This document shows, piece after piece, positions 1 to 64,000 of a DNA stretch of 64,000 nt. A model generated the notes under the pieces. The model had not been told where the DNA came from. It ran no database searches and saw only the letters and a list, made by a program, of their open reading frames with translations. The stretch comes from Dehalococcoidia bacterium UBA1162 (lineage in GTDB: Bacteria > Chloroflexota > Dehalococcoidia > GIF9 > UBA5629). How positions within the stretch are numbered: position 1 is the stretch's first letter; each line of letters opens with the position of its first letter. Made by a program: the position numbers and the translations under genes. The stretch lies in contig DBZK01000010.1 in assembly GCA_002311135.1 (NCBI GenBank), forward strand, positions 34,755-98,754, given 5' to 3'.

Positions 1-204
1 GCTACTACGATTCTGTACATTGGCTTATGTCGGGCGCCTATTCTTCTTAACCTGATTTTTACCATGATCTCAGTCTAACTTAATTAGTCCTCCATTTTTA
101 TTCGCTATTATGCATGAAGCATATGTACCTGTCAACAATATCACCGATTGACCCACACTCGTTTTGACTGGAAACAAGAATAGTTTCCCAAATGAAAAGC
201 GGTT

Positions 205-669
205 TTATTCCACTGTAAAGGGAATGGATAGCTTTTCGACGCCGTTTACCGATATGACCACCTTATAATCGCCTTTGTCCCAACTGCCGGCATTGGGCGC
301 ATCGAGATAAAATGCCAGATAGTAGCTGCTGGAATCACTCTGCACAACAGTGTAAGTCTCATTTATCAGGGTATTCTCTTTACCCACAGCTTCGCCCTTA
401 AGATAATACCAGCTTGCTTTAATCATATCTTGGGGAGCAACGCCGGATACCTTAAATGAACAGTAAATCGCTTTGGTGTCGGGAGCGAATGAGGTCCTGA
501 CAGGGCTGGTCGGCATGGAGTCGTTATCGACTGAGGTTGTCATAACACCAGCAGTTACAGACGAATTACTGGGCTTGGCGGCTGGAGTGGCGCTTCCCCC
601 GCCTGAGCACGCCGAAACAAAACATAAAGCTGCAAGGATGGCGATCATAAAAGCTGATTTCGATTTCAT
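205..669 (-). CDS. Hypothetical lipoprotein (signal peptide with lipobox, Cys-containing N-terminus)
   Basis: ORF of 154 aa. N-terminus MKSKSAFMIAILAALCFVSACSGG is a typical lipoprotein signal. No recognisable catalytic motif. Confidence 0.45.
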   Translation of the reverse strand: MKSKSAFMIAILAALCFVSACSGGGSATPAAKPSNSSVTAGVMTTSVDNDSMPTSPVRTSFAPDTKAIYCSFKVSGVAPQDMIKASWYYLKGEAVGKENTLINETYTVVQSDSSSYYLAFYLDAPNAGSWDKGDYKVVISVNGVEKLSIPFTVE

Positions 670-735
670 ATATTTACTCCGGGCCTTACGTTAATCTATG
701 CAATTGTCCCGTATGCAATTTTAGAACCAACCATA

Positions 736-1626
736 TTAATTTTCAATTTTCGTAGGTACATAAGTGCTGTAGGAAAGGCCAACCAACCCGGGACCGGTAT
801 GCACACCCATTACAGGAGTGAAATCCTGAATATATACCTGCCGGCAGGATGGCCGGCGACTGATTTCCTGTGATAGCACATTTGCTTCCTCCGCCGCATT
901 GGTATGCTGGATCATTGCCCGAAAAGGTTGGCTTCCCGTCCTGTGTTTCAAGATCTCAACAATCTGTGCCATAGCCTTTTGCCTGCTGCGGGCACGCCCC
1001 AACAACATAACTCCGCGGCCTAAAGGCCGTAACTCGATTATGGGCTTGATTTTGAGCAGTGAATTAGCCCACGCCACCACCTGGGGGACTCTCCCACCCC
1101 TGGCAAGGTATTCAAGCGTTTCAAGAAACACTACTACATGAACATCCTGCATTGCATCCCTGGCAACTTGCAAAACGCCGTCCAGATTACCACTGTCCTG
1201 TGCCTGGAGCGCAGCATCCAGGACAACAAATCCCTGTGCTCCGGCGGCCGTCCCACTATCCAGCACTTCCACTGCAGTCGTATAGGCTTTTTCCTTAAAT
1301 AGCCGGGCGGCGATTGTGGCTGATTCATATACATGCGTCAGTTTTGTGGAAGGGCATATTACCAGGACATCCTTCCCCTCCGCCGCCAATTCTTCATAGA
1401 TTTCCAGGAAAGTTTCGGGCGGCGGTGCACTGGTCGTTGCAAGCTCATCTGAATCTGCGAACATCTGGTAGAAACTGGAAGCTGTGAGGTCTATGCCATC
1501 GCGATAAACCCGGCCCTTATAAATAACCTCAAGCGGCACCACCCTGATCTTATAATTCTCTATGACGTCCCTGGGCAAACAGGCGACAGTATCGGTAACG
1601 ATGGCAACGGGCATCCCCCTATCCAC
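736..1626 (-). CDS. DegV family fatty-acid-binding protein
   Basis: 296 aa. The N-terminal VAIVTDTVACLP and overall length and composition are typical of DegV/EDD-domain proteins. Confidence 0.7.
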   Translation of the reverse strand: MDRGMPVAIVTDTVACLPRDVIENYKIRVVPLEVIYKGRVYRDGIDLTASSFYQMFADSDELATTSAPPPETFLEIYEELAAEGKDVLVICPSTKLTHVYESATIAARLFKEKAYTTAVEVLDSGTAAGAQGFVVLDAALQAQDSGNLDGVLQVARDAMQDVHVVVFLETLEYLARGGRVPQVVAWANSLLKIKPIIELRPLGRGVMLLGRARSRQKAMAQIVEILKHRTGSQPFRAMIQHTNAAEEANVLSQEISRRPSCRQVYIQDFTPVMGVHTGPGLVGLSYSTYVPTKIEN

Positions 1627-1726
1627 CTTCTGCCTTATTTTTACTGCGATGTAAAAACATTTTGCTCTTCATGGCACGCTATTACCGCTGCCGGGCTCTC
1701 GTGCTGCGAAAAGCAGCATGGAGACA

Positions 1727-2449
1727 TCACTTTACTTTAGATTTAGCGCCGAAAGGACATACTTGGACGCAAATGCCGCAGGCCTCAATGCCTAACTTTT
1801 GTTTACGTTCCTGCCAGATATATTGCAAACACTTATGGGCATCCATCCTGGCTGCCCTGGGCTCTTTGGAGTCGAAATTCCGCCCGGTGAAGGCCCCCGC
1901 AGGGCAACTTGAAACGCAAAGGTTACAGCCTCCGCACCCTTTGCCGGCGTAAGGCTGGCCGGCCGGGGTCACGAAATCGGTAAGCACCGTACCCCACCTC
2001 ACCCTCGAACCACGGTCGGGAGTTATCAACAGGCAACTCTTGCCTATCCATCCAAGCCCGGCAAGATTGGCTGCCTTCTTGTGTGAAAATAGACCCGCCA
2101 GATTTGGAGCATCTACGGTGTGGCTGGCAGGAATAGCCAGAGCTTGATATCCCGCTTGCGTGAGCGCGCCGGCTACGGAAAGTGTAATATCGTTAATGCG
2201 CGGATTTATAACCTCGTAAACATGATACCTGTAATTGTTGAGCGCAAAGAGATCGTCGGTATTCTTTAGCGCATCAACTATATCATCGAGCAAAGGAAAA
2301 CCTATGGATATTGCGGTTTTGTACCTGGAAATTAATTTTGATTCGTATGCGGAGGCAGTGTCATTCCCGGCCCGTTCAAGATCGGCCACTCCCAGGTAAG
2401 CGGCACCCATCGCCAGTGTTATCTTTTTGATCTTTTGTCTCAGTTCCAA
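1727..2449 (-). CDS. queG: Epoxyqueuosine reductase QueG-like, short-form Fe-S protein
   Basis: 240 aa with the motifs SHKKAANLAGLGWIGKSCLLITP, CGGCNLCVSSCPAGAF, CLQY and CGICVQVCPFG. These match the QueG core, but the protein lacks the C-terminal HEAT-like extension. Confidence 0.5.
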   Translation of the reverse strand: MELRQKIKKITLAMGAAYLGVADLERAGNDTASAYESKLISRYKTAISIGFPLLDDIVDALKNTDDLFALNNYRYHVYEVINPRINDITLSVAGALTQAGYQALAIPASHTVDAPNLAGLFSHKKAANLAGLGWIGKSCLLITPDRGSRVRWGTVLTDFVTPAGQPYAGKGCGGCNLCVSSCPAGAFTGRNFDSKEPRAARMDAHKCLQYIWQERKQKLGIEACGICVQVCPFGAKSKVK

Positions 2450-2558
2450 GTGAACCAGCCTCTCATGTTCTTATGCAAATATTACCCGCAAAATGCAACC
2501 ATGTAAATCAAAGGACGTTATTTGTATTATGCAGTATCCAGCCATTATAATCAGCTTT

Positions 2559-3245
2559 ATGGAAATCGAGGGGATGCATGGTTGGGATCTCAAACCCCCA
2601 GAAGCCCGTTTATTGCAAGAGATGTTAGCCGGCAACGTAGTCCGCTCAAATATCGCCATCAGACCCCAAACAATCGCTGGCATCGACGTATCAGTATCAC
2701 GTTTTTCCAGGACGGGGCGTGCGGCCGTTGTTGTCTTAAGCTATCCTTCCCTGGAACTGATCGATATTGCCACTGCTGAAGACGAAATCAACTTCCCTTA
2801 TATACCCGGGCTGCTTTCATTCAGGGAAGCACCGCTGGTCATCAAAGCCTTCCAAAAGTTGAATTGCAGGCCGGACATGATCATGGTGGATGGACAAGGC
2901 ATTGCCCACCCGCGCCGGTTGGGGATTGCCTCTCACCTGGGGCTTTTCATGGATATTATCAGCATTGGATGCGCTAAATCCCGTTTAATCGGCACACATG
3001 ATAGCTTGCCACCGGAGAAGGGGGCCTCTAAACCCCTGATTGACCAGGATGAGATAATCGGCGCTGTAGTCAGGACGAAGCATGCCGTCAACCCTCTCTT
3101 TATCTCGATCGGCCATAAGATCGATCTGAACCAATCCGTATCATTTGTTCTCAGTTGCTGCCGCGGCTTCCGCCTTCCTGAACCTACCAGGCTGGCGCAT
3201 ATGGCAGCCTGCGGAACGCTAAAATCCAACAAACTTGTAAGTTAA
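2559..3245 (+). CDS. nfi: Endonuclease V (deoxyinosine 3' endonuclease)
   Basis: Strong similarity to the Endo V core (IAGIDVS, YIPGLLSFRE, DGQGIAHPRRLGIASHLG, NPLFISIGH, LPEPTRLAH). The ORF track starts at 2493, but the internal ATG at 2559 (MEIEGMHGWDL) fits Endo V length better. Confidence 0.8.
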   Translation: MEIEGMHGWDLKPPEARLLQEMLAGNVVRSNIAIRPQTIAGIDVSVSRFSRTGRAAVVVLSYPSLELIDIATAEDEINFPYIPGLLSFREAPLVIKAFQKLNCRPDMIMVDGQGIAHPRRLGIASHLGLFMDIISIGCAKSRLIGTHDSLPPEKGASKPLIDQDEIIGAVVRTKHAVNPLFISIGHKIDLNQSVSFVLSCCRGFRLPEPTRLAHMAACGTLKSNKLVS

Positions 3246-3262
3246 TATAACAGGAAAGAACT

Positions 3263-4367
3263 ATGCTGGAAGAAAAGAACCGGATCGAAGAGCTTCACCG
3301 CAGGATATCTGCGATTATGGAGCATCTTTGACATCGCAGGCAAAGAAAAGGAACTGGCGGCCCTGGAGGCAAAGACATCTGACCCACAATTCTGGTCGGA
3401 CCAGCAGAAAGCCCAGCTTATAATGAAGCAGATAGGCGCACTCAAAGATAGCGTCTCGACCTGGAACGAGATCAGTAAGAAGTCCTCTGAAATCTCCGAG
3501 GTCATTAATATCGCACTGGCGGAAAACGATGAGTCGCTCAAAGACGATATCCAGAAGGAAATCGACAGGCTCACTTCCCTCTTCGATGAAATGGAGACCC
3601 AGCTTATGCTGGATGGGCCCTACGATGCCAGGGACGCCATCTTGGCGGTGCATTCCGGGGCGGGGGGGACCGAGTCGCAGGACTGGGCGCAGATGCTGAT
3701 ACGCATGTTCCTGCGCTGGGCTGAACGGCGCAAATTCAAAGCCGATGTGCTGGATGTGTCGCCCGGCGACGAAGCCGGCATCAAGAACGCCACTATCGAG
3801 ATTAAGGGCAACTTCGCTTTCGGCAACCTCAAATCCGAACATGGTGTGCACAGGCTGGTGAGGCTGTCACCGTTCGACGCCGACCATGCCAGGCATACAT
3901 CATTCGCGTTGGTGGAAGTCATGCCGGTCGCCGAAGAAAAGACGGACCTGCAGATAAGTCCCGATGATATTAGGATCGATACATTCCGCTCCAGCGGCCC
4001 GGGAGGCCAGCATATGCAAAAGACCAGCAGCGCGGTTAGAATTACACATATACCGTCGGGGCTGGTGGTAAGCTGCCAGAGCGAGCGGTCGCAGCACCAG
4101 AATAAGGAAAGCGCCCTGAGGGTATTATATGCTCGCCTGCTTGAACTGGAGATCGAAACAAGGGCGCAGGAGCAGGCCAAGATCAAAGGCAAACGAATAG
4201 ACGCCGGCTGGGGCAACCAGATACGCAGCTACGTTCTGCAGCCCTACAAAATGGTCAAGGATCACAGGACTGAACATGAGACCAGCAACACAACCGCGGT
4301 GCTGGATGGATATATAGATGATTTCATAAACGCCTACCTGCGCTCGAAAGTTGGAGAAGATAAATGA
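3263..4367 (+). CDS. prfB: Peptide chain release factor 2, requiring a programmed +1 ribosomal frameshift at CTT TGA C (3326-3332)
   Basis: The short frame-0 ORF MLEEKNRIEELHRRISAIMEHL ends at an in-frame TGA inside the canonical CUU UGA C slippery site, with a GGAG SD-like element 3 nt upstream. The +1 frame continues DIAGKEKELAALE... into the 314-aa RF2 body, which carries the GGQ motif (SGPGGQHMQKTSSAVRITHIPSG). Confidence 0.9.
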
Positions 4368-5569
4368 TCAGGAAAGTCTCAATTATATTAATCGTCATAC
4401 TGGCACTTTTTATACCGACGGCAGCCTCGGCTGACAGCGGCATCAAGCTAATAAGTTCAGATACCAAGGTGGATTTCCCAGCTTCACTGACATTTAACAT
4501 CAAGGCCGAAAGCCAGGCGCCGATAACACGTATCAGGCTGCGCTATACAGTAGATCAGATGACATATACGCCCACCTTTGCAGAGGTATGGCCCGATTTT
4601 AAGCCGGATAAAAGCGTCTCCACGAGTTGGAGCTGGGACATGCGTACCGGCGACCTGCCGCCGGGCGCCAAAGTAGATTACTGGTGGGTCATCGAGGACA
4701 GCTCCGGAAACAAGTTGACCACCCCGCAACAGACTGTTTCCTTCGATGATACCAACCACAAGTGGATGCAGGTCAACGACGATAATATATCTGTCCATTG
4801 GTACGAGGGCGATACGGACTTTGCCAACAGCCTGCTCAAAGCAGCGGTTACCGCTAAAAATATACAGGAGCACGATACCGGCGCATCGATTGACCAGCCG
4901 GTAAACGTGTATATATATGGCAGCCAACCGGACCTTCTAAACTCCATGATATCGGCCCAGGAATGGACGGGAGGAAGGGCCCGCCCGGAGTTCAATACTA
5001 TATTGCTGTTCGTCTCCCCCTCCGATCTGGATTGGGGTGAGAAAGCGGTAGCCCATGAGATGGGCCACCTGGTAACGCATCAGATTACGTCGAGTCCCTA
5101 CGGTGATGATCTTCCTCCGTGGTTGGACGAGGGGCTGGCCATGCACGCAGAGGGTGCACAAAGCGATTCAGATATTTCCTTGCTGAAAGACGCAATCTCC
5201 GCCGGCAACATACCCAGCCTGCAATCGCTCTCAAGCCCTTTTTCGGCTGATCCTCAGGAGGCTTACGTCGACTATGCAGAAAGCCAGAGTGTTATTGATT
5301 TCCTGATAAATAAATTCGGCAATGACAAGATGAACCAACTGCTGGTCAACGTGAACAATGGCTATTCCATGGACGATGCGTTAACGAAAGTATATGGGCT
5401 AAATTTGGACGATCTTTATTCCGCCTGGCTCAAATATATGACACCCGCATCTAACGGCGATGAAGTCCATCACAACATCACACGGCTTGAATCGCCCTCC
5501 ACACCTGTGGCCATCGGCATGTTTTTCCTAAGCCCGCAGCAAATCGAAGTCGCCGCAGGAGCAATTTAA
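4364..5569 (+). CDS. Secreted putative zinc metallopeptidase (zincin-like, HEXXH)
   Basis: 401 aa with signal peptide MIRKVSIILIVILALFIPTAASA, an HEMGHLVTH motif and a downstream glutamate (DEGLAMHAEG). Its start overlaps the prfB stop (ATGA). Confidence 0.5.
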   Translation: MIRKVSIILIVILALFIPTAASADSGIKLISSDTKVDFPASLTFNIKAESQAPITRIRLRYTVDQMTYTPTFAEVWPDFKPDKSVSTSWSWDMRTGDLPPGAKVDYWWVIEDSSGNKLTTPQQTVSFDDTNHKWMQVNDDNISVHWYEGDTDFANSLLKAAVTAKNIQEHDTGASIDQPVNVYIYGSQPDLLNSMISAQEWTGGRARPEFNTILLFVSPSDLDWGEKAVAHEMGHLVTHQITSSPYGDDLPPWLDEGLAMHAEGAQSDSDISLLKDAISAGNIPSLQSLSSPFSADPQEAYVDYAESQSVIDFLINKFGNDKMNQLLVNVNNGYSMDDALTKVYGLNLDDLYSAWLKYMTPASNGDEVHHNITRLESPSTPVAIGMFFLSPQQIEVAAGAI

Positions 5570-5574
5570 GGCAC

Positions 5575-6261
5575 ATGGAGAAATCATTTACCATGCACGA
5601 TCTGCCCATGTCGGAGAGGCCGCGTGAGCGTCTGCAGAAGCACGGGGCGGAAGCCCTTTCCACGGCGGAACTGCTGGCTCTGCTCATGGGCAGAGGAACC
5701 AGGGGACAGCCGGTAATGCTGACCGCTCAAAAATTGCTGTCCAAATTCGGCAACCTGCAAAATATCGGCTCGGCATCGATCGAAGAGCTATCTGAAATAG
5801 AGGGCATCGGCCCGGCCAAGGCCTGCCAGATCAAGGCTGCCTTGGAGCTGTCCAAAAGAATGGATGCCCCCGATTACAAGAAAGGCAGGCCCGTAAAATC
5901 ACCCGAGGAAGCTGTAGATTCGATCAGGAGCATGCTCAAAGGCAAGAAAAAAGAGCACTTTTACCTCCTTTGCCTGGACACAAGAAACCGTGTTACTAAC
6001 GTGGATCAGATCTCAATTGGAAACCTGGACAGCAGCATCGTCCACCCCCGCGAGGTATTTAAAACTGCCATTTCCTGTCTGGCGGCATCCGTTATTTTCG
6101 TGCATAACCATCCCTCCGGCGACCTGGAGCCGTCGTCAGAGGATATAAACCTTACCAAACGACTGACTGAGGCGGGTGAACTGGTGGGCATTCCCGTCCT
6201 TGACCATATCATAGTCTGCGATAAAGACTTCACAAGCTTGAAATCAAGGAATTTAATTTGA
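5575..6261 (+). CDS. radC: RadC-family (JAB/MPN domain) DNA repair protein
   Basis: LPMSERPRERL N-terminus, HhH region, and a C-terminal JAMM-like HNHPSGDLEPSSED motif. Confidence 0.8.
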   Translation: MEKSFTMHDLPMSERPRERLQKHGAEALSTAELLALLMGRGTRGQPVMLTAQKLLSKFGNLQNIGSASIEELSEIEGIGPAKACQIKAALELSKRMDAPDYKKGRPVKSPEEAVDSIRSMLKGKKKEHFYLLCLDTRNRVTNVDQISIGNLDSSIVHPREVFKTAISCLAASVIFVHNHPSGDLEPSSEDINLTKRLTEAGELVGIPVLDHIIVCDKDFTSLKSRNLI

Positions 6262-6270
6262 GGTCAATGT

Positions 6271-7884
6271 ATGTTCAGAAAACAACTTTTTAACTTTCTC
6301 GGCATAATTACCATCGTAGTTTGCCTGCTGGCCGCGGCACCCGGCTGTAGTCTATTAACGAAAGCCACCGAAAATATACCTCTGGAGCAACTTTCGGGCC
6401 CGACCCTGAACCTGTGGGACCAGGGGCCCCTGACGCTCGACCCGGCCATCTCGAGTGAGATGGCATCCCAAATTTACATCTTGCATATTTTCAGCGGCCT
6501 GGTAAGGTTCGACTCCGATCTGAAGCCGGTCCCCGATATAGCCGATCACTGGAATATCAGCGATGACGGAAAAACCTATACCTTCTACCTGCGCAACGAT
6601 GTGAAATTCCACGATGGAAGGCCATTGACGGCGCAGGATTTTAAGTTCTCTCTGGAGAGGGCCTGTAACCCTGCCACGGGCTCTCAGACAGCCTCCACTT
6701 ATCTAAATGACATAGTGGGCGCCCCTGAAATGATCAGCGGGAAAGCGGACAATTTGAGCGGGGTGACAATAGTTGATGACTACACGCTGAAAATCACCAT
6801 CGATGCCCCCAAGGCCTATTTCCTATCCAAACTTGCTTACCCGACCGCCTTTGCCGTGGATAAGAAAAACGTAGAATCCGGCCCCAACTGGTGGAAGAAG
6901 CCCGTCGGGACCGGCCCCTACAAGCTTACGAAATGGGACGAGGGATCGTTAATACTCCTACAGCCAAATGAATACTATTACGGCGAGAAAGGTAAGGTCA
7001 ATGTGGCATTTAATCTGTTATCCGGAATGCCAATGTCGCTTTATGAGACCGGCAAGATAGACGTGGTTGATGTTTACAAGAACAATATCGACCGTGCCAT
7101 GGATAAAGAGGGCCCGTTCTATGACCAGTTGCACATCTACCCCGAGTTCAGCCTGCAATACATAGGGTTCAATACCAGTAAACCGCCTTTTGATGACGTG
7201 TACGTCAGGCAGGCCTTTTGTTACGCAGTGAATAAGGACCGCATCATTAGCGTTCTGCAAAAGAACATGGTTGCCGCAGCCGGCGGCATCATACCGCCCG
7301 GCATGCCGGGCTATAACAAGGATGTTAAGGGACTGAACTATGACCCGGACAAGGCCAGAGAATTGCTGGCGAAATCAAAATATGGCTCGGCGGACAAACT
7401 GCCTCCCATCACCATGACCATGCCCGGGACCGGAGCCAATGTAGACGATTTCATCGGCGCAATTCTGCTGGACTGGAAACAAAACCTGGGCGTCACGGTC
7501 AACGTGAGGCTGCTGGACCCCCTGGTATTTAATTATCACCTGTTCGACGAAGGAGATGAGATATATACCCTGGGTTGGATAGCCGACTATCCCGATCCCG
7601 AGGACTTCCTTAACACACTGTTCTACACCGGCAGCCAATGGAACAACAGCCATTATTCCAACAAGGATTTGGACGCTTTATTGGACCGCGCTGCGGTGGA
7701 TATGGACCAAAACGAGCGTACGACGCTTTATCAGCAGGCAGAGCAACTAGTGGTAGACCAGGCGCCGGTCCTTCCGTTGTGGTTCAGCAAAAATTATATC
7801 CTGGTTAATCCCCGGGTACACGGTTTTGATATCGATCCGCTGGGCGTACCCCACCTCAACCTGGTTACACTGGGACAACCTTAG
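6271..7884 (+). CDS. ABC transporter substrate-binding lipoprotein, family 5 (peptide/nickel type)
   Basis: 537 aa with lipoprotein signal (LLAAAPGCSL) and family-5 SBP architecture and length. Confidence 0.75.
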   Translation: MFRKQLFNFLGIITIVVCLLAAAPGCSLLTKATENIPLEQLSGPTLNLWDQGPLTLDPAISSEMASQIYILHIFSGLVRFDSDLKPVPDIADHWNISDDGKTYTFYLRNDVKFHDGRPLTAQDFKFSLERACNPATGSQTASTYLNDIVGAPEMISGKADNLSGVTIVDDYTLKITIDAPKAYFLSKLAYPTAFAVDKKNVESGPNWWKKPVGTGPYKLTKWDEGSLILLQPNEYYYGEKGKVNVAFNLLSGMPMSLYETGKIDVVDVYKNNIDRAMDKEGPFYDQLHIYPEFSLQYIGFNTSKPPFDDVYVRQAFCYAVNKDRIISVLQKNMVAAAGGIIPPGMPGYNKDVKGLNYDPDKARELLAKSKYGSADKLPPITMTMPGTGANVDDFIGAILLDWKQNLGVTVNVRLLDPLVFNYHLFDEGDEIYTLGWIADYPDPEDFLNTLFYTGSQWNNSHYSNKDLDALLDRAAVDMDQNERTTLYQQAEQLVVDQAPVLPLWFSKNYILVNPRVHGFDIDPLGVPHLNLVTLGQP

Positions 7885-7911
7885 CCGGTATCATTAAAAG
7901 GAGACAATACT

Positions 7912-8346
7912 ATGGTGAAGAAAAATTTGCTGGAAGCGCCCTGCGGCATTCACTGCGGTTTGTGTCCTCTGCACCTTGCCATTACTGACGAGGCCTTAAG
8001 AAAACGCCTTGCCGAGAGGTTGAATATGCCGCCGGACAAAGTGGTTTGCCCGGGATGCCGGGCCGTCGACGGTTTCTGCCCTGTAATATCGGAGCAATGC
8101 GCCACATGGCTATGTGTAAAGAAAAAGGGAGTCGAGTTCTGCTGCGAGTGTGCCGATTTCCCCTGCGTTAAACTGGCGCCCTGCGCCGACAAAGCACCGC
8201 TGCGCCCCCACAATATCAAGGTCTACAGCCTGACGCTCAGAAAGACGAAAGGGGCTTACGAGTGGAGCAAAGCCATCGTGGAAATCTATAATCTTTACTA
8301 TAAGGGCGAGATGGTTATAGGCCGCGGCCCTGTTTTAAAGCAGTAA
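7912..8346 (+). CDS. Cys-rich DUF3795-like protein
   Basis: 144 aa with clustered Cys motifs CGIHCGLCP, CPGCRA and CCECADFPC. Confidence 0.45.
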   Translation: MVKKNLLEAPCGIHCGLCPLHLAITDEALRKRLAERLNMPPDKVVCPGCRAVDGFCPVISEQCATWLCVKKKGVEFCCECADFPCVKLAPCADKAPLRPHNIKVYSLTLRKTKGAYEWSKAIVEIYNLYYKGEMVIGRGPVLKQ

Positions 8347-8353
8347 CAATCCT

Positions 8354-9976
8354 CTAACCCCAAAGGTCGTCCAGGCCGTCCGTTTTGTGTGCTTTTTCCC
8401 CGGATGAAGTCGGGCCCAGTTCTTTATAAGAGTCCGCCGAACCGTATTCCCTGACCTTAACCACTACCGGCATCGGCAGGGCATGGCCGAAGATTAATGC
8501 CTGTTGCTTCGATTCGAGCTTGGACAGTACCGCTTTGAGCTCGCTCTTACCCGATACGCCGGTCAGCACCGTATCCACGTCCTTTTCATTATCCAAAAGG
8601 CAGGTGATCTTGGTGCCGAGCTGGGACATCACCTCTTCATCGATGCCGCTGGGCCGCTGGTCGATTACCAGCATGGTAACGTTGTATTTGCGCATCTCAC
8701 GGGCGATCTTGCCGAAGATGGTCTGCGAAGAGATTTCCGGGCTAAGAAAGCGGTGAGCCTCTTCGATGGTTATTACAAGCTGGTCCGGTTTTTTAGTATC
8801 GGCCGACGTGGCGATATCCACCATTTCACGATAGCGGTCATAAATACGCCTGGTCAGCAGGTTGGCCACCAGCACATAGGCCGCAATATCGTCGTAGCCG
8901 CCGAACTGCAGCACCACGCTCTTGCCGTGGCTGATATACTCCAGAATTGTGGTGACGGTATTCTCGGGCGCGTGTGGTACCAGGAATTTGAAGCGCTGCA
9001 GCATTCTGAGCCCACGTAGAAGGTTCTTCCAGGTGCTTTCGGCAATATCATGATTGCTTGCAAATTCCTTATCGCCCGAATCGAATAAATCCAGGGCCGA
9101 CTGCAGCCATTTATCATCGCCGAAGTGCCTGGCCAGTTCATAGACAGCCTGCACCGCAAGGTCGGTGAGGTTGAGTACGCTGCGCAGCATCTGCATATCT
9201 TCAGGCTCGATCTCATCGTAGCCGATCTTGACGACGAAATCCGATTTAACCTTCCTGCGCTGGTCGTATTTCTCATCCAGGGAAAAAACCGCCACTTTGC
9301 CCGGAAAGAGCTGTTTCAAACCTTTGACTTTGTGGTCCTTCTCGCTGGTGCCCTCCCAGCCATATTCGTTGTGCATATCAAAGATCAGGCTGGTAGTGCG
9401 GCTTTTTTGCAACATGCCGATCAATAAGAGACGCGTAAGGAAGGTCTTGCCCGTTCCGCTCTTGCCGAAAACGCCGTTGGACCGCTTGACCAACTCCTCC
9501 ATGTCCAGGCAGATACGGGTCTCCATATCCAGCGGGGTGCCGACATAGAACCTCTGTTTATCCTCCTTCCCGAAAACCATTTCGACGTCGGACTGCGAGG
9601 CCAGCTCTACCCCGGCGAAGTGAGGGGGCACCGTTTTAGCGGGCTGCGGGCCTTCTGTATCGCCGGCAATACCGCTGATAGTCAGCATGGGCAGAACGCT
9701 CAGTTTACCGTATGTGGTCGTCCCGCAGACTACTTTAGCTATGAAAGGATCGGATATATCGGGGGGCATCACCATGGCGCGTGGGTCCACCGCTTCCAGG
9801 CTGATATCCGTAATCATTCCGAAGAAGCGCTTCTTCTCGCCCTGTATTGCCACATAGCGCCCTACCGTCACGTCCTCAACCGATCTGGCCGGGTCCAGTT
9901 TAACATGCACGCCCTGCGTCAAAGAACCGTAAATAACAGTGCCCAACCTTACATTAGCTTTTTCGTTTTCAGTCAT
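8354..9976 (-). CDS. HerA-like FtsK/HerA-superfamily ATPase (HAS-barrel plus Walker A)
   Basis: 540 aa. The N-terminal HAS-barrel-like segment (VRLGTVIYGS...AIQGEKKRFFGMITDISLEAV), Walker A GVFGKSGTGKTFL and overall size resemble bacterial HerA/DUF87 helicases. Confidence 0.65.
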   Translation of the reverse strand: MTENEKANVRLGTVIYGSLTQGVHVKLDPARSVEDVTVGRYVAIQGEKKRFFGMITDISLEAVDPRAMVMPPDISDPFIAKVVCGTTTYGKLSVLPMLTISGIAGDTEGPQPAKTVPPHFAGVELASQSDVEMVFGKEDKQRFYVGTPLDMETRICLDMEELVKRSNGVFGKSGTGKTFLTRLLLIGMLQKSRTTSLIFDMHNEYGWEGTSEKDHKVKGLKQLFPGKVAVFSLDEKYDQRRKVKSDFVVKIGYDEIEPEDMQMLRSVLNLTDLAVQAVYELARHFGDDKWLQSALDLFDSGDKEFASNHDIAESTWKNLLRGLRMLQRFKFLVPHAPENTVTTILEYISHGKSVVLQFGGYDDIAAYVLVANLLTRRIYDRYREMVDIATSADTKKPDQLVITIEEAHRFLSPEISSQTIFGKIAREMRKYNVTMLVIDQRPSGIDEEVMSQLGTKITCLLDNEKDVDTVLTGVSGKSELKAVLSKLESKQQALIFGHALPMPVVVKVREYGSADSYKELGPTSSGEKAHKTDGLDDLWG

Positions 9977-10566
9977 GGTTGAAGCCTCTTCAAAATGGAA
10001 TCCAGCCTCCTGATGTCGTTGCTCAGGGTCCAGGCCAGCTCCTTGCCCGCCTTCACCAGGAACTCCTCGGGAGCAGGGTGCGTAAGGCTGGCATAGCGCA
10101 GGAAGGCGGCAATGACCTCGTCGGGCGCAACGGTCGACCGGCTTTCTATTATTAAATTGAGAAAATTCAAGGATTGGGTAAATTGCTTCACTTCCACAGG
10201 GCTGCAGGCATAGACGAAGGAATAGATCGATGCCGGCGATGGCGGAAGATACTGGTATATTGCCTTATCCGGGCTATGCCCGACGACCAGGACTTTGAAA
10301 TCAGAGCACAACAGTTTAGCCAGTTGAGGATTGGCCTTGAAAACGTCGGCCTCCGAAGCGGCCGCCTTTCCGCGGGCCGCAATCCGCCTGCCCGGCTCGA
10401 TGCTGTGCGTGGCCGAGGTATACACGATGCCGTATATCTGGCAGCCTTTGCCCTTGGTCCTGACCATGCTGCCCAGCGCCGGAACGCTGTCCAGGTCATA
10501 ACATTCAGCCAGAAATTCCGAATTGCTGGTTTCTATTACCTCGGCGATCTTCTGTTCTACAGCCAT
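9973..10566 (-). CDS. Uncharacterised 197-aa protein encoded between the NurA-like and HerA-like genes
   Basis: ATG at 10566-10564 (MAVEQKIAEVIE...). Its stop overlaps the HerA start (ATGA at 9973-9976) and its start overlaps the NurA-like stop by 10 nt. No recognisable motif. The ORF-track N-terminal extension to 10731 is probably not translated. Confidence 0.45.
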   Translation of the reverse strand: MAVEQKIAEVIETSNSEFLAECYDLDSVPALGSMVRTKGKGCQIYGIVYTSATHSIEPGRRIAARGKAAASEADVFKANPQLAKLLCSDFKVLVVGHSPDKAIYQYLPPSPASIYSFVYACSPVEVKQFTQSLNFLNLIIESRSTVAPDEVIAAFLRYASLTHPAPEEFLVKAGKELAWTLSNDIRRLDSILKRLQP

Positions 10567-11759
10567 TTTCTCTTCTTGCTCCTTTGCTTCAGGGAATGCT
10601 GGACTGCCAGACTGCCCTCCTGCATGACCCGATCCACCAGGTCCCAGAACTGCTGACGGTCGGCGCCGGTGACCACCGCCTGCTCGTGGGCTTCGCTCAA
10701 CGAAACCGGGTAACCGAAACCTTTGTGGCACTGGCCTACTATCACCGCATGTACAAGATCGAGCAGCTCTTTATTATCGGCTACCCAGAGCGGGACCTCG
10801 ACCCTGGCTACTTCCTCGTCCAGCTTTAGATAGAAAAAACATACCTGATGAACGCCATATCTTTCTATTATTGATGAACGGCTGCTGAATACCGCCGACC
10901 TCTCGCCGTCCGCCAGAATGCTGGAAAAGAGCGTCCGGTCGAGCAGCCCTCCCACGGCATCGCATTCCCGGCCTTCGAATTTCCCCTTGCAGAATTCGTT
11001 ATCGCAGTCAACAGGGTCGCGAGGACACAGTTGCAACCGCAGCGAGTTTATTACATCGGTGCTGCGTGGGAAGCTGATATAGCTGGCAATAGCCGCCTTC
11101 CTTTTCCGATTCAGTTCGTAAAAACGACCGAACTGCTTGATCAAACCGTCATCCAGCAACTGCTCGATGACAAAATCATCGTAGTGCTTCCCAACCAGCC
11201 CCCACATGATTAACGAGCCGTCTACCAGCCCGACCACAGGTAAATTGGTCTCATTGCAACACACCCGGTCAGCCAGGCTGCGGCATTCCTCCACCTCGCG
11301 TTTTATGCCTAATAGCGGCCCCTCGATGAGGGCTTGTCTGCCGTCCCTGGAGCGGATGGCCTGCATTTCGTCGCCAAAATAAAGGGTGGGCAGGCTCGAC
11401 AGCTCGGCATCGGGCTTGCTGCCGTACTGTAATTCAACCAGGCCTATATTGAGCAGAAAGAGCCGGGTGGATTGATGGCGGTCCACATCGATGTGCGACC
11501 CATCGCTGGCCGCAACCACGAAATCATCCGGGCATGGTGCCGCAGCCCTGTGCAGGCTCACATCCTCTTCCAGGCCGGCCACTAGCCAGGTGGCCCTGGC
11601 ATCCTCGATCTTCTTCTTTAACCTGTCCTGTTGGGGCGGTATGGATTTTAAGGTAGTCAGCGCCAGCTCTAATTTTTGGGCGTAGTCAGACTGATGCGAT
11701 TTTAAATCCCCCGCCATAGCCTCGATCTGACTGTAAACCTGCGTGATATCAAGCGTCAT
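10557..11759 (-). CDS. NurA-like 5'-3' nuclease (RNase H-like fold) domain protein
   Basis: The FVVAASDGSHIDVDRH motif resembles the NurA motif-I aspartate (xDGS). The gene sits immediately upstream of HerA, as in archaeal and Deinococcus nurA-herA operons. The ORF-track start is a TTG, and the ATG at 11759 (MTLDITQVY) is more plausible. Confidence 0.5.
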   Translation of the reverse strand: MTLDITQVYSQIEAMAGDLKSHQSDYAQKLELALTTLKSIPPQQDRLKKKIEDARATWLVAGLEEDVSLHRAAAPCPDDFVVAASDGSHIDVDRHQSTRLFLLNIGLVELQYGSKPDAELSSLPTLYFGDEMQAIRSRDGRQALIEGPLLGIKREVEECRSLADRVCCNETNLPVVGLVDGSLIMWGLVGKHYDDFVIEQLLDDGLIKQFGRFYELNRKRKAAIASYISFPRSTDVINSLRLQLCPRDPVDCDNEFCKGKFEGRECDAVGGLLDRTLFSSILADGERSAVFSSRSSIIERYGVHQVCFFYLKLDEEVARVEVPLWVADNKELLDLVHAVIVGQCHKGFGYPVSLSEAHEQAVVTGADRQQFWDLVDRVMQEGSLAVQHSLKQRSKKRKWL

Positions 11760-11895
11760 GGTTGTTGGAAGACTTAGTATAGCACGGCGTCCATAGGCTA
11801 ACAATTACATCGCAAAGTGCCGGCCTTTGCCCTGCTGCGATTGCGGTGCTATCATTTAGGTGACTCCCCACTCCCAGAAAGAAGGCCCGATCAGC

Positions 11896-12933
11896 ATGTC
11901 TACCGGCTTTGTAAATGATGAAATCTACCTTGAGCATGATACCAGGGACCATGTAGAAGGCAAAGACCGCCTGACTGCTATCAATACCATCCTAGAGAAG
12001 ACCAAAATCAAAGACCAGCTTGTGCCGATCTCTGCACGCGCTGCCACGATGGATGAAATAGCCACCACCCATGACCGTGATTATATGCGGACACTTAAAG
12101 CCGAGGTAGACGGGGGAGGAGGCTGGCTTGACCCCGATACCTACGCATCCCCAAAGTCGTGGGATGCCGCCCTCTTCGCTGCCGGCGGCTTGATGAACGC
12201 AGTCGATGTGGTGATGAACAAGAAATGCGACAACGCCTTTGCGCTGGTGAGGCCCCCCGGCCACCATGCCACCCGGCAACATCAAATGGGGTTTTGCCTT
12301 TTCAACAACGTTGCCGTGGCGGCCAGGTTCGCACTGGCCAACTACGATATCAAACGGGTGCTGATCGTCGATTTCGACGTCCATCACGGCAACGGCACGC
12401 AGGACTCATTCTACACGGATTCACAGGTGCTTTATTTTTCCACTCACGAATATCCCTGGTACCCGTTTACCGGCCGTGCCGATGAGACCGGCGCCAGGGG
12501 AGGGGAGGGTTACAACGTCAACGTGCCAATGGAAGCCGATTCGGGAGACCATGAGTATTTGCGCGCCTTCAACGAGGTGCTGGTGCCTGTAGCCGAGCGC
12601 TACGGTCCCGACCTGGTGCTGGTATCGGCGGGCTACGACGCCCACTGGAAGGACGATATCTCCAACATCAACCTGACCACCACCGGCTTTGCACGGCTGG
12701 CCAAGATAATCAAGGGCATATCGGATAAATGCTGCCCCAACAGGCTGGTATTTACGCTGGAAGGCGGCTATAACCGCGCCGCCCTGGCCTACTCAGTGGC
12801 GGCCACCTTCGAGGTGCTTATGGGCCACAGTGAAGTGATAGACCCCTTCGGCGAGCCTCCCATGGCCTTTACATCGGGCGAGCTTGACAGCTTCATCAAG
12901 ATGGTGCGCCGCATTCACCGGCTGCAGGGCTAA
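11896..12933 (+). CDS. Histone deacetylase-family (arginase/deacetylase superfamily) amidohydrolase, AcuC/Aph-like
   Basis: Classical HDAC motifs RPPGHHA, DFDVHHGNGTQ and EGGY. The ATG at 11896 is preferred over the GTG at 11860. Confidence 0.75.
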   Translation: MSTGFVNDEIYLEHDTRDHVEGKDRLTAINTILEKTKIKDQLVPISARAATMDEIATTHDRDYMRTLKAEVDGGGGWLDPDTYASPKSWDAALFAAGGLMNAVDVVMNKKCDNAFALVRPPGHHATRQHQMGFCLFNNVAVAARFALANYDIKRVLIVDFDVHHGNGTQDSFYTDSQVLYFSTHEYPWYPFTGRADETGARGGEGYNVNVPMEADSGDHEYLRAFNEVLVPVAERYGPDLVLVSAGYDAHWKDDISNINLTTTGFARLAKIIKGISDKCCPNRLVFTLEGGYNRAALAYSVAATFEVLMGHSEVIDPFGEPPMAFTSGELDSFIKMVRRIHRLQG

Positions 12934-12953
12934 GCCAGTTTAATTAAAGGCAT

Positions 12954-12987
12954 AAAAAAAGCGGGGCTTTCGCCCCGCTTTTTATTT
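12954..12987. terminator. Bidirectional rho-independent terminator between the HDAC-like gene and secF
   Basis: Stem GCGGGG (12961-12966) pairs with CCCCGC (12973-12978), loop CTTTCG, flanked by an A-run upstream and a T-run downstream. Confidence 0.6.
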
Positions 12988-13003
12988 TCAATAACGTTTA
13001 AGC

Positions 13004-13927
13004 TCAGGCTGCGGTGGGCGCCGCCTGCGGCTTGGATTTAGGCTCGGATTTGGCCAGGCCCCTGTCCCACAGGACCAGCAGCGGGCCTGCGATGCAGATG
13101 GAGTTGTAAGTGCCTGCAATCACGCCCAGCAGCAGGGCCAGCATGAACTCACGTATAGTAGTACCGCCGAACAGATAGATCGCCAGCACAACCAGGGCAA
13201 CGGTGAGGCTGGTGTTGACACAGCGGGCTATGGTCTCAAGGATGCTGGCATTGACCGTAACTGCAAAGTCCTTGCTGATGCCTCTGCCGAAATTTTCACG
13301 GATGCGGTCGAAGACCACGATGGTATTGTGCATGCTGTAGCCAACCACCGTCAGCATGGCCGTGATAAACATGGAATCAACCTGCACCCCGGCCGCCCAC
13401 CCCAGGATCGAGAAAATACCCAGTACGATCAACACGTCGTGCAGCAGCGAGATAACTGCGCATGTACCCCACCGGAAGGGATTGGGGACCCTGCGGAAGG
13501 CCCATGCAACGTAGAGCAGCATGAATAACGAGGTAACTATTATAGCTATACCGGCATTCCGTGCCACCTCACCTGCTACCAGCGGCGAAACCGTTTCAAA
13601 GTCGCGGATCGTAACATTATCTGTCATGTCTTTGTTAAGTCCGCTTATAAGCGAATTTTTTTCGTCCGTGCTAATTTCCCTGACACGGATGAGGTAATCG
13701 CCGGTACCCGTCTTCTGAATTGACGCTTCGGAGAACCCCAGGTTGGACATCTCCTGCCTCAATTTGCTCTGATCTACGGTGGTGTTGAATTGCAGCGTCA
13801 TGGTAGTACCGCTGCTGAAGTCAATGCCCAGATTGAGCTGGCGAACAGCCAGGGATATGATCCCGGGGATGATAATTATCAGAGAGATCAGGAAAAACCA
13901 GTTTCGTTTTCCGACAATGTCTATCAT
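13004..13927 (-). CDS. secF: Protein translocase subunit SecF
   Basis: 307 aa multi-TM protein with SecF-like sequence, directly downstream of secD and overlapping it by 4 nt. Confidence 0.85.
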   Translation of the reverse strand: MIDIVGKRNWFFLISLIIIIPGIISLAVRQLNLGIDFSSGTTMTLQFNTTVDQSKLRQEMSNLGFSEASIQKTGTGDYLIRVREISTDEKNSLISGLNKDMTDNVTIRDFETVSPLVAGEVARNAGIAIIVTSLFMLLYVAWAFRRVPNPFRWGTCAVISLLHDVLIVLGIFSILGWAAGVQVDSMFITAMLTVVGYSMHNTIVVFDRIRENFGRGISKDFAVTVNASILETIARCVNTSLTVALVVLAIYLFGGTTIREFMLALLLGVIAGTYNSICIAGPLLVLWDRGLAKSEPKSKPQAAPTAA

Positions 13928-15243
13928 ATTTTGACTCCGTAAAACCAGGGATTTTTGACGATCCTGATGACCAGCATCAGGAATATCCTGCTGATGGTGA
14001 TGGCCGAGAACATGCTCAGCGCCACACCGATGAACAGCGTCAGGGCAAAGCCTTTCACCAGGAAAGCACCCTGCGTATCTCCAAACCAGTAGAGCACGGC
14101 ACAGGCTATGAACGAGTTGACGTTGCTATCTCTTATGGCGGGCCATGCACGGCTGAACCCGGCATCTATGGCCGCACCCAGCGTGCGCCCCCCCCGCAAC
14201 TCCTCTTTCATGCGCTCGAAAATTAGTATATTGGCATCCACCGCCATACCCACCGATACCACGGCGGCCGCTACACCTGCCAGCGTAAGAGTAACCGGAA
14301 CCAGTTTGAAAATCGTGAGCAGTAAAACGCTGTAAATAGCCAGCGCACACACGGCCACCAGGCCGGAGCCGCGATAGTATAGCAGCATGAAGAGAACTAT
14401 CAGCGAGATGCCGATGGCGCCGGCGACGATGCTCTTGCGGATCGAATCCGCACCGAGTGTGGCATCCACGGTCTGCTCCTGGATAACCGTCAGCGGCACA
14501 TCGAGTGAGCCTGAGTTCAGCTCGATCGACAGGTCCTGCGCCTCTTTGAGGGTCAACCCCTCTATAACGCCGCTGCCCTGTATTACGCCGTTGACAGTGG
14601 GGTCTGAAATCATCTGGTTATCCAGGAAAATGCCCAGAGGCTTATGCAGGTTTCGCTGTGTGATCTGCTCGAATAACTTGGCGCCCTCGTCGTTCCATTC
14701 GAAGGCAACCTGGGGCTCATTGGTATTGGGCGCGAGAACAACCTTGGCGTTGGGTTTAAGGTATTTGCCGGTCAACACCTCCTGCTGCCCGTTGCTGCCG
14801 GTGGCCGCGGCTACAGTCCATATAGTCTGGCCATTGGCATCCTTGGTAGGTTGCCCGCTGGAATCGCTGGTAGTTTCTTTGAATTCCAGCTGTGCGACCT
14901 GGCCGATCAGTGTCTTGGCCTCATCGATATTCTTCTCCCCGGGCAGCTGTACCAGGATGCGGTCTTCACCCTGCTGCTGAATGACAGGTTCCTTAACGCC
15001 GAAGGTATTGGCGCGCCGTTCGATCTTGCTAATAACGCTGGTCATGACCTGGGCGTTAGTTTGAGACGGGTCCTTCTTGGATAGGTCGGCCTGGTAGACA
15101 AGGTATGATCCACCGTTGAGGTCGAGGCCCAGTGTCAGCCCCTGCCGCCCGAACCTGTCGCTATCCAGCGGTATTACGGTCCACAGGCCGAATATAAATA
15201 TGGCCAGGATAAATACCAGTAGCCAGATGTTAGTCGTTTTCAA
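13924..15243 (-). CDS. secD: Protein translocase subunit SecD
   Basis: 439 aa with an N-terminal TM, a periplasmic domain and a C-terminal 6-TM SecD/F domain. Confidence 0.85.
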   Translation of the reverse strand: MKTTNIWLLVFILAIFIFGLWTVIPLDSDRFGRQGLTLGLDLNGGSYLVYQADLSKKDPSQTNAQVMTSVISKIERRANTFGVKEPVIQQQGEDRILVQLPGEKNIDEAKTLIGQVAQLEFKETTSDSSGQPTKDANGQTIWTVAAATGSNGQQEVLTGKYLKPNAKVVLAPNTNEPQVAFEWNDEGAKLFEQITQRNLHKPLGIFLDNQMISDPTVNGVIQGSGVIEGLTLKEAQDLSIELNSGSLDVPLTVIQEQTVDATLGADSIRKSIVAGAIGISLIVLFMLLYYRGSGLVAVCALAIYSVLLLTIFKLVPVTLTLAGVAAAVVSVGMAVDANILIFERMKEELRGGRTLGAAIDAGFSRAWPAIRDSNVNSFIACAVLYWFGDTQGAFLVKGFALTLFIGVALSMFSAITISRIFLMLVIRIVKNPWFYGVKI

Positions 15244-15300
15244 TTATCTATTCTCCCTCCTAAGTTTCGTTCACAAAGCGGCCCGGTGTGGCTTTCCTAT

Positions 15301-16779
15301 TCAGGCAGCACAACAGGAGCCCCGATCAAGTTCTTTTTTTATGTATATCAGCGCTTCCTCCTTTGTTCGTATCTCTCCGGCCGCCTGGGCCTCCCTGACC
15401 ATGATCAGCAGCTTGCCTATGGTTTTTCCCGGGCTCAATTTGAACTCCCGCATCAGGTCTATTCCGCTTATGAGCCTGACGGGCATTATCTCGCTCTCCT
15501 GCTGATTATGAACATCCATTATATACTTGACCTGCTCAATATGCATATGCCACTCGTCAACATCCACCCGCGGCCCGGCGACAGCCAGGTAATCCGCCAG
15601 CGCCAGGAAGATAACATCGATGCCGGCGCCCTCGGTATCCCTGAAGTAGCGGTAGACCGCTTTGTGCGAGGGCAGCCCCTCGTTGGACATCTGCGCCGGG
15701 TGCAGGTGGTGATAGACCAGCTTCTCGATGTAGCGTATCTCGCGGTTGCTGAACCTCAAACGTTCCAGTATCAAGCCGGCCATAGCCGCCCCCTCCCTGG
15801 TATGCCCCAGGAACCTGATCCGGCCGTCCTCGACGGTTTTGGTCTTGGGCTTGGCTATATCATGCAGCAGCAGTCCCAGTTTTATCAGCGTCCTGCGTTT
15901 GCTGCCGCCGGCTATTTCCTCGTTAAAATGCTCGTCGATCTCATCCGACCAGGGCAGCATGGCTAGCAGCTCCCGGCTGCCGTATACCCAGTCGCTCTGC
16001 CTTAATATAAACTCCAGTGCGGCAATGGCCTCGATGGAATGGTCGAAAACATCCCAGTAATGCTCTTTGGGCTGCCCCACGCCCTTGAGGCTTTCCAGCT
16101 CGGGGATTATTTTGCACAGCAATCCGAAATCATCCAGGGAACGCAGGGAGTTCCCGGCATAAGGCAGCGCCAGTATCTTGAGCAACTCCTCCCTGACCTT
16201 TTCACTGGCCACCTTGCGCACCAGCCTGCAGTTGCGGCGCATGGTATCTTCGGTGATAGGCTCGATCTCAAGGTTCAGCTCCCGGGCCAGCCTGACGGCG
16301 CGCATAAGCCGTGAGGGGTCACGGTGGAAGACCATATCGCTGACCTGCCTGAGCAGGCCCTTCTTCAAGTCCTCTTCTCCGCCGGCGGGGTCCAGCAGCT
16401 TGACATCGCCTGACACGAAGGCCTCCAGGTCGAGCGCCATGGCATTCACGGTGAAATCCCGCCTCAGCAGGTCACGGTCGATATTGCCGGCAAAGGATGT
16501 TATGTCGATCTGCCAGGACTGGTCATCGCCGGCCACCACGATGCGGCCGACCTTGTTCTCTTCGTCCAGCATAACGTAGCTGCCGTCGACCAGCTCGGCC
16601 GCTTCCTGTGCAACTGCCAGCGAATCTCCGCTGACGGCTATATCCAGGTCGGTGGTATCCCGACCGACCAGCCAGTCGCGCACAAAACCGCCTACCAGGT
16701 AGGCTTTACATTCAGGAGAGGCGCATACCGGGGAAAGCCTGGTAAGGATCCCCATCAAATCCTCATCGATTTCGAACAC
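15301..16779 (-). CDS. cca: CCA-adding tRNA nucleotidyltransferase / poly(A) polymerase family with HD domain
   Basis: The N-terminal pol-beta nucleotidyltransferase motif (GGFVRDWLVGRDTTDLDIAV) and a C-terminal HD domain (LLHDIAKP). Confidence 0.8.
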   Translation of the reverse strand: MFEIDEDLMGILTRLSPVCASPECKAYLVGGFVRDWLVGRDTTDLDIAVSGDSLAVAQEAAELVDGSYVMLDEENKVGRIVVAGDDQSWQIDITSFAGNIDRDLLRRDFTVNAMALDLEAFVSGDVKLLDPAGGEEDLKKGLLRQVSDMVFHRDPSRLMRAVRLARELNLEIEPITEDTMRRNCRLVRKVASEKVREELLKILALPYAGNSLRSLDDFGLLCKIIPELESLKGVGQPKEHYWDVFDHSIEAIAALEFILRQSDWVYGSRELLAMLPWSDEIDEHFNEEIAGGSKRRTLIKLGLLLHDIAKPKTKTVEDGRIRFLGHTREGAAMAGLILERLRFSNREIRYIEKLVYHHLHPAQMSNEGLPSHKAVYRYFRDTEGAGIDVIFLALADYLAVAGPRVDVDEWHMHIEQVKYIMDVHNQQESEIMPVRLISGIDLMREFKLSPGKTIGKLLIMVREAQAAGEIRTKEEALIYIKKELDRGSCCAA

Positions 16780-16959
16780 AAGCTAAGATTATAGACTTGC
16801 CGCTCGTGGTTGTAAAGTATTTTCACACCGTTACAAAGGGAGCTAAAGGCACAGGCTGCGAATGCATAAATAGAGCTTATGATATCCGCTACAGCGGTTT
16901 TACGCGGCAGCATCAATAGAGGCCAAACGGCTGCATGCCTATGATATAATCTAGCCGTT

Positions 16960-18072
16960 ATGCAGTATAAACGCATCGTCATTAAGCTGGGCACCAACCT
17001 GCTGACAGGGGGCGGCTCCCGTCTGGATACTAAAAAGATGGATGACCTGGTGCGGCAGATTGCGGAGCTCCACCGCCAGGGCCACGAGATAATCCTGGTC
17101 TCATCCGGCGCGGTGGCGGCCGGCCGCGAAAAACTGGGGATCGCCAACAAGATTAAGGATATCCCCTTCAAACAGGTCATGGCTTCCGTAGGACAAAACC
17201 GGCTGATGCATATCTATGACGAGCTTTTTTCCGCCTTCGGCATCAATGTGGCCCAGGCTTTGCTGACACGGACCGATTTAAGCGACCGAGCGCAGTATTT
17301 GAACGCCCGCAATACCCTGCTGGCCCTGATAGACCTCAGGGTGATCTGCATCATCAATGAAAACGACGTTGTCTGCACCGACGAGCTGGGCGAGCTTAAA
17401 TTCGGCGATAATGATAACCTGTCGGCCATGGTTTCCAACCTGGTCGACGCCGACCTGCTGATGCTTCTTTCGGATGTAAAGGGGCTGTATTCAGCCGACC
17501 CCCAGCATGACTCTAACGCCAGCCTTATACCTATGGTTGATAAAATAGATGAGAAGATTGAGGAGATGGCCGGCGGCGCCGGCAGTTCGCACGGCACGGG
17601 CGGCATGGTGACCAAGCTGGAGGCGGCCAAACTGGCTACCTCATCCGGGGTCCCTGTCATCATCACCGACGGTTCGCAGCCCGATATAATAGCCGGTGCA
17701 GCCTCGGGAAAAAGCGTGGGCACTTTCTTCAAGGCCCGCAGCAGCAAGATCGAGAGCAGGAAGCGCTGGCTGCTATCAGGTCTTGGCTGCACGGGCAGGT
17801 TGACCATCGATAAGGGAGCGGTAACCGCCCTGCGCAAACAGAACGGCAGCCTGCTACCCACCGGCATCGTGCAGGTGGAAGGCGTATTTAACCGCGGCGA
17901 TGTCATCGATATATTTGATAGCGGAGGCAGCCAAGTTGGCAGCGGCATCACCAATTACAGCTCGGACGAGCTGGGACGCATCAAAGGCCTTCAGTCGAGC
18001 GAGATAACCAACATTTTGGGCTACGAGTACGGCGACGAGGCGGTTCACCGCAATAACCTGGTGCTGATTTAA
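16960..18072 (+). CDS. proB: Glutamate 5-kinase with C-terminal PUA domain
   Basis: 370 aa amino-acid-kinase fold (VIKLGTNLLT, SSGAVAAG) plus a PUA domain. Confidence 0.9.
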   Translation: MQYKRIVIKLGTNLLTGGGSRLDTKKMDDLVRQIAELHRQGHEIILVSSGAVAAGREKLGIANKIKDIPFKQVMASVGQNRLMHIYDELFSAFGINVAQALLTRTDLSDRAQYLNARNTLLALIDLRVICIINENDVVCTDELGELKFGDNDNLSAMVSNLVDADLLMLLSDVKGLYSADPQHDSNASLIPMVDKIDEKIEEMAGGAGSSHGTGGMVTKLEAAKLATSSGVPVIITDGSQPDIIAGAASGKSVGTFFKARSSKIESRKRWLLSGLGCTGRLTIDKGAVTALRKQNGSLLPTGIVQVEGVFNRGDVIDIFDSGGSQVGSGITNYSSDELGRIKGLQSSEITNILGYEYGDEAVHRNNLVLI

Positions 18073-18104
18073 ATATAAGGACGGGAAATCAAGGGGGATA
18101 TTGA

Positions 18105-19379
18105 ATGCAGGCAGATATCAATGAACTGGTGGGAAAAGCCAAACAGGCCAAAGCTGCTTCTAAAAAGCTGGCCTTCACTCCCACCAAAATAAAAAATGAT
18201 GCACTGGCAGCCATATCTCAAGCCCTGCTGGACCGGGAAGATATGATCTTACATGACAACCAGAAAGACTATAAAGAGGCCGAGGCTTCGGGCATGAGCG
18301 AAGCCATGCTCGACCGCCTGATGCTCAACTCCGGCCGGCTCAAGGGCATATCCGACGACGTGAAGACCGTTGCCGCTTTGCCCGATCCAGTGGGTGAGGT
18401 CATCGAAGAGCGCACCCTGCCCAACGGCCTTCTGCTGAGCAAGCGCCGCGTGCCCTTGGGCGTGATCGGCGCCATCTACGAGAGCAGGCCCAATGTTACC
18501 GTGGATATTTCTGTGCTGTGCCTCAAAGCAGGCAACACTGTCATACTGCGCGGCGGCAAGGAGGCCTACCGCTCCAACCTGGCGCTGGCCAGCACCGTCC
18601 AGGAAGCTGCTTACAAAGCGGGCATACCCGTTGGGTCCGTTCAGTTTATCGAGTCCACCGACCGCAGCCTGGTCGACTATATGCTCAAGCTGAAGGACAG
18701 CATCGACCTGATGATACCCCGCGGCGGCGCGGCGCTGATTAAATCCGTGAAGGATAACGCTGCCATGGCCGTGGTGGCGGGCGGCATAGGCGTCTGCCAT
18801 GCCTACGTGGATAAAACCGCCGACATCGCTAAAGCGGTGGCCATCACATACAACGCCAAGGTGCAGCGCCCCACGGTCTGCAACGCGCTGGACTGCGTGC
18901 TGGTTCACAAGGACATCGCCACCGCTTTCCTGCCCCTGATGGCGAAGGAATGGGACAAGGCAGGCGTGGAGATGCACTGCGACCAGCGCTCACTGGAAAT
19001 ACTAAAATCCATTCACGGATTAAATGTTCATCCTGCTGTAGAAGATGACTGGGGCAAGGAGTTCCTGGCCCTGGTGGGAGCCATAAAGGTGGTCGGCTCT
19101 CTCGACGAGGCGCTGGAGCACATCGACCGCTACGGCTCCGGCCATTCCGAGGCCATCATCAGCGAGGACTCGGCTTCGATCGACCGCTTCTTGAATGAGG
19201 TGGACACTGCCTGCGTTTACGCCAACGCCAGCACCCGTTTCACCGACGGCGGCCAGTTCGGTATGGGCGCCGAAATAGGGATAAGTACACAGAAATTCCA
19301 TGCCCGCGGGCCGATGGCCTTACGTGAGATCACAAGTTACAAATGGTGTATTCGGGGTAACGGACAGATCAGGCCGTAG
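18105..19379 (+). CDS. proA: Gamma-glutamyl phosphate reductase
   Basis: 424 aa aldehyde-dehydrogenase-family protein immediately after proB, with ProA-like sequence (VCNALDCVLVH). Confidence 0.9.
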   Translation: MQADINELVGKAKQAKAASKKLAFTPTKIKNDALAAISQALLDREDMILHDNQKDYKEAEASGMSEAMLDRLMLNSGRLKGISDDVKTVAALPDPVGEVIEERTLPNGLLLSKRRVPLGVIGAIYESRPNVTVDISVLCLKAGNTVILRGGKEAYRSNLALASTVQEAAYKAGIPVGSVQFIESTDRSLVDYMLKLKDSIDLMIPRGGAALIKSVKDNAAMAVVAGGIGVCHAYVDKTADIAKAVAITYNAKVQRPTVCNALDCVLVHKDIATAFLPLMAKEWDKAGVEMHCDQRSLEILKSIHGLNVHPAVEDDWGKEFLALVGAIKVVGSLDEALEHIDRYGSGHSEAIISEDSASIDRFLNEVDTACVYANASTRFTDGGQFGMGAEIGISTQKFHARGPMALREITSYKWCIRGNGQIRP

Positions 19380-19402
19380 ACGACGAAACTCTATATGCTT
19401 AT

Positions 19403-19498
19403 GTCATTGCGAGCGAAGCGAAGCAATCCTTTTAACGAAGGAAGATGGCTTGAACTAATGCCAAGGGATTGCCACGGCACTACGTGCCTCGCAATGAC
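19403..19498. repeat. Palindromic intergenic repeat, GTCATTGCGAG-armed family (copy 1)
   Basis: Forward arm GTCATTGCGAGCGAAGCGAAGCAATCC (19403-19429) and reverse arm GGGATTGCCACGGCACTACGTGCCTCGCAATGAC (19465-19498), separated by a spacer that is itself about 80% identical to the copy at 20581-20679. Confidence 0.65.
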
Positions 19499-19507
19499 CT
19501 AATATAT

Positions 19508-19565
19508 AGAATTTTGAATTTAGAACTTTTTTAGAGCTTAGAGTTTGGTCTTTAGAGTTTTAAGC
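19508..19565. repeat. TTTAGAGCTT/TTGGAATT-type low-complexity intergenic repeat (copy 1)
   Basis: GAATTTTGAATTTAGAACTTTTTTAGAGCTTAGAGTTTGGTCTTTAGAGTTTTAAG. Related copies at 20725-20760, 35293-35344, 35412-35435, 39555-39640 and 42980-43112. Confidence 0.55.
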
Positions 19566-20274
19566 CCTTGAGGGCTTCCTTCTGCTCTTCAAAAAGCTCT
19601 TTGATGCCTTTGTCAGCCAGCACGATCAGCCCGTCGACAGTTTCCTTTGAGAAGGGTTTGCCCTCAGCTGTGCCCTGCAACTCAACAAAGTCGCCTTTAT
19701 CGGTCATGACCACGTTGAAGTCCACGCCGGCGCGGAAGTCTTCGTCATAGCACAGGTCCAGCAACTTCACCCTGTCGACCACGCCCACGCTTATCGCAGC
19801 AATGGCACATTTAAACGGCATGACCTTGTAGATGCCCTGCTTCCTCAGTTTGGCTATAGCCTGGAAAAGCGCCACGTAGGCGCCCGTTATGCTGGCCGTG
19901 CGCGTGCCGCCGTCTGCCTGTAATACATCGCAGTCGACTGTGAAAGTCCTCTCGCCGAGGACGTCCATATCCACCGCTGCACGAAGGCTCCTGCCAATCA
20001 ATCTTTGGATCTCCTGAGCACGTCCCCCCTGCCGGTCCGGGTTGCGCGAGCTGCGGGTATGTGTAGCCCGTGGCAGCATGCCATACTCAGCAGTGACCCA
20101 CCCTGTCCCCTTACCCTTGAGAAAAGGCGGTACCCGGTCCTCCACGCTCACGGCGCATACCACACGCGTATTGCCCATCTGGATCAGCGCGGAGCCCTCA
20201 GGATAGTCCTGGTATCCCAGCGTTATCTTCACCGGCCTTAGCTCGTCATTGCCTCGCCCGTCTATTCTAGCCAT
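19552..20274 (-). CDS. rph: Ribonuclease PH
   Basis: 240 aa. The sequence ([14 protein letters not shown]..., [22 protein letters not shown]) is canonical RNase PH. Confidence 0.85.
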
Positions 20275-20344
20275 TTAAATACCTTCCTTATAGATTCAGG
20301 CGCAAGTATAACACCAAATAGAGATCAAATACTAAGCCATTTAT

Positions 20345-20427
20345 CCCTCTCCCCTGCCCCTCTCCACAGGAGAGGGGGTTATATTTATAAGAGGGTCTAA
20401 AGCCCCTCTTCAACGCCCCCTACCCGG
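20345..20427. repeat. Double-hairpin palindromic element CCCTCT...AGAGGG / AGAGGG...CCCTCT (copy 1)
   Basis: CCCTCTCCCCTGCCCCTCTCCACAGGAGAGGGGGTTATATTTATAAGAGGGTCTAAAGCCCCTCTTCAACGCCCCCTACCCGG, with a near-identical second copy at 32162-32232. Confidence 0.6.
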
Positions 20428-20580
20428 ACGACGTTGCCCTGGGAAAAACATGTCCCCACATCGTTAACTACGAGAAAGTAATCTTTAAATCTCCTTCAGG
20501 ATAATGAGTGTTTTCCTAAGACGTAGTGGATTCCCTCTTCAACGCCTTTTCCCTTTATTATTAAACCGGTTTCCTCAATT

Positions 20581-20724
20581 GTCATTGCGAGCGAAGCGAA
20601 GCAATCCTTTGAACGAAGGAAGAGGGCTGATTTAATGCCATGAGATTGCCACGTCGCCCTGCGGGCTCCTCGCAATGACGTGTCAAAAGGATGATTGCCG
20701 CGGCACTTCGTGCCTCGCAATGAC
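20581..20724. repeat. Palindromic intergenic repeat, GTCATTGCGAG-armed family (copy 2: one forward arm and two reverse arms)
   Basis: Forward arm at 20581-20607, reverse arms at 20644-20679 and 20689-20724. The spacer is homologous to copy 1. Confidence 0.65.
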
Positions 20725-20782
20725 GTAATACTGGAATTTGGAATTTTCTACTTTAGAAATATGCTATCCTTTTAAATTAATC

Positions 20783-21643
20783 ATGCCTGACGTAAATATA
20801 TGGGCGCTGGCCGGTACAGGACTGGTGGCAGGGACGCTGGGCTCTATGCTGGGCGTGGGCGGCGGCATCATGATGGTGCCCATACTGACACTGTGGATGG
20901 GCATACCCATGCAGTACGCCATCGGCAGCAGCCTGGTCTCGATCGTCATCAACGCCTGCACAGCCACCAGTGTATATATCGATAACCATGTGACCAACCT
21001 CAAGCTGGGACTGCTGATGTCCACTACCCTGATCCCCGGGGCGGTGGCCGGGGCCCTGCTGGCCTCCAAACTTTCCTCGCCGGTGCTCAGCTTCATATTC
21101 GGGGCGCTTATGATTTACGTTTGTTATACGCTCATCCCCAGGAAACCCAAACGGCAGAGTATGGAGGAATTCGAAGCCTCCAGGGACCCGCACGAGAAAG
21201 AGCATGCGCCGCATGCCTGGCTGGACGGCAGCTACTACGATCCATCCGTTAAGCAGGAGATCAGCTATCAGACGCACCGTCCGGCCACAGGCATGGCGAC
21301 CGGGTTTTTCGGCGGGGTCATCTCCAGCCTTCTGGGAGTGGGCGGCGGCATTGTCAACGTGCCCGTCTTGAACCTGCTGATGAAGGTGCCCATCAAGGCT
21401 GCCATAGCCACCAGCAGCCTGCTGCTGGCCTTTACTACTATGACCGGCTCACTGATCTACGCTTATAACGGCTACGTTATGCCCTATATCATAGCGCCGC
21501 TCATTCCCGGCATTTTCCTGGGTGCCCGGCTGGGTACATTCATCGCCCGGCGTGTCCGGAGCGCCGCTTTGATTGTGATATTTATCGTCTTCCTGCTGGT
21601 AACCTCGGTCTTAATGATTCTGCGTGCCCTGAATATATTATGA
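20783..21643 (+). CDS. TauE/SafE-family sulfite/anion exporter membrane protein
   Basis: Polytopic protein with an internally duplicated 4-TM repeat bearing GxGGG motifs (GVGGGIMMVP and GVGGGIVNVP). The ATG at 20783 is preferred, since the ORF-track start would overlap the repeat element. Confidence 0.7.
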   Translation: MPDVNIWALAGTGLVAGTLGSMLGVGGGIMMVPILTLWMGIPMQYAIGSSLVSIVINACTATSVYIDNHVTNLKLGLLMSTTLIPGAVAGALLASKLSSPVLSFIFGALMIYVCYTLIPRKPKRQSMEEFEASRDPHEKEHAPHAWLDGSYYDPSVKQEISYQTHRPATGMATGFFGGVISSLLGVGGGIVNVPVLNLLMKVPIKAAIATSSLLLAFTTMTGSLIYAYNGYVMPYIIAPLIPGIFLGARLGTFIARRVRSAALIVIFIVFLLVTSVLMILRALNIL

Positions 21644-21654
21644 GATGACTTACT

Positions 21655-22017
21655 ATGCAAACGGTAAATAGTACGCAACCAAGGCTGCAATCGCTGAACA
21701 AGCGCGTCAGCCTGGCGCTGCGCATCGGCATCGGCATAGGACTGGTGCTGGTGCTGGCCGGGATTGTTATATCGATCGTCATTAATACTCCTCACATGTC
21801 CGGCCTGACCCCTATTTCCATGCTAATCCCCGAACTCCTCAAGCTCACTCCGGCCGCCTTCGTCACGGCCGGACTCATCATCATCCTGCTGTTGCCGGCG
21901 GTCATCCTGATCACATCGTTTGCGCATTTCATCGCGACCCGTGAAAAACAGCCGCTCATCGTATGTGTAGTACTGGTTTTGATGCTGGCAGCCAGCTACG
22001 TTTTGCTATTAAAATAA
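21655..22017 (+). CDS. DUF1634-like small membrane protein (commonly paired with TauE)
   Basis: 120 aa with 3-4 TM segments, immediately downstream of the TauE gene. Confidence 0.5.
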   Translation: MQTVNSTQPRLQSLNKRVSLALRIGIGIGLVLVLAGIVISIVINTPHMSGLTPISMLIPELLKLTPAAFVTAGLIIILLLPAVILITSFAHFIATREKQPLIVCVVLVLMLAASYVLLLK

Positions 22018-22056
22018 ATTGACCCTGCCTACCGCCTGTGATATTATTCGGAATAG

Positions 22057-22653
22057 ATGTCACCTCTGACAGAAATAAACACCGAAATAGAACGCTGTCC
22101 TAAATGTGAGTTATCCCGGCACCGCACCAAGTCGGTACCCGGTGAAGGCCCGGAGAATGCGGGGTTGCTATTCATAGGCGAAGCGCCGGGCTGGTATGAA
22201 GACCAGTCTGGCAGGCCCTTCGTCGGCCCCGCCGGCCAGTACCTCGACCAGCTTATAGGCATGATCGGGTACAAGCGCAACCAGGTCTATATCACAAATG
22301 TGGTCAAATGCCGTCCGCCGGAGAACCGCGACCCCATGCCCGGCGAGATCCAGGCCTGCGGCCCCTACCTCGAGCGCCAGCTTGAGATAATCAAGCCCAG
22401 GGTGGTTGTCACGCTCGGCCGCTACTCCATGTCAAAATACTTTCCGGGCGAAAGTATCAGCAAGGTCCACGGCAGGGCCAAACGTATCGGGGGCACGATC
22501 TATTTCGCCATGTACCATCCGGCAGCGGCGCTGCACCAGGGAAACCTGCGCAAGGTCATAGAGGCCGACATACTAAAGCTGCCGGCCGTTCTGGTCGAAG
22601 CAGGAAAAATGGAGGAAGAAAAAGACAGGCCCGCCCAGCTTAAGTTTTTCTAA
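22057..22653 (+). CDS. Uracil-DNA glycosylase, family 4 (Fe-S type)
   Basis: CPKCELSRHRTKSVPGEG and GEAPGWYEDQSGRPFVGPAGQYLD are hallmark family-4 UDG motifs. Confidence 0.8.
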   Translation: MSPLTEINTEIERCPKCELSRHRTKSVPGEGPENAGLLFIGEAPGWYEDQSGRPFVGPAGQYLDQLIGMIGYKRNQVYITNVVKCRPPENRDPMPGEIQACGPYLERQLEIIKPRVVVTLGRYSMSKYFPGESISKVHGRAKRIGGTIYFAMYHPAAALHQGNLRKVIEADILKLPAVLVEAGKMEEEKDRPAQLKFF

Positions 22654-22661
22654 AACACGAT

Positions 22662-24311
22662 ATGACCCGTCAAAAGCTTAGAATAATACCTCTCGGCGGC
22701 CTCGGTGAAATCGGCAAGAATATGCTGGCCATCGAGTACGGCGAAGATATCCTGGTTATCGATTCCGGCATGATGTTCCCCGAAGACGAGATGCTCGGGG
22801 TCGACCTGCTCATCCCGGACATCACCTACCTTCTGGAACATAAAGACAAGGTGCGCGGCATCGTCATTACGCACGGCCACGAGGACCATATAGGCGCCCT
22901 GCCCTACATACTGCCGCAGATCGACGTCCCCGTTTACGCCACCAAGCTGACGCAGGGGCTGATCTCCGTCAAGCTCAAGGAGCACCGCTCGCTGATCAAG
23001 GCCAAGCTCAAGTTGATAACGCCGGGCGTCAAGTTCCAGGTGGGCAACTTCAAAGTTGAGGCCTTCCCGGTCTGTCACAGCATCCCCGATGCTGTGGGGC
23101 TGATAATCTATACGCCGCTGGGGGCCGTGGTAGACAGCGGAGATTTCAAGATCGATTACACTCCGGTCGACGGCCGTCCCACCGACCTCTCCAAGCTGGC
23201 CAAGTTGGGCAACGAGGGAGTTCTGCTGCTCATGGCCGATTCCACCTATGCCGAGCTGCCCGGCTACACGCCGTCGGAAAAAATTGTGGGGAAGACCATC
23301 GAGCGCATTATCGGCGAGGCGCCGGGCCGGGTGATCCTGGCCACCTTCTCCTCATTGATCTCCCGCATACAGATGGTTATCGATGCTGCCGTTAAGCACC
23401 ACCGCCATGTATTTATCGTGGGCCGCAGCATGAGGGACACCGTAAAGATGGCCATGGAAATAAATTACCTGCATGCCCCGGAAGGCCTCATCTGCAATGT
23501 GGAGGACCTTAAAAAATTCCAGCATAATCAGATCGTCCTGATCACTACCGGCAGCCAGGGAGAGCCGACCTCGGCGCTGGTGCGCATAGCCAACCACGAC
23601 CACAGCGAGATACGCATAATTCACGGCGACACCGTGGTCATCTCGGCTACGCCCATACCGGGCAATGAATCGCTGATCAACCGTACCATCGATAACCTCT
23701 TCCGTCAGGGCGCCAATGTTATCTACGGCGAGCGCTCTAATGTGCACGTGCACGGCCACGGCAGCCAGGAGGAGCTGAAGATGCTCATCAACCTGGTCAA
23801 GCCCAAGTTCTTCGCGCCCATCCACGGCGAGTACCGCCACCTTGTTATGCATGCCGGGCTGGCCAAAAGCGTGGGCGTGCCCGAGAGCAATATCTTCATC
23901 ATGGATAACGGCAGCATCCTGGAGATCGACGCTGAAAAAGCCAGGATTGCGGGCAAGATACCCTACGGCAATGTCTACGTGGACGGCCTGGTTCTGGGCC
24001 GCCATGCGCAGGTTATACTGCGCGACCGCAAGCTGCTCTCCCGCGACGGCATCGTAGTGGTGATCCTGGCGCTGGATAAGAAAGAGGGCAGGCTGGTAGG
24101 CAAGCCGGACATCGTCTCACGCGGCTTCGTCGATGCTGAGCACGACGGCAGCGTCATAGACCGCGGCAAGGAGCTGGTGGCCTCTGCGTTTGGCAAGGGA
24201 CACCATGAGCACAGCGCCATACACACCCAGGTCAAGGAGATGCTGAGCCGCTTTTTCTACGAGCAGACCAAGCGCCGCCCCATGATAATTACAACCGCTA
24301 TCGAGGTATAG
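22662..24311 (+). CDS. rnj: Ribonuclease J (metallo-beta-lactamase / beta-CASP)
   Basis: 549 aa. HGHEDHIGALPY motif, beta-CASP and C-terminal domain with RNase J-like N-terminus (LRIIPLGGLGEIGKNM). Confidence 0.85.
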   Translation: MTRQKLRIIPLGGLGEIGKNMLAIEYGEDILVIDSGMMFPEDEMLGVDLLIPDITYLLEHKDKVRGIVITHGHEDHIGALPYILPQIDVPVYATKLTQGLISVKLKEHRSLIKAKLKLITPGVKFQVGNFKVEAFPVCHSIPDAVGLIIYTPLGAVVDSGDFKIDYTPVDGRPTDLSKLAKLGNEGVLLLMADSTYAELPGYTPSEKIVGKTIERIIGEAPGRVILATFSSLISRIQMVIDAAVKHHRHVFIVGRSMRDTVKMAMEINYLHAPEGLICNVEDLKKFQHNQIVLITTGSQGEPTSALVRIANHDHSEIRIIHGDTVVISATPIPGNESLINRTIDNLFRQGANVIYGERSNVHVHGHGSQEELKMLINLVKPKFFAPIHGEYRHLVMHAGLAKSVGVPESNIFIMDNGSILEIDAEKARIAGKIPYGNVYVDGLVLGRHAQVILRDRKLLSRDGIVVVILALDKKEGRLVGKPDIVSRGFVDAEHDGSVIDRGKELVASAFGKGHHEHSAIHTQVKEMLSRFFYEQTKRRPMIITTAIEV

Positions 24312-24322
24312 TAGAATAAGCT

Positions 24323-26497
24323 ATGCCCTCTAAGAACGGCAGGGGAAATCATAGAGGTCCGCAGAAGACAAAAAAAGGCTCCGGCAAGTCCTTTCTCAGG
24401 TCGCTATTTTCAGCTCCCGTCATACTGGCCATCCTCTTCGTCATCTTCCTCTGCCTCTGCATAGTATTCTGGCCTCAGATATCGTCCTGGTTTGACAGGC
24501 TGGGCCAGGATATTCACGCGGCACTTTACAGCGCCTGGCTGGCGCTCTTCCGTCTGATGGGTCTGGGTGTGGCCTTTGCCGCACTGGCCTTCCTCAGCCT
24601 CTTCATCATACTCGGCTGGCCATCGTCCTTCGTCCGCCACTGGAATTACTGGCTGGGCACCGCCAGCTTCGCGGCTGCATTGTGGGGCCTGCTGGCCTTC
24701 TTCCGTCCGCCCAACACTTTCATCGTATCTGATGTTACGCTGGGCGGCTATGTAGGGCAGGCCATTATTACCCGTTCGCCTGTGGCGGGAGGCTTCATTG
24801 TGGCCGGACTGATCGTCCTGGGCATCATCCTGGTCGCACCGGAATGGGCCTGGAGCGTGGTCAAGCGCGCTTCCAAGGGCATAGCCGGTTTGGCCGGTGA
24901 GCTCATGTATGTTATCAAAGAGTTCCGTGAGAAGAGGCCGGCGATAGAACCCGTGGAGGCCGATCCGCCTTCCGAAGCGCCTGCTATAGTAGAGCAGGCC
25001 GAACTTGCATCTCCCGCCGACACCATGGACAGGTTGAGGTCGTCAATAATTGTGGGCGGCTGGTCGCTTCCCAATATAAGTATCCTGGACAAGGTCGCCG
25101 AGGCGGTCATCAGCGATGCCGAGATAGAAAAGCGCAAGGAAGTTCTGGAGGAGGCTTTGACCAGCTACGGCGTCGAAGCGAAGGTGGTGGAGGTCAACCG
25201 CGGCCCCACGGTTACGCAGTTCGGCGTGGAGCCGGGCTGGGACCGCAGGTATAAGGAGGTCAGGGAGAAGGACCGGGACGGCAACGTAACCGTCAGGCAG
25301 GAGGAAGTCGGCCGCACGCGGGTCAAGGTGGAGCGCATCAACTCGCTTTCCAACGACCTGGCGCTGGCCCTGGCTGCCCCCGGCATCAGGATCGAAGCCC
25401 CCGTTCCCGGCAAGTCGGTGGTCGGCATCGAGGTTCCCAATACCACCTTCGGGTCGGTGGGCCTGCGAGCTGTGATGGAGAGCACCGCTTTCCAGAAGAT
25501 GCTGGCTAAATCGCCCCTGGCCATCGCCCTCGGCAAGGGAGCCGGAGGTGAGACGGTGGTGGCCGACCTGGCCAAAATGCCCCACCTGCTTATCGCAGGC
25601 GCCACGGGCAGCGGCAAGAGCGTCTGCCTCAACTCTGTCATCTGCTGCCTGATGATGAATAACACTCCCGATGCGGTTCGTTTTGTGATGGTGGATCCCA
25701 AGCGCGTCGAGCTGGTCAACTACAACAGCATCCCACATCTTATAGCCCCGGTGGTGGTAGATACCGACAAGGCCATCCTGGCCCTGCGCTGGCTCAACGC
25801 CGAGATGGACAGCCGTTACAAGCGTTTCTCGGCCACCAGGACACGCAATATCGAGGACTATAACAAGAACCGCACGCTTTCGGAGCGCATGGCTTATATT
25901 GTTGTCATCATAGACGAGCTGGCCGACCTCATGATGGCCGCCTTCGACGAGGTCGAGCACGGTTTGTGCCGTCTGGCCCAGCTTGCCCGCGCCACGGGCA
26001 TACATTTGATCGTAGCAACACAGAGGCCGTCGGTGGACGTGGTCACCGGGTTGATTAAGGCCAATTTCCCCACGCGCATCACCTTCGCTTTGATCTCGCA
26101 GGTGGACTCGCGCACCATTATCGACTCCGCCGGCGCCGAGAAGCTTTTGGGAAGGGGCGATATGCTTTATATGCCGCAGGACGTCTCCAAGCCCAAGCGT
26201 TTGCAGGGCACGATAGTCGGCGATCCCGAGATCGAGAGGCTGGTCACCTTCTGGTCCGCTCAGCGCCGCCAGGAAGCGCAGCCGGTGAGGTTCGAGGATA
26301 TGGCCCAGTCCGGTCCCGAGGGCCGGAAACCTATGGACGATGAATTGCTGGATGCCGCCCGCCAGCTTGCCCTCGAATCCAAAGAGATATCCGCCTCATT
26401 CCTCCAGCGCAAGCTTCAGATCGGCTTCCCCCGCGCCGCACGTCTCATGGACAAGCTAAAAGAGGAGGGGTATGGGAAAGAGAAGGGAGAAGGGTAG
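24323..26497 (+). CDS. ftsK: DNA translocase FtsK/SpoIIIE
   Basis: 724 aa with N-terminal TM helices, the motor-domain Walker A GATGSGKS and a C-terminal gamma-like winged-helix tail. Confidence 0.85.
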   Translation: MPSKNGRGNHRGPQKTKKGSGKSFLRSLFSAPVILAILFVIFLCLCIVFWPQISSWFDRLGQDIHAALYSAWLALFRLMGLGVAFAALAFLSLFIILGWPSSFVRHWNYWLGTASFAAALWGLLAFFRPPNTFIVSDVTLGGYVGQAIITRSPVAGGFIVAGLIVLGIILVAPEWAWSVVKRASKGIAGLAGELMYVIKEFREKRPAIEPVEADPPSEAPAIVEQAELASPADTMDRLRSSIIVGGWSLPNISILDKVAEAVISDAEIEKRKEVLEEALTSYGVEAKVVEVNRGPTVTQFGVEPGWDRRYKEVREKDRDGNVTVRQEEVGRTRVKVERINSLSNDLALALAAPGIRIEAPVPGKSVVGIEVPNTTFGSVGLRAVMESTAFQKMLAKSPLAIALGKGAGGETVVADLAKMPHLLIAGATGSGKSVCLNSVICCLMMNNTPDAVRFVMVDPKRVELVNYNSIPHLIAPVVVDTDKAILALRWLNAEMDSRYKRFSATRTRNIEDYNKNRTLSERMAYIVVIIDELADLMMAAFDEVEHGLCRLAQLARATGIHLIVATQRPSVDVVTGLIKANFPTRITFALISQVDSRTIIDSAGAEKLLGRGDMLYMPQDVSKPKRLQGTIVGDPEIERLVTFWSAQRRQEAQPVRFEDMAQSGPEGRKPMDDELLDAARQLALESKEISASFLQRKLQIGFPRAARLMDKLKEEGYGKEKGEG

Positions 26498-26555
26498 ATG
26501 AGATGAATTCAATCATTGAGTTGTGATCTGGCGATTGAATAAACTTAATTTGACG

Positions 26556-27161
26556 TCATGCTTTGACTAGTTCTTTGAAAAGAATCCTCGATTTCTCTAA
26601 ATACTGTAAAACTAGCATAGGTTTGCGCCTAGGCGACAGCAATAGCGTACCTGGAGTAATAGCGTTCAAATAAGCACCATAGTGCCGTAATACCATTTCT
26701 TGATATTGATTCCTAGTTAAAGTGTTATTATGGGCTACTCTATTTCTGATGCGTCTCATTTCCTCGATTAAATATCCGTGATTATCCAGTGTTCTGATAA
26801 AATGATCTGTAGGATTAATCAAATATCTAACATTCTCTTTGATATCTTGAATTTTCGACCAACGCAAATATGGCCTTGGTTTACGCCTTCCATAGTGAAT
26901 CATTTTGAAAGTCGCAGCTTGCATATTCCGAGCTGATCCTAGCAATATTGGAGTTGATCCATCCTGATAATTAGCTCCACAAATAACTTTACAAGCTATT
27001 GAACTGATAGAATCCTGTAAAATATCAAACAGCCGAATAATAATAATCTCGGCTACTATTTTCCTATATGTAGGAGCTATTGATGAAATATTTGTCTGGA
27101 GCGTTAATAGTCTGGTTATTTCATTACAGCAAGCTAAATAATCTACATTTAGATTGACCAT
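26556..27161 (-). CDS. HEPN/Abi-like putative RNase (Rx4H motif)
   Basis: 201 aa alpha-helical protein with RIRNRVAHNN, which fits the HEPN Rx4-6H motif as seen in Abi_2/AbiD-F-type proteins. AT-rich gene, separated from the upstream DUF262 gene by only 8 nt. Confidence 0.4.
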   Translation of the reverse strand: MVNLNVDYLACCNEITRLLTLQTNISSIAPTYRKIVAEIIIIRLFDILQDSISSIACKVICGANYQDGSTPILLGSARNMQAATFKMIHYGRRKPRPYLRWSKIQDIKENVRYLINPTDHFIRTLDNHGYLIEEMRRIRNRVAHNNTLTRNQYQEMVLRHYGAYLNAITPGTLLLSPRRKPMLVLQYLEKSRILFKELVKA

Positions 27162-27169
27162 GCAATACC

Positions 27170-28192
27170 TTAGCTTATGTGAAGAGCTCTTTTTAGGTAT
27201 TGATTACGTATAGTGCGCTGTTTAATCCTCTGCGTCGTAGATGTACAGGCCATATAAAAATCAGCGTCATCCTTTTCCCTTTCCGCAAATGGGATATCTG
27301 AAGTAAAATTTGCATCGACTGCATGCAATGCATTCTCTAGACGAACTTTTGCTATACGTCCGTTAATTGAGTCTAAAACTAAAAACAGTGAAAAGAAGAT
27401 AGGATGTCTAGAAAAGATCGTATCTCGTATCACTCCTGCATCAAGGTCGGCTATCTTACTGAAAACCATTTCCATACGGTCTTTCAGTTCCTCCTGCATA
27501 GGAAAATCATCATCGTATTCCTTATAAAATTTGTCTATCACTGTTGCGCTATAATCGGACAATCCATTAATCATATTCAAAGCTAATTCGGCCACAAATT
27601 GTACTTCGCTCATACGTGCAATATCATTGGCCGTAAAAATGCCTAAATCGCGCCAAAGCTGCACATGGGTTGCGGCGCTGTTTAAACAAAATTGTTTCAT
27701 TTCTCCGCTAAACCTAGCGTTTCGCTTTTCCTGTTCATTTAACGTCTTAGCAACCGAATTAAGACGCCCAAATATTTCAATCACGTCTGAATCATCAGCA
27801 CCTATTAAATAGCCGACAGATAAACTTGTCATGAGAAATTTCTCACGCTCTTTCGGATGTAGATCGCGGTACAGTAGTCTTTTCTTATGATCCGGGTGCA
27901 ACGCACCAAAAGATCCATCTATAAATTCAAGAATCGAACGTATTCTCTGTTGTCCGTCGACAACTTCTTTGATGCTCTTTTCTGAATCAATATCCAAATA
28001 GTGACGTATATATATAGATGGAATCGGCTTCTGTTCAAACAGAGAATTGATTAAGTAGGCTTTCTGTGCTCGTGTCCAGACCGAACGACGCTGGTACCAC
28101 GGATTAATATTGAGTTCCTTCCCCTGATACGAATTTAGTACTTCTTTTACGACCAATTTTTCATAATCTACACGTTCCATACTAACCTCCAA
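27170..28192 (-). CDS. DUF262 (ParB-like / GmrSD N-terminal domain) protein lacking a DUF1524 nuclease domain
   Basis: NPWYQRRSVW and VVDGQQRIRSI are the signature DUF262 motifs. The C-terminal roughly 120 aa are alpha-helical with no recognised motif. Low-GC gene. Confidence 0.65.
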   Translation of the reverse strand: MEVSMERVDYEKLVVKEVLNSYQGKELNINPWYQRRSVWTRAQKAYLINSLFEQKPIPSIYIRHYLDIDSEKSIKEVVDGQQRIRSILEFIDGSFGALHPDHKKRLLYRDLHPKEREKFLMTSLSVGYLIGADDSDVIEIFGRLNSVAKTLNEQEKRNARFSGEMKQFCLNSAATHVQLWRDLGIFTANDIARMSEVQFVAELALNMINGLSDYSATVIDKFYKEYDDDFPMQEELKDRMEMVFSKIADLDAGVIRDTIFSRHPIFFSLFLVLDSINGRIAKVRLENALHAVDANFTSDIPFAEREKDDADFYMACTSTTQRIKQRTIRNQYLKRALHIS

Positions 28193-28498
28193 TCTAATTT
28201 ATCTGTACAGGGATGCACAGTTTTTTAGAATCAGTATTATCAAACTCGTAAATAATAATCATCAATAATCTTACTCTCATCAGACTTGACGCTCAACAAG
28301 ATATATTTTTCACGATCGTGCGAGAAGTTCTCAGACCAATCGATTAAATGCTTAGCTCAATCTCTTTACCGTCATCCACTACCAATACACCAACTCTAGC
28401 TGCCGGATATCCCATGAACCTCGCTAGGGGACAATCGCGTGAATTTATCCTTGGTCATTCGTGCCGTGCGAAAAAGATATGTAATCTGTTTTTAGTAA

Positions 28499-28705
28499 TT
28501 AAGACAGGTCCTGATGAAGTATCTCTTTAACCCGGCCAACCTGGCCGCTTTCTAGACGGACCTTGATGCCATGGGGGTGAAATGAGGCGTTTGTCAAAAT
28601 GTCTTTGACTATCCCCTCTGTTAATTTTCCGGACCGTTGATCCGTCTTCAATACTATTGAGACCCGCAGGCCCGATTTTATATTTTCACGCCTTGTAACG
28701 CTCAT
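28499..28705 (-). CDS. YwbE-family (DUF2196) small protein
   Basis: 68 aa. GLRVSIVLKTDQRSGKLTEGIVKDILTNASFHPHGIKVRLESGQVGRV closely matches YwbE-like proteins. Confidence 0.55.
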   Translation of the reverse strand: MSVTRRENIKSGLRVSIVLKTDQRSGKLTEGIVKDILTNASFHPHGIKVRLESGQVGRVKEILHQDLS

Positions 28706-28734
28706 GCCCTAATTCTAACTCTTATTATTCTACT

Positions 28735-28977
28735 TCACTGCGCATCCCGTCTGATCGGCTTAAGAAGGTATCCCAATCCGTTAAGTTTTATTTCATACAG
28801 AGCGGCTAATAGCGCACCAATTTTTCCCGGTGGGAAACCTTTCTGGTGAAACCAGACCAGATAGGGTTCAGGCAGGTCACACAGGACATAGTCTTTGTAT
28901 TTTCCAAAAGGCATTCTTACGGACACCAGGTCAACTAACATTTGGGGATCCATGGGACCGGCCTTATTTTGATCCAT
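28735..28977 (-). CDS. DUF3820-like small protein
   Basis: 80 aa. MPFGKYKDYVLCDLPEPYLVWFHQKGFPPGKIGALL resembles the DUF3820 consensus. Confidence 0.4.
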   Translation of the reverse strand: MDQNKAGPMDPQMLVDLVSVRMPFGKYKDYVLCDLPEPYLVWFHQKGFPPGKIGALLAALYEIKLNGLGYLLKPIRRDAQ

Positions 28978-29094
28978 TATTACTTAATCCAAATACAATA
29001 CATACTATAACCGAATTTAAGGTAAGCGAATAATAATACACCATGTCCGACACTGTCTGAAGGATGTACTGAATTTCCTGGGAATGTGATAAAA

Positions 29095-29130
29095 TATTGG
29101 ATGTTGGATGTATGACATCTTACATCCAAT
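29095..29130 (+). promoter_or_regulatory. Candidate operator/promoter of the AbrB-PIN toxin-antitoxin operon
   Basis: Perfect inverted repeat TTGGATGTA-N8-TACATCCAA (29104-29112 / 29121-29129), preceded by a direct repeat of TTGGATG and an A/T-rich -10-like GATAAAAT, about 12 nt upstream of the antitoxin ATG. Confidence 0.4.
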
Positions 29131-29141
29131 GCTAAAAGCTA

Positions 29142-29426
29142 ATGAGCAAGAAATTATCAGATGACATTACAGTCCGTGAAAAGCGGCAGGTTACGCTTCC
29201 ACGTTATATCTGCGAACAGCTCGGAATTGAAGAAGGAGACCGGCTGACTTTATACGTGGACGGTGACAAACTTATTGCAAAAGCTAACAAAACTGTTGCG
29301 CTGGATGCCCTAAATGAACTACACAGGATATTCAAGGATTCTGAAGTCACCGAGAAAGAGCTATTGAAGACCAGCCGCCAAATACGCAAACAACTGGTCA
29401 AGAAAGAGTATGGTCGCCAGCACTGA
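29142..29426 (+). CDS. AbrB/MazE/SpoVT-family antitoxin
   Basis: 94 aa. VTLPRYICEQLGIEEGDRLTLYVDGDKLI is a swapped-hairpin AbrB-type DNA-binding domain, and the gene overlaps the downstream PIN gene by 17 nt. Confidence 0.6.
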   Translation: MSKKLSDDITVREKRQVTLPRYICEQLGIEEGDRLTLYVDGDKLIAKANKTVALDALNELHRIFKDSEVTEKELLKTSRQIRKQLVKKEYGRQH

Positions 29427-29844
29427 CCTGCGCGTATTCCTCGACAGCGATGTCATCATATCAGGCTTTTTTTTCGCCTCCGGAACTCCCGCTCAAATAC
29501 TTGAATTGCACTTCAATGGAAGGCTTCATATCATAGTATGCCGGCTCATTATTGAAGAAGTGGTCCGCACAATTACAAAAAAGAAGACGCAAGCCCTGCC
29601 TGCTCTCCAAATGTTTTTAACGAGCTCTCCGCCGGAAATTGTCAAAAATCCACCGCTTCAAGAGATTGAGCGTTGGACTAAGATTCTTCAATTCGAGGAT
29701 GCTATTATTCTGGCGGCCGCCAGGAGCGCCGAACCTGACTACTTCGTTACCGGCGACCAGCACTTCCACGTACCATCCCTAGTAGATAAGTCCGGCCTGC
29801 GCATAGTAACGCCCGCTCAGTTGTTAAGATCAATTAAAAAGTGA
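29410..29844 (+). CDS. PIN-domain toxin (VapC-like)
   Basis: 144 aa with conserved acidic residues at FLDSDVII, FEDAIILAAA and VTGD, consistent with the PIN fold. Confidence 0.65.
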   Translation: MVASTDLRVFLDSDVIISGFFFASGTPAQILELHFNGRLHIIVCRLIIEEVVRTITKKKTQALPALQMFLTSSPPEIVKNPPLQEIERWTKILQFEDAIILAAARSAEPDYFVTGDQHFHVPSLVDKSGLRIVTPAQLLRSIKK

Positions 29845-29931
29845 CCGCAGTTTGTGTTCATTCATTAAAGGTGTTCAAGCGAAATATGCTAATATCTAAA
29901 ACATTTAAAGCTGATTCATGCGGAGCTGGAA

Positions 29932-31068
29932 ATGACCGTAAAATCTTTTTATTTTGCGCCACTATTAATGTTCATCGTTTTCGCTCTTGTATTTAATTCC
30001 TGCCAGGCGCCCAAATATTATGATAACGTTCAACGCGTCTTTCCTGCGGTAGTACGCGTGAGCACGGAGGACGAAATAGGCTCGGGCGTCATCGTAACGG
30101 ACACGGGCTACATATTGACCAGCAATCATGTGTTGCACGATAGCAAGTCCCCCATCGTGATGCTGAACAACGGCTCCCAGTATCAGGCTACAGTTGCAAC
30201 GGTGGATAGCGCCAGGGACCTGGCGGTCATTAAATTGCCCGATAATCCGGCGGGCTATCCGTATGCTACCCTGGGCAGTTCGACCGAGTCGAACACACTG
30301 CAGATCGGCAGCCCGGTGCTGGTGATCGGCTACCCGGGCGAAAACGATATCAACCACCTGATGCTCAGCACCGGCAGTATCTGCGCTTTCCCCAGGATCG
30401 ATTCGGTCGGCTTCCTGCAGAGTGAGGCAAAGGCCTACCCCGGCAGCAGCGGCGGCCCTATGACCAACAGCAACGGCGATGTAGTAGGCATCATCAACAG
30501 CCGGTACACCAACCTTAAGGACTCCTGCTCCACCTTTGCCACAGCTATAAACGAAGCGAAACCGCTGCTCGACAACCTTGCTACCGGCGGGCAGCCTGTA
30601 GCTGTGGCACCGGAGGAAAATATCACCTCCGCCTCAAGTTTGCCATGCGCCAGCGTGGGCTGCCTGGCTCCCGATTTCAGCCTTCCCACCGTCGACCAGA
30701 AAGAGCTCACGTTAAGTTCACTTAAGGGCAAAAAGGTCATAGTGGCATTTCTTTCGACAACCTGCAACGCCTGCCTTCAGACCATGCAGTGCCTGCTTCC
30801 CATTTACGCCACCTGGCCGAGAGACCAGCTTGAGATGGTATTCGTAGTCAGCGGGGAGCAGTTCGACGACGTTCAGCATTGGGTAAAACTGTATGGCATA
30901 AAATGCCCGGTGGTGCTCGATTCACTGGAACTTGTTCTGAATCAATATCAACCCGACCAGTCTCCTGCCCTCTATTTCTTGACGGCCGACGGGCATATAA
31001 AGATTACGAAATTTCCCCCCATCGACGGCTGTACAGCGCAATTCGATGCCCTGCTGAGGCTTTATTAG
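29932..31068 (+). CDS. Secreted trypsin-like (S1) serine protease fused to a thioredoxin-fold TlpA/redoxin-like domain
   Basis: Signal peptide, S1 catalytic triad context (TSNHVL, ARDLAVIKL, GSSGGP), then a C-terminal domain with CxxC (FLSTTCNACLQ) in a TlpA/AhpC-TSA-like arrangement. Confidence 0.65.
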   Translation: MTVKSFYFAPLLMFIVFALVFNSCQAPKYYDNVQRVFPAVVRVSTEDEIGSGVIVTDTGYILTSNHVLHDSKSPIVMLNNGSQYQATVATVDSARDLAVIKLPDNPAGYPYATLGSSTESNTLQIGSPVLVIGYPGENDINHLMLSTGSICAFPRIDSVGFLQSEAKAYPGSSGGPMTNSNGDVVGIINSRYTNLKDSCSTFATAINEAKPLLDNLATGGQPVAVAPEENITSASSLPCASVGCLAPDFSLPTVDQKELTLSSLKGKKVIVAFLSTTCNACLQTMQCLLPIYATWPRDQLEMVFVVSGEQFDDVQHWVKLYGIKCPVVLDSLELVLNQYQPDQSPALYFLTADGHIKITKFPPIDGCTAQFDALLRLY

Positions 31069-31077
31069 GTTATTAAA

Positions 31078-31165
31078 TGACCGTAAAGCCTTTTTATCTT
31101 GCTCCATTACTGATATTAATTGCCCTGCCGACGGGGAGATAGATTCTTTGCTGAGGCTTTATTAG
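31078..31165 (+). pseudogene. Degenerate remnant of a paralog of the protease-thioredoxin gene (5' about 60 nt fused to the last about 23 nt)
   Basis: ATGACCGTAAAGCCTTTTTATCTTGCTCCATTACTGATATTAATTGCC is about 75% identical to the start of the 29932 gene. It ends with CTGCTGAGGCTTTATTAG, identical to that gene's 3' end, and encodes only MTVKPFYLAPLLILIALPTGR before a stop. Confidence 0.5.
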
Positions 31166-32108
31166 CCACCCCCTTTAACCTTTCCAAAGCCAGTTCGCAG
31201 TAGGCGCGATCTATATCGTACCCGACATATTCCCTTTTGGCTTGAAGCGCGGCCAGGCAGGTAGAGCCGCTGCCTGCGAAGGGATCGAGCACCACCTCGC
31301 CTTCGAAGGTATAGAGCTGGATCAAACGGCGGGGCAACTCCAGCGGAAAGGGGGCCGGGTGGCCTATTTTCCCGGCACGTTCGGACGGGAACTTCCAGAT
31401 GCTCCTGGTGAATTCTAAAAACTCCTCCCTGGATATGGTGCTCATTCTTTTGCAGGGATTGGGACGCGTAAAGGACTGCTTGCAGAAAACGAGGATGTAC
31501 TCATGCACGTCGCGCAGCACCGGGTTGCCGGCCTTCATATAGGTACCCCAGGCGGTGGACGAGCCGGCACTGCTGCCCTTGTCCCAGAGAATCTCGCCGC
31601 GCATCAGGAATCCGGACTCTTGCATGGCCCTGCTAATATGCGAGTTAAGGGGAATGTAGGGCTTGCGCCCCAGGTTGGCGATATTTATGCAGGCCCTTCC
31701 GCCGGGCACGAGCACCCTGTACGTTTCGGCGAATACCCGCTTCAGCAGTCCTAAGTATTGGTCAAGTGAAAGGTCATCGTCGTATTGCTTGCCCACATTG
31801 TAGGGGGGAGATGTGACCATGAGGTGTACCGAGCAGTCCGGCAGCTCTGACATATGCTCGCTGCTTTTGCAAAAGATCCTGTTGATATATTTGCCCGGGA
31901 TTTTATTTTCAACGTAAACGGCCTTTTTATCTTCTTCGAGGCCGTCATATAGCTTGCCCTTGTAGAATTTAGAGGAGTCGTGGCTGATCCGCCCCTGAGT
32001 TCCGAAGGCGCTGGTGCTCGTGCGCTTATGTTTTTTCTGAGATGGATTAGTTTTCATTATGCGTATTATATTTGAAGTCTCGGTGGAACGCGAGTTTTTC
32101 GCTGACAA
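31116..32108 (-). CDS. Orphan DNA methyltransferase (amino-MTase, SPPY motif IV; N4-cytosine or N6-adenine)
   Basis: MVTSPPYNVGKQYDD (motif IV) and a C-terminal FxGSGST SAM-binding motif (DPFAGSGSTCLAA) are typical of beta-class N4C/N6A MTases. No adjacent restriction endonuclease candidate. Confidence 0.75.
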   Translation of the reverse strand: MSAKNSRSTETSNIIRIMKTNPSQKKHKRTSTSAFGTQGRISHDSSKFYKGKLYDGLEEDKKAVYVENKIPGKYINRIFCKSSEHMSELPDCSVHLMVTSPPYNVGKQYDDDLSLDQYLGLLKRVFAETYRVLVPGGRACINIANLGRKPYIPLNSHISRAMQESGFLMRGEILWDKGSSAGSSTAWGTYMKAGNPVLRDVHEYILVFCKQSFTRPNPCKRMSTISREEFLEFTRSIWKFPSERAGKIGHPAPFPLELPRRLIQLYTFEGEVVLDPFAGSGSTCLAALQAKREYVGYDIDRAYCELALERLKGVANKASAKNLSPRRQGN

Positions 32109-32161
32109 TGATGATTTATCCCCTCATGTAAAGACCGAGCATAGGTAACACCTTAAACCGG

Positions 32162-32232
32162 CCCTCTCCCGATGGAAGAGGGAATTCTATATATAAGAGG
32201 GGCTAAAGCCCCTCTTCAACACCCCTTGCCCG
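32162..32232. repeat. Double-hairpin palindromic element CCCTCT...AGAGGG (copy 2)
   Basis: CCCTCTCCCGATGGAAGAGGGAATTCTATATATAAGAGGGGCTAAAGCCCCTCTTCAACACCCCTTGCCCGG, homologous to 20345-20427. Confidence 0.6.
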
Positions 32233-32318
32233 GTCAGCCTTACTTTTAGAACACATCTCCCGCGTCGCTGGTTACGAATTGGGAAGGAGTTCCCTCCTCA
32301 AAGCCTGCCTATTCAAAC

Positions 32319-32346
32319 GTCATTGCGAGCGATAGCGTGGCAATCC
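32319..32346. repeat. GTCATTGCGAG-family repeat (solo forward arm, copy 3)
   Basis: GTCATTGCGAGCGATAGCGTGGCAATCC, followed by an unrelated small hairpin TTCACCGATTGACC...GGTCGGTGAA at 32362-32389. Confidence 0.55.
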
Positions 32347-32437
32347 TTTATTAACTCACGTTCACCGATTGACCTCTCGGTCGGTGAAATGGCATAATTC
32401 AAAATCCAACTTAAAATAAAACCCCGGAGGTCTAACT

Positions 32438-33973
32438 ATGGAAACATTTCCCTGGTGGAGCAAAGCACAAATCGAGCTGGCGGAAGATGCCAAGAAATTT
32501 ACCGACGAGGTCTTAGTACCCATCGGCGAGCGGGATGCCCTTTTGAGAAAGTTCAGCCGTGAAGGCCTGGCTAAAATGGCCGGTAAGGGCTGGTTCGGGG
32601 CGCTCATCCCCAAAAAATATGGGGGTCGTGCCGAGGAGTGGGGTGTAACCGGTGCAGCCATTATCATGGAGGAGACTTCCAGGGCAGGAGAATCCGCGGG
32701 CGGGCTGGGCACGACCATGTTCGGCAGCGCCACCCAGATAGTGCACAACGGCAATGAGGAGCAGAAGCAGAAATGGCTGCCGGGCATAGCCAGGGGCGAG
32801 CTGATCGGCTGTATCACCATGACCGAGCCGTATGCCGGTTCGGACATAGCCGGCATCGAGACCACGGCAGTCCGCCAGGGCGATTTTTATATTATTAACG
32901 GCAAGAAACGCTTCCAGACCATAGCTGCCGCCGCCGACCTTTATATGTGCTATTTCCTCACCAGCGACAAGCCGGAGGACAGGGCCAAATATAACCATCT
33001 CGGCGCCTTTGTAGTTGAGAAAGGCACGCCCGGTTTCCATATTGAGCGTATGAATGACACCATGGGATATGACGGCTCATACAACTGCTATCTGAGCTTC
33101 GACGATGCCAAGGTGCCGACCTTTAACCGGCTGGGGCAGGAAGGCGAAGGCTGGAAGATCATGATGAGCGGACTCAACGTAGAGAGGATACTCAATGCCT
33201 CTCCTACACTGGGACCCCAGCGTGAATGTATCCGTTACGCACAGCAGCACCTTGAAAGGCGCATCCAGTTCGGCCAGCCGACAGGCTCCATTGCCACCAA
33301 CCAGTTCAAGCTGGCTGACATGATCTGGAAGCTATATCTAAGCAGGCTGATCGTCTATTATGGCGCTTACTGCGCCGACCTCGGCAAGGACGTGCCGGTT
33401 GAAGCGGCCATCTCCAAGATGTTCTCCTCCGATTCGGCGATGGAGACTGCGCTGGAAGCAGTTCAGTGCATGGGTGGCAACGGCATTATGAAGATCTACC
33501 CCGTGGAAAGGCTTTTCCGCGATGCCAAGCATGCCCAGATAGCTGCCGGCACTTCGGAAATTTTGAAACTGCTTATCTATCGTCAGGGCACCAGGAATCT
33601 GAAAAATGACCTCAAGGTCCCACAGAGGGTTATCGATCCCGAGCTTGGCCTGCCACTGCCCGTCGGCAAACCCCTGCCGAAGAAAACGGCTAAAGGTGAA
33701 GAGGACCTTCTGAAAGTCCTGGCCGAGAACTACAGGACCAATCCCGGGCTGTATATGACGCTGGATGATATCAAAGAGTGGCTGGATATCTCGGACGCCG
33801 ACCTTATCAAATACCTGGAAAGCTTGGAGAAACAGGGCCTGGCCGGGTGCTACCGCACACGTAAGGGCATATCACTGGCCAGGGTTACCTATAAAGGGCT
33901 GCAAAAAGCCAATCCTCCTGAGTATTACAAATACCGCCCATCCTGGCTGAAAGACGATCAGGACTTCTGGTGA
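32438..33973 (+). CDS. Acyl-CoA dehydrogenase with an extra C-terminal, roughly 130-aa winged-helix-like domain
   Basis: About 380 aa of ACAD fold followed by an extension (LDDIKEWLDISDADLIKYLESLEKQGLAGCYRTRKGISLARVTY) that resembles a winged-helix domain. Confidence 0.75.
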   Translation: METFPWWSKAQIELAEDAKKFTDEVLVPIGERDALLRKFSREGLAKMAGKGWFGALIPKKYGGRAEEWGVTGAAIIMEETSRAGESAGGLGTTMFGSATQIVHNGNEEQKQKWLPGIARGELIGCITMTEPYAGSDIAGIETTAVRQGDFYIINGKKRFQTIAAAADLYMCYFLTSDKPEDRAKYNHLGAFVVEKGTPGFHIERMNDTMGYDGSYNCYLSFDDAKVPTFNRLGQEGEGWKIMMSGLNVERILNASPTLGPQRECIRYAQQHLERRIQFGQPTGSIATNQFKLADMIWKLYLSRLIVYYGAYCADLGKDVPVEAAISKMFSSDSAMETALEAVQCMGGNGIMKIYPVERLFRDAKHAQIAAGTSEILKLLIYRQGTRNLKNDLKVPQRVIDPELGLPLPVGKPLPKKTAKGEEDLLKVLAENYRTNPGLYMTLDDIKEWLDISDADLIKYLESLEKQGLAGCYRTRKGISLARVTYKGLQKANPPEYYKYRPSWLKDDQDFW

Positions 33974-34048
33974 TTGGGTACTGCCCTCACCAGATGTTCG
34001 ACTACACTAGTCAATCATTCATAAATCCTGTCCAATTATTGACCTCAA

Positions 34049-35296
34049 TTGCTGAATTATTTTAAACGTAATGAGACCCTGCTCATTCTCTGCATAGCGG
34101 GCATGCTCATGAACATGGGGATGGGTCAGGTCAGCCCCATACTGGCGCTGTATGCCCGGCAGTTCGGCATAAACATGACGCTGGTCGGACTCATCATAAC
34201 CGCTTTTGCCTTTGCCAGCGCCATCGTGGATATCCCGGCAGGCAGAATTGCCGAGCGGCTGGGCCGCCGCCCCACCCTTATCGCAGGCTGTCTGGTGCTG
34301 GCTGCCGGGTCGGTGGGATGTGCGCTGGCACCCGGCTACTGGCTTTTTGTGGTCTGCCGCCTTATTCAGGGTACCGGCTACGCCCTCTACACCACCACAG
34401 CTATGATCATGCTGACTGATATAAGTACCGTGCATAACCGCGGCAACAATATGGGATGGTATATGGGCAGCGCATGGATCGGCTTCGGCCTGGGACCGAT
34501 CAGCGGCGGCTTTATCGGCCAGTACTTCGGCTTGCCGGCAGTATTCTATGTGTATGCCTTTTTCTGCGCGCTGGCAGCGGTTTGGGCCTTCCTGCGACTG
34601 CCCGAGACTCACCACTACCATGCCAGACAATCAATTGCAGAGCCGGGTGATCGTCCGCCTGCAACGGGAGCAAGGCTTAGCATCAAAGATCTGCTGGTCA
34701 ACCCCAATTTTATGCTGATCTGCCTCATTGCTTTTTGCGTATTCTTTACCAACGACGGATCACGATATCAAATATTGCCGCTGCTTTCTCATGACCGCCT
34801 CGGCCTAACCCCGAGCGAAATAGGTTTGGCTGTGACCGTAATAGCCGCGGCCAATATAATTGTGCAGCTGATCATCGGAAGGCTATCCGACAAGGTGGGC
34901 AGAAAGCCCATGATCCTCCCCGGGTGCATTCTCCTGGCAGTCTCTCTGGTGATATGGATGCTGAGTGCCAATTACCAGTTCATACTCTTAGGTTGTATAG
35001 TATTCGGGATAGGCATAGGCATAACCGGGCCCACCCCGGCCGCATACGTAGCCGACATACTTTCGGGCCAAAACTCCAGCGGCGGTATGAGCATCTTCAG
35101 GACGGCCTGCGACCTGGGCTTCGTCGTCGGCCCTGTTTTCCAGGGATGGCTGGCAGATATGAACGGATTTGATTTCCCGCTGATCTTCAATGCCGTCCTG
35201 CTGTTCACAGCCGCGCTGGTTTTCCAGATCGTGGCCAGGGAGCACCCTTCCTTTGCAGCCCGGAACAACACGAAGCCAATAAACACTAAGTTCTAA
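34049..35296 (+). CDS. MFS transporter
   Basis: 12-TM architecture with an MFS signature GRIAERLGRRP in loop 2-3. The TTG start at 34049 is uncertain. Confidence 0.7.
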   Translation: MLNYFKRNETLLILCIAGMLMNMGMGQVSPILALYARQFGINMTLVGLIITAFAFASAIVDIPAGRIAERLGRRPTLIAGCLVLAAGSVGCALAPGYWLFVVCRLIQGTGYALYTTTAMIMLTDISTVHNRGNNMGWYMGSAWIGFGLGPISGGFIGQYFGLPAVFYVYAFFCALAAVWAFLRLPETHHYHARQSIAEPGDRPPATGARLSIKDLLVNPNFMLICLIAFCVFFTNDGSRYQILPLLSHDRLGLTPSEIGLAVTVIAAANIIVQLIIGRLSDKVGRKPMILPGCILLAVSLVIWMLSANYQFILLGCIVFGIGIGITGPTPAAYVADILSGQNSSGGMSIFRTACDLGFVVGPVFQGWLADMNGFDFPLIFNAVLLFTAALVFQIVAREHPSFAARNNTKPINTKF

Positions 35297-35435
35297 ACAA
35301 GTTCAAAACTCAAAGCTTAAACAATATTGGAATTTGGTTGAGAGATTGCTCCGCTGTCGCTCGCAATGACCTGTTTCCTGAATTGTCATTGCGAGGTTGG
35401 TTGATGGATTGCTTTTTAGAGCTTAGAATTTCCCC
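35293..35435. repeat. Composite intergenic repeat block: TTTAGAGCTT-type units flanking GTCATTGCGAG-family arms (copy 4)
   Basis: CTAAACAAGTTCAAAACTCAAAGCTTAAACAATATTGGAATTTGG (35293-35344), reverse arm GATTGCTCCGCTGTCGCTCGCAATGAC (35345-35370), forward arm GTCATTGCGAGGTTGGTTGATGGATTGC (35384-35411), then TTTTTAGAGCTTAGAATTT. Confidence 0.6.
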
Positions 35436-36844
35436 GAACTGGGCCCTTGGAGTCTCTCCAGAAACTCTTTTCTCCTGACCATGGCCCCCAGACAGCGTAT
35501 AGCGTTCTCGGGCATGATATAGACCGGGATGCCGTCCTTAACGGCCATTTCCATACCCAAAACCTGGTCGCCGGGGTTGCCGGGCACGTAGAGCACGGGC
35601 TTCCTGAGCCGGTCGCGCATGTCCACGATCCTTGTCCTGAACTGGTCTATCTGTAAAAAGCCATAGGCTATCATCACGCAGGCGTCCACATCGGCTAAGA
35701 CCATCTCGAGGCAGTCGGCATAAACACCGTAGGTATCGCCGACGGGCACCCATACCAGGTCCACCGGGTTCTTGCGGTTGGTGGAGGGCGGCACCTTGTC
35801 CTTCAAATAGGCTGACAGCCTGTCCTGCGTCTGCTGCGAGAGATGTGGTATGGTCAATCCCTCCCGGACACAGGCATCGGAGGAAGCCACGGCTCCGCCT
35901 CCCGCTTCGATCAACAACCCAACCCGCCTGCCGGACGGTAAAACATGACAATTGAAGGCTACGGCCAGGTCTATGACGTCCTCCATGCTCTTCGCAGCTA
36001 TAATGCCGACCTGCCGGCACATGGCCTGGAAGACCTCGTAGTCCCCGGCCAGGGAACCGGTATGCGAAGCTGCGGACCTGGCTCCCATCTCAGAACTGCC
36101 TCCCTTCCAGATAATAATGGGCTTATGCGGGCATATCTCCCGGGCGATCTCCATAAAACGCCGCGCGTTTTTTAGCCCTTCAACATAGGCGGCGATCACC
36201 GTGGTGTTAGGATCTGTTCCCCAGTAGCCGATCAGGTCCTCCACGGTGAGGTCGCTCTGATTGCCGATACTGATGATGCCGCTAAATCGCAACCCTCGTG
36301 AGCTGCCCAGCCTAAGCATGGTCTCGCTGGCCCAGCCGCTCTGTCCCACAAATCCCACTGTGCCCGGCTCCATGGGCATCCTCGCATATGGGACCACCGT
36401 GTTAACACGTCCACGGGACGTAAAGATGCCCATGCAATTGGGACCGATGATCCTGACACCGCCTTCGTGTGCGATATCAACCATCTTCTTTTCGTAGTCA
36501 CGTCCCGCCGCTCCCATCTCGCTGAAGCCGACGGCATGTACCACAACGAATTTAACTCGTTTGCGTGCACATTCCTCCATGGCGGGGATGATGGCGGAGG
36601 AGGGTATAGCCAGTATGGCCAGGTCGATCTCGCCGGGTATGCCGGACAGATTCGGGTAGCATTTCAGACCCATGATCTCTGATTCTTTAGGATTGACCGG
36701 GTAGATCATCCCGGCATAGTTGTCTTTCAGCATGCTGTTGATGAACATGCCGCCCGATTTCCACTCGTCCTTGGAGGCGCCCACGATGGCAACTGAACGG
36801 GGCTCAAATAAATACTTGAGGTCGGGTATGCCGTTGTCTATCAT
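35423..36844 (-). CDS. Acyl-CoA synthetase (NDP-forming) alpha-type subunit / CoA-binding domain protein
   Basis: 473 aa. N-terminal CoA-binding Rossmann (SVAIVGASKD), succinyl-CoA-synthetase-like flavodoxin domain and ligase-CoA domain. Confidence 0.65.
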   Translation of the reverse strand: MIDNGIPDLKYLFEPRSVAIVGASKDEWKSGGMFINSMLKDNYAGMIYPVNPKESEIMGLKCYPNLSGIPGEIDLAILAIPSSAIIPAMEECARKRVKFVVVHAVGFSEMGAAGRDYEKKMVDIAHEGGVRIIGPNCMGIFTSRGRVNTVVPYARMPMEPGTVGFVGQSGWASETMLRLGSSRGLRFSGIISIGNQSDLTVEDLIGYWGTDPNTTVIAAYVEGLKNARRFMEIAREICPHKPIIIWKGGSSEMGARSAASHTGSLAGDYEVFQAMCRQVGIIAAKSMEDVIDLAVAFNCHVLPSGRRVGLLIEAGGGAVASSDACVREGLTIPHLSQQTQDRLSAYLKDKVPPSTNRKNPVDLVWVPVGDTYGVYADCLEMVLADVDACVMIAYGFLQIDQFRTRIVDMRDRLRKPVLYVPGNPGDQVLGMEMAVKDGIPVYIMPENAIRCLGAMVRRKEFLERLQGPSSGKF

Positions 36845-37036
36845 CGCAGGCCTCCGCTATCAATTTTGTCTCTTCGCTCAATTCGGACGCAGGATAAGCC
36901 GAAGTTCAGGTAATTATCTTATGGCCTTCAGCCCTGTGTCAAAAGGCAGAGGATTGTGCTATATTACTGCTATTGAACCGGCAGTCAACCGGTGCTCAGT
37001 TATTCACCCGCCTAATAATAATTGGAGGAGCGAACG

Positions 37037-37789
37037 ATGTCATACGAGACCCTCATCTACGCGAAGGATTCAGGTATAGGCAGGATCACTATCAACCGTC
37101 CCGATGCAATGAACGCCATCACCCCCGGCATGCTTAAGGAGCTGAAAGCTGCGGTGCTGGAGGCCGGAAAGGATAGTGAAGTCAAAGTCATTGTGCTCAC
37201 CGGCGCAGGCAAGGCCTTCTGCGCAGGGGTGGACCTTAAGGCGCTGGGGGACCGCAAACTGGCCAGGGGCAAGGTGGGCAATATCCTGGATATCCCAGCC
37301 AGGGAATTGATAGATGCTATACGTGCCGTGCCCAAGGTGGTCATCGCATTGGTCAACGGCTTTTGTTTCACAGGCGCCATGGAGATCATGCTGGGCTGCG
37401 ACCTTGCCATAGCCGCCGAGGAGGCCAAAATAGGAGACACGCACGCCAAATGGGGACTGAGGCCTACCTGGGGCATGAGCGCACGTTTGCCCCGCAGGGT
37501 TGGCTTCCTTAAGGCGAGAGAGCTCTCCTATACCGCCGATGCCGTGAGCGGCAAAGAGGCCGAACGCATCGGTCTGGTAAATATGGCTGTGCCCCTGGAC
37601 AAACTTGAGGAAGCGCTGCAAATGCTGGCCAAGAAGATCATGGCCAACAGCCCCCAGTCCATCATGGCCTACAAAAAACTATACAATGCCAATGAGAGCA
37701 TGACGCTGGACAAGAGCCTCAAGCTGGAATTCGGCAGCGAGTTCGACATTACCGATACCGACCAGAGGCTGGCGGGGTTCCGCAAGTAA
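37037..37789 (+). CDS. Enoyl-CoA hydratase/isomerase (crotonase) family protein
   Basis: ITINRPDAMNAIT, VIVLTGAGKAFCAGVDLK and the crotonase fold. ATG at 37037 with a GGAGGA SD. Confidence 0.8.
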   Translation: MSYETLIYAKDSGIGRITINRPDAMNAITPGMLKELKAAVLEAGKDSEVKVIVLTGAGKAFCAGVDLKALGDRKLARGKVGNILDIPARELIDAIRAVPKVVIALVNGFCFTGAMEIMLGCDLAIAAEEAKIGDTHAKWGLRPTWGMSARLPRRVGFLKARELSYTADAVSGKEAERIGLVNMAVPLDKLEEALQMLAKKIMANSPQSIMAYKKLYNANESMTLDKSLKLEFGSEFDITDTDQRLAGFRK

Positions 37790-37866
37790 AATCCTGTTAG
37801 ACATAAACGGGGCCTGCCACACAATCCGGAGCCGTTTAAATAAGTTTTAATTACAGGAGGTCACAT

Positions 37867-38271
37867 ATGCCTGAAAGGAAGTTCAAGTATTTGAGCAAGG
37901 AATGGACGGAGGAAGTGGGGAAGAGGCTGAAGAAAGATCTGACGCCCGAAAAAATGAAGCATATCACCTCCTCGATGTTGACCATTTACACCAACTGCCC
38001 GGACAAAAAGACCAGGGCGTTGTACTACAAACTCAAGGATGGAGTGGTGGAGAGCGTTTCGCTGGTGGAAGGCGCCCTGCCTAAGGCCGAGTTCTCCATC
38101 ACCGCGGACTACGATATGTTTGCTAAAATCTCCCGCGCGGAGTTGAAGGCACGTTCGGCGCTGATGTCGGGTAAGATGACCCTGAAAGGCAACCTGGTAA
38201 AGGCCCTGACGCTCTCGCCAACGGTCGACAGGCTGAACGAGGTGATCGCTAAGGTCCCGACCGAGTATTAA
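37867..38271 (+). CDS. SCP2 sterol-carrier-like domain protein
   Basis: 134 aa. The C-terminal KMTLKGNLVKALTL is typical of SCP-2, and the gene has fatty-acid beta-oxidation neighbours. Confidence 0.55.
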   Translation: MPERKFKYLSKEWTEEVGKRLKKDLTPEKMKHITSSMLTIYTNCPDKKTRALYYKLKDGVVESVSLVEGALPKAEFSITADYDMFAKISRAELKARSALMSGKMTLKGNLVKALTLSPTVDRLNEVIAKVPTEY

Positions 38272-38288
38272 GGCAAGGAGATATAGAA

Positions 38289-39515
38289 ATGCCTGAGAAG
38301 AAACTTAAAAGGGACGACCCCTATTTCATAGATTTTCCCAAGAGGATTAAGGCCATTCAGAAGGAGATGGCCAAACATGGCATCGATGTTTATTTGGGCT
38401 CCCGCCTGAGGACACTTTCCTGGACGGTTGACGCCTTCATGCCCTGGCGCTCTTACATCGTGATACCGCCCGAAGGGCTGCCGACCGCCATCACCTTCGT
38501 GATTGACGCAGCCCGCGTGCAGGACGATTCATGGCTGGACCAGGACCACATCCTGGGCTATGGTCCAATGGGCGGGCAGGACCAGGTATCGCTGCTGTCA
38601 GGGCTAATCAAGCCGCATCTGAAAGCAGGCAAGGGCATCATCGCCATGGAGACCGGAATGGGCACCTATCTGCCGGAAGGGCACCTGACCCTATTCGAAT
38701 TCGTGATGCTGAAGGCTGCGCTGCCCAAAGCCACCTTTAAGAACGCCCACGATATTATCGACAGGCTGTCACTCATCAAGGACGCCGGGACCATCAACCG
38801 CTTCCGGGAGGCCTCCCGCATAGTCGATATCGGCCACAAGGCGGTATACGAAGCTATATGTGACGGCGGCTATAAGAACATGACCGAAACCGAGATCGCC
38901 GGCCTGGCCGCCTATGCCATGCGCAAAGCGGGCAGCGAGTGGGAATGGTCGTTCACCGGCGGCAACGAGATAGCTTCGGGTTACCGCACCGGCCTGGCGG
39001 CCGGAGCCTGTACCCCCGCCAGCAGGAAGAAGCTGAAGACGGGCGAGCCGCTGATGGTGGACCTGCACGCTATGTTCAGGCTGGGGCTGGGGGACCATTC
39101 GCATAATTATTTCCTGGGCAAAGCCACCAAGCGTCAACTCTGGCATGCTAAAAATTTCATCGACTTGCTCCATAAATGTCTGAAGGCCTATAAGCCTGGA
39201 GTATCGCCGACCACACTGGCGGACGAGATGCTGGCCTTTACGGAGGAGAGAGGTTTCCAGGACTACATGGTGCCGGGTTTCGAACACGGGATCGGGCTGA
39301 TGGGCGACGAATGGCGTATCGGCCTGAACGACGGTCCCTTTGAATACTGGACCAACCCGGACCACGTTTATAAAAAGGACGAGATGCTGATTTGCGCGGT
39401 ACAGTATGCCTGCCCCGAAGAAAACGTGGGCTTCCGCTATGAGAACCCGATCCTCATCACGGCCAAAGGTTGCGAATTCCTGTCTAAATTCCCGCTGAGC
39501 ATCGATGTAGTATAA
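38289..39515 (+). CDS. M24-family metallopeptidase (Xaa-Pro aminopeptidase/creatinase-like)
   Basis: 408 aa with an N-terminal creatinase_N-like domain and a C-terminal pita-bread fold with metal ligands (DLH, HGIGL, EP). Confidence 0.7.
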   Translation: MPEKKLKRDDPYFIDFPKRIKAIQKEMAKHGIDVYLGSRLRTLSWTVDAFMPWRSYIVIPPEGLPTAITFVIDAARVQDDSWLDQDHILGYGPMGGQDQVSLLSGLIKPHLKAGKGIIAMETGMGTYLPEGHLTLFEFVMLKAALPKATFKNAHDIIDRLSLIKDAGTINRFREASRIVDIGHKAVYEAICDGGYKNMTETEIAGLAAYAMRKAGSEWEWSFTGGNEIASGYRTGLAAGACTPASRKKLKTGEPLMVDLHAMFRLGLGDHSHNYFLGKATKRQLWHAKNFIDLLHKCLKAYKPGVSPTTLADEMLAFTEERGFQDYMVPGFEHGIGLMGDEWRIGLNDGPFEYWTNPDHVYKKDEMLICAVQYACPEENVGFRYENPILITAKGCEFLSKFPLSIDVV

Positions 39516-39554
39516 GTTAAATAAGCTGAAGGGGGGATCAACCCTCCTTCAGCT

Positions 39555-39640
39555 CGAAATAAGTTCAAAGCTCAAAGCCTAAATTTGAATTTTGTATTTT
39601 GGGTTTGTTTAGGATTTAGTATTTAGGGTTTAGTGTTTCA
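39555..39640. repeat. TTTAGAGCTT/TTGGAATT-type low-complexity intergenic repeat (copy, convergent gene junction)
   Basis: AAGTTCAAAGCTCAAAGCCTAAATTTGAATTTTGTATTTTGGGTTTGTTTAGGATTTAGTATTTAGGGTTTAGTG. Confidence 0.55.
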
Positions 39641-39652
39641 CCGAAGGGGTTG

Positions 39653-40519
39653 TTACCAGTATATCTTAACCCCTTCCACTATGCCCATTGACGGCCAGAA
39701 AGCGCCCAGTCCATCAGCATCAGCATAGACCTGTGCAGACAACTTATTGATCAAATGCCTTTGTGCATTGACAGTGGTAACCAAACTGCTGTTCCTGGTT
39801 CTGTTGTATTGATCCGTGTAGCTGTTGTATTGCACAATGGCGGCATTGCAGGTGTCAAGGTCATTTTTGAACTTATCAAACCTGACTTCATATTGCTCAT
39901 AATAGCTATAGTCGGGTACGCCGGCTACTTCCATGCTTATGAATCCCAGCTCTTTGCCGACCGCCACATAAGCGATCTTATCATGACTATCAGCCTGCCC
40001 GAATATCCTGGCTGGCTTGCCGTCGGGCGACAGGTGCTGGCTGGAGTCGGCCAGCGATTCTTCGATGGTCATGCCGGTACAATCCACGTAAGCCATCCCC
40101 ATATCGGTTGTTTCGAATGCATTGCAGGCATGCCCCATAGTGCTACCCTGCAGAGTGATGGCGACGAAAGCAGCCCTTATGCCGCCAGCTTCTGCATTAT
40201 TGTAGATTGTCTCGGCAAAGGCACCGCATGGATTTACAACGGTATCATATGTATCTTCATCAGTTTTATCCTGCTGCATGAAATCTTTGAGCTGCTGCCA
40301 CGTTGGGTTTTTCGCAGCCGGATTAGCCACCAGATGAACATTGCCTACATCTCCAGCATCTACGATCTTGGTTCTTAAATAGGGAGGTTGAACCCCGTTA
40401 TAAACTTCTACCCCACCTTCGCTTGAGATGGGCACGCCCGCTCCAGAGCAGCTTACGGAAATTACAGTAATAGCCAGGACTGCGATCGCTGCTGTTGTCA
40501 GCTTATTCAATTGGCTCAT
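39653..40519 (-). CDS. Hypothetical secreted lipoprotein
   Basis: 288 aa with lipoprotein signal (ITVISVSCSGAG) and no recognisable domain. Confidence 0.4.
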   Translation of the reverse strand: MSQLNKLTTAAIAVLAITVISVSCSGAGVPISSEGGVEVYNGVQPPYLRTKIVDAGDVGNVHLVANPAAKNPTWQQLKDFMQQDKTDEDTYDTVVNPCGAFAETIYNNAEAGGIRAAFVAITLQGSTMGHACNAFETTDMGMAYVDCTGMTIEESLADSSQHLSPDGKPARIFGQADSHDKIAYVAVGKELGFISMEVAGVPDYSYYEQYEVRFDKFKNDLDTCNAAIVQYNSYTDQYNRTRNSSLVTTVNAQRHLINKLSAQVYADADGLGAFWPSMGIVEGVKIYW

Positions 40520-40557
40520 GCTATAGGGAAGCCGGTTTTGGGTCCGGCACCAAACAT

Positions 40558-40887
40558 CTATTTGAATTCGTTATGCCCCAATGTGATCAGTACTATCGAA
40601 ATAATCCCGAAGATAAAAAAGCAGAAGAACGCCGCGATCGAGCCGGCCAGCGCCATCCCCCAGACCTTGCGTTTAATCGCGAAGACGCCGCCTATCACAG
40701 ATACTATGGCAACTATTATAAGTATAATCGCCAAAGTAAAAAGCACTCCGGGCAGCCACTGCGGCACATTCTGTACAATGCCCGTTATGCTACCCGCTAC
40801 CACCAGCCAGAAACACACAAACATCATACCTATGCCTGAGATAATATCTAAAATGCCCGACGTCAGGGTCATCCATGATTTTTCCAT
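40558..40887 (-). CDS. Small 3-4 TM membrane protein, hypothetical
   Basis: 109 aa, highly hydrophobic. Confidence 0.35.
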   Translation of the reverse strand: MEKSWMTLTSGILDIISGIGMMFVCFWLVVAGSITGIVQNVPQWLPGVLFTLAIILIIVAIVSVIGGVFAIKRKVWGMALAGSIAAFFCFFIFGIISIVLITLGHNEFK

Positions 40888-40947
40888 GTCTTTTCCCTCC
40901 TGCCTGGAATATTCTACTTATATTATTATAGACCACTGCTTATCTTA

Positions 40948-42942
40948 TTACTTCTTTTTCCTGAAAGGGGAGAGAAGCTCTTCGTCTTTCCTCAGGTCCA
41001 CTATGCGGTCACGCAGCAGGGCAGCCTTCTCGAATTGCAGGTTCTTGGCAGCCTTCTTCATCTGGGATTCCAGGTCTTTGATCAGCCGGGCGATCTCGTC
41101 GGGCGGGACGTGGCCGGTCTCGTATTTAGCCCTTTCTTCAGCTACGACCTTGACCCTCTCGGTAATGTCCTTAACGGCCTTTTTAATACCCTGGGGCGTA
41201 ATGCCGTGCTCTTTATTATAAGCTTCCTGTATTTTACGACGGCGGTAGATTTCTTCGATGGCGTTCTTCATGGAATCCGTATGCTTATCGGCATAGAGGA
41301 TGACATGCCCCCCGATATGCCGTGCGGCCCGGCCCATAGTCTGGATTAACGAGTCCCTGGACCTCAAATAGCCTTCCTTATCGGCATCCAGTATGGCCAC
41401 CAGGCTGACCTCTGGCAGGTCCAAGCCTTCCCTCAGCAGGTTAATGCCCACCACCACGTCATATACGCCCAGCCGCAGGTCGCGCAGTATCTCCACACGC
41501 TCCAGCGTATCCACCTCGGAATGCAGGTAATGCGTCTTAACGTCCATCTCCCGCAGGTAGTCGGCCAACTCCTCCGCCATCTTTTTGGTCAGCGTCGTTA
41601 TCAGGCAACGCTCGCCTTTAACCACCCTGAGCTTTATCTCATGGATCAAATCGTCGATCTGCCCTTTAGTCGGCTTAACCTCGATGGTCGGTTCAAGAAG
41701 TCCGGTGGGACGGACAAGCTGCTCAACGACCTGGCGGTTGTTCTTATACTCATAGGGGCCGGGCGTGGCCGACACGAAGATAGCATTGTTTATGAGGTTC
41801 TCGAACTCAGGGAAGTTGAGAGGACGGTTATCCAGTGCCGAAGGCAGGCGAAAGCCGTAGTCTATCAGAGTCTGTTTGCGGCTCATATCCCCGTGATACA
41901 TACCGCGTATCTGCGGTATAGTCATGTGCGATTCATCGATAAAGAGCAGAAAATCTTTGGGGAAATAGTTGATCAGCGTCCAGGGCGGGCTGCCCGCAGC
42001 CCTGCGCTGAAGGTGGCGTGAATAGTTTTCGACGCCATTGCAATAGCCAACCTGGGTGAGCATCTCTAAATCGTAGTTGGTGCGTTGCTCAATGCGTGCC
42101 GCTTCGATTAACTTGCCCTGCCGGGTGAACTCAGCCACCCTTTCCAGCATCTCAGCTTTAATGTCAACTACGGCCAGTTCCAGCTTTTCAGGGGACGTAA
42201 CGAAATGTTTGGCCGGGAAGATATCGATCGACTCCTTTTCCGCCAGCAGCTCGCCGGTCAGGCTGTCCACCTCTATAATCCTCTCGATTTCATCGCCAAA
42301 GAACTCTATGCGCAGAGCAATCTCCTCGTAGGAAGGCAATATCTCAAGAGTATCCCCGCGTATGCGGAATTTGCCGCGCGTAAAGTCGAAGTCGTTGCGC
42401 TCGTACTGCATATTCACAAACTTTCGCACCAGTTTATTCCGCTCGATCTTTTCGCCTTTATGTATATTGACAACGAAGCTCTGATATTCCTCGGGCTCTC
42501 CCAAGGAATAAATGCAGGAAACGGAGGCCACGATGAGCACATCCCGTCTGGTTAACAGCGCCCGCGTGGCGGCATGGCGAAGTTTATCGATCTCTTCATT
42601 TATATCCGTATCCTTCTCGATATATGTGTCGGTCCTGGGTATATAGGCTTCCGGCTGGTAATAGTCGTAATAGCTGACAAAGTATTCGACTGCATTTTCG
42701 GGAAAGTACTCTTTAAACTCGGTTGCAAGCTGCGCAGCCAGCGTCTTGTTATGGCACATCACCAGGGTCGGCCTTTGCAGTCTTTCAACCACGTTGGCCA
42801 TAGTGAAGGTTTTACCGCTGCCCGTTACGCCCAGCAGAGTCTGTTTGTCGAAGCCCGCTTCAACGCCGCGCACCAGCCCATCCACGGCCTGGGGCTGATC
42901 GCCGGTCATTTTGAAGTCTGAAATGATTTTGAAGTCGGGCAT
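40948..42942 (-). CDS. uvrB: Excinuclease ABC subunit B
   Basis: 664 aa with Walker A GVTGSGKT and the C-terminal UVR domain ([17 protein letters not shown]). Confidence 0.9.
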
Positions 42943-42979
42943 GGCTCATTAATTATAAATACCAGCGACCCTTTTGGGG

Positions 42980-43112
42980 AAACTCTAAATACTAAATCCT
43001 AAACAAATTCCAAACTCCAAATGTTACTATGGTTGGGTTTTGAGTTTTGAACTTATTTAGAGCTTGGAGTTTAGTATTTAGAATTTGAAATTTGTTTGGA
43101 GCTTGGAATTTT
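42980..43112. repeat. Long imperfect palindrome built from TTTAGAGCTT/TTGGAGTT-type units
   Basis: AAACTCTAAATACTAAATCCTAAACAAATTCCAAACTCCAAA (42980-43021) is the approximate reverse complement of TTTGGAGCTTGGAGTTTAGTATTTAGAATTTGAAATTTGTTTGGAGCTTGGAATT (43060-43112). Shares its core with the copies at 19508, 35293 and 39555. Confidence 0.6.
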
Positions 43113-43695
43113 ATCTAGATGAGAGCCTTTGCAGGGCCAGCCGGACCTTCTCTTCGAGGCTCAAATCTGCAGCCTGAGAGATGCCGCTGAGGGCCTGCGT
43201 GGCTTCCCGTATCGAATAGCCCAGGCCTGTTAAAGCCGCCACGGCGTCGCCGTCGCCCTGAGAAAAATCGGGCAGTATCTCGCCTTCCCAACCCTTCTCC
43301 AATTTGCTTTTTAGATCGATGATAATGCGGGCGGCGGTCTTCTTGCCGATACCCGGGACCTGGCTGAGCAGTTCGGCATTGCTGCTGATGATAGCCGAGA
43401 CGATGTGCTCCGCGCTGAGAGTGGTCAGTAGTGCAAGCGCCACTTTCGGCCCAATGCCGCTGACCGTTATGAGCTGTTCGAACAGCACCAGTTCCTGCTG
43501 GGAATAGAATCCATAGAGGGAGATATTATCTTCACGAACATAAAGGTGCGTATGCAGGAAAACCTCGGTCCCTGCATGCCCGAGCTTAATCAGGGTGGAA
43601 CCGGGTACATTGAGGGCGAAACTGATGAGGCCCGATTTCACAATAACAGAATTGGTCCCTTTGCTGATCAAGGTGCCTTCAATGGCGGCTATCAT
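43111..43695 (-). CDS. ruvA: Holliday junction DNA helicase RuvA
   Basis: 194 aa with an OB domain, a tandem HhH (LITVSGIGPKVALALL) and a C-terminal domain III. Confidence 0.85.
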   Translation of the reverse strand: MIAAIEGTLISKGTNSVIVKSGLISFALNVPGSTLIKLGHAGTEVFLHTHLYVREDNISLYGFYSQQELVLFEQLITVSGIGPKVALALLTTLSAEHIVSAIISSNAELLSQVPGIGKKTAARIIIDLKSKLEKGWEGEILPDFSQGDGDAVAALTGLGYSIREATQALSGISQAADLSLEEKVRLALQRLSSR

Positions 43696-43700
43696 TTAAT

Positions 43701-44204
43701 TTAATATCCCCTGTTCAAAATCCGGTTGAGGTGCTGCTGGTTGAGGTGGCAGATAGCCACCGCCAGCGCATCAGCGGCATCGCTGGCTTCCGGCAGATCA
43801 CTGACCCCCAACTGCAATTTGACCATGTGCCTTACCTGGTCTTTCCCGCTCCTGCCGTAGTTGGTGACCATTTGCTTGACCTGTGTGGGCATGTAACGTG
43901 ATACCGGCAGCCCTGCCTGCGCAGCCGCCAGGATGGCGACAGCCTGGGCCCTGCCTATGGCCAGGGCAGAACGGGCATTGCCAGCTACAAAGGGCTCCTC
44001 CACAGCAACTTCAACGGGCGAGAATTCTTCGATTATCCGGACTAACTCCCTGTGCAGGGAGCAGAGCCTTTGCTCTACGGGCATCTTTTGCGGCGCCGAG
44101 ATAACACCGCAGCCAAGCATGATCATGGAATTACCATCTGTCTCCTCGACGATCCCATAGCCCATGTTCAAAGTACCCGGGTCGATGCCTAATACGCGTA
44201 CCAT
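43701..44204 (-). CDS. ruvC: Crossover junction endodeoxyribonuclease RuvC
   Basis: 167 aa. MVRVLGIDPGTLNMGYGIV and catalytic acidic residues at conserved positions. Confidence 0.85.
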   Translation of the reverse strand: MVRVLGIDPGTLNMGYGIVEETDGNSMIMLGCGVISAPQKMPVEQRLCSLHRELVRIIEEFSPVEVAVEEPFVAGNARSALAIGRAQAVAILAAAQAGLPVSRYMPTQVKQMVTNYGRSGKDQVRHMVKLQLGVSDLPEASDAADALAVAICHLNQQHLNRILNRGY

Positions 44205-44266
44205 GTTAATCCGTAAGAGCTGTCATCTTTTAGAACTGGTATGGCAATAGGGGAAATTGAAGGCCT

Positions 44267-45019
44267 CTAGGCCTCTGCCTTTAGCTTCTCGATCAGGGCG
44301 TCTGTGTATTCCAGGTTGGAAAAGACACGCTGAACATCGTCCAATTCTTCCAACCTTTCCAGCAATTTGACCGTTTGTAATGCCTCTTTCTCCTGCAGGG
44401 ATACCGTATTCTGGGGAATCATGGTAACTTCGGCCGAGATGGGCTTTCTGCGTTTCTCGACGGCCAGTTTAACATTCTCAAACTCTTTAGGCTCCGTGTA
44501 AATTTCCAGCAGTCCCTTCTCCTCTTTTACATCGGAGGCCCCCGCATCGATGGCATAGAGTGCCAATTCATCCGCGTCGATGCCGGTTGTGTCAACCGTT
44601 ATAATGCCTTTATTTTCAAACATCCATGCCACGCTGCCGTTTTCACCCAGGCTGCCGTTGTTTTTCATAAAGGTGCTGCGTATCTCTGCAACCGTACGGT
44701 TGCGGTTATCGGTCATAGCTTCCAACATCACTGCCACGCCGGACGGTCCATACCCTTCCATCACCATCTCCGTAAACGTTGTGCCCTCGGCGGCTCCGCT
44801 GCCTTTCTTGATAGCGTTTTCAATATTGTCTTTGGGCATATTACTGTCACGCGCTTTCTGGACGGCAAGACGGAGGCGGAAATTGCCTTCGGGGTTGGGA
44901 CCGCCCTGCCTGGTAGAGATAATAATTTCACGCGTGAGTTTGGTGAACATGGCCCCGCGGCGGGAATCCGCTACGCCCTTCTGTCTTTTAATAGTTGCCC
45001 ATTTAGAATGTCCGGACAT
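44267..45019 (-). CDS. yebC: YebC/PmpR-family transcriptional regulator
   Basis: 250 aa. MSGHSKWATIKRQKG is the family signature. Confidence 0.85.
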   Translation of the reverse strand: MSGHSKWATIKRQKGVADSRRGAMFTKLTREIIISTRQGGPNPEGNFRLRLAVQKARDSNMPKDNIENAIKKGSGAAEGTTFTEMVMEGYGPSGVAVMLEAMTDNRNRTVAEIRSTFMKNNGSLGENGSVAWMFENKGIITVDTTGIDADELALYAIDAGASDVKEEKGLLEIYTEPKEFENVKLAVEKRRKPISAEVTMIPQNTVSLQEKEALQTVKLLERLEELDDVQRVFSNLEYTDALIEKLKAEA

Positions 45020-45156
45020 GGTATCCCCTCACCAAAAATATTTTAAATTCCGCGTACTAAGAATAAAACATTACTGAATCATTATGCAACAACTGGAAAC
45101 AATTCATCCCGGCCAAACCGATTTTGATGCTATAATGGGCATCGCAACAGCTAATA

Positions 45157-45765
45157 ATGACACTTTACATTTTTGAATTCATTAAACAACTCATTTCGAC
45201 CCTAGGATACCCGGGGATCTTTATTACCATGACCCTGGAATCCATGCTGATGCCGATCCCGAGCGAGGCCGTTATGCCCTTTGTCGGGTTCCTGGCCTAT
45301 GAAGGCAAGATGGAAATCTGGATCGCGGTGCTGGTAAGCAGCCTGGCTAACCTGGCGGGATCGCTAATTGCTTACGCTGTTGGCCGCTATCTCGGCAGGG
45401 GGTTCATTCTTAAATACGGTAAATACATATTACTGAATATACATCACCTTGAACTAACAGAGCAGTGGTTTCTTAAATACGGCAGCATTGCAGTCCTGTT
45501 TTCCAGGATGCTGCCTGTCGTGAGATCAATAATCGCCCTGCCGGCCGGCATCGGGAAAATGAATATCTGGCGGTTCTGTCTATTTACCTTCATAGGGTCT
45601 GTGCCCTGGAACCTGGGGCTTATTTACGCGGGCTATCTGCTCAAAGAGAACTGGGGCATGCTGGAAAGATACACCGTTTATATAGATATCATTGCCATAA
45701 CTGCTATTGTCGCAGTATTGGTTTACCTGGGTACCAGGATCCTGGCCGGCGCCAGGCAACGATGA
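45157..45765 (+). CDS. DedA-family membrane protein
   Basis: 202 aa. GYPGIFITMTLESMLMPIPSE and the SNARE-associated motif layout. Confidence 0.7.
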   Translation: MTLYIFEFIKQLISTLGYPGIFITMTLESMLMPIPSEAVMPFVGFLAYEGKMEIWIAVLVSSLANLAGSLIAYAVGRYLGRGFILKYGKYILLNIHHLELTEQWFLKYGSIAVLFSRMLPVVRSIIALPAGIGKMNIWRFCLFTFIGSVPWNLGLIYAGYLLKENWGMLERYTVYIDIIAITAIVAVLVYLGTRILAGARQR

Positions 45766-45774
45766 CCATCAGGA

Positions 45775-46494
45775 TTGACGTTGAAAAGCAATTTAGCCAG
45801 GCTTAAAAAGATCGTTGATAGCTATATGCAGCGTGTGCCCATGGTGCACGAGCATTGTGACCGCTGCCTGGCCGTAGCCAGATGGCACAGCAATGCCCTG
45901 CTTATGGTAATCGACGCCGCTTTCGATTCCATAGGCCTGAATTACTTTCAATCCGTGGTCCCCAAGGTAGAGCTTTTCAGACAAAGGTACGTTGAGACCG
46001 GAAAAATACGGACTATGGAAGACATGGTCAAAGCGGATGCCTCTGAATTGCGAGCAATATGGAAAAACGAACGTTCATGGAAAGTGGCCAGGGAAATTGC
46101 ATCTCACCTGGCTTTACTGAAGCGTAAACACAGCCTCGACGACAGGTCCGCCCTTATACGCTGGGCCCTGGAGGCACCTCTAACCGCATGGGATAAAGAC
46201 CCGGTGGGCAGCATCGGCGGAGTGGGTATAAACACCTACCAGTATTTGAGAATGATGGGCGGAGTCGATACCGTCATGCCTGACAAGATCGTAAAAAGAG
46301 TTACCTTCGATATTTTGCGGGAAGCAAAGATCAAGCTGCCGGAAAGCGACATTGAATTCGTTCAGTTAATAGAAAGGCTGGCTCCGGCAACCGGGTACCG
46401 GGCCATCGAGTTGTGCTGGATGACCTGGCTCGTACAATCCGAGGCAGGGCTAAGCCGGACTGAAAAGTACGCTTCACTTTTACCCAAAATATAG
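45775..46494 (+). CDS. Hypothetical protein
   Basis: 239 aa alpha-helical protein with no recognisable motif (contains HEHCDRC). Confidence 0.35.
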   Translation: MTLKSNLARLKKIVDSYMQRVPMVHEHCDRCLAVARWHSNALLMVIDAAFDSIGLNYFQSVVPKVELFRQRYVETGKIRTMEDMVKADASELRAIWKNERSWKVAREIASHLALLKRKHSLDDRSALIRWALEAPLTAWDKDPVGSIGGVGINTYQYLRMMGGVDTVMPDKIVKRVTFDILREAKIKLPESDIEFVQLIERLAPATGYRAIELCWMTWLVQSEAGLSRTEKYASLLPKI

Positions 46495-46571
46495 AATCAT
46501 GGGGGAAACATACTATTTACCTATCTCGTTTACTGGGGCATCCACCTAAAGCCCAGATAAGATTTTTAGCA

Positions 46572-46610
46572 TAAAACAAAGGGGCACTAAGAAGTGCCCC
46601 TTTGTTTTAT
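46572..46610. terminator. Bidirectional rho-independent terminator between convergent genes
   Basis: AAACAAAGGGGCAC (46574-46587) pairs with GTGCCCCTTTGTTT (46594-46607), with a T-run downstream. Confidence 0.55.
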
Positions 46611-46653
46611 TTAACCCTTTCGGGTTAGTTTGCTTACAAGTCGCAACTACCTA

Positions 46654-48444
46654 TCAAATAGCAATGTGAGTAGCCTGAGAAGCAACCACAATCCACACAA
46701 TCAGTATGGCTATGAGGAAGGCCCCTGTATACACATGGCCGGTCTTGCGGAAGAAGTAGGTGTATACCAGGGCAGCAATGGTCATGATAGGCAAGAATTG
46801 GAAAGCTATAATGCCAAACAGGATGTCACCAGCATTGGTAATAGCAAGTGTGCCGCCGGCTATCAGCGGGATATACTGGTACAGTATCAGTCCCACAAAT
46901 CCCAGGACAAGCAGGGCTATGTTGATCCACGTCTCACCGCAGAGGCCAAACGGCTGACCGCTTTTCTTGAAAGGCCGTAGCTCTCCCTGCAGGACCGTAG
47001 CCAGTACCAGGAAGAAAATCAGGAATGGAATGAGATAGCATAGGAACATCCGGAACTGGAGCAAAGACATGGGTTTAACGGCAAAGACCCAGATACGGTA
47101 ATCAACGTTGAAGAGCAGGCCGGATAATACCAGCGTCAGGTAAGCGACAAAGGCCACGGCCACGGCCAACAAGAGGGCTTTACCGATCTTGGCCCATTCC
47201 AGCTTGGTGCCCCAGGCAAGGCCATAGTTTCCTCCATTGGCCTTGCGATTCCATATAAAGTGCCAGAGTACAAACAATACTATTGAGATGGCTGCATTCA
47301 TCAAAACCCAGACCATAATCTGGTCAGTGATGATTTGAGGAAAGATTGCATTGGTAAAATTTAATTTAAGACCAAAGTCTGTAAATGGGAAATATGTAAC
47401 AGCCGGGATAGCTACCAGAAGGATGGCCCCGATCCACCAGCCGATGCCCTTGACTGTCTTGGGTTCCGGCGTCGCTTCGGCTATTCCTTTGAAGAATTTA
47501 GTCTGCAATAGCAGACTGCCAACCGGGAAGAGCAGCAAAATCATCCCGATGAGGGCTATCAAATTGCCGATCTCTTTCCAGTACCACACCTGGTCTGATG
47601 GCGGCAGGCCGTTGCCGCCTTTCAGTGTTTGCTCAAACCAGTAAATCGCATCTCCAATGGCCGCGGTGGAAAAAGTATCGCCAGGATGGGTATTTTGAGG
47701 CATCCACAGTTCACGGGCGGTGCCTTTCTCGATAGAACCGTAGAGCTGGCCCACCACTACATCCTTGTCCGTACCGAATTGCTCTTTCAACTGATCAGTG
47801 CTGACAATGTTTCTGGGAATATCCGCCATCCACATGGTACCGGAGAACTCCTCCCATAGTGCAAAAACCACCCCAAGATTTTTCGGGAAGGTGGCATCAC
47901 CGGGGGGGGCCGGGGCGGTAGAAGACCCTTCCAAGACCATTGCCTTGTACAGATCCGGAGTGGCGTCAGCAGCAGTAGCAACGGCCGAACCACCCATTGA
48001 ATGGCCTTCAAGACCGATATTATTCTTATCGACGATATCGAGACTGGCCAGATATTTAAGGCCATCCGGGCCGCCAAAACCATTGGCGAAAGCAGCCCCG
48101 CCGGAGTAACCGTGACCCGTCTGATCCATGGCAAGTACAACATAGCCACGTCTTGCAAACTCGATGGCAAAGCCATCCTGAGTTTCGCGGGAATTAATAT
48201 AACCGTGTATAGCCAGGATGCCAGGAGCCGGTGTGGCAGCCGTGGCAGTCTTGGGTACATACAAGAGAGCACTCATAACAACGTTGTTTGTGTCATCTGT
48301 GCTAGACGTGCCCACAAAACGTATGTCCTTGACTTGCACTCTGCCCCAATCGGTTTGAATGCAGGATGCCAGTAAATCACCAACGAGTATTAATATCAGG
48401 GCAATTCCGAGTATTATCCAGGTCTTTTTTGATTGGTTGGCCAT
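46654..48444 (-). CDS. Alpha/beta-hydrolase domain fused to a C-terminal polytopic membrane domain
   Basis: N-terminal TM, then an alpha/beta hydrolase with nucleophile elbow GHSMGG, then about 8 predicted TM helices. Confidence 0.5.
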   Translation of the reverse strand: MANQSKKTWIILGIALILILVGDLLASCIQTDWGRVQVKDIRFVGTSSTDDTNNVVMSALLYVPKTATAATPAPGILAIHGYINSRETQDGFAIEFARRGYVVLAMDQTGHGYSGGAAFANGFGGPDGLKYLASLDIVDKNNIGLEGHSMGGSAVATAADATPDLYKAMVLEGSSTAPAPPGDATFPKNLGVVFALWEEFSGTMWMADIPRNIVSTDQLKEQFGTDKDVVVGQLYGSIEKGTARELWMPQNTHPGDTFSTAAIGDAIYWFEQTLKGGNGLPPSDQVWYWKEIGNLIALIGMILLLFPVGSLLLQTKFFKGIAEATPEPKTVKGIGWWIGAILLVAIPAVTYFPFTDFGLKLNFTNAIFPQIITDQIMVWVLMNAAISIVLFVLWHFIWNRKANGGNYGLAWGTKLEWAKIGKALLLAVAVAFVAYLTLVLSGLLFNVDYRIWVFAVKPMSLLQFRMFLCYLIPFLIFFLVLATVLQGELRPFKKSGQPFGLCGETWINIALLVLGFVGLILYQYIPLIAGGTLAITNAGDILFGIIAFQFLPIMTIAALVYTYFFRKTGHVYTGAFLIAILIVWIVVASQATHIAI

Positions 48445-48821
48445 TTACATACTACCTCCCTATTTATATTTGATTTGCTTGAAACTCATCCAGATTTCTA
48501 GCTTAATCTATATGAATTACACATACCTCACAATAAGATAAGGTGAATACCCAATACCACAAGCTCTCTCACCCCCTTTCGAACAAGGATTGACGATAGA
48601 TTGTAACCGACCCAGTATACCCGAATGTTCATCGCTAAAGCAATGGGTTAGGCTTGCCTTTTGTCGGTTGACCAATTTATTTTCCGGCGAAGTTCAAGAT
48701 CGCATCATTGACGATCTCAGGCCTGTCGATCTGCGGTAGATGGCCGGCCTCCGCGGTAACCATCATCAATTATTACGTTTTCGAATTCTGTGATTATCAA
48801 TACGCTCAATACATGCTAGAA

Positions 48822-48854
48822 ATAAAAAACGGACTTTTGATTAAAAAGTCCGTT
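48822..48854 (-). terminator. Rho-independent terminator of ssrA
   Basis: On the minus strand the stem AACGGACTTT/AAAGTCCGTT is followed by a T-run, immediately after the tmRNA CCA end. Confidence 0.55.
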
Positions 48855-48863
48855 GAATTTTCC

Positions 48864-49212
48864 TGGTGGAGGCGAGGGAGGGTCGAACTCCCCGTCCAGA
48901 AAAAAGTTGCCAGCACTTCTACAGGCTTAGTCTGCACTTTAATGTTGCCCGATTAACCTCTACAGGCGGAGTTTAAACGGGCCAGCCGGTTAAGTCTTAG
49001 ACAATCCCTACCGGCGTTGGGACTGTTGCATCCCGGCATTTCGTCGCCCAATCCCATCCCACCGGGACGAGGAAGGGTTGGACGAGCTGCCTATTTAGGC
49101 TGCTACTGGAACTGCTTCTTCTGCAGTTGTGTTTTGCCACCTGATTAGCGAGGTAGATGGCACCTCGGCCTGCCGTACTGTGGGCTCTTCCCTGTCGAAG
49201 CCACGCGCCCCC
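48864..49212 (-). ncRNA. ssrA: tmRNA (SsrA)
   Basis: The minus strand reads 5' GGGGGCGCGUGGCUUCGACAGG...GGGAGUUCGACCCUCCCUCGCCUCCACCA 3', showing tRNA-Ala-like acceptor/T-arm ends with encoded CCA. An internal reading frame GCA GAA GAA GCA GUU CCA GUA GCA GCC UAA predicts the tag (A)AEEAVPVAA. smpB lies directly upstream. Confidence 0.85.
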
Positions 49213-49227
49213 ATGATTATTGAGTTT

Positions 49228-49695
49228 TTAATGTACTTTTTTGGACCGTGTTTTCATGGCCCTCTCTACTTCACGCTCGGTCTCACGCCGTGCGATGGTA
49301 TCACGCTTGTCGTACATTTTTTTACCCCTGCCAAGTCCCAGTTCCAGTTTCGCGATACCACCTTTAATATATAGCCGCAAGGGTATTACGGTCAAACCTT
49401 TCTGGCCGGCTTTGTCATCCAGCATAGCTATTTGGCTGCGGTGCATCAACAGTTTGCGCTTCCTGTCCGGTTCATGGGTATCAAAACCTCCCGCCTGGTA
49501 AGCGGAGATATGCGAGTTATGCAGCCATAATTCGCCCTTTTCAACCTTGGCATAGGCGTCCTTAATATTCACCCGGCCCATCCTGATTGACTTAATCTCC
49601 GAGCCTTTCAGGGCTATGCCTGCTTCATAGCTTTCCACGATATGATAATCGTGATAAGCTTTCCTGTTTACAGTAATCGTTTTGATATTGTCCAT
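49228..49695 (-). CDS. smpB: SsrA-binding protein SmpB
   Basis: 155 aa. The sequence is canonical SmpB (NRKAYHDYHI, GSEIKS, WLHNSHISAY). Confidence 0.9.
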   Translation of the reverse strand: MDNIKTITVNRKAYHDYHIVESYEAGIALKGSEIKSIRMGRVNIKDAYAKVEKGELWLHNSHISAYQAGGFDTHEPDRKRKLLMHRSQIAMLDDKAGQKGLTVIPLRLYIKGGIAKLELGLGRGKKMYDKRDTIARRETEREVERAMKTRSKKVH

Positions 49696-49749
49696 ATGTG
49701 TTAAAATTCTATCACCGCGTACAACATAAATATAGAGAGGAGGCAGGAA

Positions 49750-50259
49750 ATGTCGGGACTGCGTGAGAAAATGTGGCTTATTATAACAGTATTCCTGGTT
49801 CTAAGCCTGGCCGCCGGCATCGTCTTCCTCTCGATTAGATTAGCGCACCTGCAACCCGTTGAGATCACTCTTTACGACCCCAAGCCACTCAACCTCTCTG
49901 AAAACATCTCCATAAGCGGCGCGGTTGTCCGCCCGGGCATTTACGAAGCCAAACCCGGCGATACACTGACCTCTATTGTCTCTGCCGCCGGCGTATCTGA
50001 AAATGCCGATACAAGCAATTTAAGAATCTATATCCCTACTAAAAATGAATTCTCCCAAACTCAGAAGGTTAATTTAAACCGTGCTGAAGCATGGCTGCTG
50101 CAGTCCCTGCCCGGCATAGGCGAGGGCCGGGCCAGGCTGATCGTCGAATATCGCGATAAGAATGGCCCCTTCCGCAATCTGGATGACCTGCTGAAAATTG
50201 AAGGCTTCGGCACATCGGTGGTGGATAAAATTCGTGATTACGCAACCGTAGTGGATTAA
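49750..50259 (+). CDS. comEA: Competence protein ComEA (helix-hairpin-helix DNA-binding)
   Basis: N-terminal TM, SLBB-like domain and a C-terminal tandem HhH (LQSLPGIGEGRARLIVEYR...FRNLDDLLKIEGFG). Confidence 0.8.
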   Translation: MSGLREKMWLIITVFLVLSLAAGIVFLSIRLAHLQPVEITLYDPKPLNLSENISISGAVVRPGIYEAKPGDTLTSIVSAAGVSENADTSNLRIYIPTKNEFSQTQKVNLNRAEAWLLQSLPGIGEGRARLIVEYRDKNGPFRNLDDLLKIEGFGTSVVDKIRDYATVVD

Positions 50260-50267
50260 ATTTTATC

Positions 50268-52706
50268 ATGCCCCTCTTCTATATAAGCTTGGCATGGCTG
50301 ATTGGAACCCTGTCTGGTTCCCAATTTGTCATTCCGTTGTGGCTGCCGGCGGTCCCCCTGGTACTGCTTATTCCTGCTCTCCTCTTGCGAAATCACAGGA
50401 GACTTCTGATAATCATATGCTTGTGTCTGATTGCCCTGACGGGCGGCATATTGAGATATCAGTCCACAATACAGCCGGTCGACAGCACACAGCTTCAATT
50501 TTTTAACGAAGCCGGCACAGTCAAAATTGAAGGAACTGTCTCAGGGCCGCCCGAAATTCAAAACACGTCTGTTGCTTTCAGGTTTTCCGCGCATAAATTG
50601 ATCAGGAAAAACGATACCGTAATTATAAAGGGCGATGCCCTTGTCAGCTTGCCATTCTACCGGGACTTCCACTATGGGGATACCTTATTGATAACGGGCA
50701 AGCCGGAAACGCCCTCACAATTTGATAATTTCGACTACAAAAATTATCTGGCGCACCAGGACATATATTCTGTAATAAATTACCCGGTAGTAACCGTGCT
50801 TTCCAATAGCGGGGGTTTTCAACCGCTATCATGGATCTATAATTTACGCGACAGGCTGGCCGAAAGCCTCTCGCAGTGCCTGCCTGAGCCTCAATGCTCG
50901 CTGGCGCAGGCCATCCTGCTGGGACTGCGGGGCAACCTGCCTCAATCACTGACACAGTCGTTTTATGCCACGGGCACAACGCATCTTATTGCTATTTCGG
51001 GTCAAAACCTGACCATCATGCTCGGCATGATACTTTCTGCGTCAGTATGGCTGTTCGGAAGAAAAAACAGGATATATATATGGGCCTCTCTTGCTTTCAT
51101 CTGGTTTTATACCGTGCTTACAGGCATGCCGGCCACCATGATACGGGCGGCCGTGATGGGAAGCGTATTCCTGGTTGCCGAGCTGCTGGGCAGGCAGCGT
51201 AACGGCCTGGCAGCGCTTTGCTTTGCCGCCGCACTTATGACAGCCGTACAGCCCGAGGTTATATGGGATACCAGTTTCCAACTCAGCTTCCTTTCCATGA
51301 TGGGACTTATATTTATAGCGCCCTATTTAGTCAAATTTATAAGTCCTCAGGAAGAACTCAGACGCAACGTTTACGCCCAATCATTGAAAAACGTGGCCAT
51401 TATCAGCTTCGGAACCACGATGGCCGCCATAATTGCCACCTGGCCGGTGACAGCCATGAATTTCCATTCTTTTTCCTTATTAGGCGCACCGGCAACCTTC
51501 TTTCTCATGCCTTCCTTTCCCGGGATCATGGTAGTATCGGCCTTTACTTCTCTGGCAGGCCTGGCCTGGCAGCCCATCGGCATTTTTCTCGGCTGGATAG
51601 ACTGGCTGTTTTTAAGCTACTTTATACTGGTCGTCCGTATTTTTAGCGCTATACCGGTCTCATATATTCAGAATTTCAAGCTCGATACCTGGCAAGTATC
51701 ACTATATTATGTAATCCTGGTGGGCGTGCTGCTCAGCCTGAAGCGCAGGCAACAGGCAACCACTATTCTCAGGTCGTTTTTGTCTCGACTTGCAGACGCA
51801 GTTGGCAGCATCGGAAAATTTAAATTCAGACCGTATCTTTACTGGGCACTATCTTTTTTCTTATTAGCTAATATACTGGTTTGGACTGCACTCACCACGC
51901 TTCCTGATGGCAAGCTTCATGTTATTGTATTCGATGTGGGCCAGGGAGAATCGATATTAATCAGGACACCAGAGGGGCAGAACGTGCTGGTCGATTCGGG
52001 TCCCGATCCTCTATCTGCATGCACGCAACTGGGCAATAATCTGCCGTTCTGGGACAGGCACGTCGATTGGCTGATCCAAACTCAGCTACAGTCCGACCAT
52101 TGCAGCGGTGCTCTTGAGCTTTTCAACCGGTACGATGTTAACAGGCTGGCCATTACCGCCTATAAATATGATTCGTCCCTTTCGCGGCAACTTATAGATG
52201 CGGCCTCTCGAAAATTGATTAAAACCTGCATATTGTACGAAGGCCAAAAGCTGAAGCTAGGTGAGAATACCTGGCTGGACGTACTCAACCCTCCCCAAAT
52301 TTTATACTCGGGCACATCGGATGATGCCAATAATAACTCCATGGTGCTCCGCCTAACATATAAAAATGTCAGTTTCCTCTTAACATCCGATATAGGTATG
52401 GAGGCAGAAAGGTATTTAATGGAGAACCGCTCTGACCTCCCCTGCAATGTACTTAAAGTCGCCCATCATGGCAGCAGGGGATCGACCTCCGATGAGTTCC
52501 TGGCCATAGCTCATCCCTCAGCGGCGGTTATATCAGCCGGCATCGCTAACAGGTTCGGTCATCCCAGCAGTGAGGTCCTCAGCAAGCTGACTTCGCAGGT
52601 GGGGAGTGACAGAATATTTGTTACGGCAAGGCAGGGCAACATCGAATTTATTACCGACGGCGATAAACTCTGGTACAAGACCGAGAAACCCGCGCAAAAT
52701 CAATGA
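50268..52706 (+). CDS. comEC: DNA internalisation competence protein ComEC/Rec2 with C-terminal metallo-beta-lactamase domain
   Basis: 812 aa with a DUF4131 N-terminus, the Competence domain (multi-TM; HLIAISGQNL) and a C-terminal MBL (VFDVGQGESILI...HHGSRGS). Confidence 0.85.
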   Translation: MPLFYISLAWLIGTLSGSQFVIPLWLPAVPLVLLIPALLLRNHRRLLIIICLCLIALTGGILRYQSTIQPVDSTQLQFFNEAGTVKIEGTVSGPPEIQNTSVAFRFSAHKLIRKNDTVIIKGDALVSLPFYRDFHYGDTLLITGKPETPSQFDNFDYKNYLAHQDIYSVINYPVVTVLSNSGGFQPLSWIYNLRDRLAESLSQCLPEPQCSLAQAILLGLRGNLPQSLTQSFYATGTTHLIAISGQNLTIMLGMILSASVWLFGRKNRIYIWASLAFIWFYTVLTGMPATMIRAAVMGSVFLVAELLGRQRNGLAALCFAAALMTAVQPEVIWDTSFQLSFLSMMGLIFIAPYLVKFISPQEELRRNVYAQSLKNVAIISFGTTMAAIIATWPVTAMNFHSFSLLGAPATFFLMPSFPGIMVVSAFTSLAGLAWQPIGIFLGWIDWLFLSYFILVVRIFSAIPVSYIQNFKLDTWQVSLYYVILVGVLLSLKRRQQATTILRSFLSRLADAVGSIGKFKFRPYLYWALSFFLLANILVWTALTTLPDGKLHVIVFDVGQGESILIRTPEGQNVLVDSGPDPLSACTQLGNNLPFWDRHVDWLIQTQLQSDHCSGALELFNRYDVNRLAITAYKYDSSLSRQLIDAASRKLIKTCILYEGQKLKLGENTWLDVLNPPQILYSGTSDDANNNSMVLRLTYKNVSFLLTSDIGMEAERYLMENRSDLPCNVLKVAHHGSRGSTSDEFLAIAHPSAAVISAGIANRFGHPSSEVLSKLTSQVGSDRIFVTARQGNIEFITDGDKLWYKTEKPAQNQ

Positions 52707-52814
52707 AACAAAAACAGTTGCGCAAATATCAAGTATAATAGCTGTAGAAATGTATTTCATTTTCAATAATCAGCCGGGTTGCCCGACATCAGGCAATCCT
52801 TTGGGGAGGTAATA

Positions 52815-53489
52815 ATGCACGATCGGGTTGCTATATTTATAGATGGTAGCAATCTTTACCATTCTTTAAAAAACAATTTTAAACGCGTCGACCTCAATTT
52901 CGCGGAATTCACGAAAAAACTTTGCGGCTCACGGCGGCTTATCCGGACCTACTACTACAACGTCCTGCAGGACGCCAACCAGAGAGTGGAGGGGCAAAGA
53001 GAGCAACAGGACTTCCTGGAGACCCTGCGCAAAACCCCTTATCTGGAGTTGCGACTGGGCACAACCAAGCTATCCCAGGGCATTCCGGTAGAAAGGGGCA
53101 TAGATGTAATGCTGGCCACAGACCTTCTATATTTTGCGGCCAACAACTCATATGATATCGCTATACTGGTCAGCGGTGATTCCGATTTCGGCTACACGCT
53201 GCAGGTTGTCAAGGACATGGGCAAACATATTGAAGTGGCCTATTTTGAAAACGCCGCTTCCAGGGATCTGCTGAATTCAGCCGATTACCTGCACGAGCTG
53301 GATAGAAAATTCTTTACGGGCTTATGGACGACGGGCCAGCACCAGTATCCCAAGAGAAGGCGACCGTCACGCTACAGGCCATCCACTAATACAGCAATTA
53401 TCGCCGGCCCTACGATGCAAGTAGACCATACGCCTGTGCAGGAACACCTCACGATCCAGGAACAGGTTGCAACACAGGATCAAACCTGA
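52815..53489 (+). CDS. NYN-domain (LabA-like) putative RNase with Q-rich C-terminal tail
   Basis: VAIFIDGSNLYHS and ILVSGDSDF are NYN/LabA motifs. The ATG at 52815 has a GGAGGT SD. Confidence 0.65.
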   Translation: MHDRVAIFIDGSNLYHSLKNNFKRVDLNFAEFTKKLCGSRRLIRTYYYNVLQDANQRVEGQREQQDFLETLRKTPYLELRLGTTKLSQGIPVERGIDVMLATDLLYFAANNSYDIAILVSGDSDFGYTLQVVKDMGKHIEVAYFENAASRDLLNSADYLHELDRKFFTGLWTTGQHQYPKRRRPSRYRPSTNTAIIAGPTMQVDHTPVQEHLTIQEQVATQDQT

Positions 53490-53718
53490 AATCGGGATAT
53501 TCCGCTTTAAGAGCTTCGTAGCTGATTTCTTCTCCTGTAATCCTGAAGACGCGTTTGGACTGCGCGTAATCTATGATCAGGAAGACAGGTTCCTTGGTAG
53601 CATGAAATGTGACAGTGCCCTTGAGGTCAAGCGATACTACGGATCTCCTGACCAGCGGGATCACCCGGAAGTTACCCAGTTCCAGGGGTTGCTCACTGCT
53701 TACGACTATATTTTCCAT
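53449..53718 (-). CDS. Small hypothetical protein (first gene downstream of the DUF2953/YtfJ-like pair)
   Basis: About 90 aa from the internal ATG (MENIVVSSEQ...) with no recognised motif. The ORF-track start at 53781 overlaps the upstream gene by 58 nt. Confidence 0.3.
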   Translation of the reverse strand: MENIVVSSEQPLELGNFRVIPLVRRSVVSLDLKGTVTFHATKEPVFLIIDYAQSKRVFRITGEEISYEALKAEYPDFRFDPVLQPVPGS

Positions 53719-53723
53719 TGGAT

Positions 53724-54296
53724 TTAAAATAATATCTTTCTCACCTGTTGCACCGATGGGGAGCAAAGGAAAGCCAGGCAAGGTATGATCACCTCTACAG
53801 GGCGGACACCGATGTTACTTTTAAGGTAACCTTCCATTACCAGGTCCTCTTCAAAGACAGGCACCATACGTATGTCAGCGCTAAACCGCTGATTTAGAAG
53901 CAGAGCCAGTGGGATTACCAGCCCGGCGAGCATACCGGTATAGTAATCGTCGCCCAGGCTGAGCTTAAAATCAGATTCGATGTGCCGTATTTTTACGTGT
54001 CCTGAGAGACCTTTTAAGAGAAGCTGGATTTGCTCCCAGATTCCCCTGGTTTGAACGGCTTCATAGATATTTGAAAAAACGGTGAAATCGTCCTTGTCTT
54101 TGGGTCGAATCGTTGGTTCAGAACTAGGATTACCATCCTGAACAAGCTGCCACGATATAAGGCCATACATTAATTTCAGCCTCACTGTGAGATCAGCACG
54201 GCCGTGAAACAGCGCGAAAAGTTCAATTTCCAGGGGGAGAGCCAGCAGAAAAATGATGACGGCCAGAATAATCAGGCCGATAACGATGAGAGTCAA
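53724..54296 (-). CDS. DUF2953-like (YtfI-like) membrane protein
   Basis: 190 aa with an N-terminal TM helix (MTLIVIGLIILAVIIFLLAL), positioned immediately downstream of a GerW/YtfJ-family gene as in the Bacillus ytfI-ytfJ pair. Confidence 0.4.
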   Translation of the reverse strand: MTLIVIGLIILAVIIFLLALPLEIELFALFHGRADLTVRLKLMYGLISWQLVQDGNPSSEPTIRPKDKDDFTVFSNIYEAVQTRGIWEQIQLLLKGLSGHVKIRHIESDFKLSLGDDYYTGMLAGLVIPLALLLNQRFSADIRMVPVFEEDLVMEGYLKSNIGVRPVEVIIPCLAFLCSPSVQQVRKILF

Positions 54297-54302
54297 AGGT
54301 CA

Positions 54303-54674
54303 CTATTCCTTTTTCCGTTCTCCCCACTTATCGGCAATCTTCTCCACCACACCGGGAACTTTTTCGCTCAATTTCTCTATGGCTGCCGCCACGCTGCTCT
54401 TGATGGGTTCGATACGGACACCGTCTTTATCAATTATGATAATGGCGATGGGGCGCATACCGCCTGCCCCACCGGTGCCCCCCTTCATACCTTCGTTAGT
54501 TTGCTTGGCGTCGCTTTTCCCGCCGCCTGCTGCTCCGAATCCGAAACCGACGCTGAGCAATGGGATCAACGTTGTATCGCCTACTATGATCGGTTCACCG
54601 ACCACAGTTTTGCTGCTGAGCACCTTTTCGATCTGGCTTAGTGTGGTTTTAACCATGTTTTCGACATCTTCCAT
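54303..54674 (-). CDS. GerW/YtfJ-family protein
   Basis: 123 aa. GEPIIVGDTTLIPLLSVGFGFGAAGGG...GGTGGAGGMRPIAIIIIDKDGVRIEPI matches the GerW/YtfJ consensus closely. Confidence 0.6.
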   Translation of the reverse strand: MEDVENMVKTTLSQIEKVLSSKTVVGEPIIVGDTTLIPLLSVGFGFGAAGGGKSDAKQTNEGMKGGTGGAGGMRPIAIIIIDKDGVRIEPIKSSVAAAIEKLSEKVPGVVEKIADKWGERKKE

Positions 54675-54777
54675 CGAATTACCCCCTGTTAGGAAACGTA
54701 GATAAATATCATGTTCAATTATATCGTTTTCTGTGGGAATGCCCTAGTCCTGCACAGTTATATAAATAAACCGTGGC

Positions 54778-55515
54778 TCATTTCGTCGAATGATAGATCT
54801 CAAGGTTACCTATATCTATCCACGTCTCTTTAAAGGGGAAGGCCAATACCCGGTCCTTTTCGATCAGGTACGTTATAAAGTTACCCAGGTTATCCCTCTT
54901 GACTTCAAGGCAGAACTCCGAAACAAACGGGAAGACCCTGGAAGGAACAATCCAGCAGGCCGTTGATACCAAGCTCGTTTTGGGGTTGGCAGGTTTTTCC
55001 TCCAGTTCAACTACACGGGTCCCCACCAGTTTGACTACTCCATACCTGGTTGCTTTGGCAAGGTCACCAACGTCGTAGACCGCTATCTGCACATTAATAC
55101 CGTTAAAAGCTGCTATGAACCTGGACATATCGAATTCGAAATAGTTGTCACTGCCAAAGAGCAGCAGGTCTTCATTAACGTTTTTTTTCTTTATCCAGTA
55201 ATCCAGCGATCCAATTGCTCCCAGCTTCTCTTCGTCCGAATATACTTCTTCCACACAAATGATTACGTTCCTGTGCTGTTGCTTTTCCCACTGAAAAAAA
55301 TCATCTTCGAATTTTTTATTTACATTAACCAGGATTTCAATGCCGGGGGGTATTTTATCCACAATATGGTTAATCATCGGTTTGCCCTTGTAGGGCAAAA
55401 GGGCCTTAGCATGGGTGAGAGTCAAGGGATACATCCTTGTACCAAACCCGCTGGCCAGAATCAAGCATTTCATTAGATCATATCTCCAATGGTTTCCCCT
55501 TGTTATCTGACACAA
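54778..55515 (-). CDS. Sugar-phosphate nucleotidyltransferase (NTP-transferase family)
   Basis: MKCLILASGFGTRMYPLT is a G-x-G-T-R nucleotidyltransferase signature. Confidence 0.7.
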   Translation of the reverse strand: MCQITRGNHWRYDLMKCLILASGFGTRMYPLTLTHAKALLPYKGKPMINHIVDKIPPGIEILVNVNKKFEDDFFQWEKQQHRNVIICVEEVYSDEEKLGAIGSLDYWIKKKNVNEDLLLFGSDNYFEFDMSRFIAAFNGINVQIAVYDVGDLAKATRYGVVKLVGTRVVELEEKPANPKTSLVSTACWIVPSRVFPFVSEFCLEVKRDNLGNFITYLIEKDRVLAFPFKETWIDIGNLEIYHSTK

Positions 55516-55565
55516 CAGTTTACCCCTTCATAAGGCTCTATTCAATAGGCTTATTTGTATAGGGT

Positions 55566-56354
55566 ATGAGATCAAAATACAATATATCCATGAAGCCCAA
55601 AAGCCGCCGGTCATTATCCATAGTCGGCCAGCAAGAAATAAAACTCCAAAACAGGATTATAAGCTACACCTTGAAACAAAGCGCCCGCATTCGTGGGATT
55701 CGGTTGGAAATACACAATGAATCGGGCCTGACCGTGGTCGTGCCCAGGAGGCATAGCCGCAAACAAGTCCAGGATATCCTGGTAAAGAAGGCCGACTGGA
55801 TATTGCGGCATCTCCCGGTATCCAAACCAACACAGATGCCCCTTTTTAAAAAAGAAGTCGACCACGGCGAAAAAATACAGTTCATGGGCAAGTTACTCCA
55901 GCTCGCATTAGCATCAGAAGATAGCGAAGGTGATTCACCTGTTCTTAAAGGTAAAACACTATTGATTCCACGAGGTTCGGTAGGAAAAACCAGGGCCGAA
56001 ATGCTTGAAAGGTGGTACCGGCGACAGGCCGCGCTTATTTTCAAGGAAAAGGCCGATAGGTTCCAGAAGATAATGGGGGTCCATTACAGCCGGATCACTA
56101 TTCGCGGGCAGAGAAAGCGCTGGGCCAGCGCCTCGCCGTTGGGAAATCTATCGATCAACTGGAAACTGCTACTGGCCCCTGAAAAGATTATTGATTATGT
56201 GATCATACATGAATTGGCCCATTTCAAACATATGGACCATTCCAGGAAATTCTGGGATTATCTAGCTAAATATTGCCCCAAATGGCGGGAATATCGAAAA
56301 TGGCTGCTTGACCACGAAGACGACCTCAAAGCCCGGGCTTCCTTCGGCCGCTAA
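55566..56354 (+). CDS. YgjP/DUF45 (M48/SprT-like) metal-dependent hydrolase
   Basis: HELAHFKHMDHS is an HEXXH zincin motif in the DUF45 context. Confidence 0.65.
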   Translation: MRSKYNISMKPKSRRSLSIVGQQEIKLQNRIISYTLKQSARIRGIRLEIHNESGLTVVVPRRHSRKQVQDILVKKADWILRHLPVSKPTQMPLFKKEVDHGEKIQFMGKLLQLALASEDSEGDSPVLKGKTLLIPRGSVGKTRAEMLERWYRRQAALIFKEKADRFQKIMGVHYSRITIRGQRKRWASASPLGNLSINWKLLLAPEKIIDYVIIHELAHFKHMDHSRKFWDYLAKYCPKWREYRKWLLDHEDDLKARASFGR

Positions 56355-56478
56355 CCAATATAAGCCCATCATTTACGCAGATGAATGATTAATCAATCAA
56401 TCTATTTGACACAGGGATAAAGCAGAGTTAACATATATTTTTGTTGTTCTCCATTGACCGCGAGAGAGAAATTATTTA

Positions 56479-57069
56479 ATGCCGCAAAAGTCTTCCTTAA
56501 ACAACAGGCCGATTGAAATACGATGGCACGGACGAGGAGGACAGGGTGCAATCACGGCAGCCAAAATTATTGCTGCCGCAGCCTATGCCAAGGGCTACCG
56601 GGGAGTAACCGCTGCGCCATCATTCGGTGCTGAAAGGCGCGGAGCCCCCGTTAGCGCCTCCACCAGGATAGCCAGTGAGCCGATTATGGTAGTATCGCAA
56701 GTTGAAAAACCCGATATTGTGGTAGTGCTCGACCATACGTTGCTATCGTATCCGGATGTCACGCAGGGGCTGGGCAAGGATGGTTGGATGATCGTTAATT
56801 CGCCCTTATTACCCAAAGAATTGGGCATCAAGTTTGAATGCAACGTTGCTACCGCTGACGCCACTAGGGTCTGCGAAAAATTGGGTTTGATAGTTGCGGG
56901 CCTGGTCATAGTCAATACTGCCATATTGGGCGCATTGATACGCGCTACGAAAATAGTCGACCTGCCAACATTGGAGAAAGTCATACGTGAAAGGTTCCCC
57001 GCTAGCACAGTCGAGATCAACCTTGCAGCCATTAACAAGACGTATGAAATCACCAGGTCGGCCAAATAG
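56479..57069 (+). CDS. porG: 2-oxoacid:ferredoxin oxidoreductase gamma subunit
   Basis: 196 aa. IRWHGRGGQGAITAAKII is the gamma-subunit signature, and it is the first gene of a gamma-delta-alpha-beta operon. Confidence 0.8.
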   Translation: MPQKSSLNNRPIEIRWHGRGGQGAITAAKIIAAAAYAKGYRGVTAAPSFGAERRGAPVSASTRIASEPIMVVSQVEKPDIVVVLDHTLLSYPDVTQGLGKDGWMIVNSPLLPKELGIKFECNVATADATRVCEKLGLIVAGLVIVNTAILGALIRATKIVDLPTLEKVIRERFPASTVEINLAAINKTYEITRSAK

Positions 57070-57081
57070 GGTCTAATAAAT

Positions 57082-57378
57082 ATGGGGACCAGAGATTGTA
57101 ACCACATTTGCGATGAGTCATCACCGGGCATCGGCGAAGCCGGGAGGACGGGCGAATGGCGTACGCTGATGCCGGTCATCGACGATAAAAAATGCACCGC
57201 TTCGAAGCTGAACAAGCCCACTTGTTTCCTCTGCTGGCTTTACTGCCCCGAAGCTGTAATAACCAAGGGAATCCCCCCCTTGATAAACCTGGAGTACTGC
57301 AAAGGATGCGGTATCTGCTTACAGGTTTGTCCCGTGCAGGCTATTGTTATGATCCACGAAGAGAAAATAGCAGACTGA
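57082..57378 (+). CDS. porD: 2-oxoacid:ferredoxin oxidoreductase delta subunit (2x[4Fe-4S] ferredoxin)
   Basis: 98 aa with two CxxCxxCxxxCP motifs (CFLCWLYCP and CKGCGICLQVCP). Confidence 0.75.
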   Translation: MGTRDCNHICDESSPGIGEAGRTGEWRTLMPVIDDKKCTASKLNKPTCFLCWLYCPEAVITKGIPPLINLEYCKGCGICLQVCPVQAIVMIHEEKIAD

Positions 57379-57382
57379 TATT

Positions 57383-58603
57383 ATGGCGATACAGAGAAAG
57401 GCCAACGTACATATTTTGGACGGAAACCAGGCAGCCGCAATAGCTGCCATGATGAGCCGGGTGCAGGTTATTGCCGCTTACCCTATCACCCCCCAGACAC
57501 CACTTACCGAGCAGTTATCTCGATACGTGGAACAGGGTGAATTGCAGGCGGAATACGTAGCCGTAGAAAGCGAGCACAGCGCTATGGCCGTATGCACCTC
57601 CGCTTCACTGGTGGGAGCACGCACTTTCACGGCCACAAGCTCCCACGGACTGGCCTATATGCATGAGATGCTGCACTGGGCCGCCGGGGCACGCCTGCCC
57701 ATAGTGCTGGCCTGCGTTAACCGCGCCATCGGGGCGCCGTGGAATGTTTTGAACGACCAGCAGGACTCTATCTCTCAGCGTGATACGGGCTGGATCCAGA
57801 TATATTGCCGCAATAATCAGGAGATCATGGATACCATAATCCAGGCCTACCGGATAGCTGAGCAAGTTTTCGTCCCAGTTATGGTCTGCTATGACGGCTA
57901 TATACTTTCGCACACGGAAATGCCCGTCGATGTTCCAATCCAAGAAGAAGTAGACAGGTACCTTCCATCTTACCAACCTCATACCGTGCTTGATCCGGCC
58001 AATCCCAAAAACTATAACCTGGTGACATTGGCCAATCCTCGGGTGGGAGTGGACGGTAAGCTATGCCATGGGTATATGGAGCTCAGATACCTGCTTCAGG
58101 AAGCTCTGCAAAATTCCAAGGAAGTTATTGTGAAATCGGGCAAGGAATTCAACCAGCTCTTTGGCCGCGACTATGCCAATGTGTTCTGGGAAGACCGCAA
58201 CGAGGATGCGGAGATAACCATAGTAGCCATGGGTAGCCTGGCCATGGAAGCCATCGTGGCCGCCGATATGCTGCGGGAGCAGGGCATCAAAGTCGGTGTG
58301 CTTGGACTAAGGGTTTTCCGTCCCTTCCCCAAATCGGAAGTGGTGCAAGCCCTGCGCAAGTCCAAACTTATCGTGGTTTTCGATAAAAATATCAGCTATG
58401 GTTCCGAAGGCGCTACCTGCTCCGAGATCAAATCCGCGCTTTACGGGACATACATTAATGCCGCCATCAGGAACTTCATCGTCGGACTGGGTGGAAGGGA
58501 TATAAAGGCCCGAGAGTTGGTCGAGGCTACTAAAAAGGCCATAGCATCGCTCAAAGAAACGGTTGTCAACCCCGACTACCCCGAATGGATTTGCGAGATT
58601 TAG
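57383..58603 (+). CDS. porA: 2-oxoacid:ferredoxin oxidoreductase alpha subunit
   Basis: 406 aa with a POR_N/transketolase-like domain. Confidence 0.85.
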   Translation: MAIQRKANVHILDGNQAAAIAAMMSRVQVIAAYPITPQTPLTEQLSRYVEQGELQAEYVAVESEHSAMAVCTSASLVGARTFTATSSHGLAYMHEMLHWAAGARLPIVLACVNRAIGAPWNVLNDQQDSISQRDTGWIQIYCRNNQEIMDTIIQAYRIAEQVFVPVMVCYDGYILSHTEMPVDVPIQEEVDRYLPSYQPHTVLDPANPKNYNLVTLANPRVGVDGKLCHGYMELRYLLQEALQNSKEVIVKSGKEFNQLFGRDYANVFWEDRNEDAEITIVAMGSLAMEAIVAADMLREQGIKVGVLGLRVFRPFPKSEVVQALRKSKLIVVFDKNISYGSEGATCSEIKSALYGTYINAAIRNFIVGLGGRDIKARELVEATKKAIASLKETVVNPDYPEWICEI

Positions 58604-58615
58604 GGAGATATAAAG

Positions 58616-59521
58616 TTGAAAGCCAATGCCGTCAATTTAATTGAACAGGAATGGATTTTACCGGGCAACCGCACCTGCCCCGGATGCGCCCTGTCACTGG
58701 CCTATCGCCACACGTTGAAAGCACTGGAGGGCCAGTGCATCGTCACTGTGCCGGCAAGCTGTGCCACGGTGCTGCATGGCATGTATCCCATCACGGCGGT
58801 CAACGTACCCTGTGTAAACACACCATTTGCTTCAACAGGCGCGTCGGCAACCGGGCTGGTCGCAGGCCTAAAGGCTCTGGGTAAAAAAGGTATAACCGTA
58901 CTGGCCTTCGCCGGGGACGGCGGCACGCATGATATTGGCATTCAGTCTCTAAGCGGGGCGGCGGAGAGGCAAATGGACTTTATCTATATTTGCTATGACA
59001 ATGAGGGCTATATGAACACGGGCAACCAGCGTTCGGGCTCCACCCCACTGGGCGCCGTATCGGGCACTACCCCTATTCTGGGCAAGCAGCAATACCAGAA
59101 GGATATTACCGCTATTATGGAGGCACACGGCATACCCTATGTTGCCACTTGCTCGGCATCTTATCCTCTTGATCTATACGAGAAAGTTAAAAAGGCCCGG
59201 ACAATCGAGGGCACAAGGTTTTTGCATGTACATACACCGTGCCCCCCGGGCTGGCTCTTCCCCTTCAGCGACACCATTAAGTTCGGAGAGATGGCTGTGG
59301 AGACCGGCCTGGTAGTTCTTTATGAAATAGAAAACGGTATTTTCAGACTGACATCGCACAGTGAATCGATGGCCCTCAGGGGAGGGAACCTTCAACCGGT
59401 CCGTGAATATTTCATCTCGCAGGGCAGGTTCAAGACCATCACAGAAGAACAGATAGATGAGCTCCAGGACTGGGTTAATGCCCGTTGGAAGCATTGCCTG
59501 CACAGAGCTACCAACCTGTAA
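58616..59521 (+). CDS. porB: 2-oxoacid:ferredoxin oxidoreductase beta subunit (TPP-binding)
   Basis: 301 aa. CPGCAL and the TPP-binding GDGG motif (FAGDGGTHDIG). Confidence 0.85.
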   Translation: MKANAVNLIEQEWILPGNRTCPGCALSLAYRHTLKALEGQCIVTVPASCATVLHGMYPITAVNVPCVNTPFASTGASATGLVAGLKALGKKGITVLAFAGDGGTHDIGIQSLSGAAERQMDFIYICYDNEGYMNTGNQRSGSTPLGAVSGTTPILGKQQYQKDITAIMEAHGIPYVATCSASYPLDLYEKVKKARTIEGTRFLHVHTPCPPGWLFPFSDTIKFGEMAVETGLVVLYEIENGIFRLTSHSESMALRGGNLQPVREYFISQGRFKTITEEQIDELQDWVNARWKHCLHRATNL

Positions 59522-59557
59522 TTTAACGCTGGGCTCAAAGCGGCTTTCCCCTGTGTG

Positions 59558-59983
59558 CTACTGCGATTGAGACTCAGCCAGTTCTTTTAGGACGCGTTCG
59601 AAAACGGCCATGTCTCTGGCTGAAAAACGTTTACGGAAATTTTCGTCCAGGTCATCTGCGAATTTAATAATCTTGGGGCCGACTTCTCTAGCCTGTCCGG
59701 TAAGGTAGACCAGGGCTGACCGCCGGTCCTCGGCATTAGGCCGGCGTTCTACATAACCGCTTTTCTCCATACGATCGAGTATGCCGGTAATGGTGGAACC
59801 GTCGAGCGAGACACGCTGTGCCAACTCTCCAATGGTAATTCCATCGCCCATCCAGAGTGCTTTAAAGATCATGTATTGGGGTGTAGTCAGGTTAAATGGC
59901 GCCAGACGGGACTCGTAATGCTCGTAAACCTTACGCATCACCCGTCCAATATTAAAACAGATATGTTCTCTGGCGTCGTACAT
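59558..59983 (-). CDS. MarR-family transcriptional regulator
   Basis: 141 aa winged HTH (LTTPQYMIFKALW...ITIGELAQRVSLDGSTITGILDRMEKSGYVERR). Confidence 0.8.
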   Translation of the reverse strand: MYDAREHICFNIGRVMRKVYEHYESRLAPFNLTTPQYMIFKALWMGDGITIGELAQRVSLDGSTITGILDRMEKSGYVERRPNAEDRRSALVYLTGQAREVGPKIIKFADDLDENFRKRFSARDMAVFERVLKELAESQSQ

Positions 59984-60162
59984 AGCTTCGCTTATTAATT
60001 TTTACGCAGATATTTTGCACACAATGTAATGAGTTGAACACCTTTTGTCAAGGCAGCGGACACGCTTCCCTTTACCTCTTGACAAGCCTAATATATTCTT
60101 GTTAGACTGCGCACAAATATATTGTACACAAAATAATTGTTGAATAATAATCGAGGTGAGAA

Positions 60163-61218
60163 ATGGCCAAAGCTATTTATGACAAACTAGCGGGTGCCTT
60201 GAATGCACGCAGTATGGCTGTACCGGCGGTACCTTGTGCCGAATATTACTCACTGGTTGAATTCCTCTTTTCAGAGGATGAGGCGGCTATTGTATGCGCC
60301 ATGCCCATTGAATATGCCAGAGTGGAGGAGGTCGCCGCAAACCTGGGAACCAAAGACCTCAAAAAGCTTACAGCCCAACTCGAGACTATGGGAGACAAGG
60401 GCATAATACATATTAAAGAGGAAAACGGCGTGAAGCTCTACGAGGGCCTTCCCTTCGTACCGGGCTTGATCGAGTTCCAACTGATGACAGGCATCGTTGA
60501 CGAACGACATAAGAAATTTGCCTTTTTGCTCAGGGACTACTCCAAGGCGGTGAAAAGGGAATTTATGTCGGCTACACCGCCTAAGTTGCAGAAATCGGCT
60601 GCGGGACGGCAGATTCCAGTTGATAAAGAGATCAGACAGGTAACGACTGTTATCCCCTATAAAGAGGCAAAAGAGTTGATTCAAAAAACGGAATATATTG
60701 CTGCAGGCACATGTGTCTGCCGTCACCAAGGCAACCTTATAGGAAAGCCCAGTTCCGAACCGCTTAACAACTGCATGGTCCTCGGAGAATCCGCCAAATT
60801 TGCCGTGCAGCGCGGTTTCACCAAGCGTTTGAACAGGGAGGAAGCGCTTGCCCGGCTTGACGAAGCCGAAAAGGCGGGACTGGTTCACAACTATGCCAAT
60901 ACTCCGCAGCAGTTTACCAACCTTCTATGCAACTGTTGCGGCTGCCATTGCTGGATCATCAAAGGGGCCAAAAACTCACCGGTCCCCAGCCTGATGGTAA
61001 ATGCCAGGTATCTGGTGCATATCAATGAGGAAGACTGCACAGCTTGTGAAGCATGCATAGAGAGGTGTTGGATGCAGGCACTGAAGATGGTTGACGGTAA
61101 GATTACCAGGGATGAAAAACGCTGTATAGGCTGCGGTGTTTGCATGTTAGCCTGCCCGACCGAAGCGCTCTATCTCGAACCCCGGGAAGCGGGCAAGATA
61201 CCGCTTAAAAATTGCTAG
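60163..61218 (+). CDS. Fe-S protein: unknown N-terminal domain, unusual CxCCGCHC motif, and a C-terminal 2x[4Fe-4S] ferredoxin domain
   Basis: 351 aa. CNCCGCHCW, then CTACEACIERC and CIGCGVCMLACP. Divergently transcribed from the MarR gene. Confidence 0.55.
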   Translation: MAKAIYDKLAGALNARSMAVPAVPCAEYYSLVEFLFSEDEAAIVCAMPIEYARVEEVAANLGTKDLKKLTAQLETMGDKGIIHIKEENGVKLYEGLPFVPGLIEFQLMTGIVDERHKKFAFLLRDYSKAVKREFMSATPPKLQKSAAGRQIPVDKEIRQVTTVIPYKEAKELIQKTEYIAAGTCVCRHQGNLIGKPSSEPLNNCMVLGESAKFAVQRGFTKRLNREEALARLDEAEKAGLVHNYANTPQQFTNLLCNCCGCHCWIIKGAKNSPVPSLMVNARYLVHINEEDCTACEACIERCWMQALKMVDGKITRDEKRCIGCGVCMLACPTEALYLEPREAGKIPLKNC

Positions 61219-61226
61219 CCCGTAAT

Positions 61227-61862
61227 TTAATTTTGCTTTTGTTCGTTCTCTTTCCTGGCAGCGCGGTCCCTTGCCCAGCGATGGATCTCATCTAATGCCG
61301 GCGGCGCCACGCTGAAGACATCAACGTCTTTGGGGAATTGCACCAGGTGCCCTTCCCTGATGAAAAGCAGGGCTACGTCACCATCCTTAAGCGTTTCGTC
61401 TATGGCCTTGCTGATATACTGGTATCTCCTGCGGGAAGCCTCACCGAAAAATTCGTAAATCTTGGTAGCAACCTTATCGCTGAGGAATCCAATCATAAGG
61501 CAGCGTTCCCAGTCCATCACCTCTTCCAGCAGCTTGGTATCTTCAATACATTTTAGTTTGTCGCCGTTTTTGCATCGGTTGCATATCAATTCATGGCTTT
61601 TAGGATTAAGTCCTTCCAACAATTTGAGTCCTTCCTCCCCATCCGAATTGACAGTCTCGTGATAAATTACGGTCACACTGCCCAGGCTGTTCTCGAGCTT
61701 ATTAACCATTTCATTAACCTGCTGCCAATATTTTTCGAACAACTCCAGATAGTCTGCGGGTGATTCTTTACCGGCATAGATAAGCGGCACCTGAAGGATT
61801 TTCCTGTTATGCTTGTAGCTGCTGACTTCCGGTTTTTCTACTTTGCCTAATTCTTGTGACAT
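61227..61862 (-). CDS. Hypothetical protein
   Basis: 211 aa with no recognised domain. Confidence 0.35.
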   Translation of the reverse strand: MSQELGKVEKPEVSSYKHNRKILQVPLIYAGKESPADYLELFEKYWQQVNEMVNKLENSLGSVTVIYHETVNSDGEEGLKLLEGLNPKSHELICNRCKNGDKLKCIEDTKLLEEVMDWERCLMIGFLSDKVATKIYEFFGEASRRRYQYISKAIDETLKDGDVALLFIREGHLVQFPKDVDVFSVAPPALDEIHRWARDRAARKENEQKQN

Positions 61863-61950
61863 CGCTTATAACCCCAAGCATTCTACACCAGCGATCAGAC
61901 CGAGACAAATGTGAATGATCGGATATGTTGCAGTTAGGTATTATCGCCGA

Positions 61951-64000
61951 TTAGGGAGTCACCTCAAAATAACCTTCCAGCCTGATATCCCGCGAAGATG
62001 CTCCGATCATCACTTTAAAAACCCCCGGCTCAACAGTCGGTTTCATAGATTTATCGTAAAAAGCAAGCTCTCTGCCTTGGATCTCAAATTCCACCTTCCT
62101 GGTCTGGCCTGCCTTTATATCTATTCGATGGAAACTCTTCAACTCCTTTATTGGCCTGGTTATACTGGCTACTACATCGTTTATATAAAGTTGCACTACC
62201 TCTGCGCCATCTTTCTTTCCGGTGTTAGTAATATCGGCCAGTATCTTTACCTTTCCATCTCGAGGTATTCTATGCGGTTTTATGCGAAGATTTCGATATA
62301 GATATTCCGTATAGCTGAGCCCAAAGCCGAATTCAAAAAGCGGACCGGTGCAGGAGTCGACGTATTCACCCCAGAATTGCGATTTGCCGCCGGTCGGTTT
62401 GAGCCCGTAGTATACCGGGAGTTGGCCAATGTCACGTGGAAAGGATATGGGAAGTTTTCCGCCCGGATTATAATCTCCAAAAAGAATATCGGCGACTGCG
62501 TTGCCACCCTCTTCGCCGGGCAGCCAGGCTTCAACAATTGCAGGCACTTTCTCAGCTATCCAGTCAAAAGCCACGGGCCTGCCATCAATGATTACAAGGA
62601 TGACGGGTTTACCTGTATCGCAAACAGCACGTATTAACTGCTGTTGCACCTCGGGCAAACCGAGCGTCGTCCTATCCCTCATTTCGCCGCAGGTGCATTC
62701 CGGGGTCAAGCCCGATTTCCCCCCCATCACCATCACTACAGCTTCGGCGGAACCAGCGGCTTCAACAGCCCGGGCGAATCCTTCAGTCGAATCGCTTCCC
62801 AATTCACAGCCCCGGGCATAAATAACATCACAAGACGGTGAAACCTTCTTTTTTATTCCCTCCAGAACGCTAACTACGGGTACGGTCATTTTGTCCGGCT
62901 GCACTTCTTCCGGCGGCATTTCACAATTTATGCTAAAAGCAGTCATTCCCATTACCTGCGCATGCGCCGGATATGTATAATCACCCAGTTGGTTCCTGGG
63001 ATTATCTGCGTTTGGACCTATTACAGCCAGCTTTTTTATTCCTTTATCCAGAGGCAAAATGTTCCCGCTGTTCTTGAGCAGCACAATGGATTCGCGTGCC
63101 GCTTCCAGGGCAAGATTACGGTGCTCAGGAATATCAAATACCTTGCACGTATCATTTCGTTCCGTATACGGCTCTTCGAACAGTCCGAGCATAAATTTTA
63201 GTTTGAGGACCCTTCTCACAGAACGATCGATCAGGCTGACGGGAAACCTGGCGGATTTCACTTCGTTCTTAAAGGCCTCGGTCATGCAATCCTGGTTAGG
63301 CAACTCCTGGTCTATGCCCGCCCTGAGCGCCAGCTTGGCGGCATCTTCCCTGGTTGCAGCAATCCGATGATTCCGAAACAGCATGACAACAGCATAATAG
63401 TCCGAAACAACGATACCCTCGAATCCCCACTCATCGCGTAGAATCCGTGTTAATAATTCCTCAGAAGAGGCGCAGGGGATGCCGTCGATCTCGTTATACG
63501 CATTCATAATCGATAGAGCACCTGCTTCCTTGATTACCCTTTCAAAGGGATATAAATATACCTCCCTTAACATCCTTTGTGGTATGTCCGCCGGTGCGTG
63601 GTTCAGGCCACCTTCGGATTTTCCGTAGCCGATAAAATGTTTCAGGGTGGAAACAATGCCCCGTTTTATATCAGGCCCCTGCAATGCCCTGACATAGGCA
63701 ATCCCCATTTCGGCCGTCAGATAAGGGTCCTCCCCATAGGTTTCCTCTATGCGTCCCCATCTGGGATCCCGCGCAATATCAAGAACTGGTGAGAGGCCCT
63801 GTCGAATGCCGGCGGCGACCATCTGCTTTCTAATAACTGCAGCCATCTCCCCGATCAATACAGGGTCCCAGGTGCTCCCCATGCCTATTATCTGCGGGAA
63901 AATAGTCGCCTGTTTGGCGTTAAATCCGTTCAGGCACTCCTCATGCACAATAGCTGGAATGCCTAGTCTGGTGTTTTCCATCAGGAAATGCTGCACGTTA
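61951..64000 (-). CDS. Glycoside hydrolase family 3 beta-glucosidase (N-terminus beyond window end)
   Basis: GH3 catalytic region (GFEGIVVSDY, KHFIGYG), a C-terminal GH3_C and a fibronectin-like domain. The ORF continues past position 64000. Confidence 0.8.
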   Translation of the reverse strand, partial: NVQHFLMENTRLGIPAIVHEECLNGFNAKQATIFPQIIGMGSTWDPVLIGEMAAVIRKQMVAAGIRQGLSPVLDIARDPRWGRIEETYGEDPYLTAEMGIAYVRALQGPDIKRGIVSTLKHFIGYGKSEGGLNHAPADIPQRMLREVYLYPFERVIKEAGALSIMNAYNEIDGIPCASSEELLTRILRDEWGFEGIVVSDYYAVVMLFRNHRIAATREDAAKLALRAGIDQELPNQDCMTEAFKNEVKSARFPVSLIDRSVRRVLKLKFMLGLFEEPYTERNDTCKVFDIPEHRNLALEAARESIVLLKNSGNILPLDKGIKKLAVIGPNADNPRNQLGDYTYPAHAQVMGMTAFSINCEMPPEEVQPDKMTVPVVSVLEGIKKKVSPSCDVIYARGCELGSDSTEGFARAVEAAGSAEAVVMVMGGKSGLTPECTCGEMRDRTTLGLPEVQQQLIRAVCDTGKPVILVIIDGRPVAFDWIAEKVPAIVEAWLPGEEGGNAVADILFGDYNPGGKLPISFPRDIGQLPVYYGLKPTGGKSQFWGEYVDSCTGPLFEFGFGLSYTEYLYRNLRIKPHRIPRDGKVKILADITNTGKKDGAEVVQLYINDVVASITRPIKELKSFHRIDIKAGQTRKVEFEIQGRELAFYDKSMKPTVEPGVFKVMIGASSRDIRLEGYFEVTP

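Follow-up and report, generated by a model that had tools for sequence, protein, structure and literature searches.

Probable Ssn-related hairpin repeats in the intergenic DNA of an uncultured Dehalococcoidia bacterium

The closest described system is the one formed in Neisseria by the NTS repeat, CGTCATTCCCGCGMAVGCGGGAATCYRG, and SsnA, a single-domain GIY-YIG protein of 94 amino acids (CDD cd10448) (Chenal et al., Nat Commun 2025, PMC11893778). The NTS and the sequences related to it, named Ssn-related motifs (SRM), flank ssnA homologues in many phyla. The purified protein binds the hairpin solely as single-stranded DNA, recognizes one strand only and cuts it a few bases upstream of the hairpin, while it is inactive on double-stranded DNA and RNA and binds neither of them. 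Mutagenesis of the NTS showed that the three bases preceding the palindrome weigh most in cutting and that the C following it weighs most in binding. In N. meningitidis, SsnA reduces the integration of transforming DNA that bears NTS. Binding and cutting of single-stranded DNA have been demonstrated for the Neisseria and Wolbachia homologues only; an SRM is located near the gene in 71% of the SsnA homologues, and on both of its sides in 42%. The resemblance of the SRM-ssn arrangement to insertion sequences is put forward in that study as a hypothesis only (PMC11893778).

Repeat units of the window

The window, that is, the whole 64-kb stretch of DNA that was analysed, contains exactly 8 occurrences of the 11-mer GTCATTGCGAG, spread over four intergenic loci (Table 1). 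Dinucleotide-preserving shuffles (n = 100, up to one mismatch allowed) contain 1.12 occurrences on average and 4 at most, and none of the 100 reaches 8. Seven of the 8 copies are complete units ending in a GCAATC tail, as judged by reading of the sequence and by a scan for the architecture of the unit, and the eighth is a remnant. They make up two inverted doublets (one has a further unit beside it), a solo unit, and a unit paired with the remnant. Between the doublets (19403-19498 and 20581-20679) identity is 86% from end to end, with the spacer counted in, and the solo unit is carried at the 3' end of a composite repeat (32140-32350) that is homologous to 20330-20612. In the remnant the intact head is followed by GTTGGTTGATG-GATTGC, where the GGATTGC is the start of a lost reverse arm.

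Table 1. Probable SRM-type units of the window and position of their heads
Feature	Coordinates	Strand	Position of GTCATTGCGAG	Remarks
Probable SRM-type unit, GTCATTGCGAG-CGAAGCGAA-GCAATC	19403..19428	+	19403	Left arm of doublet 19403-19498; T at position -1
Probable SRM-type unit, GTCATTGCGAG-GCACGTAGTGCCGTG-GCAATC	19467..19498	-	19488	Right arm of doublet 19403-19498
Probable SRM-type unit	20581..20606	+	20581	Left arm of doublet 20581-20679
Probable SRM-type unit, inner hairpin GCCC-GCA-GGGC	20644..20679	-	20669	Doublet 20581-20679
Extra probable SRM-type unit	20693..20724	-	20714	In tandem with 20644..20679; 92% identity to 19467-19504
Solo probable SRM-type unit	32319..32345	+	32319	3' end of a longer composite repeat
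Probable SRM-type unit	35344..35370	-	35360	Head directed inward, towards remnant 35385..35411
Remnant	35385..35411	+	35385	Intact head GTCATTGCGAG; lacks inner hairpin and GCAATC tail; missed by the architecture scan

According to the identities of the neighbouring genes, taken from Pfam tables, the units lie at two convergent junctions (proA/rph and MFS transporter/CoA ligase) and at two divergent ones (rph/TauE and methyltransferase/acyl-CoA dehydrogenase). The rph gene has the doublet on its downstream side and the three-unit cluster on its upstream side.

Most of the description given in the initial annotation is borne out by these data. A dispersed palindromic family with at least four loci had been proposed, and 8 heads are found where about one is expected by chance; the copies are all intergenic, at junctions of both kinds; and the likeness noticed between the spacers of the first two copies, about 80%, extends to the full doublets. 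The solo arm at 32319 corresponds to a solo unit, and the arms at 35345-35411, described as being in swapped order, correspond to one unit (35344-35370) and the remnant (35385-35411).

Fold of the single arm

The doublets, annotated as paired units of about 96 nt, are real, but the working unit is the single arm, of 26-36 nt, with the form (Y)GTC-ATTGC-GA-[variable small hairpin]-GCAAT-C, or in brief YGTCATTGCGAG...GCAATC. Comparison of the window with loci of other genomes (at least 120) gives the layout GTC-ATTGC-GA-G[variable hairpin]C-G(A/T/C)(A/G)-GCAAT-C. Its outer stem is formed by ATTGC paired with GCAAT, and encloses an internal loop of 2 x 3 bases (GA facing GNR), followed by a small hairpin of free sequence, the most frequent insert among the units being the mini-hairpin GCGAAGC. 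The outer stem, the GTC and the C after GCAAT are invariant by construction among the units retrieved, since they are contained in the search pattern. Of 82 doublets, 81 have a pyrimidine (C or T) at position -1, upstream of the GTC.

The pairing of the inner part was analyzed on 29 distinct units of 32 nt, taken from different genomes. Changes on both sides are seen in four of the five inner pairs, and compensatory cells amount to 19, against 4.3 in shuffles, none of 500 shuffles being as high. Paired cells reach 85.9%, compared with 17-56% when the partner columns are slid, and two inner positions switch between Watson-Crick pairs and tandem G.A/A.G. These results support an inner hairpin under selection, and each arm is thus a hairpin of its own. 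Compensatory changes in the arms, which the initial annotation had proposed to look for, thus exist, and their location in the inner hairpin of each arm favours a hairpin per arm over the long stem closed by a loop of about 45 nt suggested there, even though such a stem could also fold. The unit 19467..19498, taken alone as single-stranded DNA, has a predicted folding energy of -8.5 kcal/mol (z = -3.3). GNA triloops were considered as a signature of DNA hairpins and dropped, the loops predicted among 285 units being mixed (58 GNA triloops, 60 other triloops and 77 tetraloops).

Covariation within a hairpin, together with the location of two of the loci between convergent genes, is compatible with the units acting as RNA, either as structured small RNAs, a reading offered in the initial annotation, or as cis-acting hairpins such as terminators or stabilisers. 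Other observations point away from RNA. Rfam matches at gathering threshold over the whole window were limited to the tmRNA, and at E <= 10 the segments 19380-19580 and 20280-20780 gave only chance-level miRNA and CRISPR-repeat matches, so that no family matches the units even at this permissive threshold; in 19300-20850, the stretch examined for terminators, no terminator-like site overlaps a unit. The other two loci are flanked by divergent genes, units of opposite orientation coexist in one locus, and the characterised Neisseria homologue binds neither RNA nor double-stranded DNA (PMC11893778). An RNA function is, on balance, highly improbable.

GIY-YIG genes between the units and probable assignment to the SRM family

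Scanning one genome per species with the pattern GTCATTGCGAG-N8-24-GCAATC matched at least 120 loci. The matches listed come from Pseudomonadota, Chloroflexota, Planctomycetota, Bacteroidota, Bacillota, Cyanobacteriota, Patescibacteria, Nitrospirota and other phyla; they include Alpha- and Gammaproteobacteria, with many Bradyrhizobium and sphingomonads, and further hosts such as Oscillospiraceae, Sporomusa, Zixibacteria, Helicobacter and several more groups. The commonest arrangement is an inverted doublet of 66-121 nt with the heads outward (84 of 113 neighbouring pairs among the matches listed), and solo units and tandem units on the same strand are also common among the loci studied. The unit is found in 3 of 72,556 plasmid records and, among GenBank phages, in five Helicobacter prophages only, and it is common in IMG/VR contigs, with at least 120 stretches matched; among the matches listed, none of 120 IMG/VR viral loci carries a GIY-YIG gene matching the search motif. 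The ATTGC stem ranks among the SRM types that are most frequent and have the widest distribution.

Clustering of the open reading frames around the loci listed (at least 120) returned generic recurrent families, for instance ABC ATPases, and a small GIY-YIG cluster (3 loci) whose genes are nested in the repeats. In two loci, one from Oscillospiraceae (L073) and one from Planctomycetota (L089), a small GIY-YIG gene is placed exactly between the arms of a doublet, and the products match Pfam PF01541 with E = 1e-16 and 6e-18, respectively. The enclosed gene encodes a single-domain GIY-YIG protein of about 95 amino acids. ATTGC units in inverted orientation on both sides of the gene occur in further loci (L173, L178, L186 and others). 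The smallest complete cassette, of 356 bp (L173), opens with a unit; no more than a few bases separate this from the start codon, and about 95 codons and an inverted unit follow. In another locus (L148) the gene is the centre of a symmetric nested array with three units per side.

The GIY-YIG protein family is very large, and many of its members lie on very short contigs, as expected because repeats break assemblies. Homologues were sampled in 80 metagenomic loci (tblastn, E <= 2e-31). In 21 of them a GTCATTGCGAG head is present at 250 nt or less from the gene, and in 13 of the 80 such heads are present on both sides, pointing outward, the chance of a head being about 0.002 per 250-nt flank by a back-of-envelope estimate. 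Around the remaining homologues there are other stems of the same design, among them GTCATTCTGAG...GAAGAATC, GTCATCCTGAG...GAAGGATC, GTCACCCTGAG...GGGTC and GTCATTCCGAA...GGAATC. When only the generic architecture was required (GTC, then A and four further bases, a loop, their complement and a final C), 56 of the 80 loci had units on both sides of the gene and 76 on at least one, over a background of 0.3 units per kb in the rest of these loci. Ranked by the number of flanking units, the ATTCT stem is the first (55) and ATTGC the second (28). Judged by their size, their single GIY-YIG domain and their SRM flanks, the flanked proteins are apparently linked to Ssn. The PDB holds no solved structure of the Ssn family, the nearest entries being the UvrC N-terminal domain and UPF0213 BH0048, with E about 0.02-0.03.

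The nature of the enclosed gene bears on two transposon readings. Inverted doublets of palindromic, intergenic, multi-copy units are formally the layout of REPINs, and the initial annotation had suggested a RAYT, an HUH Y1 transposase, as the partner of the repeats. The head of REP elements has the consensus 5' GT[AG]G, followed by an imperfect palindrome. In contrast, the head of the units is (Y)GTCAT, the only gene nested between them encodes a GIY-YIG nuclease (PF01541) and not a Y1 transposase, and no recurrent transposase family was found by clustering the open reading frames of 120 loci, among the matches listed. That a RAYT moved these elements is thus hardly credible. The same holds for MITEs, also named in the initial annotation, that would derive from an insertion sequence with a DDE transposase and have GTCATTGCGAG as terminal inverted repeat. 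Such an origin would agree with inverted repeats surrounding a short variable core, and with miniature and gene-carrying versions existing side by side, but target-site duplications are absent: 74 of 82 doublets are without a flanking direct repeat, as in the control of shuffled flank pairs (78.2 of 82). Moreover, the enclosed gene encodes a 95-amino-acid GIY-YIG nuclease instead of a DDE transposase, and solo units and same-strand tandems are common, which leaves a MITE origin with a negligible probability. The wider idea of REP-like elements, conserved as whole units and perhaps recombinogenic, came near the truth as regards nuclease-linked hairpins and REPIN-like doublets; its RAYT and MITE specifics, like the small-RNA reading, are not borne out.

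The relation to the NTS and other SRMs can be followed feature by feature. SRMs are inverted repeats of 20-50 nt forming a hairpin, which here corresponds to the ATTGC/GCAAT stem with the covarying inner hairpin. Their orienting non-palindromic 5' bases, CGTC in the NTS, have their counterpart in the GTC that directly precedes ATTGC in all 8 heads of the window, and the C immediately 3' of the palindrome is present after GCAAT in 7 of the 8 window copies. The inverted flanking of a GIY-YIG gene of about 94 amino acids is found in other genomes. Hence the units share with the NTS an imperfect hairpin, a (C/T)GTCATT head, an AATC-Y tail, a multi-copy intergenic location, the inverted flanking of a gene of about 95 codons (here in other genomes) and the existence of many stem "specificities". 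They differ from it in the stem, which is ATTGC/GCAAT with a GA/GNR internal loop and a variable inner hairpin, whereas the NTS has ATTCCCGC / GCGGGAAT, and in the host, an uncultured Dehalococcoidia without an ssn gene in the window instead of Neisseria. The units of the window are assigned to the SRMs because they have the head (YGTCATT) and tail (AATC-Y) of the NTS, as seen in the consensus of the ATTGC units, YGTCATT-GCGAG...CGWRGC-AATC-Y, and because their type is arranged around the gene as the NTS is.

The degenerate SRM pattern of Chenal et al. 2025, HGTCWYN(0-2)YYVSBRHN(0-5)WNVSBRGN(0-2)RNCYNB, has no match in the 64-kb window, so that none of its units fits, whereas the Neisseria NTS does. 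Membership therefore rests on the architecture and on the association with the gene. The same pattern matches 4 of the 80 homologue loci, against 76 of 80 for the generic architecture test; it is thus an incomplete operational filter and not a definition. As it misses the ATTGC type and most of the other stem types that flank ssn in the sample, the published SRM counts are probably underestimates. In the literature, queries by the sequence of the repeat returned unrelated primers only, searches on GIY-YIG with REP/MITE and on COG2827/UPF0213/YhbQ gave nothing relevant, and no follow-up papers to Chenal et al. 2025 were found. Taken together, the repeats of the window are very probably SRM/NTS-like elements, that is, hairpins that a cognate Ssn would bind as single-stranded DNA, and the doublets would be SRM-ssn-SRM cassettes devoid of the gene. 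The known system accounts for the repeats, and what is added to it is a stem type, a host lineage and a gap in the search motif.

Predicted cutting, possible mobility and comparison with known systems

When the DNA turns single-stranded, as may occur in incoming transforming DNA or in replication or repair intermediates, each forward unit would fold and, if the genome encodes a cognate Ssn, the folded unit would be bound and the strand cut just 5' of YGTC. A doublet with the heads outward would be cut on both strands, at its two outer borders. Cutting at the units could modulate recombination around the flanked genes; in this regard, the position of rph between a doublet and a three-unit cluster resembles the NTS-gene-NTS arrangement by which recombination is reduced in Neisseria.

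A cognate nuclease might also be missing from this lineage, in which case the units would be orphan or fossil SRMs, inert leftovers that serve at most as recombination substrates or local structures. No ssn gene lies within the 64-kb window, the copy at 35385-35411 is already degraded, and 19% of the genomes with more than 200 SRMs are without an SsnA homologue (PMC11893778). The copies at the loci compared are also fixed. The region is present as well in contig k141_567524 of ENA ERZ27250166 and in NCBI GCA_050011675.1, and three of the four loci were compared in contigs of the same species. No presence/absence polymorphism was found at these three; in every strain recovered the spacing is identical for the doublet between proA and rph, for the unit at 32319 and for the pair 35344-35411, so that there is no sign of recent movement at these loci. 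Against an orphan state, 7 units conserve perfect heads and tails, and their inner hairpins are intact though different, which suggests ongoing constraint or recent spread; moreover, the window samples only a small part, 64 kb, of a genome exceeding 2 Mb. Two contigs from other samples stop 51 nt past the stop codon of proA, just beyond the first arm, a hint that the genome confronts assemblers with many copies of the repeat. We consider it unlikely, although worth keeping in mind, that the units are orphans.

The units might multiply through the nuclease. A hydrolytic GIY-YIG enzyme alone cannot rejoin DNA. It is a tentative proposal, and a rather doubtful one, that SRM-ssn-SRM cassettes constitute a distinct class of mobile element driven by a GIY-YIG enzyme, that the ATTGC type has spread horizontally, and that the doublets of the window are its non-autonomous derivatives. 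If that were true, the driver would be a hydrolytic single-stranded DNA nuclease and not a DDE, HUH or serine/tyrosine recombinase, and the ATTGC type would have reached the majority of bacterial phyla as well as phage contigs.

Whatever their mobility, an unannotated repeat of Dehalococcoidia is now placed, with the probability given above, in a system that was characterised only in 2025. Each stem type is a candidate for a new specificity of a site-specific single-stranded DNA nuclease, which gives it practical value, and the cassettes may represent mobile elements or, alternatively, regulators of recombination that have been domesticated. The near-identity of the units across phyla, the breaking of assemblies at the repeats, nested or symmetric arrays such as that of L148 and the absence of target duplications are each compatible with a mobile class.

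Three known systems invite comparison. With REP, BIME and REPIN elements the units have in common hairpins oriented by a 5' head, the frequency of inverted doublets, a protein gene flanked by its own repeats and a single-stranded DNA hairpin as presumed substrate, and by analogy the gene-less doublets would be the equivalent of the REPINs that flank a RAYT. They are distinguished by the head sequence and by the enzyme, here a hydrolytic GIY-YIG protein that forms no covalent tyrosine intermediate; besides, REP families are species-specific, whereas the ATTGC unit is near-identical across phyla. The IS200/IS605 elements and the PATEs, miniature elements derived from them, are likewise compact, produce no target-site duplication and have hairpin ends recognised as single-stranded DNA. 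The ends of IS200/IS605 are asymmetric, with distinct left and right hairpins, and the element inserts beside a specific tetra- or pentanucleotide, whereas the cassettes are bounded by two copies of a single unit in inverted orientation, around a gene for a GIY-YIG nuclease of about 95 amino acids. Finally, GIY-YIG homing endonucleases such as I-TevI and the Seg proteins share the catalytic fold, and selfish spread by DNA cutting may apply to both; unlike the ssn products, however, they have separate DNA-binding domains and act on double-stranded DNA, which they cleave at a unique allele; their genes, in contrast to the ssn cassettes, are not flanked by dispersed hairpin repeats.

Variation upstream of rph and the composite repeat

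The region upstream of rph (20275-20760 in the window) varies between strains of the same species, as seen by comparison with the contigs L002, L003, L206, L207 and L211. In the window it carries TauE and the SRM cluster. The second arrangement has genes for an AbiJ-like protein and an rve integrase in L002 and L003, the rve gene being present in L211 too, and in the third (L206 and L207) a 211-aa ORF adjoins a methyltransferase/Mrr-like gene. The homology breakpoint of these arrangements lies within the CCCCTCTCC hairpin.

That hairpin, CCCCTCTCC-ACA-GGAGAGGGG, is the first of two in a longer composite repeat, the second being AAGAGGGNC-TAA-AGCCCCTCTT; at 20357-20377 it has a terminator-like score. 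Since the composite repeat is found at two places in the window, one and the same module lies upstream of the unit at 32319, here called 'solo', and of the doublet's first arm at 20581.

At the proA-side SRM doublet, two contigs of the window's species from other samples (L208 and L209) both stop 51 nt past the proA stop codon, just beyond the first arm of the doublet. Such contig ends are as expected where an assembler meets a multi-copy repeat.

The A+T-rich repeats form a family with 9 matches in the window against 0.2 expected. They adjoin two SRM loci and also sit at other gene ends.

Repeats and the tmRNA gene in the window, and unit arrays in other genomes
Feature	Location	Strand	Description
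Longer composite repeat	window 20330-20612 and 32140-32350		two G+C-rich hairpins, variable stretch, then SRM unit
A+T-rich repeat family	window 19512-19563, 35280-35323, 35415-35431, 39551-39641, 42980-43111		TTTAGAGCTTAGAGTTT-like motifs, some in inverted pairs
tmRNA gene	window 48864-49212	-	matches Rfam RF00023 over its full length (E = 1.3e-63, 161 bits)
Unit arrays in other genomes	L148 1371-1942; L202 1257-1481; L164; L282		

Unit arrays and a unit within a transposase gene

In other genomes the units are also found in arrays. The ssn nuclease gene of L148 is preceded by three forward units and followed by three reverse units, L202 contains five units, all on one strand and with 56-nt spacing, and numerous units lie downstream of the ssn gene of L164. 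Among the matches listed, one IMG/VR contig holds 15 units. These arrays suggest nested or tandem amplification.

In a Helicobacter prophage (L124, BK070154.1), the ATTGC-type unit at 3001-3036 falls within what is annotated as coding sequence for a Mu-like transposase, and would be either an insertion or the product of an over-extended annotation.

Stem types and the published SRM pattern

The degenerate SRM pattern published by Chenal et al. (2025; PMC11893778) has matches in only 4 of the 80 metagenomic loci with an ssn homologue (L126-L205); by a simple architecture test, flanking units are present in 76 of them. The stem types among these loci number at least 11, and include ATTCT, ATTGC, ATCCT, ACCCT, ATGCT, ATTCC and ATCCC.

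Follow-up and report, generated by a model that had tools for sequence, protein, structure and literature searches.

A probable foreign anti-phage cassette of DUF262 and HEPN genes in an ftsK-adjacent hotspot of an uncultured Dehalococcoidia bacterium

The window, that is the whole stretch of 64,000 nucleotides analysed here, originated from an uncultured Dehalococcoidia genome. An initial annotation had described its positions 26,498–32,437, between ftsK and an acyl-CoA dehydrogenase gene, as a single acquired defence/stress island. The gene content it listed was recovered in our searches (a weak HEPN, DUF262/GmrSD_N, YwbE/DUF2196, QSregVF_b, formerly DUF3820, AbrB-PIN, Trypsin_2 with AhpC/TSA, and an N6_N4 methyltransferase). 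Neither a recombinase nor a tRNA was found in this segment, as had been stated, and there was no Rfam match. The features recognized were:

24,323–26,497, plus strand: ftsK, conserved left anchor of the hotspot (Pfam FtsK_alpha, FtsK_SpoIIIE, FtsK_gamma; G + C 0.60)
26,498–28,327, no strand: foreign segment, the hotspot cargo, comprising the cassette and its flanks (G + C, dinucleotide delta*, absence from 44 related loci)
26,556–27,161, minus strand: HEPN-family protein of 201 aa, predicted RNase effector (Rx4H motif, sub-threshold Pfam matches, AF2 model)
27,170–28,180, minus strand: DUF262/ParB-like NTPase with a helical C-terminal domain, predicted DNA sensor (Pfam, PADLOC, motifs, Foldseek)
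28,330–28,485, minus strand: possible DUF2804 gene remnant, decayed, 3' part (match to the remnant in locus L005)
28,499–28,705, minus strand: YwbE/DUF2196 small protein, conserved right anchor of the hotspot (Pfam DUF2196 1.4e-32, TIGR03833)
28,735–28,977, minus strand: QSregVF_b (DUF3820) small protein, conserved (Pfam 8.5e-31)
29,142–29,844, plus strand: AbrB/MazE antitoxin (29,142–29,426) and PIN_3 toxin (29,410–29,844) (Pfam, NCBIfam)
29,932–31,068, plus strand: trypsin-like protease fused to a thioredoxin-like domain (Trypsin_2, AhpC/TSA; G + C 0.54)
31,075–31,120, plus strand: remnant, the start of a second protease-thioredoxin paralog (80% identical to 29,930–29,975)
31,116–32,108, minus strand: orphan N4/N6 DNA methyltransferase (N6_N4_Mtase 1e-44, PADLOC MTase_II 5e-128)
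32,162–32,346, no strand: dispersed palindromic (REP-like) intergenic repeats (further copies in the window)
32,438–33,973, plus strand: acyl-CoA dehydrogenase gene, outside the cassette (absent in loci L001 and L033)

The G + C values confirmed the sharp drop claimed past the ftsK stop (26,497), from 0.60 to about 0.35–0.40. The recovery had been placed around the methyltransferase gene and the repeat block, but the G + C content was back at 0.50–0.60 from ~30,000–30,100, roughly 2 kb ahead of both. When the segments of 26,498–32,161 were compared with the background, only 26,498–28,327 was an outlier in both G + C and dinucleotide signature. Its G + C was 0.374 (z −4.6), with none of 544 background windows equally low, and its delta* was 119, against 54±14 in the background (maximum 91). 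The next stretch, 28,328–29,930, had a lowish G + C (0.44, z −2.5) and a native dinucleotide signature (delta* 48), and 29,932–32,161 was fully native in composition (G + C 0.529) and signature. Of the 5.9 kb, the first 1.8 kb alone is compositionally foreign. Two observations favour a single island all the same: its eight genes are all of accessory type, and its mean G + C (0.455) is below that of every equal-sized background window. The low mean is caused by the 1.8-kb cassette.

For synteny we used 44 related Dehalococcoidia loci (labelled L001 etc.). In the closest relatives ftsK was followed by six of the genes (DUF2196, DUF3820, AbrB, PIN, protease-thioredoxin and methyltransferase), whose amino acid identity of 65–95% was in the range of the flanking core genes. 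The set was complete in L002 and L005; L001 had five of the genes plus a tblastn match to DUF2196, and L022 and L033 had subsets. In the relatives the G + C content of these genes was equally low or native. For example, DUF2196 (80–91% identity) had a G + C of 0.41–0.48 in all relatives, and the DUF3820 protein (81–95% identity) one of 0.38–0.48 everywhere. The AbrB and PIN_3 genes overlap by 17 nt and form a VapBC-type pair, which L001, L002, L005, L010, L012, L014 and L016 carry at this site; the matches in L025 were weaker. For AbrB the identity was 90–93% to L001 and L005 and 74% to L002, for PIN only 65–68%. Orthologues of the protease-thioredoxin protein, 65–74% identical, were found in L001, L002, L005, L033 and, as two copies in tandem, in L022, and this gene is native in composition and fast-evolving. 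The paralog remnant behind it, which the initial annotation had also recognized, translates as MTVKPFYLAPLLILIAL and then runs into stop codons. The methyltransferase, also native in composition and with no adjoining nuclease gene, was 73–89% identical and in the same position in L001, L002, L003, L005, L014, L022 and L033. DUF2196, DUF3820, AbrB-PIN, protease-thioredoxin and methyltransferase are vertically inherited neighbours, syntenic with ftsK. On a smaller scale, indels and allele replacement have affected each of them separately.

The palindromic repeats at the right edge are real and, as had been noted, dispersed, with more copies at 19,402–19,504, 20,357–20,730 and 35,344–35,395. They had been proposed as a recombination junction, but the block aligned to the same methyltransferase-proximal position in L033 and L005, and partly in L001. 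They keep their position in relatives, so they do not mark the junction of an island. As for the right boundary, the acyl-CoA dehydrogenase gene is itself variable and is a separate one-gene indel. L001 and L033 lacked positions ~32,411–34,003 with clean ends and had the same promoter/operator region immediately before the MFS transporter gene, and L002 retained only the first 21 codons. The more distant loci L007, L008, L009 and L019 carried different genes between DUF3820 and the CoA-ligase gene. Over long timescales the wider region is thus flexible, and this fits one old, decayed island with the repeats as its right junction. Nevertheless, with six of the eight genes at the same site and with the same composition in relatives, synteny largely refutes such an island, and we consider it very improbable. 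What stands of the earlier proposal is an acquired, predicted defence element, of about 1.8 kb instead of 5.9 kb and seemingly intact, not decayed.

The DUF262 and HEPN genes were both absent from all 44 related loci, without even a fragment kept. ftsK itself was 70–95% identical in about 30 Dehalococcoidia loci. In six relatives the site was empty, with DUF2196 19–35 bp from ftsK (L007, L011, L013, L023, L033, L040); among these, L033 is very closely related, its FtsK being 97% identical over the C-terminal part. The expectation of an empty site in relatives thus held for the gene pair, and failed for the remaining genes. At least 16 other relatives had other low-GC cargo between ftsK and DUF2196, with a G + C of 0.33–0.49, against 0.58–0.63 in their ftsK (0.48 in L017). 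The cargo included a Dcm-Vsr methylase with a DUF4928 protein (L012, L022), an IS1595 transposase and NOV_C (L022), Mrr (L019), HNH nucleases (L010, L016, L020), PDC-M11A (2e-212) with HNH_5 and ASCH (L005), HARE-HTH (L035), and proteins of unknown function (L001, L002, L004, L025). The slot is therefore a defence-gene hotspot: the gap between the convergent ftsK and ywbE/DUF2196 has repeatedly gained and lost unrelated low-GC cargo, mostly nucleases, restriction or defence genes.

Another trace of this turnover may lie beside the cassette. L005 has a 60-aa remnant in the corresponding place, and positions 28,330–28,485 matched it with 38% identity and three in-frame stops (E 0.004, valid for a search limited to the 306-bp segment). 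The remnants in L005 and L004 in turn shared 75–86% identity with the C-terminal end of the L033 DUF2804 protein. This tentatively suggests a DUF2804 leftover from an earlier slot occupant. The slot resembles core-gene-flanked integration hotspots and defence islands: across species, one pair of conserved genes encloses many unrelated cargos of defence type, some sites are empty, and the cargo G + C is low. It differs in its very small cargos (0.8–5.6 kb each), in having no integrase or tRNA, and in its site in uncultured Dehalococcoidia, where ftsK and ywbE meet with their 3' ends.

The cassette is an operon on the minus strand, with the DUF262 gene first and the HEPN gene 8 bp downstream. 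The DUF262 protein has 336 aa from its ATG (335–336 aa in the family), and the ORF reaches on to a TTG at 28,192. It matched Pfam GmrSD_N (1e-21), with no DUF1524 domain found by Pfam. The PADLOC model NsnA aligned over its full length (residues 8–332; 5.8e-31), and PD-T4-2_A scored weaker (5.5e-24). The motifs QRRSVW, DGQQR and FGRLN were invariant in the family, and the top Foldseek matches were BrxU, the best one, and ParB, Noc and SspE.

For the 201-aa partner the Pfam HEPN matches were under the gathering score. Among the 25 HEPN homologues, R139-x4-H144 (RNRxAH) was invariant, 19 matched HEPN_Swt1 and 13 HEPN_RiboL-PSP, all sub-threshold. The AF2 model was all-helical (pLDDT 95), and its best Foldseek match in the PDB was a HEPN toxin, not significant (E 0.87). 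These matches support a ParB/BrxU-type fold for the DUF262 protein and, weakly, a HEPN fold for its partner.

The closest DUF262 homologues outside the species were at most 69% identical and came from Acidobacteriota, Bipolaricaulota, Desulfobacterota, Zixibacteria and others. The DUF262 gene was 5–10 bp upstream of a 201–202-aa gene in five of five long contigs from other phyla, and directly upstream of the HEPN gene in 42 of ~45 informative metagenome loci. The pair is a tight, obligately linked two-gene cassette spread across phyla. Of 13 other hosts, 11 had a lower G + C in the cassette than on either side of it, which is typical of mobile genes. We did not find it in phage collections, plasmid collections or IMG/VR.

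The pair could in principle be ancestral and deleted in relatives, its low G + C reflecting local mutational or functional constraint. Indeed, DUF2196, DUF3820 and AbrB-PIN show that low G + C can be intrinsic to conserved small genes, and the cassette is fixed in the species, with the same arrangement in 24 of 24 contigs read. Yet its dinucleotide signature lies well beyond the range of the genome, and its nearest homologues from other phyla, its lower G + C relative to the flanks in other hosts, and the unrelated cargo in place of any fragment of the pair in relatives make such an origin highly unlikely. The slot at 26,498–~28,330 instead holds a horizontally acquired, intact DUF262-HEPN operon.

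The closest tested architecture is PD-T4-2, described by Vassallo et al. in 2022 from E. coli ECOR65, listed as 'DUF262, HEPN' with about 1.54 kb, and natively protecting this strain against T4 (PMC9519451). ParB-HEPN operons have also been noted (PMC3710099). The cassette and PD-T4-2 are both two-gene operons of ~1.5–1.6 kb, in which a small HEPN protein accompanies a DUF262 protein that lacks the DUF1524 nuclease. The PD-T4-2_A model matches the cassette's DUF262 protein, and HEPN_RiboL-PSP (PF18735), which is listed for PD-T4-2, is touched by half of the members of the HEPN family. In contrast, neither the HEPN partner nor any of its 24 homologues matched PD-T4-2_B. Since NsnA outscores PD-T4-2_A, the homology, compared via PADLOC models and listed architecture, is architectural rather than demonstrated; the cassette's host is an uncultured Chloroflexota bacterium. 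In Menshen (NsnABC), the NsnA model combines a ParB-DUF262 domain with a helical 'ParBDB'-like C-terminal domain (PMC12065111). The cassette shares the full-length NsnA alignment, but has a single HEPN partner in place of the NsnB ABC-ATPase and NsnC inPIN-effector genes. With GmrSD/BrxU/SspE it shares the N-terminal DUF262 domain with its QRxxxW, DGQQR and FxxxN motifs, and differs in having no DUF1524 HNH nuclease domain and a separate effector with a predicted RNase fold.

A foreign cassette need not target RNA against phages. It could be an addiction module resembling a toxin-antitoxin system, with DUF262 restraining a HEPN toxin: HEPN proteins are common toxins of such systems (PMC3710099), HEPN-MNT toxins were the top structural neighbours of the 201-aa protein (not significant), and the tight two-gene layout and cross-phylum mobility fit a selfish module equally well. 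It could also be a variant of type IV-like DNA restriction, as GmrSD/BrxU type IV restriction enzymes include DUF262 proteins (PMC10952713), but in neither protein did Pfam or PADLOC detect a DUF1524/HNH or other DNase domain. Against both stands PD-T4-2, the sole tested system of this architecture, which gives native phage defence, and toxin-antitoxin and abortive-infection roles are not mutually exclusive. We consider these alternatives unlikely.

Most probably, the locus holds a foreign ~1.8-kb DUF262-HEPN cassette, predicted to be anti-phage, in an ftsK-adjacent hotspot, and the other genes of the presumed island are inherited. As the ftsK-DUF2196 slot has neither a recombinase nor a tRNA nor direct repeats on its flanks, its cargo would most likely be exchanged by homologous recombination in the conserved flanks. 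By analogy with GmrSD/BrxU/SspE and PD-T4-2, the DUF262 protein would bind and sense invading, possibly modified, phage DNA, and its NTP hydrolysis would switch on the HEPN partner. The latter may then cleave RNA and halt phage replication, for which the infected cell would probably pay with its growth.

The region from 26.5 to 28.3 kb is an intact, horizontally acquired DUF262+HEPN cassette of 1.8 kb that lies at the 3' end of ftsK, in a hotspot of defence genes. The initial annotation had described all of 26,498–32,437 as a ~5.9-kb low-GC acquired island; of this, only the cassette was acquired. Its gene list was correct, as found by domain searches:

26,556–27,161, minus strand: 201-aa protein, HEPN_Swt1 match under the gathering score
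27,170–28,192, minus strand: DUF262/GmrSD_N protein, likely true start the ATG at 28,180 (336 aa)
28,499–28,705, minus strand: YwbE/DUF2196 (Pfam, TIGR03833)
28,735–28,977, minus strand: QSregVF_b, formerly DUF3820 (Pfam)
29,142–29,426 and 29,410–29,844, plus strand: overlapping AbrB/MazE and PIN_3 pair
29,932–31,068, plus strand: Trypsin_2 and AhpC/TSA fusion (Pfam)
31,116–32,108, minus strand: N6_N4 MTase, no nuclease gene alongside

The ATG at 28,180 is the probable start of the DUF262 gene because the resulting 336 aa are the family-typical length. The AbrB/MazE–PIN pair (MazE_antitoxin 1e-8, PIN_3 2e-9, 17-nt overlap) is a VapBC-type module, in which a small antitoxin gene of AbrB/MazE fold runs into the PIN toxin gene downstream of it. 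The paralog remnant of the protease gene was real, at 31,075–31,120. No tRNA, Rfam family or recombinase domain was detected in 26,498–32,437, nor were an integrase/transposase, a tRNA target or flanking direct repeats found at this claimed island. A promoter and terminator scan of 26.3–29.2 kb gave counts no higher than the shuffled expectation. The usual stop of the YwbE/DUF2196 gene was mutated at 28,499–28,510 (TAG to CAG, coding strand), giving 68 aa ending in ...KEILHQDLS; the proteins of relatives have 64 aa and end in ...KEIINK. The gene was absent from the public gene calls for the source contig (L045, L112).

The 1-kb profile had a window background GC of ~0.52, values of 0.58–0.61 in ftsK and a dip to 0.38–0.43 at 27–30 kb. 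At 300-bp resolution, the GC fell from 0.60 to 0.37 within ~150 bp past the ftsK stop at 26,497, confirming the sharp drop reported before. It stayed at 0.35–0.40 until ~28,300 and at 0.38–0.48 until ~30,000. The recovery, previously placed at the MTase and the repeats, began at 30,000–30,100, inside the protease gene and well ahead of the MTase/repeat block, with a return to 0.50–0.60. Each segment was compared with all background windows of equal size, for GC and dinucleotide delta*.

Composition of the segments downstream of ftsK (delta* background for 26,498–28,327: 54 ± 14, maximum 91).
26,498–28,327: GC 0.374, z −4.6 (0/544 windows as low), delta* 119, foreign
28,328–29,930: GC 0.44, z −2.5, delta* 48, native signature
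29,932–32,161: GC 0.529, z 0.2, delta* 42, native

GC and dinucleotide signature were both atypical only in 26,498–28,327. The composition shift is real and significant, being clear over ~1.8 kb and reaching ~3.5 kb at most, not 5.9 kb. An atypical composition over all of 26,498–32,437 does not hold, 29,932–32,161 being native.

Using the FtsK protein as query, we scanned a single genome of each GTDB species and obtained 44 related loci (L-numbers below), of which ~30 belonged to the same Dehalococcoidia clade. The nearest relative was the complete MAG chromosome OY970123.1, with 95% FtsK identity. Tblastn and ORF clustering recovered a backbone of RNase J, ftsK, the slot (the gap between ftsK and ywbE/DUF2196), DUF2196, DUF3820, sometimes AbrB-PIN, further genes, protease-thioredoxin, MTase, sometimes the acyl-CoA dehydrogenase gene acd, an MFS transporter and a CoA ligase. 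The DUF2196 and DUF3820 proteins of relatives were 80–95% identical to the window copies, and their genes had a GC of 0.38–0.48 in every genome, even where abutting ftsK. AbrB-PIN was found in L001, L002, L005, L010, L012, L014 and L016; matches in L025 were weaker. Protease-thioredoxin and MTase were both present in L001, L002, L003, L005, L022 and L033; L014 had the MTase and only a partial protease-thioredoxin match. Even with a cut-off of E 1e-3, neither DUF262 nor HEPN had a match in any of these 44 loci. In six loci (L007, L011, L013, L023, L033 and L040) ftsK and DUF2196 were 19–35 bp apart, representing empty sites, and one of these, L033, was 97% identical to the window across the C-terminal part of FtsK.

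The expectation that the segment would be missing from relatives was therefore borne out for the DUF262–HEPN pair only, as six of the eight genes were at the site in close relatives. Judged by whether relatives carry the same genes in the same place with matching composition, the island interpretation fails for 28.4–32.4 kb and holds for 26.5–28.3 kb. The former is a flexible yet vertically inherited region with ordinary small indel and recombination events. The over-extended island call is hereby corrected: low GC alone had lumped a true 1.8-kb insertion with conserved small genes that are intrinsically richer in AT, and with genes of fully native composition.

The palindromic repeats were rejected as the island's right junction because relatives have the block in the same place. 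The block at 32,162–32,346 consists of short palindromic REP-like elements, with cores GTCATTGCGAGCGAAGCGAAGCAATC and AAGAGGGGCTAAAGCCCCTCTT, which occur in several intergenic regions (also at 19,402–19,504, 20,357–20,730 and 35,344–35,395) and in the related genomes L001, L003, L025 and L026. In L033 and L005 it aligned at the corresponding site close to the MTase; in L001, part of it did so. A second, AT-rich imperfect repeat family (…AAACTCTAAATACTAAATCCTAAACAAATTC…) had inverted copies at three intergenic sites (35,280–35,323, 39,551–39,631 and 42,980–43,073).

Several local changes were recognized in the vertically inherited part and next to it. The acd gene (32,438–33,973) is a clean one-gene indel, ~32,411–34,003 being missing in L001 and L033; L002 keeps only the first 21 acd codons. 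In L001 and L033 the same palindromic operator/promoter directly precedes the MFS gene. This element (CCGATTGACCTCTCGGTCGGTG…TGGCATAAT, at 32,364–32,397) is predicted to drive acd and the MFS gene in the window; in relatives it would drive only the MFS gene. In L001 a sequence similar to the AT-rich repeat (…TTTGGGATTTAGTACTTAGTGTTTAGAGTTT…) lay upstream of the operator.

Sliding identity against L001, L002 and L005 was 84–97% across DUF2196 and DUF3820 and mostly 85–94% in AbrB (lower against L002), and fell abruptly to 64–77% exactly at the PIN start; it was 45–91% in the protease gene and 73–92% in the MTase. The window PIN was 65–68% identical to those of L001, L002 and L005, which were 77–86% identical to one another, and is the outlier allele. 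The overlapping AbrB antitoxin, in contrast, had 90–93% identity to L001 and L005, and 74% to L002. These three relatives also have, between PIN and the protease gene, a ~820-bp gene (216–255 aa, no Pfam match) that is missing from the window. The contrast between AbrB and PIN, the drop at the PIN start and the missing gene suggest an allele replacement or deletion at 29,410–29,931, by recombination inside the toxin–antitoxin operon.

The protease-thioredoxin gene was fast-evolving, with 40–82% identity among relatives. L022 had two tandem copies (19,111–21,544); the window (29,932–31,120) had one copy plus ~45 nt of the start of a second, cut by the 3' end of the MTase. With about the same distance to either L022 copy, the window copy may be a chimera. 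The L014 MTase orthologue (10,949–11,812) had a GC of 0.36, versus 0.52–0.61 in other relatives, and 73% protein identity, and may be a replaced allele.

The slot, here 26,498 to ~28,330, was filled with 0.8–5.6 kb of other DNA in at least 16 relatives. The GC of these cargos was 0.33–0.49, versus 0.58–0.63 in the adjoining ftsK (0.48 in L017). Apart from a few shared families the cargos were mutually unrelated, with ~10 unrelated types, and many were nucleases, restriction–modification genes or PADLOC candidates.

Slot cargos in related loci.
L012, L022: Dcm-Vsr fusion methylase and DUF4928 protein
L019: Mrr
L010, L016, L020: HNH endonuclease
L005: PADLOC candidate PDC-M11A (2e-212), HNH_5, ASCH
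L035: HARE-HTH protein
L022: NOV_C protein and IS1595 transposase
L036: ClpP/SDH-type protease
L014: DUF5677
L001, L002, L004, L025: proteins without Pfam or PADLOC match

With varied cargo between the same conserved flanking genes, and six relatives empty, the slot is a hotspot. Positions 28,330–28,485 look like what is left of the 3' part of a DUF2804 gene after decay, and L005 and L004 have better-kept remnants in the same place; this is loosely consistent with repeated turnover of the slot. Because neither att-like direct repeats nor a conserved junction motif were seen at the slot, we infer that cargo would be swapped by homologous recombination in the conserved flanks.

One shared cargo was a 330–338-aa protein with a GC of 0.33 and no Pfam or PADLOC match (L001 12,180–13,858; L002 3,810–4,802; L004 6,000–7,016). 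It begins at or directly past the ftsK stop in all three loci, its start overlapping the stop (ATGA) in L001 and L002. The next gene in L001 encodes a 214-aa protein with a tRNA_anti-like OB fold. We consider the 330–338-aa protein a candidate defence cargo of the hotspot.

In the window, the HEPN gene lies 8 bp downstream of the DUF262 gene and is co-oriented with it. The DUF262 protein had 1,607 detectable homologues, the best outside the species being 60–69% identical and coming from Acidobacteriota, Bipolaricaulota, Desulfobacterota, Zixibacteria and Anaerolineae. For the HEPN protein, a word-indexed search gave only 24 homologues (39–58% identity). Five long contigs from other phyla had a 335–336-aa DUF262 gene, a 5–10 bp gap and a 201–202-aa HEPN-family gene, with unrelated flanks and, in one, an adjoining integrase. 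DUF262 was directly upstream of the HEPN gene in 42 of ~45 metagenome loci with room upstream, and in 11 of 13 hosts the cassette had a lower GC than the flanking DNA. It is fixed in the source species: 24/24 contigs read that carry the exact HEPN protein had this arrangement, as had 24/24 carrying the exact DUF3820 protein. No HEPN homologue was found in INPHARED phages, PLSDB plasmids or IMG/VR; plasmids had only distant DUF262 relatives (25–38% identity).

Both genes had conserved motifs. DUF262 motifs I–III (QRRSVW, DGQQR, FGRLN) were invariant, as was R139-x4-H144 (RNRxAH) across the 25 HEPN homologues, with HEPN_Swt1 matches in 19/25 members and HEPN_RiboL-PSP in 13/25. The AF2 model of the HEPN protein had a pLDDT of 95, and its top Foldseek PDB neighbours were HEPN toxins, at a non-significant E of 0.87; a profile search of PDB sequences to confirm HEPN found nothing. 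The DUF262 protein (AF2 model pLDDT 86) had BrxU, ParB, Noc and SspE as best structural matches, and phmmer against PDB gave only noise. Its only domain was GmrSD_N (PF03235), at residues 16–161 of the 340-aa ORF, and its C-terminal half was helical, without a nuclease match.

Among known systems, PD-T4-2 of E. coli ECOR65 is described as 'DUF262, HEPN', with two ORFs in ~1.54 kb and native defence against T4 (PMC9519451). In reviews it stands beside Menshen and Dazbog among the DUF262 systems without DUF1524 (PMC10952713, PMC12065111). Like PD-T4-2, the window DUF262 protein lacks DUF1524 or another nuclease domain, and its gene has an adjoining co-oriented HEPN gene with an Rx4-6H motif. Its PADLOC match to PD-T4-2_A had E 5.5e-24, in two stretches, and scored below that to NsnA of Menshen (see below). 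Unlike in PD-T4-2, the HEPN protein had no PD-T4-2_B match (E ≤ 0.01), nor any other PADLOC match, and none of the 25 HEPN family members matched PD-T4-2_B at E ≤ 1. Enterobacterial and Rhizobium plasmid DUF262 loci were discarded as PD-T4-2 references, their neighbours having no HEPN or PD-T4-2_B match.

The PADLOC match to NsnA of Menshen was better (5.8e-31), residues 8–332 aligning to 46–374 of the 385 model positions, and points to an NsnA-like ParB-DUF262 plus ParBDB protein. Membership in Menshen fails because the cassette has no adjoining NsnB ABC-ATPase or NsnC effector genes; the sole partner of DUF262 is the 201-aa HEPN gene, flanked by ftsK and a non-coding remnant, and this two-gene form also occurs in other phyla. 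Membership in GmrSD fails because there is no DUF1524: unlike in GmrSD/BrxU type IV restriction, neither window protein had a DUF1524 or HNH match. We class the cassette as a new, divergent member of the known DUF262+HEPN kind, with the architecture of PD-T4-2 and not its B-subunit sequence model.

In GmrSD, BrxU and SspE, the DUF262 domain detects modified DNA, and NTP hydrolysis switches on a nuclease (PMC10952713, PMC12065111). ParB-HEPN operons were catalogued as early as 2013 (PMC3710099). Because of these precedents and PD-T4-2, the most likely working model is that the DUF262 NTPase would sense DNA and activate the HEPN RNase.

These results widen the range of the PD-T4-2-like DUF262+HEPN architecture to many phyla from the environment and leave the current understanding of how such systems and islands work unchanged. 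They document a compact defence-gene hotspot that adjoins ftsK in a Dehalococcoidia clade which is uncultured and widespread in the environment. We regard it as possible, if somewhat doubtful, that the ftsK–ywbE gap is a lineage-wide, recombinase-free defence-gene hotspot of peat/soil Dehalococcoidia, with DUF262–HEPN as a distinct sister of PD-T4-2 having its own trigger. The most useful by-product of the analysis is the hotspot, together with its uncharacterised cargos in related loci; it could serve guilt-by-association mining for new defence candidates. If the hotspot reading is true, such cargos would be undescribed anti-phage systems, the candidates being the 338-aa protein (L001, L002, L004), the 149/147-aa pair (L002) and the 248-aa protein (L025).
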